DNA from: Pocillopora damicornis
Lineage: Eukaryota
NCBI RefSeq assembly: GCF_003704095.1
Contig: NW_020846727.1
Coordinates: 372,001-436,000 of the forward strand
Direction: 5' to 3'
Length of the DNA: 64,000 nt
The translations under genes were made by a program, and so were the position numbers. Below the pieces are notes generated by a model. That model was not told where the DNA came from. It searched no databases and was given only the letters and a program-made list of their open reading frames with translations. Of the stretch, positions 1 through 64,000 are shown piece by piece. Position 1 is the first letter of the stretch; every line of letters begins with the position of its first letter.

Positions 1-26700: not shown

Positions 26701-29700
26701 ATCCTGTTAGGAGAATTTTAAAGTGATAGTTGAGAGTTATTCCGTATCGCATTGATTTTACTCTAGTACGTTATGTGAGATCATAGTAGTTGAAAGACAA
26801 CAACAAATTTCTTTACCAACATAGTCTCATTATTTTAGTGCGCCTGCGTAGCACGTATAAAGTAAAGGCTTGGGTTCGCGAGTAGAGATAACATCTGAGA
26901 GACTGTGAGAACTAATGTGTGATATTTTCTGTCTTTTATTGGGCAAATCACCATCTAAGAACGCCAGGACTCTTAATAACTGAAGCCATCGGACTCTTTG
27001 TCGTATACATAATACAAGACACCTTTCAAGATATTGGCAATTTTTTTATGAGCCAGTCTTTTGCTTTGAAAAAGTATATCATAAACGCCAAAATTTTATT
27101 TTTGTTTACAGATCGACCTCGGAACTCTTGCCATGATAAAACGTCTGGATACTCAAGGACGACACGGGGTTTCCGAATGGGTCAGCAGTTTTACCCTATC
27201 CTACAGTTCAGTGGAAAGCAACTTCAAATTTTATGCTCAGGTATACGTGGAGAACAATTCATCTTATTTATCGAGTTTCTTTAATCTGTGAAATTTTTCC
27301 CCTTCATTTCTGCATTTGCCCAATCATTTTACAGCTTAAAATGGTAACACTGCGATACAATCACTAAGTGTACAATGCCAGTTCTGCAACCCCCTTACTC
27401 ACCGTGTTTTCACATGCCTTTAAGATAGTTCTTTTTGCCCGCGTGTTAAAAAAGGACCTTCACACGATGCATTTACTGTAGAACCTGGACGGCGATCTGT
27501 GACTCAAGACGAACAAATCTGGGTTTTAAACGAAGGATTCCAACAGAGCGCCCAAGGGTTCTTCAGTACATCAATGATACCTTTTTTATTTAAGAAACTG
27601 TATATTTAAATATCTTGATTAAATTTCTATAACGAAACGAAAGAGGGAAATTAACGAGGTAAAACAAACAAAAAAGGTCGCAACTTGCCCAAAATCTTAG
27701 ATCTACATTTATAATCTCATTATTCAGATATTATATATTTGAAATTTCAATGATAGTCACAGAGGAGGCTAAGCGTTTTATTGCGCGGGAGTGGAGGGAC
27801 TCATCTGGCAACAAATCCATTGATACTCCGTTCGCTACCGCGGTGTCATTATCAGCAGATGAGTTTGACGAGGTTGTTGCTACTTCTTAACTTGCAAAAA
27901 TAGTCTTGAAATGAAGGGTCGCTTATAGTGCTTTATTTCTGTTGTTGTTAGATTTTTAAAGCTAACAGAAATCAAAACACAATAGCAGTAAACACAATCA
28001 TCCCGTCCATATTGGCCAGGTTTCTTCGTATTCATCCTCGCACCTGGGTTAATGGGGTGGCTTTGAGAATTGAAATCTATGGCTGCTTTGCAGGTGATCT
28101 ACTTTTATTTATTTGTTTTTGTTATTTTTCATAAAAACTGAAGTGCACTACGAATTTTGTACAAATTCTCTTCCTATAGGAGCCACTAATATAAGCCAGA
28201 CCAATCCTATAACTAGAAACGAACGATAAGTTTTACCACAATTCTTTGCCATCTTCGCTCGCTTTGGTACTCGGTACTTTTTGGAAAAATTAATTCAGTT
28301 AATCATTTTTACTTTCCCATAATGCACCGATTGGTTAAAGTGATCCCGTTAATAATGTTGGACCCTGCAAGAGTCTTAGATGCCGGCTAGCTGCAGTGTA
28401 ATACCTCCTCTTCAGTCAGTTTAATTTCTGTGCACTTCTTATATTTTGTGGCGGATATTTAAGTATCTGCTGGATCTAGTGCATGCACTCAAGGCGAATT
28501 TAGTAAGTCAAAGCGAACATAAGTAAGAGAGTGATCTTGTCGGTAAACTTACAATCAATTGGTTAACAGCGTGCATAAGTAGGTATGTGAGTAGATAACG
28601 TTAACGTTATTCTTCAATTCACATGTTTTTTGTTTCTTTAATAGTAAACATGTATATCGAGAAGATTATAGACAAAGGATGCTATAAGGATTATACCGAC
28701 AGAACCCTTGCGTCATTGGAGACAACGAGTCCATTATTAGATGGCAGTTATATGCAAAGGGCTGCTGCCATAAGACGATGTGCAAAGGCTGCTTACGATT
28801 TGCAACTGAACGTTTTTTCGGTTCAAAACGGAGGGCAGTGTATGGGAGGAATCGGAACTCATTTAAACTATAACAGATACGGAAAGTCTACCCAGTGTCA
28901 AGAGAACGGCCGCGGTGGACCATGGGCTAATCAAGTCTATGAGATCAAAAGTAAGAAGTGGAATAAGAGAATTATGGGACAATCTTTTCATTTGAATGGC
29001 TGATAGAAATAAAAGATTCCTATTTGTCACTTTTTTCTGAGAAAAGTAATAGTGCAACTGATTTGACATGTAATCTCCTTGTCCTTGTGTCCATTAAAGA
29101 TCACACTTTGAAACTGTTGGGACAAACCTATTCAAATTGGCAAAATTAAGTTTATTGAGTCTCAGAAAGGTACCTTGACGTAGGAATAAACATCTAACAG
29201 CAGCCAATCGTCAATCTCCAAGAAATTAAAACTAAAATCCACTCCATTTTGATTTTTTATGTTTTTTAAATGTTCTACTGTTGATGTTGTTTTATGTTTG
29301 TTGTTTTTGTTTTTCATGTCACTTATTAAATCAAGCAGTCTGAGATTTTACTCGTTTATTTGACTAGGAAAGTGTAATTTGTCAGATGAATGGTGTGATT
29401 GGATGAGCCAAAATGATACAAAAACAAGATGGAGTCTGGCGGAAGCGGCTGACTTAGTCAAAGCTAGCAAAGCCATTGCAGAATTTGCACATAACTTTGT
29501 AAACAAGGGTAAGACAAATATTCCTATTTGAAAATTTGCTATCTAGTGATTTTTTGTTTCTACTTGCTATTGACATCAACTTTTCTGTTTTGGCAGAAAA
29601 TCTAAATGACAGACAGTATGTATTGGAAACAAGCAAGAACAGGCCACAGCGAATCACCACTCCGGTCTCAATAGGGACAAGCATTAATGCAATGACAGTA

Positions 29701-32700
29701 TGTTATTGGTTACAGGATAACTTTGCTATTTTCTCCCTGAAATATGCATCCGGCAACGACGCTGAGGAGACGCCATCCTTCAGTTTACATCAGAGTTTAG
29801 TTGGGGTTAAAATGAATGTCAAGGAAAGTGTTATGTAAGTATCTCTATTCACTGCTTAGCTATAAAGTGGGCGCACGTTGATAGAAACTTTGACCTTCCA
29901 CAACTCTTCAACAAATAGAAGGCATTTTCCCGGGTTTTCTGATAAACTAAATGTTCTTATTGAAGGAACACTCAAAAAGCCTATAAACCGTTTACCTCTC
30001 GAATAGTAGTGGTGCAAGTGCAAAATAAAGGCTATTGTGTTTTTACTTATAAGACATCCACTTTGTTTCTGTCATTATTGATACCAAATGTGTACTGCCG
30101 GAAGGAAATTAATTTACACCCCTGCGCAGGGGCTCTCTGAGTACGTCCCGTTCACTGAGTACATTTATTATTTGGTCCTGCAAAACCACCGAACTTATTT
30201 AAACTGATGACATTTCAAACACAACTGTCTATTTCCGTAGTTTATCACATTTGTCCGTGGAGAGAAATGTCTGGCATCATGTCTGTGCCTCATGGAGTTC
30301 TCAATTAGGATTCTGGAAAATTTACAAAGATGGAAAGCTCTTCGATTTTGATAGATGGCTTAGCTCCGAACAAGTAATATCTGGTGAGATGTTACCAAAA
30401 GAAATTGTTCTGACATTGTGCCACAGCTGAGTGCGACAGCTGAGTGCCACAGCTGAGTGCCACAGCTGAATCCCAAACTTGGCCTGGATGATACTTAACC
30501 CAGAGGAATTTTTTTTTCTGTTTAAATGGTTATTTTTGAGTCGTCAGATCACGAAATTCTGCCTCGTTAAACACAGAAACCGATGAAGCCAAAAATAGAA
30601 TTTGAACAGGAAAAAAGAGCATGATTAGTGATGAGAGATTTGCCAATCAAAATCGCATAAAAATTTGTAGCTGAAGATGCATGTGTGAAGCTGATGATCA
30701 TTGGAGGTGAACACATACTTCAACTTCAAATTCTCAATAATATGGCTCTTTAATTTGTAATTCCAGGGTCAGGAGTTACAACTATAGAATTCCAACAAGG
30801 CAATCAAACGTTCTCATCAAGATTGACTGGTGTCAATATGTGGGACCATAATCTAGGAGTGGAGGAAGTATATCGTCTTTCTCTTGGATGTGGACAAGAA
30901 TCAGGAAATATTTTGCGGTGGTTTGATCTGAGGAATAAAGTGGATATGACGGAGGACGAAAAGGAGATAAAGGAGCCGGCTTGCTCGTATCGTGATGGTA
31001 CAGGTCAAGTTTTCCTTCCTCAAAGGCGACGGTTGCTACCCCAATTTTCATTAAAATAAATGTGTACTTAGTTTTTGTTTCAGTTTTTAAGTTAGTAATG
31101 GTTCAACTTTCATGAAGTGTAAGTGTTCAGTCTCACTTGTCAAAGCTCACAATCCGCCACAAAATTTTCAAAATACTTCTTAGCAGAAGTTTTATGTACT
31201 CTTTTGGAATGAAGAGAGAACTAGCTCAATGCGGCTGTGTATTTTATTGTGTTAAAAACCAAGACGCGTCAAACATTCAAATACCAAATGTCAAATAAGA
31301 TTATTTGAAATTCAAAATTAAGTCTTCGACGATTTTTTACATAAAGTCGGTATGATTGTGTAAACCAAGTGTCAAACAGAAATAGACCAAGCGGAAAACT
31401 AGAGTTTCTGCAACTGGAATTTTCTGATTTAATACTGATGCCCCTGCGTCTTCTTGCTTTCGCACAGCATTTCATCTTTTTTGCCTTATCAAATACCTAC
31501 TGCTCTAAATGGTAAGAAATTGTTAATGTGCAGTTATGTTTCGTAGATGATGCAAAGTATTTAGTAAAAGCAAATGTTTCTATCAGGTGTTATGGCAATA
31601 GTAAGCCATGGTATTGCAGAAAGGGTTACCTTGGTGAGTCCGTGGAACAATAGATCAGCAGACAAATATGGAAGTTGTCTCAAGTTCAGGTTTCTAATGT
31701 TTGGACCTGGTGCTAAAGGATTGGAGATTCATCAACAACTTGAAGAAAGTCAGTGGCCGATTTGGAAAGATTCTGATAACATGGTGCCGTACTGGCGACA
31801 TGGACAAGTTTCCCTGAGTTCTCTTGCGAGGAGCAAGGTAATACCAAAAAACCAGCACCTCGACTTCCTTTCTCTTTGAAAAATTTTATAGGTTTACTAA
31901 GTGGTTCAATGTCTATTGCATGGTTAGGTTGCTTTGTCAAACCAAGGAAAAATTCAACGTTGGTTATGTTTGGTCAATAAGCAACCCAGGATTCTTCTTA
32001 GATTCTTCTTAAAAGGTCGCTCGCCAAACCGATACCAACCACTGCGATCAACTTGTAAACAACAATTTGCGACCAAGTATTGTGCCGAAAATCTATGCAG
32101 TAGTACTTAGGATAATCTGGGACGGACGACCGTACCTTTTTATCCAAGATATACCCGTATTCAAATTTTAACGAGGGTAGGTTACATGTGTATCCCGGCG
32201 GTACTAGGCAAATTGCAGTATACATTGCACACTGCATCGTCATCGGAGTAAATGTCTATTTTATGACATTACCTTGGACGAAGCATGTAGCAGCTGCGGG
32301 AGTAAGGGTGTATGGGTAGATAATAAAAAAAAAAAATCTTATCTCGAATGACGAAATTCACCGAATTCTTTGCATCTGTATGCAAGGTTATCATTAAAGG
32401 AGACATGGAAAGAGTGCCTGGTTACATAGCTGTCGGAGGACTGTCTTGGGTCGATGGGTATTGTGAATCTCAGCCTGTTGGAGCAGCCAATCAAGGTAAC
32501 ACTCAAGTTCTACTCTTTTTACTGTGAATAGGCATTGGTGTATTATGATGATGTTATTACAAAAGAAGCAACATTTTTAAGTTTGCAAAACATGTTTGGA
32601 CATTATTCAAGTCATCCTTAATTGCAAATGGTCGTTATATAATTCGAATTTACACTTTACAAATATGTCATGGAATTACAACGTAAGCTTAGTGATGTCA

Positions 32701-35700
32701 AAACATGTTTTCAAAGTTAAAAGTGGTTTTTCCTTTATGATTATTATTTTTATTATGCTTATTTTCTTAATGATAGCATTATATCTCTGCAGCATGTAGA
32801 AAAACACTGGTGGCGTCTTCTGGTTTTATCTTATCACCTTACTATCCTGGGTTCTATGCACCTAATTCCAGTTGTAATTGGCTAATAACCGCGCCAGTTA
32901 GTCATGTGATACGTCTTGAGGTACTGGATTTTCAACTGGAGCGTGACCCGCGATGTGCTACTGACCACCTTGAGGTGACTGATGGGAACACAGTAGGTGA
33001 AAAAAACTTGGGAAGATACTGCGGAGATGAAATTCCGAAACTAATGCAGTCCACAAAAAATACACTGCACATAGCGTTCAGGTCGGACATGAGCGTCCAA
33101 CGAACAGGCTTTAAAATACACTATTCATTTAAAGGTTTGTCAGAACACTTTATTATTTTATGGTTATTACAGACACAGTGTCTTTTCCAATTTCGACCTT
33201 TCCTCGCACATTGTGCATATTATTAAAACTCTTCACAAATATGTTTAAAGATAATCAATTAGTTGCTAGGGTCCCATAAGTGAAATCCTGTCAATTATTT
33301 CAGTATCTCATACGTTGAGATTTTATTTTTTTGTTCGTAAACACAGATTGATCGTATAACTACCGCCCATCCCTCTTTTTTTCCTTCTCCACAGTACAAG
33401 CTGAGGATAGTGCATGTAGCAGCAAACGAGGTAATATCTAATGTCATCGGTATAACTTTTTAAGCTGAGTAAAAACTTTGGTTTCTTTGGTTTCATCGGC
33501 TAAGGAAGATGCCTATTTCTCAACTATCTGTAGAGTTCAGTATCTCTGCATTACAGAATGTTTATGTGAAGACTCTTTAATTGCAGATTTCTCCTATCTC
33601 AAATAATAATTGCTTCTAATCCTATTTTATTCACTTCAGATTGCCCATCAGGCTGTTCGTGCTTCCAGACAACTCTCGGAAATTTTTTTGTCCAAGGTTT
33701 TGATCTAAGAACTGTTCCGGGAAACATGCCATCCTACACAAAAGCCTTGTAAGTCTGTCATACTTTTTTGACACATGCGTGAGAAATGTCACAAGTTATT
33801 GCACTAGTAGATTGAAACTGCTGCAAATAAAGCTGGTTGTTTTCATGGAAACATTTCAAATTTCCTCTACCACAAGAATTGTACATAAATTCGTGTTTAA
33901 TAACATTTCAGGCTCTTTGCAAACAACAGAATTAACCTGATTCAGGAGAAAGCTTTTTCAAATTTGCCGCTGTTGGAGTATATGTAAGTCTCTAGATCAT
34001 CTTTTTAATTTTCAGCATCGTTTTCGCAAGTCAAAAAGTTTTTTTGTGGACTTTTGACTCTTTATGGCGATATATTTCGACAAATCTTATCAAAACACGA
34101 TTACATAGATTTGTCAAAGAAGTTCTTATCAGACATTGTAGGGAAAAATTTCCTGACAGGACCACTGTCACTTTTATTAAGTTTGACATCATACCAATGT
34201 TAACAGTTATCATGGAAAATCGTAAAGATCGTGATTAGTCTAGAATAAGTCACAAGTATCTTCTTTTTTATCTTAGAGATCTCAGTAGAAATGTAATTCT
34301 GATGTTAGCTGATTCTTCGTTTCAAGGATGTCAGAATTTAAAAACCATGTAAGTTAAGCGGCTTTGATTTGCGTTACACTTACACCCTATGTAACTAATA
34401 AACATCCCCGCGTTACACAGAGATTTCTTTGTTTCAGCACGTGAAGCTCGCATGTTCGTCCTCAGGAGAAATTGTTATGTGTTTGCAATTTTAGTGTACT
34501 TGGCGTTTAAATCAGTAAATCAAGTGTCCGTTATTTTTACCGCAAGCCTGGTATTGCCAAGCCAGACCCGAACTCTTTGATATACATCGTACATCCCTGT
34601 TAAATCCTGGATGTTTGAGATTACCTTGAAATCGTCAAGTTATGGAAATTTTCTCTAATTCCTTGTTCTTACTTCCTTGTTATAACTCCTCAGAAGACTG
34701 ACTGGAAATTTTGTCAGGAAATTGTCTTTAAATGTCTTTTCTCACCTTCACAATCTAGAAGTCCTGTGAGTATATTTTTTATAAATATTTACAAGAAAAA
34801 GGGAAGAAACCTTTATTACAACAACTATACCTTATATACCTTATATGCAAGATTTCCTCTCAGTGATATCTATTATATTGTATTTCTTCAAGTATAACAT
34901 GCACAGCTGCTACTTATTTGCATTTTACTGTTTGCTAGTACGTACGTACGTACGTACGTACGACACTTTTTTCCAATTCTCCTTATCTGTTTTTTCTATG
35001 ATAGAATGCTTTTAATGTTAACCTCGTAAAAATTTCTTGCGGAAAAACCAAGCAATAATTGTCAACATAATATTTTTGAAAATTTATCATGAATCACAGA
35101 GATCTTGGAGAGAACCTCTTAACTGTGATCCCAGAGGGAACATTTTCTCACTTGCTCAATCTTCGCGTGGTGTGAGTACAATTACTAATCATAAAATATT
35201 GCTTAATAGCATAAGAATACTGATTGTCAGTTCATATTGTCATTAAACGGCTAGATCAGAGCATCTGAATATTGAAAACATTAAAGTGTATCAACGTAGT
35301 TTTTAGTCTTCATTACCATCTTCCCTCCATCTGTTCGAGGATATTAGACAGTTTTAGATACAAGTTGTTTCCTTATGAGATGAGAGTAACGATTTGTCGC
35401 TGAATATCCCCAGTTTAAAACTTTTTACTTGGTCCTATAGATCTACCTGAATTCAGTTGCTATATTTTGCCAAGCAAACACGTGTTTTTAATTTCTCAAC
35501 AGAAGTTTGAGGTCTAATGAAATAAGGTCTCTGGAGATGAAAATGTTTAGCCAGCGGAGTAATTTAACATATCTGTAAGTTTCTTCTGATCGTTTACCAA
35601 TTTATCTTCACCCTAATTCTTTCCAGAAGCCTTTTGCGAAGTCATTATTAGGTTGCATAGTTCATTGTCCTATTTCATATCATCGTCATTATTCGCTTCG

Positions 35701-38700
35701 ATTCGTTCAAAAAATGCGATCAAAAATGTATGATTGATCGAACGATCTGTGAGAGTGCGCTGTTTCATCAAATCAAACTCGGTGACTTTGGTGTGCACAT
35801 TTCCTCATATCAATTTGATGACCACTCAGTTAAGCGACCACTCTGTAGACAACCTCTCGTTGTCATTTCTGGGGTGACTGCACCACCTTTGTGGTAAAAC
35901 GTTTAACAAACTTCTTAGGGGAAAATTCTCCAGAAAAACCGTACCTCTGGGGAAGCATTTATTTGTATAGCTCAGATGGCTTAATTCCCTCTTAGGAAAA
36001 TTTCCCTTGTGTCGTGCATCTGGGAAGCGACCATGTACGAGATCATGCGAAATACGTGTACAATACATCCGTATTTTTAACTTTTGGCAAAGTAACGTTT
36101 AAGATTCTTAGCAATTTGACCACCAACATATTTTAAAGTTCAAACATATAAGCAGTTCAACCATTAGATATTTTTTCTCATCAGATATCTTCAGGATAAC
36201 TTGATTGAAGTAATTCCGGACAAATTATTCAACAATCTTGGAAACCTAAAAGTTCTGTAAGTATCTTTTAACATTGACATACTTCTCATCTCTCATCTTA
36301 TGAGGATTCTCACTAGTGATGTTGTTAAGTAATGGTAATAGGACTGAGTGGAGTCCAATTCGGTCTGTAATCATACGAGTGCTAACAAAATCGGTCGACC
36401 GCGCAGCAGGAGTCCGATTTGTTTATCACCCGTATCATTACAAACCGAATTGGACGACATATCCTCTCTTTCTCCATTTCTTTGTTCTTCCACATACTTT
36501 CGTATTTAAAAGGGAGTAGCAAATGACCTGATTGTGCATTTATATGCAAGTGTAGTCAAATCTTGAAACTATTTCCATTCTTTGTCTTAGCTACCTGAAC
36601 AACAATAAGATAAAAAGGATATCAATGCACACCTTTGAGGGATTAATGTCATTACACACTCTGTGAGTATATGTGTGTGTACCTTGTCTCTTTCACGCTT
36701 TTGCAAGCTTATTAATACCGTAAGGTTACTCATGAAAGCGTAGAAATGAGAATTGGTGGGATTTAAATAGAACTACCCTCATTGTGACTTTTAAGGCTTT
36801 ACCACGATCACCAACGTTTTTATTTTTTACCTCAATCCGCAGTCTGCGTAAATATCAGGGGGAAAAAACATTTTTGTCATCATGGCTCACTAACCTTTTT
36901 TGCACACGTGAGCCATTCGACTTTGCATTATCTCAAAATATCTAAGAACAGAATGTTTTCGTCGGGATAATTCATCACGTCGGCGATTGACGGTATTCTT
37001 CTCTTGTCATATGATTCAGGTATCTAGACAATAACAGGATAGTGGACCTCCCTGCTGAAACTTTTCATGCTTTGGGCAGTTTACGAAAACTGTAAGTGAT
37101 GTTAAAAAAACACATTTATCCCTCAGTTATATAATCAGAAAACTCAACAAAACTTTGATGACCTTGGCGCATCCTCGCCGATTCAACGGCTTGCGTATAT
37201 TTTACCCACTCCTCGAAGGGTTCATTATTTCCCAAGGAGTAAATAACAGAAGGAGTCCGTTTTATTTTTGTTGGTAGTTTTATGATGAGACCATGTATCG
37301 ATTTTTTCTCATAAGACAGCTCCAGAAGAGAATCACATGATCGCATCAGGGCCGTTCATACGAGAAAAATATCTGTGGCTGACATTAGATGCAAACCCTT
37401 CCGTCTGACCGATACATTTCCACTTTATTTTCCTCTCGCAAAAGGCCCTAGTGACTCTCTCTGGACTCAATTTACTTCCATTCAGCCTTTGAATAACGAA
37501 CGATAATGCAGTCTTCAGAGTCATAAACAAATTTTCTGGCTAATCAAATGAACTTTACTCTGTCACATTTCTAGTTACGTTATATGATAACTAAAAATCG
37601 AGACCAAACAGCTTACAACGATAAATATAACAGTTTTGTGCTGACAGAATGACAAAAATATGCTTCTACTGCCAATGATAACCCCCCAACGTCAGAACGG
37701 CTAGTTTTTATTAATAGGTGATATCATTATGGGGGTAGGTGATATTATTATGGGGGAAGCCTGCAGACTTGCAATGAAGACAAATACTGCTTTCTTTCAG
37801 CACCATGGATCATTTCACCCACTGCTGTTATGCTGTTACTACAATTCCTCAATTACAGTGTGATGCTCCTGCCGATGGTTTCTCAAGCTGTGATGACCTC
37901 ATGAAAAATAAAACTCTCCAGATATTCATATGGATTCTTGGAATCTCAGCATTCGCAGGGAATTTGATTGTGGTTCTTTGGAGATGTTTCTTGAAAGAAG
38001 ATAATCGCGTTCACTCATTCCTGCTAACAAATTTAGCGATATCTGATTTTCTTATGGGGATATACTTATTAATAATCGCCATTAAAGACACTCAGTGGCA
38101 GGGAGTGTATTTCAAACATGACTTATCCTGGAGGACAGGTAAACTGTGTCAGTTCGCCGGCGTGTTATCCATGGTTTCAAGTGAGGTGTCTGTGGCAATG
38201 TTGACAATTATCACAGCCGACCGACTCATATGCATAGTATTTTCATTCAGATTCAGGAAGCTTTCTTTCAAGCGTGCATGTTTTTTGTGCACAGTTGTGT
38301 GGCTCTTAGGAATCACGATATCCACAGTGCCACTGATGGGAATTGATTATTTTAATGACACGAAAAAAGGTGTAGGTTTTTATGGTCGTTCAGCCGTGTG
38401 CCTTCCTCTCCAGTTGTCATCTGACCGACCAGCAGGTTGGGAGTATTCTGTGTCTTTCTTCATCGCCTTTAATTTCGTGGCTTTCATGTTTATGCTTGTT
38501 TCTTACATTGCTATGTTCGTTAAGGCAAAGAAAATTGGCGGAGCCGTCAGATCGACCAACGTTAGAAACGAGACTGCTATGGCGACAAAAATGATGTTCA
38601 TAATCCTCACAGACTTTTTCTGCTGGATACCAGTCATCATAATCGGAATATTATCTTTAACAGGAAGACTGTATGATCCAAAGCAGCTTGTATATGTTTG

Positions 38701-41700
38701 GATAGCAGTTTTTGTTCTTCCTGTGAATTCCTCCATCAATCCTCTTCTTTACACATTTTCTACAACCGCCTCCAGGAAAAAGTTGAAAACTCTGACGGGA
38801 ACGATGAGCTCATTTATAAGAAGAACTCATTCTTCAGGTGAGGCGATTTCATGAATTCAAACGACTGTTTTCTGTTATCGTTTTCTTCATCTCAATGTTC
38901 TGTGATCATATGGAAACGTTTGGGGATTTAGTGAACTTAGATCGAAATAAAGATTATTTCATTGTTTCGTGTTTTTGGTTAATAGCGTCCTCCCTGGTGA
39001 CGAAATCGTGAAGTTAAGGGACGAACTTTCTTTTCGATAAAAGAAAGTTTATCGGAAAACTCAGCTATGAACTTTAGGGTTAACTCAAATATCCCTATCA
39101 AGCACCCATATGAAGAAAAGAAAAACGCCTTTTGTTGAGAAAATCATCCTGAATTGTGTAGACTACAGCCTGACAGTGGTTCACTTCAGTAGCAGATATG
39201 CACGATGAAAGGGTTTTTTTTCAGTGTTAATGCTAAGTTTGATTGGACTATAAACGATTGAATGGGTTAATGTAGATCGGAATTTGGAGATTTTCGCGAA
39301 ATTTACTTTCGTTTGACACGAAAAACACGTCTCCTATTTTCGAGAAATAGAGTTATGTAAAAATGAGTTACATTGCATTACTTCACTTTTTATATGTCCA
39401 GACTTCTTACACAAAGTCTTGGTCTGGTTTCCGGAAAAAAATCTAATCGATTTTAACACGGTGCTATTGGAATCAAATAGCAGCAAAATACATATACAGT
39501 TGAGTTATGATTAAAAATTTAAACTTCATAATAATCCTTTCTACAGGAGGACGAGGAAGATTAGATACACACCTTGATATAACATTGTCAACCGTGACTC
39601 CTAACTTGCCTGACAGAAAAACAGCCATTGGAAAGACTGACGTGAAGATTATTGAATTTTGTGACATATTTAATGACTGCAGCTCCAATCAGTCTATGGT
39701 AAGTATTTAACCTGACATATCCACAGCCAAGTGAACGCATATTTGTATTTGTGAGAGCCTTGCCAGCTTGTTCTCCTAACAACAGATTTATACCCCATTC
39801 ACACCAAAGCTTGGTCTCTCAAAGTCCAACCCTACGTCCCCGTCTTGAGAGACTGGGGCGCAGCCAATCCTCTGTGTAGTGGATACAGTGGTAAGGTAAG
39901 GTAAACTTTATTTTACCATGGTGGCCCAATGAGCCGTAAGGCTGATATCCAGAGCGCCCCTGGAGTAAAAGGAATAGTAATTTAAAAATAGAGGATGTAA
40001 TAATTTAAAAATACAAAATGTTAAAAATTGTGAGTATTCATCAAAAATTTAAAGGAAGAAAGTGACTCCGCGTTCTGAGTATAACGAAGCAACAAATTAA
40101 AAAGGGCTGTGCCCAAATATTTAAAAGTTCGTTTCCCAAGGCTTAGGTTTGGTTTGGGCATCTTCTGCGAGTGTCATAGCTATGTACATTGTAGTCTCTA
40201 ACAAAATAGGTACATAAATACTGAGGTACTAGCTTATTTAAGCATTTATAAACTAAAACACATTTGTGTCTTTTCCGTTTCATTTCTAACTCAGCCACCC
40301 TAAAACATTAAAAGTGTCTTTAGTGGAGTCACACCTAAAAACTATGCAAGCAGCACGATTTTTTAACCGTTCAAGGGTTTTGCTGGGGGTGGATGACAGT
40401 TCACCTCATGTAGTGTTGGTATAACACAGGATTAGCTCGATAAGGGTATTATAGGCGCACATCGCTGCCTTAAGAGTAAGGCAAGGTCTTATCCATGCTA
40501 AAAGTCCCAAACGCTTGTTGACTTTGTTACAAATAGAGTCGGTATGCTCTTTTCAGTGAAGCTGTTCATCGAGACCTCAAGATAATCGATATATGTCCTT
40601 GCCTTGGATCTGCAGAATAAAGTCTGATGAGTTTTGCAATAGTTGCTTTGTTCCAAAGAGTAGGCCTTTCGCTTTGATCAAATTAGTCTTAGTATTAGTC
40701 TGCTTCTCATCAACCACTGGTCGACTCGTTTGAGGTCTTGTAGATTTTCTCTGATGATGTTGATATCGAACCCAGTATAATAGATCACTTCGTCATCGGC
40801 ATACATACTTATCGCCGAGTGTAGCAAACATTGAAGGAGGTCGTTTATGTATATCACAAATGGCAATGATTCCAGTAAGAAAACTTGAGGAACGCCGAAG
40901 TCTAGTGGATTACAGTAGGATTGATTAATTCCAGAACAAGCGACTTGAGAGGAAAAGGTTGCCTATTAGTCAAGGGATGACGCAGCGCAGACAGAGCAGA
41001 CTGGACCCTATGCAGTCGACACCTTTTCTCTCTCCTAAGTCCACGTTCACATTCGGAACTTGGAATGTAAGAACTATGTTCTAACGAGAAAGGACAATTA
41101 TTGTTGTAAATGAAATGAAGAGATACGGTCTGTCAATTCTTGGACTTCGTAAAACAAGATGAACATCATGTAGGGAAGTGAAAATGGCAGATGGCACTAC
41201 CATCCTACACTCAAGGAACCAAGACGACGGAGCTCCTGACACGAAAGGCGTTGCCTTCATGATAACACTATATGCGTAAAGCCATGATCTCTTCGGAACC
41301 AATCATCTCAAGACGTATTACAGCCTACTTCAGGACCACACACAAGAAGATAAGATCATGGATAATACAATGCTATGTACCAAACAAATGGTGCCGAGGA
41401 TGACGATAAGGACAACTTGTACAACTTACTGAGGCAGGTGATCAGCAAGTCAGAAGAGAAGGAAATGACGACGCCGGTTATGGAAGTAGCAGCAGAGGAC
41501 AGGTGAACAGGCGATGGGCAGTGTGGGATATGAACAAGAATGGAGAACGATTATCTGATTTCTGTGCTGATTTCGGGAGGGTAATAGGGGGAGAATTTTT
41601 CCCCTCAAAAGCGCACAAACTCACTTAGGTCTCACCTAACAACACCGCAGAGAACCAAATCGCAAATGTGGAAGTGTGGGAGGAAGAACATCTGCCTCAG

Positions 41701-44700
41701 GAATGGTATAGAAGCTACATCGCGAAGCTCTACAAGAAAGGCAATCTCCGGGACTGTAAAAACCATCAAGGGATGTCACTGATGTTAGTAACTAGAAAGA
41801 TATTTAACCGAATCATGTTATTGCGACTCCAAGAAGCAGGTGATGCCAAACTACGAGATAAGCAGGCTTGATTTAGGAGAGGAAGATCTTGGACTGACCA
41901 AATAGCTACATTACGACATTACGTATTATCATCGAGCTGTCAATCGGATAGAATACACCGCTATAAATTAACAACAATGACTTTGAAAATGCTTTCGATG
42001 GCCTCGACAGAAAATCTATTTGGCGACTAACGAAACATTACGAGGGAATCAACTCATGGAAAGAGTAACGGTATCCAATGGACACTGTGGCAACAAACAG
42101 ACAAAGTCGACTTTGCCGACGATATTGCTCTTCTCTCCAGTACCAAATAACAAATGCGAGACAAGACAACTCTTTCAAAAAATGCCAGCAAGCTAGGACT
42201 ACGACCAAATGTAATGAAAACCCAGATATTGAAGAGCAACTGCAACAACAAGACATCTATCACTATCAGGGACAACACCTAGGAGGATTCTTCATCCCTT
42301 GTCTAAATTGAGATTACTGTGAGCAGATTTGGTGGGACAGACAGGACAACAAATGCTAGGATAGTTTTAACATTTTGAAGAAGTATGTTCAGCCCACACA
42401 ATGAGAAGTAAACCCAAACTGAGAATATTTAATTCAAATGTGGAGTCTGTTCTGCCCTACGGGTCCGAAACCTGGAGAGCGGCGAAGAAATCCACCAAAA
42501 ATTACAGAAATTCGTCAATCATTGTCTCAGACGCATCTTAAAAGTCAGATGGTCAGATAGGATATCCAATTAAGTGCTGGGGGAAAGAACAGGAAAATAG
42601 CCAATTGAAAATCAGATTTTCAAGAAAAAATGTAAATGGAGGGTATACCCTAAGGGAGTATGCAAACAACATCACGAGGCAAGCAGTAAAATGGAACCCA
42701 CTAGGAAAATAGGTCGCCCCAAGATCACATTTACAAGAGATATAGAGTCAGACATGAAAAGATAGAACTACATATGGCACCAGCTGGAAACGGCAGCCTC
42801 TGACAGAAGTAGATGGAGGACGTAAATCATCAATGGCCTACGCTCCACCAAGCCAAAAGTTAAACTAAAAGCACCAAAGTTTGGAAATGTTTTAAATCTG
42901 TTTCTTGAACTCGGCTTAATTTTTTTTTGACAAAAGCTGCTTAAACCAAGTTTGTTGACTTCAAATTCAAGTTAGTGTCTATTTGAAACCTCTGAAAAAT
43001 TCAGTTCTCTCTTTTTGATTTTCATTCATCTAAACCTGGTTTAACTAGACATGTTCTGCTGGTGTAAATGGGGTTTTAAAATCCTGTAAGTTACATTTAG
43101 TCACAAACCCTCAGGTTCCAAGTTTTCCGGCTACCTTAAGTCTTAGCCGACTGCACTTTCATATGACTCACATGTATGCCATCAGATATTGGTTAGAACT
43201 AACCAGTTATATAACCTTTGTGCACAGGGATATGCTACTTGCTGGGTGGAAAAAGACAGTTTGGAAATGTGCCTTTTGAAGTACTTTACAAGATCCAAAG
43301 AGAAAGACTGGAAAAACGAAATTGAAATTTTAAAAGAAATAGCTAAAAATGGTGCACATGACAACCTGATTGCATTCCGCTGGCATTCAGAAGGTAAGTC
43401 CATTTTGATATCATTATTAGCTCGTTGGAAATCAAATAAGGCGATGCAATTGTTGTGCTATTTTTTCATTTCAGTGTGTGATGTCAACATTGGTTTTCAA
43501 AAGACCAAGCTACCATCCATAAAGAACGCTAGCTTGTAAGTAGTAAATTAAACTGCCCAAAACTTTTCTAAATTGTTTGAAACTATAATTCCTCGAAACA
43601 AACCAAAAATCGAAAAAAGAAAATCAAAAGAAAAAGAAAATAGGTCCTTTTTGAAATTAAGAAGTTAATATGCTAGGAGCTATCGCTGAGCCAAAAATGT
43701 CTTAAAGCTGGCTTTAGCTATTTCAAAATTAACAGGTTTTTCTTTGTAGGTTAATTTGCTTTGCCTTTGTGTCAAGCACCTCATTGAGCGATTTCCTTGA
43801 CGAAGGTGTTGGAAGATGTGAACCAACAATTACCCAACTACTGATTGTACTTTTGGATGTTGTCAAGGCTGTTGAACACCTTCACAAAACAGGAATATGT
43901 CATAATAATATTTCTCCGTCCAACGTACTCGTTTCCTTCAATGAAGGGGTAAGCTTACCTTAGCTACGCAAGTCGATAAGATACAAGCTGAAGTTGATTC
44001 GATACACCTAGAAAGTTGATTCGATACACCTAGAAAGTCCTTTGGATACAACTACAGTCATTTCGATACAATTTAGTAACGGAGTAATTGGATTTTTCAT
44101 GAGACTTCCGTTTTGTTTACACCGTAATGAAGCGGTATCAGTATGCCAATCTGCTCATTTCTTAGAAACCTACTTAATAGTAACCCATACTCATTTAACA
44201 CTGTTCATATCACGGCTCTAAATGATTTGACGGGTTGGCGAGCGGCCTCTGCCTCTGATTGCCTCAATGAGCACATTTGATCAATAAATTCATCCGTCAT
44301 GCATTTCCATACCTGAGAGATGATGTATTCAGTGAATGACACAGATATAATCGGAGGAAGAAACCTTCGAGTGCTCCCAATAGGAGTGGAACCAAGGACC
44401 ATCTGGTTGGTTCTTCAGATGCTCTACCACTGAACTATAGGAGACTCATGGCAGGCTAAGCCGTTTAGCTAAGTCCATGGTGACGAACTTACTGTCCACT
44501 GCTAGAATGGGAATGTTAAATGTAATGCTTTTGCGCAATGATGATGAAAATAGAATTGGTAAATGTTAAGCTTAGGTCTCTTTACAAGCACTAGACACTT
44601 CTCACGTTGTCTTAACGCAAACTTCCTCTGACTTTTAGGTTCGACCAGTGAAAGGAGTACTTGGAAACTTTGGACGAGCCTTTTTGCTTAAACAAAATGA

Positions 44701-44968
44701 CAACTCTTCCTTTTTGCGCCAAGAAGATCTTCGACAATTTCGCAAATTGATGGAAACAGTTGTTGGTTACAGCAATTCTGCACGGAAAACAAATGAGGTA
44801 AGTGTAGCAGTGAATAAACAAAGAATCGAAAGTATCTCATTGTTGATGGAAAAATGTTCTCACTCTTCATTGGGGAATTGTAGATCAAGGAGATTCTTGC
44901 ACTGTGCAAGGGCAACGAGGACGACACACGAGACGCCACACATATCCGGGAAACACTTCAAAGAATAA
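5307..44968 (+). CDS. Giant multi-exon LGR type-C (RXFP/GRL101-like) GPCR with mosaic ectodomain and C-terminal pseudokinase domain (~56 coding exons, ~3,300 aa)
   Basis: Hand-traced exons with compatible phases: 5307-5385, 5669-5710, 7484-7609, 13137-13393, 14366-14453, 14851-15231, 15680-16093, 16388-16494, 16587-16875, 17757-17947, 18307-18485, 18564-18739, 18948-19034, 19307-19482, 20048-20120, ~20207-20338, 20432-20682, 20780-20888, 21167-21388, 21660-21782, 21936-22013, 22175-22312, 22389-22639, 22789-22888, 23242-23328, 24065-24306, 24713-24812, 25163-25524, 26214-26355, 26453-26649, 27112-27240, 27952-28093, 28645-28950, 29368-29508, 29597-29834, 30241-30383, 30767-30997, 31587-31837, 32387-32495, 32793-33134, 33395-33430, 33640-33748, eight 72-nt LRR exons within 33912-37091, 37801-38837, 39547-39698, 43228-43393, 43475-43535, 43750-43948, 44639-44968. 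No in-frame stop is needed. The first two exons and the exact 3' end are least certain. Confidence 0.8.
7484..14453 (+). CDS. MAM domain 1 (exons 7484-7609, 13137-13393, 14366-14453)
   Basis: NCTFERDLCGWTN..DDLDWIRYRGSSPTKLTGPSRDF / GHYIYI..ARLKSP..QCMTFYYNFYG..VWIKSGHWGDRW / IIVEGVRG..GDAALDQF..GSC match the MAM consensus. A 5.5-kb TE-filled intron splits the domain. Confidence 0.9.
7644..7697 (+). repeat. 27-bp tandem duplication
   Basis: gtaatagataactgtactcgagtgaat x2. Confidence 0.85.
7770..8290 (-). mobile_element. Tandem pair of tRNA-derived SINE-like repeats
   Basis: Two degenerate copies of ..ccaatagg.(c)tcgaacc...gaccttcc(g)atta...gatgct..accact...tgctag.a...gaatgtcgaat.tgatgc. Reverse-complement B-box (GGTTCGA). 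Same family as 11640-12200 and 44330-44572. Confidence 0.65.
8400..9222 (+). mobile_element. Degenerate BEL/Pao LTR-retrotransposon fragments (protease and integrase pieces)
   Basis: FLAFRTVLVVLRNEDRKIKVNALLDEDS resembles the BEL/Pao aspartic protease. 9060-9222 reads, with frameshifts, PGEMSSDNG.NFVAA.K.L and NPPQAPNF.GV (integrase). Confidence 0.7.
10424..11546 (+). mobile_element. Young Gypsy-type LTR retrotransposon with 97-bp LTRs; internal region collapsed into an N gap
   Basis: LTRs 10424-10520 and 11450-11546 (TGTTG...CAACA, 2 mismatches). 5-bp TSD CAGTT at 10419-10423 and 11547-11551. PBS TGGTGGCAGCGGTGGGAT at 10521, PPT AAAAAAGGGGAAA at 11437-11449. Gag start at 10595 and integrase C-terminus LLAYRSTPL..FSPAQLLMGRKLR..TPRSY..VRRNR ending at 11359. 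Confidence 0.95.
11640..12200 (-). mobile_element. Tandem pair of the same SINE-like family, with a 24-bp internal duplication
   Basis: gactcgaacccacgaccttccgatc..ggatgctctacca..gtgacaaacgt.c.gc.tactgc motifs occur twice; tcaaacctaggatcttccaatttg is repeated at 11691-11738. Confidence 0.65.
15680..16093 (+). CDS. C-type lectin-like domain exon
   Basis: CYPGWKAVGSTCLRF..TWDGARAFC..LGGDLA..YVGF..WIWNDG..CGAL..DC....GFICE; single phase 1-1 exon. Confidence 0.9.
17757..18739 (+). CDS. PA14-like domain exons (17757-17947, 18307-18485, 18564-18739)
   Basis: RELWY..DNYGERLTAYLKVPKSGNYTLSLSCGDECELW..VYL....LYALQVYMK....CLSVG..EPI resembles the PA14 pattern (YG.R...Y..P..G.YTF....DD..ELW). Confidence 0.7.
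20432..24812 (+). CDS. Divergent MAM 2, LDL-receptor class A repeats (2 canonical plus 1 degenerate), MAM 3 and MAM 4
   Basis: MAM 2: IESPLL..GLCLRFKF..LIWKLRGHQG..IVVDNITI. LDLa: CSPNDYQCDNGEC..SQRCDNDVNCMDGSDEKGC and C....LSC....CVP...LCNGFDDCSDGKDE. MAM 3: CSFENGFCG..TGPSYDHT..YIYIEAS..ARL..CLQFWYHMFG..GDIAIDDI. MAM 4: CYFDDKICNW..ITSP..CMRFWY..IDIDDV. Confidence 0.9.
23776..23970. mobile_element. ~195-bp MITE-like element
   Basis: Imperfect terminal inverted repeats ttagtatatactaaaa (23776-23791) and ttttagtgaatactaa (23955-23970). Confidence 0.6.
24390..24600 (+). mobile_element. Penelope-like retroelement fragment (RT C-terminal/linker region)
   Basis: ENKYLDRVFSKNNYNEDFI....TTETIPYIRGISENIS...QPFN resembles the E..L..VF..N.Y..FI / TIPY..G.SE.I motif between RT and GIY-YIG. 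Intronic. Confidence 0.65.
25163..28093 (+). CDS. Two F5/8 type C (discoidin) domains
   Basis: Domain 1: PLGMQNGRI..SAITASS..RARL..QWLQVDFG..VATQG..WVTKY..IFDGNFD..AQFVRIYP..CLRVEYYGC. Domain 2: PLGMQNGQIP..RARL..QWLQIDLG..TQGR..ARFLRIHP..LRIEIYGC. Confidence 0.93.
28645..28950 (+). CDS. WSC-like cysteine-rich module exon
   Basis: GCYKD...R......C.......VFSVQNGGQC.....YNRYGKSTQC...GRGGPWANQVY follows the WSC-type GCY.D..Q.G..C..GG..AN.VY pattern; phase 1-1 exon. Confidence 0.75.
29597..30997 (+). CDS. Pentraxin/LamG-like domain (exons 29597-29834, 30241-30383, 30767-30997)
   Basis: AMTVCYWL..WHHVCASWSSQLGFWKIYKDG..LTGVNMWDHNL...EVYRLS..C....GNILRW, including the pentraxin HxCxxW signature. 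Confidence 0.88.
30418..30469 (+). repeat. 13-bp tandem repeat x4 (gtgccacagctga)
   Basis: gtgccacagctga gtgcgacagctga gtgccacagctga gtgccacagctga is directly visible. Confidence 0.9.
32793..33134 (+). CDS. CUB domain exon
   Basis: C..TL..SSGFILSPYYPGFY..NSSCNWLITAP..HVIRL...DFQLE....C..DHLEV.DG.......GRYCG..IP....S..N.L.I.FRSD......GF. Confidence 0.95.
33640..37091 (+). CDS. LRR N-cap plus eight leucine-rich repeats, each on a 72-nt phase-2 exon
   Basis: CPSGCSC cap at 33640-33748. Exons 33912-33983, 34277-34348, 34694-34765, 35100-35171, 35503-35574, 36185-36256, 36591-36662 and 37020-37091 each encode xLxxNxIxxI.xxxFxxLxxLxxL. Confidence 0.93.
34938..34963 (+). repeat. (GTAC)n palindromic microsatellite
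   Basis: gtacgtacgtacgtacgtacgtacg in an LRR intron. Confidence 0.9.
36331..36458. repeat. Palindromic (hairpin) MITE-like repeat
   Basis: gtccaattcggtctgtaatcatacgagtgctaacaaaatcgg pairs imperfectly with ccgatttgtttatcacccgtatcattacaaaccgaattggac around a short loop. Confidence 0.7.
37801..38837 (+). CDS. Hinge plus rhodopsin-class 7TM domain, LGR type C (relaxin receptor/GRL101-like)
   Basis: CCY..QC..P.DGFSSCDDLM hinge, GN in TM1, NLAISDFLMGIYL in TM2, SSEVSV..L..I..DR in TM3, FYGRSAVCLPL in ECL2, TDFFCWIP in TM6 and LPVNSSINPLLYT in TM7. Donor G|gtgagg at 38837. Confidence 0.96.
39547..44968 (+). CDS. Cytoplasmic protein-kinase-like (pseudokinase) domain exons fused to the GPCR
   Basis: Exons 39547-39698, 43228-43393, 43475-43535, 43750-43948 and 44639-44968 give CLLK (beta3), DWKNEIEILKEI (alphaC), HDNLI, SLSDFL, LDVVKAVEHLHKTGICHNNISPSNVLV (catalytic loop), GVLGNFGRA (DFG position), EDLRQF (alphaF position) and ISLLMEKC (alphaH-like). 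Confidence 0.82.
40020..40930 (-). mobile_element. Decayed non-LTR (CR1/L2-like) reverse transcriptase fragment
   Basis: Minus-strand GVPQ..PFVIYINDLLQCL.HS.ISMYADD..IY and downstream HTDSICNKVNKRLGLL.WI, with many stops. Confidence 0.7.
40940..42850 (+). mobile_element. Decayed RTE-like LINE (AP endonuclease and RT remnants)
   Basis: TFGTWNVRTM and KGVAFM in the endonuclease region. VWEEEHLPQEW...IAKLYKKGNLRDCKNH.G, LRDKQA*FRRGRS.TDQI, DFADDIAL and LPYGSETW in the RT region. Frameshifts and internal deletions throughout. Confidence 0.8.
43991..44037 (+). repeat. 22-bp tandem duplication
   Basis: aagttgattcgatacacctaga x2. Confidence 0.85.
44330..44572 (-). mobile_element. SINE-like repeat in a pseudokinase intron
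   Basis: cgagtgctcccaataggagtggaaccaaggacc..gatgctctaccactgaactataggagactc..gtgacgaac..tgctagaatgggaatg, the same family as the copies above. Confidence 0.7.
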
Positions 44969-45978
44969 GTAGCTCCCTAAAGGATAGTGCGAGGTTCTAA
45001 CACAGCCAAGCATCGCAACGACAAAATTGTACCTACAGTTGCATCTAAATGAGAATCTCACAATGCATGCATGTATTAAACATGATTTGTTTTCATGTAA
45101 TGACGTAACTAGTAATATTTCTACAGTCGAAAGGAACCATATACTTTTTTCAACCTTTATACACTATTATGTTGGATTGTAGATTAGTCGCATTTTTTTC
45201 CAGTAATTCCTGTAGTTACACACAGGATACGTGTTTACGCAAGGCAGTCAAAATTATCCAGACAACGCCGATTATTTCACTCTTTTGATCTTAAATACTC
45301 AATTGAGTATGTTACCTAAGAACCCAAGTTTTAAGCAAAATAATAGATCTTGGTTTATTAGATACTGCACAGGGAAGTTTGTTGAGAAGACGTTTAACCT
45401 TTTGACTGATTATTATTATTATCATTATCATTATTATTTTTTTTAGTTGACTTCTGATTGCGCCAAGCCAATCACTGGGTCGAGTCTGTCGACCTCGTTC
45501 TGATTTGTCTGACAAATAAAGGTCTATATCGGACAAATATCTCCGGTTGTGTTGAATGACTTTTCATTCAAAGAGATAATAATAGAACGAATGAAATTTA
45601 TCTCCGAAAATTCTTTGAGGGGGAAACGAAGAGAGGAGATATCGTAGTTGCGAAATTTACCCATAAAACCTTGATAACCTGGTAAGAAATTACCCGACAC
45701 GACTATGAGGACTAGGTTGTTTAAACCGGGATAATTTACCCTGCATCTTTACCCCAACATCTTTTTTATGACTTCTTCGTCGATTTACATTACATTTTTT
45801 TTTAATAAAAAGATACTATCTTTCTATTTGTGGTATTATCGAGTCATAAAAATTCAACCAAAACTGCGGCTTCAAAATGTACCACACTATAAAACCTTTG
45901 TGTATATTGCAGGAGTCTGTTGCTCTCAGCAGGTTTAAAAACGTTTTTCAGAAAAGTTCCGTGTAAAAATTATTCAAA

Positions 45979-48900
45979 TCAAACAAGTGTACTATTGATA
46001 GGCTGAACTGAATAAACAGTTACTTTTCCTAACTGTGGATTGCAAACAGAATACTTAAAGAATGTCCAACCATGTGCAGCAGCTCCTAAAACACAGGGAA
46101 AACAATCAGAAATGTATTCTCAGGAAAGGTAATGGATTTCATGGTTCAAAATTTACAAATCAAATTTAACAATCAAAAACAGCAGAACTTACCAAACTCG
46201 CCATCCTTGTTGACTACTACCAAGCCCCCACTATACTTTGGGTAATATTTTGCTATTCGTGTAAGAGCTAGTGTTGCTGCTTCTGTTGGACTTTTACCCT
46301 GACGCATGAACTCAACTGCCTGAAAACTGCACCAAGAATAAAAGAAGAAAAAAATCCTCTCAGTTAAGTTGTGCAATTGTTAATTATTAAAGCTTAGACA
46401 AAAAGCGTAATTTCCTTCATTGGGAATAAACTGTTGGCTGATAAGAGCTAGTGGACAATGCTTAGTATGTTCTGGTAACCTAAGGAATAGCGGCCAGTGG
46501 CTGCATCAGTTCTTTCATTTTTATTTGGTTAGATTTTAAATATCAGCAATAATATAAATAGCTGGGTGCCAATATTTTCATACTGTCAACGAGCCCCTCT
46601 CCACAAAAGGTTCATTTATGACCAGGATTTAATCATTAAACCTGAAATACCTCTATTTGCAACCTGGCAAAAGTGGCCTTTTACCTCGGAAGAAATCGCA
46701 TCATGATATCTCCATCGCCTGTTGCAGCAGCACCGCCTACCTCATTATCAACGTATGCTCCAGCTCCAGCAATGGGTGAGTCTCCCACACGCCTGTGCAA
46801 CAAATAGATAAATAAAAAAAAAAGTAGTTTACTGGTAAAGTAAGACAGGAAAAGACTAAACAGCCACAGTTTTCTTGGACAACCATCTTCACTTCTAAGT
46901 GTTGGTCTGTTTAATGAGTTGATAGCAAAGAAAAAATATCAAAAGAAAGAAAAAGGAAAGGGACAATACATTTTCAGAAAAGCACTGGAAACAAACACAT
47001 GAAACTACACACTGCCACATTAAAATGCTTCTAATTACCAGTACTTTGACTCGGCTGTTCTCTTACCCGGGAATCTTGTGGTTTGCTCCATTTGTACTTG
47101 TTCCTGCAGCAATGTTCCCAACTCTGTCCACTACAATCATACCTGAAAAATTAAATATGTTATCTATATTGAGTGGAAAAACACAAAAGTTTTCAGTTAC
47201 TATCTTCCAGACTTGCATATTATTGGTCATTTATAAGCAAAAGGATCAGTCCATCAATACCAGCCCAAGTCAGGTGCAAAAAAGGCTCAATATAGGGATC
47301 TTCTCCTTACCAATTGTATCATGATTTTGCCGCCCAATGTCTGAATGTGAAGTCGGCCTTGAACTTTTCCGTTCCCTGTGGAAACCAATTATTAATTAAT
47401 ACTTAGACAATAAAGCCTATTCTTGCTCTCTGAGACTGTGGTTGACAGACAGAACATGAATTTTCACACCTTTACAGCAACATTCTAAGCTATATATGAA
47501 GGGTCTGGATATCGTAGAACATAGCACTGTTCTGAATGACTGTCATCCAGTTCAACATATACTGTTTGAACAACAGTAGTTCGGTCCCTGCTAAGGTTAA
47601 GTAAAGCTGGTTAAGCAATGAATCTTTCAGTTTGAGTGTGTTGAATTGATAAACTGTAAGCACTGTTGGTGGGTAAGAATAAACTTACCCTGTCACAGGT
47701 TTGTAAGGACCACATGACTGATGAGGATCAGGAACCACGTCCTTATAGCAAAGGAATGATAATCAGTTCTGAACAATAAGCATTTAGTTACTAGGCATCT
47801 CAGTAAGCAATACAGTCCTGACATCCGAAAGAAACTATAATCACATCTTAACTGAAGCCACATAGAGCTCTTCTAGAAATATACCACCTATATAATATGA
47901 ATACAAGATACTATTTCAAATCTCCAGTTGCCCCTGCAGCATGGTTCAAAGTGACATGCAAATGCATTAAAGAAATAAATAAATAAAACAAAGAAAAATA
48001 TTTTACCATGTCAACTTTACCTTCCAAAAGTTGGGTTGGCAATTATTCTTTTCCCAGTCTCTCCACATCTGCCTGAAAGTCATAAAATAGGGTTGTAGAC
48101 AATAAAATTGGCTGATGTAGCACTCATCTAGTTCAGTGTTGTTTTAGCTGACCCATTCCACAGCTCATCAAAGAGCAGCCAAAGTAAAAGAGAGTACAAC
48201 TTAATATGAAGCATGGTGTTAGGTTGTCAAAACAATACAGGACCCAAGATTATAAGTTTAATCAAGAAAATGCAAACCATAGAATGCAGCTTGAACTACT
48301 GACCGACACAAAAAACACAGGATTAATGCTTAACTCTCCAAAAATCTGTTGCATGTAAAAATACCATGGGCATTTGTGAAAATATTTCATCTTAATTATA
48401 TTTTCTCATTATACTTTTACCAATAACAATTACAATTTTTTTAATTGCGTTAAATACATTTCATTATTGTTTATTCATTTCATTACAATTTTTCATTGTT
48501 TTTGCCTACAGAACTGAGTGTTAGAAGCATTGTTCACATGTTATTACTCTCTAGCTTGCATACCATGAGTGGTTAGTGTGCAAGTCTTCATTTGTGAATC
48601 CCATCTGCACTGCAAACTGGGTAGCTTTTAGAAAAAACACAACATATCTATGTTAAATGAATGATTGTCTTGTTTGATGCAGTACATCGTCAATGTCATC
48701 ACTTCAAGATATCCTCTCATTATTTCACAGTGCCATAATTTCCTTACTCCACCATTCCACCTCTAGGAATGGTCTGGATTCTACTTTGTCTCCCAGAATA
48801 TTCCAAACATTTTGACAATTGGGGAGTACCCACCAAAGCAGCCTCTTTGCTAGCTCTTGCAAGAGTCACCAATTTCACCTCATCCCACTTATATGAGCAG

Positions 48901-51900
48901 TCAGAGAGTAGTACCTTATGGGATTATTTAATATCTGTATCTGTAGTCTGCCTAAAGTTGCTATTGATACAGGACTATAACTAGCACATCACCAGCAAAA
49001 GTTGGTGAAAAGCATATAAGAAGAAAAGGCTGCTCACAATGTTATCTTACCATCATCTCCTACCAAAAATGTCTCTGAGGTGTGTTCCATGACACTGCGT
49101 GCAACTGAAATGGCTCTTTTCACTCTCTTTAGACAGCCAACAGCTCCAACATCATGTGTAACACTAAAAAGGAAAAAAGTGAACCATTTGACCCCTCAAG
49201 GTGTAACACAACATAACATTACAGCCCTATATGGTGTCTGAGCTGTAAGCTGACTATATATCAGACTTACTGGCCTTAATTACTTACTATGGAAAATAAT
49301 TTTTACCTCATTAAGAAACTGCATTAAAATATGAGATATCTTAACCATGAGTTACATAAACCCTTGTAATCAACATACATATAAGTTGAGAAAATGTACC
49401 ATAACTAATTACATTGATTATTAATTTCAGTGCATTGGATTAGGTTTACAAAATGGTAATGACCAAGGGGAATCTATGACTCACACACTATTTTACTGTC
49501 ATGGCCCCACTTTGGCAAAAAGTGGGGAAAATAATGGTTAGTGGTAAATTTTTCACAGCCTTGATCAGTTTTTTGGCAAATTGAACTTTGCCACGACTAA
49601 TTCCGTTTGCTTTCTTCTATCACCAAGAGAGTCCTAAAAAGCCCTGTCTATAAATGTGGCCCCATTTGGTGTGTGAGTTGACATGCTTATACCTTTCTTT
49701 TTTCACTTGTGCATAACAAAAAAATTTAAGGGTTCCTCCTCTCCCTCAGGTCACAATCACAGTTACATGCATGTAACCAAAGATTGACTGCTAATGTTAT
49801 TAACCCCACTCATTTATGAGTTCCTCTGGCCATGGACCCATCTTTATTTCAACACCATCAAAGTTTCAAGGCAAACTTACCCATTCATAATCATGGCATC
49901 TAATGTTGTCTCTCCATCTTCATTGGGGCTGTCAACATGAACATAATAAATATCAGTTATAGACATTTTTCTTGTGGTAAACCATGAAAAACGTAGAGTA
50001 AAAGCCACACATAATTTTGGCACACTGGGTGGACAAAAAATCTGAGGTGTGGCTCACAAATGAAACTCAATGTAGCTTGGGTTTCATGGACCTCACTGTG
50101 ATTGATTAGTCATGGTGCAAAAAATGTTTATGAAAGAACACAGAAAAAAAGACTAAAGGTATGTTGCTGATGATCTCTTCTTCAGTTAACAAATGTGGTT
50201 TTGGCCATATTCCTACATCACTCTTTTCATCTCTTCATTGTCACCTTTAATGCCTACAAAGAGATGTTAACAGTTTAAGTCTTAATCACCCTTGATAATT
50301 TTGCAAGACTAATGGAATTTAAATTGGAAGTTTAAATTAAAGTTATTCACTTTAAATTTCATATCTTCCCAAAATGGATACAAATATTCAAAATGTCAAA
50401 ATCAGGCTTGTTAAGAGTAATCATATCGTCAGAGTAAACATAAACATTTGCAGAACTTCAGACTCACCTAGCAGTGTCCATTACTAACATCAGCCTATAT
50501 TTTTATGAACTAACCTTCCACCAAACCCTACAGTGCCATCACATTGCTCCATTTCACACACTGTGCATCCAGATTCAACCGCATCCAGCGCACTTCCTTT
50601 GTCACTTGAAATAACATGCCAAGCTATTCAAAATTGAATAAATACAAAGGCAAGTTTTGCATTCAAATTGCTATCCAGTTTATAGATAACTCAACGCATA
50701 TTATGTGGGATAATTTCTGATGACCAATTACTAAAATAAAAAATGTGCTGCATTTTTTCAAAGACCTAATTTATTATAAACATGTAAAAAATGATGAACA
50801 GATAACAAAAGCAGTTAAATGAGTAAATTAATGTGTACATATGATTATACCCAGTCATAAAAATACAACATATTACAATATAGAAAATATTCATTAAATG
50901 ACACTATTACATGTTATTTCTTTGGTTGATTCCTTTCTTGTGTTTGCATGACCAAAATATGTTTCTGTGACATGCATTTTTAATATATTCTGTGAATACA
51001 TGAGTGTTAATCAGTAAATGTTTTTTAACAGTTTTTGAAAAAAATTGTTCCAAAAGTATTCTTCTAGTAGTCTGTGTGTATGTCATATTGATTGCATTGG
51101 CTACTGCATTCTCTATCCAAGACAGGAAGATGGGTCTGCAACACTTTCTTGTGGCCTATTATGGAGTATCCCAATTTCTACATGCATTTCGTGTAGAATA
51201 AACACTCTCCCAGAGGCTTGTGTGTAGACAGAGAAGAAGCAAGTGACTGGTGGAATACTTCATGAATACTAGAAAGGAAGACATCTTAGATCAAATGCCT
51301 CCTGATTTCAGATTGCCAGAGGTTGAAATATCAAAAACATGTCAAAGAATGGCACAGTTGCATCAAGTAGAAGAATCACAAAAACAACAATCTTTGTTGG
51401 CAATGAAACTTCAGTTCATTTCAGTCAAGTTTGATTGTGTGAGTAAGATCTAAATCTTGAAAAGCAAGTTTGTTTCGCAGTTTCTCCTCTTGTATCTTGT
51501 TTCAAACAAAGCTGTAAAATATGCAAACTCTCAATTCATCTGACAGAAATTGGAGTGCATAGTACACTGACATCATCTAGTGAAGGAGCACCATGAAAGG
51601 AATTAACCCTTTACACCCTAACATTTGTATGCATATTTTCTATGCTGTTTTCTCCACATTTCCTGTGGCACTAACAAGGAGAATTTGTTTAACAATCAAG
51701 AGCTTCTTTGGTTGGTGATCATTTCCTTTATTCTTGTGACCTTAGTGTGTGATTCAGGGGTGATATTGTAAGGAGAAATTAGACAGTAGCAGGGCTGTAG
51801 GGAGGAATGGTGCATTCACACCCCCCTGGGCTAGGAAAGTTTGTTTACCACATACTGTCAATTCAAAAGCAACTTCAGAATGCAGTCTCAGGTAGTCTCA

Positions 51901-54005
51901 TGCTCCTGGACCCCAAAGAATCTTTTGTCTCTGGTGTAGAAAATTCCTGCCTTTGCCCTCCCCCCTTACATGTGAAAAAACTTGTCTATGGGCCTGGCTA
52001 GTCACTTAGTATGGCGTCCAAGGATTAATTAGGGAAGTTACAACTTACTAATTATTTTCACACAAGGGGAGAGAAATGCAAACATATTGAGAGCCACAAA
52101 ACATCATTTGGTGGTTTAGATTAAAGCCAACCATTATACCATGATGTTTGAAAGGAGAGTATTTTGAAGGATGGATTGAAACTTGTCAATTTTCTTGCTC
52201 TCAGCATGAGGCTTCCAAGCTCAGTTGGTAGTAGCTCCCAACTAATATCTTGGAGGCACTGGTTCAAATCTCTTCAAAGCCTGATTTTTTTCAGGCTTAT
52301 CTTCTGCAATCACTTAAACTGCAGTCCACCAGCAATGGTAATTTATTTGCTCACTTGTTGAGTTCTGTTCACACCCCTTTGTTTCTTTGTTATATCTGTC
52401 TTTTTTGTCAATCAAACATCGAAATGTGACAATAATTTGTTAATTCCCTTGAAAGGTTGGTACTTTGACACCAAAAGTTGAGACTTGACTGACATACCAT
52501 ATTTTCACAAATAAGTACCAGCACTCTAATAAGAAACCTCCCACAAATGAGCAGCCCACCCCTTGGGCCATAGTTTCAAACAAGTGCCCCCATTAAAAAC
52601 CGCCTCCCCTTGGCCTCTTCCCTCACTTACTTAAATAGTAGGGATACAAGAAAAACATGTCTCTAATTTGCCACTTTATGTATAACTACTTAAGCTTCAA
52701 CTGTAGCCACATCAGTACAAGGCAATATGTTCTTCTCTATTGCAGTTATTTCTATCTCCATGTGCTCATTGAGTTCTATATATGTGTTATCTGTTCTTTT
52801 AATTTTTGTCCTATTGCTGCACAATTGAGCTTCCTCCTTCCAATTAGCACCCCCCCCTCCCTCCCAAGTGCTTATTTAAGGAGCTATGGTCACTGAGCAT
52901 TCTTCTCAGGTCAAAAATTTATCAGAGATATAACCATGCCTGTATAAAAAAAATATTTTTCTTTTCCAACCATAAATATGAATTCTAATGGATGTTTGAC
53001 TGTAGATGTTCGGCTAGATCTTGAAGTATATTCATTTATGGGTTTTGATGATGCAAAATTTTGCAGAAAGCAACTTGGCTTTTGTCAGGAGTCACTGAAG
53101 GGCAAATGGATCAACCCTTGAATTTATTAAAATAATAAGTAGCATGTCAGGGATATTCTGCCAACTACTACATTTGTTAAACTATTTGATCAATATCATT
53201 GCAAAACAAAGCACTATTGTTGAAGTCTCTTTCTCTGGATTTCTAAAAACTTTTAACACGTTTTGATTAAGGAGCACCCCCCTGGCTATATACACACTTT
53301 TTTATGTTGCAATAGACTACTATATCGATCTTTGCTTTAATTTGATGGAAGTTTCATGCAGTTTCATAAACATCTGTAATTTGGTGAAAATCACCCTGGT
53401 TTTCCCATGTGTAGACTGATCAATATTCATGATATCAACATGTTTTTTTTTCCATTTGACGGTTTGAGTTTGAGTTCCTTTTGCCATATTTGTTCATTCT
53501 TCTAATTTTGAAATATACCAATAAAAGTTTGCTCTCATTTGATGTAAGTTTCATGGGAAGGATAAACATAACGCCTGAGTCAAATCGCCACCGGTGGCGA
53601 TTTGACTGTCAGTGGTGGGGAGTCAGGTGGGGGCGAGTTTGGTGGTGGCAAATAATGACTATAAACACTTGAAATGTTGTGAGAATAGCTAAAAATTCTT
53701 TGAATTACTCAAATTTGATTTTTGATCTTCGATTTACTTTTTAGTTCTGCCAACCTTCTAAGTGGATCACTGCTTCAGTTATACAGTAAGCTTATAGTGC
53801 TCGAATAATTAAGCTTGTCGATTGTATGCTTGAGCCTCTTTCATATCCTACCTTCAGCTGTTGCATTTGTAAAAGGCCATGTATTTATCACAACTGGGAG
53901 ACTCTTGGGGGTCGAAGTTTCACCATATTTAAAAATTTGTCCTTCCACAAACAAAAATAAAACTAAAATTACTACTTGACAATATCGACCTGACACTTCC
54001 TCCAT
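45979..54005 (-). CDS. AGA: N(4)-(beta-N-acetylglucosaminyl)-L-asparaginase (aspartylglucosaminidase), 12 exons
   Basis: Exons (-): 54005-53852, 50623-50515, 49928-49881, 49163-49051, 48624-48564, 48072-48021, 47741-47689, 47375-47311, 47142-47067, 46792-46685, 46326-46193, 46085-45979. Motifs: [51 protein letters not shown]|TIGM autocleavage site, [39 protein letters not shown]. Confidence 0.97.
51603..52028. mobile_element. TTAA-bounded MITE-like element with an apparent nested insertion; relative at 58838-59042
   Basis: Starts ttaaccctttacacc and ends aaggattaa. Shares ggagaattt../aaggagaaatt blocks with 58838-59042. Segment ~51789-51996 is bounded by cagggctgtag...ctatgggcctg. Confidence 0.45.
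52215..52350 (+). mobile_element. tRNA-headed SINE-like remnant in AGA intron 1
   Basis: A-box-like AGCTCAGTTGGTAG and B-box-like GGTTCAAATC, followed by aagcctgatttttttcaggctt. No closed cloverleaf. Confidence 0.55.
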
Positions 54006-54254
54006 AATGGCTTTAATCGAACCAATCTTCCCACGGTCGATCACTTCTGCTGCATTCACGCTTTGCATGCCTACAATCTAATATAGTTTTTTTTCGTTTT
54101 CTGTTTGAAAGCGTTTTCCTTTTTTTGTCCCTCTTTCTTATCCTTTTTTTGATATAAGATTAATATTTACTTTCCTTCGTACTTGAAGCAAAGTGAATAA
54201 ATTCAACATTAATTACGATGAAGGACGAAAGCGAAACTGAAAACAAAACAAAAG

Positions 54255-54400
54255 AATCTGCTTACGTGTACCGCTTACATAATTGGCTAATCTTATTGAC
54301 CAATGATAAAATGGGATCTGGGTCGAACTAACCAATCGAGACCCTCAAAACAATATGAACTGAAACTTGGCGCCCAAAAATCAATCTTTTTGTTTACATC
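54255..54400. promoter_or_regulatory. Candidate bidirectional promoter between AGA and the cyclin gene
   Basis: ATTGG 54282-54286, CCAAT 54300-54304 and 54332-54336, E2F-like TTGGCGC 54367-54373 and forkhead-type TTGTTTAC 54390-54397. The region lies between the AGA ATG (54005, -) and a + strand leader with donor ag|gtacgt near 54546. Confidence 0.5.
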
Positions 54401-57400
54401 GACTCGACTGTTATTATCATGGAACTATGAAGTTGGGTGTGTAAGCACAGTAGTGATAATCATACCTATGAACCTTTAGAAACTGCTTCTCTTCTTCTCG
54501 TCGTTCAGTTGTACTGTTATAGAAGTCCTGGAAACGCACAAATGAGGTACGTAGAATACTTGCACTGACCTAAGCGCATTTTCATCATACTAATATGGCG
54601 ACTAAATTTCCCAATACTTGACAGCTGAATTTCGTTCTCTTCCCGAACACAGTAGTTTTACCGTAGTCGATGAAATAGAGAAGCAATCAGACGCAAGCTT
54701 TTCATGAATTTATTTGTTGCATTAAAGTTCATTTCGCCGGTAAGAGAATTTAATACACGGCTGAATTGGCATTTTTTTCGCCGATTTCGAAACGTCTCGA
54801 AGATCAAATCTCCATTGTGTTTATGTTTTTTTTGTCATACCTTGGTAACAATCAATTCAAGTTTCACCCTTTGAAATACGAAAACTGGCGTCGATTTTTG
54901 CTATAAGTCAGCACAGACTTGTTCACCATACGTTCATACTCGTATGAAGAAATGATGGAGCTCAATTTGCAGAGCCGGGGACGCCGATCTATTTATGTCT
55001 TTGTTGCTCTGGCGTATTCAGCTATCCTAGCTTGTGTTGTCGACTTAAGCATTTTATTTTGATTTCTGTTGCTCATGGTTTAAGCGTTAAATAATAGTAT
55101 TGGAGTGGTGAGTCTTTAAAAAACGTTCATTTTTTAGTCATGGAGAACCGTCTACGATCGAACTGACAAGATTCTCCAAAACATGTATCTGTAAATTCTG
55201 AAATGCTTAATTATAAAACCGTTACGTAGTTGATGTTCCTGTGGTCATTGCTCCTCTGGTAACATTTATTTATGCCGGGGTGATCAGAAACTTTGATTCT
55301 CTAAAATGAATGATGAGATCTTCACTTCAATTTTCATTTTAAAAACCCTCAGTGCGTACGTAGGTCAAGGAAAATTTTTGAAATACGAGATTCTTGTTCA
55401 ATATCAAGGTTCAAATGATATTGAGGCTAAAAGGTCACAGGAAATGTATGTTTGACTTATATGGATGTGTTTGTTAGTCAACTTTTCAAGTGCCTTGTGG
55501 CTGTTTCACTTTTAAGAGCTTACATGTAGTTACACGTATTTGAAATTAGTTTCAAGAAGTAGCATTTACGACATGAAATAATTTGTAAAGCATGCCAGTG
55601 AGGAAAATTAGGGAAAAAATGATCGGTCCCCATCTCTGCTGAGTTTATTATGTGTGCATCTAGGCTACTTCTCTAATTCTTCTAATTACCATTAGCAGTT
55701 TGAAATGAACAGTTAAAGTGAGATCAGTTGAAGGCTGGGACCTCCTGGGTGGAGCATGGGGATATTCATAATATAACGTTTAGGCTAGTTTTACTGATAT
55801 TTAGAGACAAAAGACATTATTTGACATAGTATTTATTTTAGAAAATAATGAAAATATTCCCCAAAAGATTGAATTTGAAAGGAACAGAGCTAGCTAAGTT
55901 ACTGAGCATATGTGAAAACCATATCTACAAAATTGCAGAATAGATACTTGAAAAGTTTGTTTTAAATCAATATATAGATATGAAGTACTCAATTCCAAAT
56001 TTAAAAGATAATTAAAAAGAACGATAGAAGAAGAAATTTGGTGCAGTGATAGTAACTTTCATTTCTTGTAGACTAAGTTAAGGTTTGTCTACAAGAATGA
56101 TTCACTGTTATAGTGAACAGAGATATATGCTAAGAAAAGCACTTCTTCACTAAAGATGATGACTACTAGGAAGAGCAGTGTTGAAGTTGTCATGTATGTA
56201 AAAGAATAAATTTTTAGGATGGTAATGAAGTAGAGAAAGATGTTATTCAATGCATTGTTACAAGCACGAGACAAAGAAAAAAAATTCTGAGTGCCTGTGA
56301 GGAATTGAACCTCAATCTTCTTGTTTTAAAATCACAATGTAGTCTCAAATCCAACTTTTGTGCAAAAATCTGGGAAATGTAATTTTTGACATTGAAACTT
56401 TCAAGAATGGAGGATTATAGCTCTTAAGCCACAAAAAACATCTCAGGCCTAACTTAGGCAAGCCATGTTGTAGCTTCCAGGACAAGTTCTGCTCTAGAGT
56501 GCTCAAGGAAAGATCCTGAGAATAAATTGTTCAGTATGGATATTGTGTAAACAAATATTTAATGATAACATATTTGTACAGGACAGCCCTTCAGTAGATA
56601 AGTAATGTCATGAAAGGGATGCTTAGTTTTCTACAAATGCCCAAATCCACTCCTGACTAATTATGAAATATGTGTAAAACTTTGTATTACATGATTGGTT
56701 GATTATTTGCCCATTGATTTAAAAAAGGGAAAAGCATTGACCAGATTTTTTGTCAAAGTTTGCCACATTGCTTTCAACTCTTGGTATCTTAGGAAAGCTG
56801 TTTAAGTGTTTAGAAGCAACAGTATTTCCAATCATGCTTCAATGTGGTAGAATAGTTTTCAGAATTTCTTCATCCCACATGTATTTTTGCAAGTTCAACA
56901 TTTATATGCAGTTATATCTTTCCTATAAACAGGAATTGTGTGTGGCTGACTGAACTTGCAAAATTAGTGAACTAATAAATTTAAGGTAAGCAAAAAAAAA
57001 AAAGGACACAAGTTCTTCTTTGTTATCTGTGACCCTAAGCAATGTCTGTTTTGTTTGTTGTTCAGTAAAAGTGATTTGGTAAATTGTAAATTTCAAACAA
57101 AACTCGACATTTTACACTGTATAGACACCAAAATACTGTTATAAATACTACTGAATAGGTCTCATTCACAGCTGTCCTTTTGTCTTATACACAATAGGCC
57201 CTTTCTGTTAAGTAGAGAGTATGCATTTCCTAACATCACTTAACAACCACCGCAAAGGGGACTACAGCTTTACATAGTCATTATAGAAATTATCAGAGAC
57301 AACTTTTTTCTAATTTCTGGCATACATATCTGTTATCACTTTATAAAGTGAGGTGCTTTGGTCTTTAAAATATTGATGACATATTGAAAGGTTTTTTGTT

Positions 57401-57431
57401 TTTTTTTCCAATAATTTTTACCAATTTTCAG

Positions 57432-60313
57432 ATGATAGTTTCCTGTGGGTTGAATGTCAGCAAACTGCTCAAAGTGCTAAATGAGGGGCTTCTGAAAGAA
57501 GAGACACACCTTGCTCCCCTCATGTGCTTGGCTGGAAATGAGGTTTGTAAATGCACATTTATCAATCAAATATTGTAGTAGGTCATGTGTAAATTATTAT
57601 TTTTGTAATTTTCCTTTTAGGAGAAAATGTAACTGAATACTGTGACTAGAACTTTTGGCAAATTTTCATGTGTAATTGCAGACCTTTAAACAGAATGGCA
57701 GAAATTGTTTGTAAGTCAGAGGGTTCATAATTGGTCTCATCTGAATTTTATAGTTAAACTGGTACAAAATGAATGTGTGCAGAAGGATTGTTTCAGGATG
57801 AACAAGTCATTAATGCAGAGGGTTCAATGTCATGATATAATAACAAGACATGCAAAAGGTACTCAACATTTGTTGTCTTTTTTCCTGCTAGGATTCAGAT
57901 GGAATCAGTCTTTCCAACCGAGACAACAGCACAGTTTTTATACTCAATTTGAGCAGGCATTGTGGATTTCACTCAGAGACATTCTCCCTTTCTGTAAATT
58001 TGCTTGACCGTTTCTTATCAGTTGTAAAGGTGAGTTATTTGTTGCTGTGTACTGTGTTCATGTAGATATCTCTCCTATAGAATGCTTAAGATGTAGAAGT
58101 TTAAGCAATTAAATTTGATAAATTCAGGGATACCTTGAATTAACAGTATGTGTCTATATTTGAATATACCGTCATGTAATTTCTTTTCTTATCATTTTCA
58201 AAATTACAAAAGAAATGGTGTACAATTTAATGGAATTGAAATGTCCAATTTTTATTTAAAAAATTACAGCAATGCAATTTATGAATATGCTATCAAGTAA
58301 AAGATAAGTTTGAAATCCATCAATTACTTTTTCAAAAATTAAATGTCTAAGTTGTTTAAGATGTGCTAAGTTGTATTTTCAAGATATGAAGAGTTTTTTT
58401 AATAGAGGTTTTCATGATCATACTTATCTTTATCTTTACATGAAGGCCAACCCTAAGTATCTTCCATGTATCAGTATTTGCTGTCTGTTCCTTGCTGTTA
58501 AGATGTGTGAAGAGGATGAGGTACTAAGCTTTTGTCATTATCCTTTTAGCTAAGGTGTTTAATTAGCAGTAAATGTTGTGTTGATGATTTAGTATGTAAC
58601 TGTACCAAGAGTTAAAAACAATTTTGAATTAATAAACCATAGTCACCAACAAGAAATCAGTCATTCCCTGTTCAAGTTTTTCGCCCATAGTTATACAATG
58701 TACAATGTGTGTGCTTTTGTAGGAGTACATGTAGTTAACAAGCAAATTGCTGTGTTGAACTTCTTTAAGACAAATGGTTAACAACACTAACATTTGTTTC
58801 AGCTCCTTCTGTTTATGTAAACAGGGAATGAATCTTGTTAACCTTTTAATGCCTGAGATCTCATTAGTAATTCTCCTTACTGTCTGCTATGCAATTCCTG
58901 TGATGCTAGTTCTCAGAATTTGGTACTGGGTCAACTAGAAAATCCTCAAATTTACATTTTGATAATTCTTATCACCTGTCTGATTGACATTGTATTGATA
59001 TCATAAGGAGAAATTCTGTCTTGGTCACTAATGAGAGTTAAATTGATTTGACGAGGAGCACTGTATGCTTTAACTGTGCAGGTGAACCCTAAACTGAGGA
59101 TACTTGCACACAAATGCATGTATGTAAACACATATGGTAAAACTGCTTGATGATATTCCATTTTTTGTTTAATTTTCTCTGCTAGGATGTTCCTACAGCT
59201 GCTGATTTGGTCAAAGTTAGTGGACTTAACTTTTCTTCATCAGATCTGCTACGAATGGAACGAATCATTCTTGATAAACTTAACTGGAATCTGAATGCTT
59301 CAACTCCTTTATATTTCCTGCAGGTGGTAAGTAAAGTAACATTTGTTTGAAATGTTTATGGGTGCATACCTAAATAATAATATACAATTGATAACCTACA
59401 GACAATATGCAAGCTTAAATGTCTAATGTCTTCTTTCAGTTTCATGCCTTGTGTGTTTCAAAAGGATTTCTAGACCACTGTCCAGTGAACCATCATTTAC
59501 AGCATATCACCTCGCTCTTAGAAGATCTCCTTTGCTGTCATAAGTTTATGTTTTTCAAGGTAATTATATAATAATGGAAATTAATACCCTCACCACAACT
59601 TTAATGTAAAGATGATACAGGAGCACCTTAAACTAGAGTCATATGAATCCATTGAGATTGAAAGTTTGGATAAAAAATAACATTTAACACTTTGATAGAG
59701 CTTTTGACTAGTAGGAAAATACTACTAAGCAGGTCACTAAATTCTGATTTAAAATTTAAAATCTCTTTATTTTTTAGCCATCAACATTAGCACTGGCCTT
59801 GTTGAGTTGTGAATTGATGTATGTCAGCAGCAACTGGCTCCTGGCAACGCATTTTCTACAAGAACAGGCAAAGGTAATAGTGTTCAACTATATATACTGG
59901 AGTTAAAGATCTTTGGATGGCTAACAGAACTGATTACTTAAAAATGTATATGTTGGCTAGAGGCACCCATACCCACCATTTTGATGTTTTAAGAGTACAG
60001 ATCTTAAAAATTGAACATATTGCTTTGAACACAAAGAAAAAATTGTACCGTCCTGTTCGCTATCCCATAGCACAAGTTTGAATAGCATTTATCAGCTTAA
60101 AAAGGTAGTTTTTCATGTTCAATTAATTGCTGATTATTTTGCTTTTCTCTTGTTTCTTTAACATGGCAGATTCCTGATGCTGAACTTTGGCAGTGTTGTA
60201 AACTACTTAATGACCACTTCAAGTCTATTTCAAAAAGTCACTCAATCAAAATGAAGACACTGACATTAAGTGATAGACAAGATCCCTCATTCCCTGCTTT
60301 GATAGGGAACTAA
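57432..60313 (+). CDS. Cyclin I/G family protein (closest in motifs to cyclin I), 7 coding exons
   Basis: Exons 57432-57542, 57892-58029, 58446-58520, 59186-59326, 59440-59559, 59778-59873, 60170-60313, with all introns phase 0. Motifs: ETFSLSVNLLDRFLSVVKANPKYLPCISICCLFLAVKMCEEDE, SSSDLLRMERIILDKLNWNL...TPLYFL, PSTLALALLSCE. Confidence 0.93.
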
Positions 60314-61585
60314 TACTAATCGAGGTGATCACAGTATCTAACTGGTGGTGTGGTTTAAGCTATAGCGTATGAAAAGTCGTTAGTGTTTCTTTAAAAAAAT
60401 GCACTCATAGCTGTGTTTAATAAGTCATTTTCATCTTAATTTACACACGTGTCAAGAAAAGTCTTAACCTTAATGTATGTGTTTTGTGTCCTCCTAAGGC
60501 ATTTGAAGAGTTTTGCTCTCCATTTGTTTTTGTTGTGTAATGCAAGTTTTATGACTGGTTGGTGCGCAAGATTTCTTTTTATGGTGGAGAGGAATAGAAA
60601 ACTTTTATTGTACTTTAGGCATTTTGTTAAATGTATGTAAATATTTTAGTATGGGATGTAGAATAAAGGATTTTATATCAAGTAAGAGGCTGATATGTTA
60701 TTTTTATTGTGTATAATTACTTATTATGCCGTCCCACTACAAAGAGTCACTTTGAGTTAACACCAGCTTTACTGGTCTAAAGTTCCAGCTTGAACTGCAA
60801 ATGTGCCCTGACTCTCCTATTGACAGGCCTACCTCACTGCTCCTCTGTCACTTTGCATTGCTATATATTCCTTCAAAGGCACTTAACAGTTAGAATAGAA
60901 ACAATAAGATGGAAGCTGATTTTCCTTTTTTTTCTTGAAGTTTGCACATACAACCAAAAACACTATTTTCAAATATTATTGAATTTTGTTTTTTTTTTGT
61001 ATCTCTTTGCACATGAGACATAAAACAAAAGTTTTTCCTTTGTTTGTTTGTACACAAACTGAAAAAAAAGAGAACTTTATTCTCATTTCTTCTGGTTTTT
61101 GTTTTAAGTTTGTACTTACAATGAAGAATTGGAAGCTGATTCTGTTTCTTCACTCTTTGCCTCAGGTAAGAGGTGAATGGAACATTATTTCTAAACTCTT
61201 GTTAAATTCAATTTATACCAAAATTAAATTTTAACTCTTGTTTTTGTTTGTCTTGCCTTTCCAGCTTTTTCTTCACTTACTGCATTCATTTCTCTCAAAC
61301 AATAACTCTTAAAGATATGTTATTTTTAGCTCTAGCCATGTCTCTTCTTGGTATGACCCTGTTTTGTGCATTTCTTTCTTTTTTTATGCTTTCATATAAA
61401 ATAATACTGATAATTCAACCAAAGCTTCCAGAATCCAGAAATCTTGTTCACTAAGCTTGTTTCTAAAAAAACATGGCTTCAGTGCAACATACTCTTAGCA
61501 AAAAGATAGCAAATCAGGCAGAGGAATACACAGGTTGACCTTTACTCTTATTTACAATGAGATTTGTTCCATCTTAAATGAAATG

Positions 61586-63457
61586 TCACATCCCCTGGCC
61601 TACAGACTGACCCATCTTCTTATCTGCCAGGGGCCCGACCTCCATGAATACTGCCATCTGGCGTTGATTGAGATTCATCCATTTTGTGCTGCACTTGTCA
61701 ATACATGATTCCTGATAAAAACAAATTATAATTTTAAAAAGTCCTGAGCAGAGTATATTGGAAGTGGTCAAATCTTGGTGAATTTTGGTCTATGGCCATC
61801 ATTCAGAAAACATGATGTCAAGTTGTATTTTTCTGAAACATTTTTCAAAAGTTTAAGTGAGCAAGATAGGCAATTTTTGGATGATTATGTTTCCATTGGA
61901 GAACTTGGCACTATTCTATGAAACAAGCCACAAATGAAAGGCGTGTAAAAGCTAGATGCATGAAATCAGTTGTCTTGAATGCAGTAGGTGATGAGTGGGG
62001 TCAACAAAAGATTTTTGGACTGTATCTGATTACATCTCAAGTTAACCAACGCACAAGAATGAATGTAAAATAAAATGCTCCTTTTCTTGGTATTTAAATA
62101 CCGTGCATTGCACCCCATTAGACCAACACAGACTTACTGCTTTTGTCACAGAAAGGGATTTAAGATTCATTCTCACCTCTTCTGCAGTAACTTTACGATA
62201 ATTCATATTTGTCACACAAGCAATAAAACAGTTCTGAGTAAGCTTGTTGTACAGCTGTAAGAATTCTTTATACTGAAAATAAATGAGAAATTGATCATAA
62301 ATTAAGTTATACATCTACATCAGGGACATTATTGGACAATTTACTCAGTTTAACTCATTCAACCATGATTGCTAGAAATATTTTAACTGCCCTGAGATGT
62401 AAGATAGCTCAACTGTAATAAAAAACGTTGTATTTATGGTCTTAATGTGGGTGTGCCCTGATCTGCAGGTTTACTTTAAAAAGTAAATAAAATAGTACCC
62501 TTTTAACGACCACCTCTTTACATTGTCCATCCTTCACTGACAAAAATAACCTCTTAGCAACAGCCAGCCATTCAACAACAGATAAAGGTTCTACAATGTA
62601 TACAGAACTTGATTTGAAATGCCCCTTTGTTTGAGAGATCACAGCAGAAATGATGTCACTTTATTGTGATATCAACTCATCACAAGTGATTTAACTTATC
62701 AGAGTAAGTTCAACATTTAAAGCTTACATAAAGTGCAATTATAAAAGTTTTGTTTTGGATGTTACTTCTTGGGTATATAACCAATTGGTAACCTGTCAGT
62801 CACCTGTCAGTAGCCTGTTGGTCATCTGTTGATCAACAGTCTGTGGATGTGTGTTTGCAGGGAGCTGTTCTTCGCAATCACCCAGAAATCCACTTTCTTT
62901 AACAAAAAAGGATATGAAGAGCATTGCTCTTCTAAACCTTAACTTTTTATATCTGCATTAATATGATCTGAGTTTAGTATGTAAATGCTACAATAACCAT
63001 TATGTGGAAAAAAATTTAACCTCATGTGAAATCTGGANNNNNNNNNNCAAATTCTTTTTTATAGTACTACTCTCCTTTGGGATCTGACACTGATTGTGAC
63101 TGCCTCTCATACGAAGCACTTTTTGCAAATGCCTCAATTTCGTAGTTTTTTCAATCTTCCTCAATCCGTTGCAACTGTCTGATCGGCAAGTAAAGCTATA
63201 CTAATATTTCAAGAGTAGTTTATTAAATTATCATATCCCTCCTGAGAATGAAAGATACCCAGTCATTTAGTTGATAAGTTAAAAAGAACTATGAACGTTC
63301 GAACGAGTACTTCACTGCACTTCGCGTTAAAATCTTCGAGTACAAAAATACACAGAAATCCAAAGAGCGCTTGTTCAGAGGAAATGGTCTAAATTTAATA
63401 TAGATGAAAATAACCTACGTTTCGAGCAGCTAATTCATCGGCTATGAACCTTTCCAT
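61586..63457 (-). CDS. TIMM10B: Mitochondrial small Tim chaperone, TIMM10B (Tim9-related)-like, 3 exons
   Basis: Exons (-) 63457-63419, 62272-62177, 61711-61586 encode MERFIADELAARN YKEFLQLYNKLTQNCFIACVTNMNYRKVTAEE ESCIDKCSTKWMNLNQRQMAVFMEVGP. It has the twin CX3C motif, and the RN..FL..YN / EEE.C / N.R.MA pattern favours Tim10B over Tim9. Confidence 0.88.
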
Positions 63458-64000
63458 AAGAGGTGATTCTTTGCTTTGTAAACCTGAAACTCAGCCCCAG
63501 CCTGTCCTCACAGTTTCTAATTTGACTTATATTCTGTTTAACAAAGATAAAAACCGGATAAAGAATGCAAAGCAATTCGATACTCAATTTTTCTGTGTAA
63601 AGACTGTTTTAAGGCAGAATTTATATTACTGACCCACGCTTCGTGAGGTGCTGAAACCTGCTCTAAGTAGGGTAGGGGATCGTCTGTCGTACCGAACAAG
63701 GGCAATGAGTGAACGGGAGATCGAGTCAGCAGTCCAGTCAGCAGCTTATCAACTGATCATGCGCGAATGGATATCTGGCAGTCTTGATCGCTGTCTATCT
63801 GTTATGGTTATTCCCGCCAAATTTGTGCTAAATTGGAAGCTAACTTGAGTCGGCAGGGTTTGGGAGCATTCCTTCAGTCATAAAAGTACGTTTAAAGAGT
63901 CACTCGTGTTTGTATTTCAAATGTAAAAGATATATTCGCAAAAATTGTATTCGTCGTTTTGTGTTTGGCTGAGCTCTCATACATTGTGTTCCCTTAGGTT

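Follow-up and report, generated by a model that had tools for sequence, protein, structure and literature searches.

A giant GRL101-like receptor gene in the coral Pocillopora damicornis whose 7TM is probably joined to a kinase-derived, non-catalytic tail

The window analysed here is a stretch of 64,000 nucleotides of Pocillopora damicornis DNA (NCBI RefSeq assembly GCF_003704095.1, contig NW_020846727.1, positions 372,001 to 436,000 of the forward strand). One gene, predicted to occupy about 7.4-45.0 kb of its plus strand, would encode a cell-surface receptor, running from an ectodomain of MAM, C-type lectin, LDLa, pentraxin, CUB and LRR modules through a rhodopsin-class 7TM carried by one exon to a cytoplasmic tail (Table 1). 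The LRR ectodomain lies immediately N-terminal to the 7TM and an LDLa-region match is found further upstream, an arrangement shared with GRL101-like (type C2) LGRs. Directly beyond the tail, on the opposite strand as an earlier note on this DNA had reported, are the last exons of a convergent gene for aspartylglucosaminidase (AGA), and AGA also neighbours an orthologous coral locus, L031.

Table 1 Coordinates of the features described in the window (position 1 is its first nucleotide).
Feature	Position	Strand	Description
Ectodomain exons	7471..37092	+	MAM, C-type lectin, LDLa, MAM/pentraxin, CUB, LRRNT, LRR; same gene as 7TM
LDLa-region match	21175-21399	+	tblastn
CUB	32789-33124	+	Pfam E 4e-28
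LRRNT	33630-33749	+	
LRR exons, about eight of 24 residues each	33913-37092	+	Relaxed E-values; individually weak but collinear
7TM exon	37801..38837	+	Hinge end, seven transmembrane helices, NPxxY, helix 8; single exon
Intron 1	38838..39546	+	709 nt; read-through stop 38852-38854; non-conserved in-frame ATG at 39507
Exon 2	39547..39698	+	Cytoplasmic linker of 50 residues; phase 1 to 0
Intron 2	39699..43227	+	3529 nt; enlarged by remnants of decayed retroelements
Exon 3	43228..43393	+	Part of a kinase N-lobe, with beta3 Lys, alphaC Glu and beta4; phase 0 to 1
Exon 4	43475..43535	+	19-residue beta4-beta5 connector; phase 1 to 2
Exon 5	43750..43948	+	Hinge, alphaD, alphaE, catalytic loop with HNN replacing HRD; phase 2 to 0
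Exon 6	44639..44797	+	DFG-equivalent NFG, short activation segment, 'DLRQF' helix resembling alphaF
Exon 7	44884..45000	+	Last 38 residues and TAA stop at 44998-45000
AGA, last exons	46176..47230	-	Convergent neighbour; Asparaginase_2 E 1.4e-6 and 6.8e-5 (Pfam)

By tblastn, the ectodomain is collinear with residues 26-2385 of a Nematostella protein (P0003) and with a Stylophora protein (P0287), while collinearity of the whole window gene with a Nematostella protein extends over residues 26 to 3173. Pfam identified LRR_8 and Ldl_recept_a in P0003, which is a co-orthologue, and a MAM domain (E 5e-6) in the ectodomain of the window gene itself. The 7TM exon matched 7tm_1 (Pfam E 5.7e-30), and its best named relatives, in a search that returned 5974 matches overall, are GRL101 or GRL101-like.

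The 7TM exon has AG immediately before it and GT immediately after it and, read at offset 1, leaves one base over, yielding a phase-1 donor (G followed by GTGAGG). Exons 2 to 5 are all bounded by AG and GT, open and phase-compatible. Added up from 37801 through the stop, the exon lengths total 1891 nt, at that offset exactly 630 codons. The phase-1 donor that the earlier note had placed at 38837 is therefore sound in its bounds and frame, and it is kept in orthologues, paralogues, Nematostella and Ptychodera. The note had also proposed five downstream exons in matching phases, the last of them a single terminal exon. Its phases 1-0, 0-1, 1-2 and 2-0 hold, but the supposed terminal exon falls into exons 6 and 7, so that six exons follow the 7TM exon. 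These two are separated by an 86-nt GT..AG intron, and the TAA at 44968 is a read-through stop; the boundary is the same in L031 and, together with the phase, in Nematostella, and the last-exon peptide is conserved. Exon 2 carries the conserved motif 'KIIEFCDIF', and its first Met is its last residue. Within intron 2, a weak RVT_1 match with many stops was found on the minus strand (E 0.008, 40681-40866). Searched against proteins, the 7TM exon and exon 2 matched only genomic-contig ORFs that read into introns and are neutral on splicing. As read from the sequence, splicing of 38837 onto 39547 would yield a tail of 284 residues across the six further exons, with a 50-residue linker leading into a degenerate protein-kinase-like domain.

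At two orthologous coral loci, L031 and L032, every exon, splice site and phase of this model is kept, whereas the introns cannot be aligned with those of the window gene; such retention of the exon structure in other genomes, but not of the introns, places the exon model far above chance. Intron 1 has orthologous counterparts of 1757 and 437 nt, and intron 2 has counterparts of 883 and 130 nt. The codon at the junction of the 7TM exon with exon 2 encodes Gly at all three loci. Pooled over the tail, dN/dS is 0.29 for L031 and 0.22 for L032. Exon 2, which has an in-frame three-codon indel in these loci, gives 0.36 and 0.30, exon 3 gives 0.20, and exon 7, with a peptide 47% identical to that of L031, gives 0.26. 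The phases of exon 4 are the same in L031, L032 and Nematostella, and exon 6 is conserved in orthologues, paralogues and Nematostella. Purifying selection acts on the linker and on the tail exons, against a background of unalignable introns, in agreement with the coding tail read by the earlier note.

Were the donor at 38837 left unused, the 7TM frame would run through GEAIS to a stop and the product would be an ordinary short-tailed receptor. This raises the possibility of two isoforms, in which intron 1 is mostly retained, or the transcript ends within it, to give a short-tailed LGR, and the pseudokinase form is regulated or minor. Such an arrangement, which is compatible with our main explanation, has a small but appreciable chance of being correct. 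The stop only five codons past the donor is in keeping with it, as are the at least two annotated isoforms of the Nematostella gene, though these differ elsewhere. Against it, the donor is kept in every tail-bearing copy, and the read-through residues that follow a shared Ser-(Ser/Ala)-Gly diverge at once between species, showing that they do not form a conserved C-terminus.

Kinase homology of the tail was assessed with searches that were all run exon by exon. Exon 5 alone matched PK_Tyr_Ser-Thr (PF07714) at 25.1 bits, above the 23.1 cutoff, and Pkinase (PF00069) at E 3.6e-6 and 27 bits, below the 31.7 cutoff, both matches covering a partial domain only (profile positions about 75-137). Against the PDB, the exon-5 profile matched 1611 kinase chains (best E 8e-8), including GCN2, JAK JH2/JH1 and KSR1. 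H51 and N52 of this exon are invariant, and folding it with its alignment gave two helices at low confidence (pLDDT 64), consistent with alphaD/alphaE. In exon 3, K18 (beta3 Lys) and E31 (alphaC Glu) are invariant in 13 orthologues and paralogues, and the exon-3 profile aligns both residues at the right place in the beta3-alphaC region of JAK2, at a marginal E of 0.018. The exon-6 profile found no kinase in the PDB, just spurious WD40-repeat designs; this exon is assigned to the kinase domain by position and order only, and its 'DLRQF(G/R)' motif, which resembles alphaF in the alignment, is a candidate for that helix. An ESM Atlas features search with the Ptychodera tail returned kinase clusters for nearly all top matches (0.95-0.96). 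Among family members of up to 1200 residues, none has a tail with full N-lobe and C-lobe; three partial proteins from Nematostella (P0151, P0153 and P0154) lack that region. Taken exon by exon, both expectations set out at the start, namely a kinase-fold match in the tail and a kinase-like match following 7tm_1, were borne out.

With HRD replaced by HNN and DFG by NFG, the domain is a predicted pseudokinase. What it retains of a kinase is the Lys of beta3, the Glu of alphaC, helices alphaD and alphaE and the scaffold of the catalytic loop; a glycine-rich loop could not be recognised in the tail, and the protein ends about 60 residues past NFG. Judged by these residues, the tail is very probably catalytically dead in Pocillopora damicornis, with a short C-lobe. 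The catalytic loop reads HNN, HNE or HNG in the paralogues (HNN in most) and HND in L031 and L032; the DFG position reads SFG or NFG in the orthologues and GFS or GLS in the paralogues, its Asp being absent from every coral copy, and DFA is found in the Ptychodera protein only. It is distinctly unlikely that the tail is not fully dead and still supports nucleotide binding or weak atypical phosphotransfer, at least in the Asp-retaining orthologues. The invariant beta3 Lys and alphaC Glu would allow for such activity, as would the HND loops of L031 and L032 with their intact downstream Asn (PSN), whereas the loss of the DFG Asp from all coral copies, the unrecognisable glycine-rich loop, the HNN of the window copy and most paralogues, and the shortened C-lobe all weigh the other way.

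The family is tandemly expanded in corals. In the same genome, at least seven paralogous loci place exon-3-like and exon-5-like exons downstream of a 7TM exon and in its orientation, and in all of these tail-bearing paralogues the GT donor is found at the same place. Four of them also have a linker exon with a phase-1 acceptor, a phase-0 donor and a motif homologous to 'KIIEFCDIF'. The tail-less paralogue is also without the donor and runs on to its own stop.

The architecture extends to other animals, and is found in database gene models of three phyla. The Nematostella gene has the same phase-1 donor, with tail intron positions and phases identical to those of the window gene, and the Ptychodera gene has the same donor and two tail intron positions in common with it. 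The 7TM and tail are already joined in the models XP_048584250.1 (Nematostella), 'GRL101' (Stylophora) and XP_070533608.1 (Ptychodera), which may be ab initio predictions, and the Nematostella and Stylophora proteins have a motif homologous to that of exon 2. The combination of LRR, 7tm_1 and kinase fold that the earlier note proposed to seek in invertebrate proteomes is present in models from Nematostella, Stylophora and hemichordates, where RefSeq gives no kinase annotation. The coral exon-5 profile finds matches, at the corresponding position, in GRL101-like tails of hemichordates, echinoderms and a scallop, those of echinoderms and the scallop being weaker remnants of a kinase C-lobe. A whole-tail profile gave weaker matches in gastropods, bivalves, a nemertean and chelicerates, and in most species the tail kinase domain falls below Pfam thresholds. 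A single exon holding both 7TM and tail was sought in Strongylocentrotus and Amphiura, where the genes are also split, with a phase-1 donor in Amphiura.

These comparisons bear on whether the tail exons could be a separate downstream gene, encoding a cytosolic pseudokinase with its own promoter in intron 1, which predictors have merged with the LGR and which has been duplicated together with it. We consider this very unlikely. An in-frame ATG does lie 13 codons 5' of exon 2, at 39507, and L031 has a similar one, so that the initial statement that the kinase part has no separate start needs qualifying; L032, on the other hand, has no upstream ATG. Two tail-only copies in one cluster (C4228) might also speak for a stand-alone gene, but both abut assembly gaps (N) and are uninformative. 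Further evidence against this explanation comes from the strong phase-1 AG acceptor of exon 2, which fits the phase-1 donor in orthologues, four paralogues and Nematostella, from the absence of tail and donor together in the tail-less paralogue, and from the persistence of the 7TM-tail linkage across Cnidaria, Hemichordata and Echinodermata. It is hardly credible that the tail exons encode nothing functional and are the decaying remains of an earlier fusion: in most species the domain misses Pfam thresholds, and catalytic residues have gone, but all copies have open frames, tail dN/dS is low against saturated introns, indels are in frame and splice sites have been kept since the coral-anemone split.

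With gene structure and kinase homology both established by comparison, we regard it as quite probable that a single gene encodes a giant GRL101-like LGR whose 7TM is spliced to a kinase-derived tail acting as a non-catalytic module. The hybrid of LGR-7TM and kinase fold advanced in the earlier note is favoured by conserved splice phases, purifying selection, paralogue collinearity, the Nematostella introns, database models and kinase matches. Most likely, activation of the 7TM would reposition the pseudokinase, which could then offer a docking or dimerisation surface to cytosolic partners; alternatively, the pseudokinase may regulate coupling to G proteins or arrestin allosterically. Among LGRs a precedent exists in LGR4-6, whose role is that of a scaffold and not of a classical G-protein coupler.

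Somewhat better than even, in our estimation, are the chances that GRL101-type LGRs are ancestrally GPCR-pseudokinase hybrids. Fusion of a kinase domain to the C-terminal side of the 7TM would predate the cnidarian-bilaterian split; anthozoans and at least one hemichordate would still have the domain almost complete, whereas echinoderms and molluscs would have a C-lobe stub. The tail might then give a G-protein-independent or modulating output to a large, still orphan receptor family that is tandemly expanded in corals.

Such a conserved, kinase-derived tail would provide a concrete and testable intracellular module for GRL101-type LGRs. It would also bring GPCR-kinase-fold fusions into the eumetazoans, and offers a natural system for studying the control of a pseudokinase scaffold by a 7TM. 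Tandem expansion in corals, along with ectodomains bearing lectin, pentraxin and MAM modules, suggests recognition roles in immunity or symbiosis.

To our knowledge, the GRL101-type LGRs are a group of orphan receptors that ranges from cnidarians to arthropods and ambulacrarians, and published analyses deal with their ectodomains and 7TM cores only. Like the window gene, GRL101 of Lymnaea and the GRL101-like receptors (type C2 LGRs) have LDLa and LRR modules before a rhodopsin-class 7TM. The coral and anemone receptors differ from GRL101 in the great size of their ectodomain, a mosaic that adds MAM, lectin, pentraxin and CUB modules, and from most bilaterian GRL101-like receptors by a tail that keeps part of the N-lobe. 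The cytoplasmic tail of the GRL101 type has been treated as poorly conserved and left unanalysed (PMC4079206), and descriptions of the type mention no kinase-like part (PMC8286064, PMC6267866); our literature search found no paper linking LGRs or GRL101 to a kinase-like tail or pseudokinase. RXFP1/2 and LGR4-6 belong to the same LGR superfamily, with an LRR ectodomain (and LDLa in RXFP1/2) and a rhodopsin 7TM, but in vertebrates they have short unstructured C-tails without a kinase-like domain. The generalisation made at the outset, that characterised animal LGRs end in a short tail, describes these receptors well, but does not extend to the uncharacterised GRL101-like receptors of hemichordates, echinoderms and a scallop, in which a remnant of this same kinase-like tail is recognisable.

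A 2025 survey described GPCR-kinase fusions in protists, choanoflagellates and sponges only. The oomycete and amoebozoan GPCR-bigrams, the choanoflagellate GPCR-TKL/K and the choanoflagellate and sponge GPCR-TK likewise place a C-terminal kinase fold after a 7TM. Pfam detects their kinase or PIPK domains, which are presumably active, whereas the coral domain is truncated and degenerate. The coral 7TM is that of a bona fide LGR, whereas theirs fall outside the cluster of metazoan LGRs. Because the catalytic Asp residues are missing and the LGR 7TM is unlike those in PMC12716839, the coral receptor appears to be an independent fusion rather than a member of the GPCR-bigram, GPCR-TK or GPCR-TKL families. 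Impaired kinase folds that act in regulation or scaffolding within receptor systems are also known from receptor guanylyl cyclases, in their kinase-homology domain, and from JAK JH2, which has an 'HGN' loop and ranks with the strongest PDB matches to the exon-5 profile. These are complete folds, in single-pass receptors or cytosolic kinases, and are followed by an active catalytic domain; the coral domain is C-terminally short and is the last domain of the protein, on a 7TM, so that the resemblance is one of logic only.

In the giant LGR/GRL101-type receptor gene, the whole of a rhodopsin-class 7TM sits in one exon, the 7TM exon (Pfam 7tm_1, E = 5.7e-30). With this exon read from offset 1, a single base remains ahead of the donor G|GTGAGG, so the site at 38837 is a phase-1 donor, as previously proposed and as the frame and splice sites bear out; without splicing there, the 7TM frame stops five codons on (GEAIS*). 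Phase-compatible tail exons do follow, although they number six (e2–e7) and not five, since the ‘terminal exon’ of the earlier note had merged e6 and e7 by reading through an 86-nt intron. An orthologue and Nematostella both keep this boundary and the peptide, which establishes the spliced form and moves the stop from 44968 to 44998–45000. With these two coordinate corrections the earlier observation is real. Added together, the exons from 37801 up to the stop make exactly 630 codons, and the tail exons provide 284 residues. AGA lies directly beyond the receptor gene on the other strand, in convergent orientation, as had been noted. Decayed remnants of retroelements, lying on both strands, have swollen the intron at 39699–43227 to 3.5 kb; its orthologous counterparts measure 883 and 130 nt.

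Features of the receptor gene and its surroundings (window coordinates)
Feature	Position	Strand	Remarks
MAM ectodomain exon	31574-31876		same gene; Pfam
CUB ectodomain exon	32810-33223		same gene; Pfam
e1, 7TM exon	37801-38837	+	single open exon, AG/GT-bounded
e2	39547-39698	+	phase 1 to 0; open, AG/GT-bounded
RT fragment, YADD type	40681-40866	-	weak RVT_1, E 0.008
e3	43228-43393	+	phase 0 to 1; open, AG/GT-bounded
e4	43475-43535	+	phase 1 to 2; open, AG/GT-bounded
e5	43750-43948	+	phase 2 to 0; open, AG/GT-bounded
e6	44639-44797	+	phase 0 to 0; open, AG/GT-bounded
e7	44884-45000	+	phase 0 to stop
AGA	46176-47230	-	Asparaginase_2
Runs of N	1617-1716, 10716-10815, 63038-63047		assembly gaps or masked stretches

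The orthologous locus is present in two other coral assemblies, with 7TM identities of 88% (L031) and 83% (L032/L033), and AGA is also found downstream in L031. All of e2–e7 are contained in L031; in L032, e2–e6 were mapped and e7 was not detected. Splice sites and phases of the mapped orthologue exons are identical to those of the window, and the codon at the 7TM exon/e2 junction encodes Gly in all three loci. The orthologous introns are wholly unalignable, their lengths varying up to 27-fold. Pooled dN/dS across the tail exons, a check proposed in the earlier note, is 0.29 and 0.22 in the two orthologue comparisons, which indicates purifying selection on the tail; e2 alone gives 0.36 and 0.30 and carries an in-frame three-codon indel among orthologues. 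Its conserved splice sites, in-frame indel and low dN/dS thus point to a selected coding exon that begins at a phase-1 acceptor. In L032 no in-frame ATG precedes e2. The exon needs an upstream phase-1 donor, and one is supplied by the 7TM exon, 0.4–1.8 kb away. When the 7TM exon and e2 were used as queries against protein databases, the only matches were ORFs called on genomic DNA.

The same arrangement recurs in the source genome (234.35 Mb, 4393 contigs searched). At least seven further loci carry a 7TM exon that is 50–61% identical, followed on the same strand and within 0.8–2 kb by e3-like, e5-like and often e6-like exons: four full copies and one partial on contig C4228, and one each on C2971, C4130 and C2596. 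In all tail-bearing paralogues the 7TM exon closes, at the homologous place, with a GT donor; in four of them, a linker exon with the same ‘LIE..DIF’ motif runs from a phase-1 acceptor to a phase-0 donor. The closest 7TM that is free of tail exons (L030, C1619:454964-455920) lacks the homologous donor, and its frame continues for ~35 codons to its own stop. The L030 C-terminus, ...DTDL*, resembles a PDZ-binding end. On C4228, at least seven receptor paralogues are clustered in tandem or inverted order (236000-527000; L021, L023–L025, L028, L029), among them broken ones: a partial 7TM (L028), inverted 7TM fragments (L021) and two tail-only copies (L023, L029), both adjoining N gaps.

Gene structure is conserved well beyond corals. 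Nematostella LOC5517652 has a phase-1 donor after TM7/helix 8, a linker with a phase-0 end just before ‘GY’, and tail introns that match those of the coral precisely in position and phase. The e6 donor is GC (GAG|GCAAGT) in Nematostella (L036:42682) and in one coral orthologue (L031:16612), and GT in the window. The Ptychodera GRL101-like gene shares the e4/e5 (phase 2) and e5/e6 (phase 0) boundaries and has a phase-1 donor after its last 7TM exon; in Amphiura, too, the 7TM exon is followed by a phase-1 donor. Database models also join 7TM and tail in Nematostella (XP_048584250.1, 3282 aa), Stylophora (‘GRL101’, 2767 aa), Ptychodera (XP_070533608.1, 1367 aa) and the short-tailed Glandiceps model XP_077989864.1. 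Such receptor sequences are therefore already in databases, without kinase annotation: the precomputed Pfam lists of the Nematostella and Stylophora models hold no kinase family, and the kinase-like domain scores below or barely at Pfam thresholds. Downstream of the Nematostella gene (L036:45259-45492) lies a 6058-residue adhesion GPCR (Calx-beta, EPTP, GPS, 7tm_2) instead of AGA, so the AGA neighbourhood is coral-specific. Together, orthologues, paralogues, Nematostella and gene models make a strong comparative case for the single gene proposed earlier, in one conserved, transcription-unit-like exon chain.

The kinase likeness of the tail was examined exon by exon. Alone, e5 matches Pfam Pkinase (E = 3.6e-6) and PK_Tyr_Ser-Thr (25.1 bits, cutoff 23.1) at profile positions of about 75–137, spanning hinge, αD, αE and catalytic loop. 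A profile of e5 from 13 orthologues and paralogues matched 1611 kinase chains among solved structures at E < 1, always at the hinge-to-catalytic-loop position, led by GCN2, JAK (JH2 and JH1), KSR1 and TNNI3K (E = 8e-8 to 5e-6). The e3 profile has one invariant Lys and one invariant Glu, which a marginal match (E = 0.018) places on β3/αC of JAK2. The e6 profile matched no kinase among solved structures; from order and alignment with relatives, its NFG would be the DFG equivalent and its ‘DLRQF’ helix resembles αF. For the homologous Ptychodera tail, kinase clusters made up nearly all top matches in an ESM Atlas features search (0.95–0.96). Sequence thus supports the N-lobe and half of the C-lobe, namely its first half, and we infer the remainder of the domain.

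The HRD position reads HNN in the window, HND in two orthologues and HNN, HNE or HNG in paralogues, and the DFG position is NFG, SFG or GFS among coral copies. No glycine loop is recognisable in the tail sequence, and the receptor ends ~60 residues past the DFG position. Degenerate catalytic motifs and the early end identify the tail as a probable C-terminally short pseudokinase, kinase-derived and lacking the catalytic and metal-binding Asp in the source species. The orthologues retain the catalytic-loop Asp (HND..PSN; L031:15161-15358, L032:14516-14707), whereas the window has HNN (43750-43948), so the final loss of this Asp looks recent and lineage-specific. Comparative evidence supports the earlier interpretation of an LGR-pseudokinase fusion.

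A coral-only e5 HMM matched 14 proteins at i-E < 0.01, always in the C-terminal tail behind the 7TM, and no reversed sequences. The matches come from Nematostella, Stylophora, hemichordates (Ptychodera, Glandiceps, Saccoglossus), echinoderms (Holothuria, Antedon, Anneissia, Amphiura) and a scallop. A broader tail HMM gave weaker matches in gastropods and bivalves (Haliotis, Patella, Ruditapes, Pecten, Ostrea), a nemertean, mites and a spider. The shorter bilaterian tails, about 160–210 residues past NPxxY, retain only αE, catalytic loop and an αF-like helix, typically with an ‘LH..G..HG’ loop; Pfam detects a kinase in few (Glandiceps, E = 2e-5; Antedon, E = 0.03), and for Patella the ESM Atlas gave a weak lead only. 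A conserved C-terminal stub of ~100 residues, often with an ‘HG’ loop, occurs in hemichordate, echinoderm and mollusc GRL101-like receptors (database proteins P0050, P0023, P0022, P0095, P0065, P0054, P0114, P0137 and others). It is homologous to the coral αE-to-catalytic-loop part and is left unannotated in every source. By transitive similarity, it is plausible that GRL101-type LGRs ancestrally had a kinase domain.

Residues 26 (at about 7471 in the window) to 3173 of the Nematostella protein align collinearly with the window gene, whose ectodomain exons at 29368–33223 correspond to the pentaxin-MAM-CUB part. Both the tandem expansion and the mosaic make-up of the ectodomain (MAM, lectin, pentraxin, CUB, LRR, LDLa) suggest that the receptor serves in recognition. 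The tail may act as a non-catalytic module that shifts its position or oligomeric state with the conformation of the 7TM; it could offer a surface for docking or dimerisation, or work as an allosteric brake or adaptor in coupling to G proteins and arrestin. Comparable modules are the kinase-homology domains of receptor guanylyl cyclases, JAK JH2 and pseudokinase receptor tyrosine kinases. The invariant Lys/Glu pair and the orthologues’ HND leave room for nucleotide binding.

Our literature search found no paper combining GRL101 with a pseudokinase. A kinase-like tail is mentioned neither in Veenstra’s GRL101 analyses (PMC8286064) nor in a starfish study (PMC6267866), and a survey of GPCR-kinase fusions reports none as functionally characterised (PMC12716839). 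The predicted receptor is akin to two known kinds: the LGR/GRL101 receptors and the GPCR-kinase fusions.

What the first reader, a model, noticed from the sequence alone, without database searches (positions are those of the whole stretch)
43228..44968. The fused kinase is a pseudokinase with both catalytic aspartates replaced by Asn
Seen: the catalytic loop reads HNNISPSN instead of HRDLxxxN, and the metal-binding motif reads NFG instead of DFG. No GxGxxG loop precedes beta3. Only ~15 residues separate NFG from the alphaF-like EDLRQF, with no APE. The beta3 Lys (LLK), alphaC Glu (KNE) and catalytic-loop Asn are kept, and the frame is open with intact splice sites. Established: loss of the HRD and DFG aspartates normally abolishes phosphotransfer. 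Inference: the domain is maintained as a fold, acting as an allosteric switch, nucleotide sensor or docking site, rather than decaying.
Basis: partly seen in the sequence, partly recalled or inferred. Interest (0 to 1): 0.8.

Follow-up and report, generated by a model that had tools for sequence, protein, structure and literature searches.

The report
Conserved dead-kinase tail on a coral GPCR
The last six exons of a giant coral cell-surface receptor gene encode a trimmed protein-kinase fold that has lost its catalytic residues. The domain has been kept by selection in corals and sea anemones, so it probably works as a docking or switching module and not as an enzyme.

Summary
Exons at 43228-45000 (+) encode a kinase-like domain. 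It reads HNN for HRD and NFG for DFG, and has no glycine loop, no APE and no alphaG. The beta3 Lys, alphaC Glu and catalytic-loop Asn are kept. All splice sites and phases fit, back to an LGR-type 7TM exon at 37805-38837. The true stop is 44998-45000, not 44968.

**It is not private decay.**
- At least 10 paralogous tails occur in this genome, 8 of them 2-3 kb behind a 7TM exon.
- Relatives occur in other corals, Nematostella, Actinia and Exaiptasia.
- Nearly all lack the DFG Asp.
- HN is present in 65 of 68 family fragments.
- Lys and Glu are invariant.

**Selection.** Tail dN/dS against the closest non-identical orthologue is 0.28 (bootstrap 0.20-0.38). The 7TM gives 0.13.

All five non-Pocillopora orthologues read HND with NFG or SFG. 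The HRD Asp-to-Asn change is therefore recent, while the DFG loss is ancient.

**Fold and literature.** An AlphaFold model of a Nematostella member matches kinases at Z about 21. I found no paper describing this family.

**Limits.** The spliced protein of this gene was never joined, searched or folded. The scan's only other note on this is the companion finding on this same stretch.

The parts
37805..38837 (+). Rhodopsin-class (LGR/GRL101-like) 7TM exon. Its donor GT is at 38838 and it leaves phase 1. This is the upstream context of the tail.
   Evidence: Pfam 7tm_1 E 6e-30. Donor and phase. Orthologues are 76-100% identical.
39547..39698 (+). Linker exon that ends in beta1 and the degenerate P-loop (VKIIEF..IFNDCSSNQSM). 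It enters in phase 1 and leaves in phase 0.
   Evidence: Conserved in orthologues L034 (64%), L025 and L035.
39699..43227 (.). 3.5 kb intron holding retroelement debris (about 40000-42700). The equivalent intron is 0.9 kb in orthologue L034.
   Evidence: Short reverse-transcriptase-like ORFs on both strands. Spacing is identical in the Tara scaffolds L030/L031. L034 exon positions.
43228..43393 (+). Exon A: beta2, beta3 (LLK, Lys at 43279-81), alphaC (KNE, Glu at 43318-20) and beta4 (RWH).
   Evidence: Lys, Glu and Trp are invariant across 12-14 family members.
43475..43535 (+). Exon B: a roughly 20-residue insert between beta4 and beta5.
   Evidence: Present in orthologues and as a separate block in the paralogue mRNA.
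43750..43948 (+). Exon C: beta5, hinge, alphaD, alphaE and the catalytic loop HNNISPSN (43901-43924).
   Evidence: Pfam Pkinase 75-132 at E 3.6e-6. His and Asn are invariant in 11 of 11 own-genome copies.
44639..44797 (+). Exon D: beta8, LGNFG (Asn at 44666-68), a 16-residue remnant of the activation segment, and alphaF (EDLRQFRKLMETVV).
   Evidence: Orthologues read NFG or SFG. Paralogues read GGFS, GGLS or GGFG.
44884..45000 (+). Exon E: alphaH-alphaI (IKEILALC..THIRETL). The protein ends in SARF, with stop TAA at 44998-45000.
   Evidence: Orthologous exons end in NTRL or NTRF followed by a stop.

Best explanation
Window 39547-45000 (+) encodes the cytoplasmic C-terminal domain of a very large LGR/GRL101-like rhodopsin-class GPCR. 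Upstream exons in the window encode MAM, LDLa, F5/8-C and CUB domains.

**What the domain is.** It is a genuine eukaryotic protein-kinase fold of TK/TKL-like ancestry that no longer catalyses phosphotransfer. Family-wide it lacks:
- the GxGxxG loop, of which only the third Gly remains;
- the DFG Asp;
- the activation loop, P+1 loop and APE;
- helix alphaG, which together with the activation segment forms the substrate platform.

On the Pocillopora branch it has additionally lost the catalytic-base Asp (HND to HNN).

**What is retained.** Selection keeps the fold's core and the beta3 Lys / alphaC Glu pair.

**Most likely mechanism (inferred, not shown).** The tail is a non-catalytic signalling module. 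Ligand-driven rearrangement or clustering of the receptor repositions or dimerises the tail. The tail then docks or allosterically regulates a cytosolic partner, such as an active kinase or an adaptor. In most family members a C-terminal [ST]-x-[LVF] motif would add PDZ-scaffold anchoring. Residual cation-independent nucleotide binding through the retained Lys-Glu pair is possible but less likely.
For: **Shown**
- Motifs and an intact GT-AG, phase-consistent gene model.
- Kinase homology: Pfam on exon C and on spliced relatives. A family profile against PDB sequences gives JAK, ITK, BTK and EGFR at E 2e-11 to 3e-8.
- Fold: the AlphaFold2 model of Nematostella member P0114 has pLDDT 79.7 and pTM 0.79. 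It matches FGFR2, GAK, KIT, SYK and JAK kinases at Z about 21, rmsd 2.6 A over 228 residues. Only two helices follow alphaF.
- Breadth: at least 10 paralogous tails in this genome, 8 of them 2-3 kb downstream of a 50-61% identical 7TM exon on the same strand.
- Relatives in Nematostella (XP_048584250.1, 3282 aa, from ectodomain through 7tm_1 to tail), Actinia and Exaiptasia.
- A 1483-nt intron-less RNA-type contig (L033) carries TM5-7 and the whole tail in one ORF. It maps in 7 collinear blocks on the paralogue locus L014.
- Invariant Lys, Glu, His-Asn and LG.F.
- The position equivalent to the HRD Asp varies freely across 68 fragments: N 49, D 7, A 3, H 3, G 2, K 2, S 2.
- Purifying selection: omega 0.28 (0.20-0.38) for the tail against 0.13 for the 7TM, window versus L034.
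- HNN/NFG is identical in two independent Tara Pacific scaffolds, so it is not a sequencing error.

**Inferred**
- The docking, allosteric and dimerisation role.
Against: - The join of 7TM to tail here rests on phases, on collinearity in orthologues, and on a paralogue's mRNA from another species.
- The structure was predicted for a Nematostella relative that is 30-38% identical to this gene's exons, not for this protein.
- No partner, nucleotide-binding or activity data exist.
- Orthologues with HND leave room for atypical catalysis in the wider orthogroup.
- In one orthologue locus (L025) no LGR 7TM lies within 6 kb upstream of the tail.
- The parent kinase group is unresolved, because many TK, TKL and other kinases tie at Z 20.6-21.3.
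Confidence: 0.8

Rival explanations
1. The domain is an atypical but active kinase that phosphorylates without the canonical Asp residues. The precedents are CASK, which has GFG and is Mg-independent, and WNK, which has a displaced Lys.
For: The beta3 Lys, alphaC Glu and catalytic-loop Asn are retained and invariant or nearly so. Orthologues keep the catalytic base as HND. Both observations would fit residual chemistry in the orthogroup. The CASK and WNK precedents come from my own knowledge.
Against: - This gene lacks both the catalytic base and the metal-binding Asp.
- It also lacks the P-loop glycines, the activation and P+1 loops, APE and alphaG.
- The base position varies freely across the family as N, D, A, H, G, K or S. 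That is not expected of a residue used in catalysis.
Confidence: 0.05
2. The exons are a decaying relic: a dead former kinase tail, or a retroelement-disrupted gene end, that is no longer part of a functional protein.
For: - A 3.5 kb intron full of retroelement debris separates the linker exon from exon A.
- Both Asp residues are lost.
- The last exon is only 47% identical to the nearest non-identical orthologue.
- The PDZ-ligand-like Thr at position -2 is lost here, giving SARF.
Against: - The frame is open across six exons, with all GT-AG sites and phases intact.
- Omega is 0.28, with a bootstrap upper bound of 0.38.
- The same exon structure is kept in orthologues that are 76-88% identical in the 7TM and in anemones.
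- The retroelement is intronic and is shared by the Tara scaffolds.
Confidence: 0.03
3. The tail is real and conserved, but in this species it is a separate gene or an alternative transcript and is not fused to the GPCR.
For: - There is no RNA evidence for this locus.
- Old Nematostella and Actinia gene models give stand-alone proteins of 188-293 aa.
- In L025 no LGR 7TM lies within 6 kb upstream. A small minus-strand GPCR sits there instead.
Against: - Exon A starts in phase 0 without a Met, and the linker exon continues the phase-1 end of the 7TM exon exactly.
- The order 7TM then tail on one strand holds at 8 paralogue loci and in orthologues L030/L031, L032, L034 and L035/L036.
- The mRNA-type contig L033 and RefSeq XP_048584250.1 carry both parts in one ORF.
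Confidence: 0.1

Closest known systems
GPCR-kinase fusions: GPCR-TKL/K of acanthoecid choanoflagellates, oomycetes and amoebozoans, and GPCR-TK of choanoflagellates and sponges (PMC12716839)
   Same: A 7TM domain is followed in the same polypeptide by a C-terminal kinase-fold domain of TK/TKL-like type. None of these fusions has been characterised functionally.
   Different: - Here the 7TM is a rhodopsin-class LGR/GRL101-like domain (Pfam 7tm_1) behind a giant MAM/LDLa/CUB/LRR ectodomain.
- The host is a cnidarian. [quoted passage not shown]
- The kinase fold here is trimmed and lacks catalytic residues.
JAK JH2 pseudokinase domain
   Same: It is a TK-type fold with the HRD Asp lost (HGN), and it serves as a regulatory module attached to receptor signalling. 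JAK1 JH2 and JH1 were the best profile hits.
   Different: JH2 keeps a fuller C-lobe and binds ATP. It regulates an adjacent active JH1 domain. No active kinase domain is present in this protein.
Receptor pseudokinases (HER3, PTK7, ROR, RYK) and the kinase-homology domain of receptor guanylyl cyclases
   Same: These have an intracellular dead or weak kinase fold on a cell-surface receptor. It acts by dimerisation or allostery (my own knowledge).
   Different: Those are single-pass receptors with full-length kinase folds. Here the receptor is 7TM, and the fold lacks the activation segment and alphaG.
MLKL pseudokinase
   Same: Both the HRD and DFG motifs are degenerate (HGK and GFE), while the beta3 Lys is used for a regulatory contact (my own knowledge).
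   Different: MLKL is cytosolic, is fused to a four-helix-bundle executioner domain, and has a complete C-lobe. No specific similarity was found here.
CASK
   Same: It has a DFG Asp substitution (GFG).
   Different: CASK retains the catalytic base, the activation segment and substrate binding, and it is active without Mg (my own knowledge). This tail lacks all of these.

Membership tests
Eukaryotic protein kinase fold (Pfam clan PKinase) | Bilobal kinase fold with beta1-5, alphaC, alphaE, a catalytic loop and alphaF | tested here: met
   Exon C gives Pkinase E 3.6e-6 and PK_Tyr_Ser-Thr 25.1 bits against a 23.1 cut-off. The AlphaFold model of family member P0114 matches FGFR2 and others at Z about 21, rmsd 2.6 A over 228 residues. 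The fold was tested on a relative, not on this gene's joined protein.
Catalytically competent protein kinase | Glycine-rich loop GxGxxG | tested here: not met
   The stretch reads IFNDCSSNQSMGYATCWV. Only the third Gly is conserved family-wide.
Catalytically competent protein kinase | beta3 Lys and alphaC Glu | tested here: met
   LLK and KNE are present. The Lys is conserved in 12 of 12 and the Glu in 13 of 13 aligned members.
Catalytically competent protein kinase | HRD catalytic Asp | tested here: not met
   The window reads HNN, with AAT at 43907-09. Orthologues read HND. Across the family the position is N 49, D 7 and other residues 12.
Catalytically competent protein kinase | DFG metal-binding Asp | tested here: not met
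   The window reads NFG. Orthologues read NFG or SFG and paralogues read GGFS, GGLS or GGFG. The one exception seen is Exaiptasia VDFS.
Catalytically competent protein kinase | Activation segment ending in APE, plus alphaG | tested here: not met
   Sixteen residues lie between NFG and alphaF, with no APE. The model of P0114 has only two helices after alphaF.
Pseudokinase (kinase fold lacking at least one catalytic residue, conserved) | Kinase fold, missing catalytic residues, and evidence of selective maintenance | tested here: met
   The fold and motif rows above apply. Omega is 0.28 (0.20-0.38). The family spans corals and anemones.
GPCR-kinase fusion receptors | 7TM and kinase fold in one polypeptide | tested here: inconclusive
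   For this gene the evidence is phase-exact exons and conserved collinearity, with no RNA. The feature is met in relatives: mRNA-type contig L033 and Nematostella XP_048584250.1.
GPCR-TKL/K of choanoflagellates (PMC12716839) | 7TM domain clustering with that family's 7TM | not tested
   No sequences of that family were at hand. The 7TM here is Pfam 7tm_1, rhodopsin class, whereas that family's 7TM clustered with no other eukaryotic GPCR. Common descent is therefore unlikely.
LGR type C / GRL101-like receptors | Rhodopsin 7TM with an LDLa- and LRR-containing ectodomain | tested here: inconclusive
   7tm_1 gives E 6e-30. LDLa x2 gives E 7e-19 at 21154-21420, and MAM, F5/8-C and CUB lie upstream. 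LRR was not searched in the window but is present in Nematostella relative P0063. A 59%-identical octocoral 7TM is named GRL101-like by NCBI.

The most novel reading that the evidence does not exclude
Hexacorallia possess a previously undescribed receptor class. It consists of LGR-type rhodopsin GPCRs with giant pattern-recognition-like ectodomains whose C-terminus is a built-in, trimmed pseudokinase, usually ending in a PDZ-ligand-like motif. This would be the first GPCR-kinase-fold fusion in eumetazoans. It is expanded to about 10 genes in Pocillopora. It would imply a G-protein-independent, scaffold-type output from a 7TM receptor, possibly in microbe or symbiont sensing.
Probability: 0.5. 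Interest if true: 0.75.

Novelty: new variant of a known kind. Interest (0 to 1): 0.6.

Why it matters
Pseudokinases and GPCR-kinase fusions are each known. However, the most recent survey (PMC12716839) places metazoan GPCR-kinase fusions only in sponges and notes that none has been characterised.

This case differs in several ways:
- A rhodopsin-class LGR carries a conserved, catalytically stripped kinase fold.
- The arrangement occurs across corals and sea anemones.
- It is tandemly expanded in a reef-building coral.
- Pfam scores it mostly below threshold, so databases call these proteins 'uncharacterized'.

The family gives a tractable natural series of HND, HNN and other variants on a constant DFG-less background. 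That series can be used to ask what a pseudokinase tail does for a GPCR. Nematostella offers a genetic model to test it.

Tried and rejected
- **The search for homologous proteins on exon C** returned one protein only, because of the length window. Orthologues were reached instead through the 7TM exon and the representative library.
- **Single-exon PDB search.** The top hits were TBK1 entries whose catalytic loop reads HRN (4euu, 4eut). From my own knowledge these are engineered D135N mutants. I rejected this as a sign of TBK1/IKK ancestry.
- **DUF6953 on exon D** gave E 0.0035 and 17.9 bits against a 27-bit cut-off. I took it as chance.
- **Alignment A2** with the linker, B and E exon fragments misaligned them. 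I rebuilt it as A3 without them.
- **Many long top hits of the profile search** (P0001, P0011, P0012 and others) are multi-kinase proteins with HRD, scored by summed repeats. They are not family members.
- **Parent kinase group.** Foldseek and VIA give a flat tie among FGFR2, GAK, KIT, SYK, JAK, RAF and TNNI3K. Only 'TK/TKL-like' can be said.
- **Cluster look-ups** for spliced Pocillopora transcripts found none.
- **Joined protein.** The joined spliced protein of this gene was deliberately not built for any search or fold. dN/dS was computed by summing per-exon codon counts.
Full report
**Observation and gene model**

Reading the sequence and checking it by script gives a phase-consistent model on the + strand.

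| Exon | Coordinates | Content |
|---|---|---|
| 7TM | 37805-38837 | Pfam 7tm_1, E 6e-30 |
| Linker | 39547-39698 | linker, beta1, degenerate P-loop |
| A | 43228-43393 | beta2, beta3, alphaC, beta4 |
| B | 43475-43535 | insert between beta4 and beta5 |
| C | 43750-43948 | beta5 to catalytic loop |
| D | 44639-44797 | beta8, NFG, alphaF |
| E | 44884-45000 | alphaH-alphaI, stop TAA at 44998-45000 |

Every intron is GT..AG. The three split codons read GGA, GTG and TTG.

- HNNISPSN at 43901-43924.
- LGNFG, with the Asn at 44666-68.
- LLK, with the Lys at 43279-81.
- KNE, with the Glu at 43318-20.
- Sixteen residues between NFG and EDLRQF, and no APE.

It reads IFNDCSSNQSM|GYATCWV, so there is no GxGxxG. 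Exon C alone matches Pfam Pkinase positions 75-132 at E 3.6e-6 and passes the PK_Tyr_Ser-Thr cut-off.

**Genome**

G000 has 234.35 Mb in 4393 contigs. The published Pocillopora damicornis assembly is 234 Mb (PMC6208414). Two Tara Pacific metagenome scaffolds are 98-100% identical in protein across the locus. I infer a Pocillopora genome, but this was not proven.

**Paralogues in the same genome**

Exon C has 10 further copies at 37-48% identity, seven of them on contig C4228. tblastn of the separate exons shows the same exon set (A, C, D, E) at these loci.
- All copies carry His-Asn in the catalytic loop.
- At the DFG position they carry GGFS, GGLS or GGFG.
- A search with the 7TM exon shows that 8 of the 10 tails lie 2-3 kb downstream of a 50-61% identical LGR-type 7TM exon on the same strand.

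**Relatives elsewhere**

A profile of exon C against 1.84 billion representatives gave 87 hits at E<=1e-10. Most true family hits are single-exon ORF fragments reading HNN...

Spliced members are:

| Protein | Species | Length | Catalytic loop / DFG position |
|---|---|---|---|
| XP_048584250.1 | Nematostella | 3282 aa | HNA / GGFS |
| EDO39792.1 | Nematostella | 293 aa | HNH / GGFG |
| XP_031559296.1 and XP_031559293.1 | Actinia | 188 and 288 aa | HNH / GGFG |
| XP_020909115.1 | Exaiptasia | 213 aa | NNN / VDFS |

The large Nematostella protein contains C-lectin, F5/8-C, LDLa, MAM x5, LamG, fn2, pentaxin, CUB, LRR and 7tm_1 domains ahead of the tail. All are named 'uncharacterized' or 'protein kinase domain-containing'. 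In the 3282-aa protein the kinase match is below Pfam's cut-off (21.6 against 23.1 bits), which explains why the architecture has gone unnoticed.

The Logan contig L033 (1483 nt, SRR13196817) holds one uninterrupted 417-aa ORF running from TM5 through the whole tail. It maps in seven collinear blocks (75-87% nucleotide identity) onto the intron-containing paralogue locus L014. This is transcript-level evidence, in a related species and a paralogue, for the same seven-exon layout and for the 7TM-tail fusion.

**Orthologues of this gene**

Ranked by 7TM identity, the orthologues are as follows.

| Locus | 7TM identity | Catalytic loop | DFG position |
|---|---|---|---|
| L030/L031 | 99.7-100% | HNN | NFG |
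| L034 | 88% | HND | SFG |
| L035/L036 | 83% | HND | NFG |
| L032 | 76% | HND | NFG |
| L025 | 7TM not in the locus | HND | SFG |
| L029 | 7TM not in the locus | HND | SFG |

Exon C is 57-77% identical within this group, against 35-47% to paralogues. The orthogroup therefore never has a DFG Asp, but all its non-Pocillopora members keep the catalytic Asp. The GAT/GAC to AAT change is recent.

The same pattern is seen in a second orthogroup: L002 reads HNG here, while other corals read HND or HNS. Over 68 family fragments the position is N 49, D 7, A 3, H 3, G 2, K 2 and S 2, while His-Asn before it is present in 65 of 68. A freely varying 'catalytic base' next to invariant structural neighbours is what a long-dead active site looks like.

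**Selection**

I used Nei-Gojobori counts summed exon by exon.
- Window against L034: tail dS 0.55, dN 0.15, omega 0.28 (bootstrap 0.20-0.38). The 7TM gives omega 0.13.
- Against L032 and L025: pS is saturated (0.72-0.75) while pN is 0.25-0.28.

The tail is under purifying selection, weaker than on the 7TM but far from neutrality.

**Fold**

I therefore did not search or fold this gene's joined protein, and all searches were run exon by exon by reference.

As a proxy I folded Nematostella P0114, using alignment A3 of spliced relatives plus the separate exon A, C and D fragments. The model has pLDDT 79.7 and pTM 0.79. Foldseek gave at least 500 kinase matches at probability 1.0. VIA-align gave Z 20.6-21.3, for example FGFR2 2psq at rmsd 2.6 A over 228 residues.

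The secondary structure shows beta1-5, alphaC, an extra short helical insert (the exon B region), alphaD, alphaE, a short helix in place of the activation loop, alphaF, and then only two further helices. AlphaG is missing. The CW..P..RP-like alphaH/alphaI motif survives in paralogues (for example LCFE..RP) and is degenerate here (LCKGNEDDTRD).

Profile-sequence search puts JAK (both JH2 and JH1), ITK, BTK and EGFR on top, and PK_Tyr_Ser-Thr is the better Pfam model for several members. The ancestry is therefore TK/TKL-like, and no finer assignment is justified.

**Conserved residues**

Family-wide conserved positions are:
- the third P-loop Gly;
- L-x-K-x-F in beta3;
- W..E in alphaC;
- the beta4 Trp and a beta5 Cys;
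- an alphaE Asp;
- G..HN in the catalytic loop;
- VLG.F..A at the DFG position;
- Q...L in alphaF.

Retention of the Lys-Glu pair over the anemone-coral split argues that an alphaC-in-like conformation, or nucleotide contact, still matters.

**Mechanism**

It is shown that the domain has a kinase fold, lacks the residues and elements needed for phosphotransfer and peptide binding, and is maintained by selection at the C-terminus of LGR-type receptors.

It is inferred that the domain acts as a non-catalytic output module. It could be a docking surface, or an allosteric or dimerisation partner, whose position or state is set by the 7TM. The 7TM itself keeps DR(L), CWxP and NPxxY. Most members end in a class-I PDZ-ligand-like [ST]-x-[LVF] (WDTYL, DSFV, NTRL, NTRF). 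This gene ends in SARF.

I put about 0.4 on scaffold or dimerisation without nucleotide, about 0.3 on a nucleotide-binding switch, and 0.05 on residual catalysis.

**Literature**

PMC12716839 reviews GPCR-kinase fusions. [quoted passage not shown] It notes that none has been characterised. The LGR evolution paper PMC4079206 describes cnidarian GRL101-type LGRs without mentioning a kinase tail. Other searches found nothing on this family. Absence from this library is not proof of novelty.

**Loose ends**
- There are no RNA reads for this locus.
- L025 has no LGR 7TM within 6 kb upstream of its tail, and a small minus-strand rhodopsin GPCR sits there instead.
- The species behind the ENA and Logan records were not identified.

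**Verdict**

The interpretation 'maintained pseudokinase' is supported, with the correction that only the DFG loss and the trimmed lobes are ancient, while the HRD Asp loss is a recent Pocillopora change. The thing is a new variant of known kinds, namely a receptor pseudokinase and a GPCR-kinase fusion.

Noticed in passing
window 39699-43227 (debris about 40000-42700): The intron between the linker exon and exon A is 3.5 kb and full of short reverse-transcriptase-like ORFs on both strands. The same intron is about 0.9 kb in orthologue L034, while the Tara Pocillopora scaffolds share the long form. This looks like a lineage-specific intronic retroelement insertion.
   Followed up: partly
window 44985-45000; L034:16691-16807; L025:13475-13588; L008, L009, L005, L011, L003: Family members end in a class-I PDZ-ligand-like motif: WDTYL, WDTHL, WDTVL, DSFV, NTRL or NTRF. 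This gene, and its 98-100% identical Tara copies, end in SARF with Ala at position -2, so the motif may be lost here.
   Followed up: partly
G000 contig C4228, about 234-526 kb (L013, L015-L017, L020-L022): There is a tandem cluster of at least 7 paralogous 7TM-pseudokinase genes. It includes partial copies: L020 has only the last third of a 7TM and two adjacent hits to overlapping parts of exon A, and L021 and L022 have tails without a detected 7TM.
   Followed up: partly
L025:1-409 (-): In one orthologue's genome, a small intron-less rhodopsin-type GPCR on the opposite strand lies about 5.6 kb upstream of the tail's linker exon, where the LGR 7TM would be expected. No LGR 7TM lies within the 6 kb available.
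   Followed up: partly
P0089 / P0159 (Exaiptasia XP_020909115.1, KXJ09395.1): This anemone member reads NNN instead of HNN but has an Asp at the DFG position (VDFS), the opposite pattern to the corals. The older model, named 'Tolloid-like protein 2', joins a CUB-like region directly to the tail without a 7TM, which is probably a gene-model error.
   Followed up: no
window 46173-47230 (-): Short minus-strand ORFs downstream of the gene look like exons of an asparaginase / N-terminal-nucleophile hydrolase gene. The same neighbour carries a Pfam Asparaginase_2 hit in orthologous loci: a weak hit in L030 and L031, and an unmarked (stronger) hit in L034.
   Followed up: no
window 20443-33223 (+): Upstream ORFs on the same strand carry MAM (x3), LDLa (x2), F5/8 type C and CUB matches. 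This is consistent with the giant ectodomain seen in the Nematostella relative. LRR exons were not looked for.
   Followed up: partly
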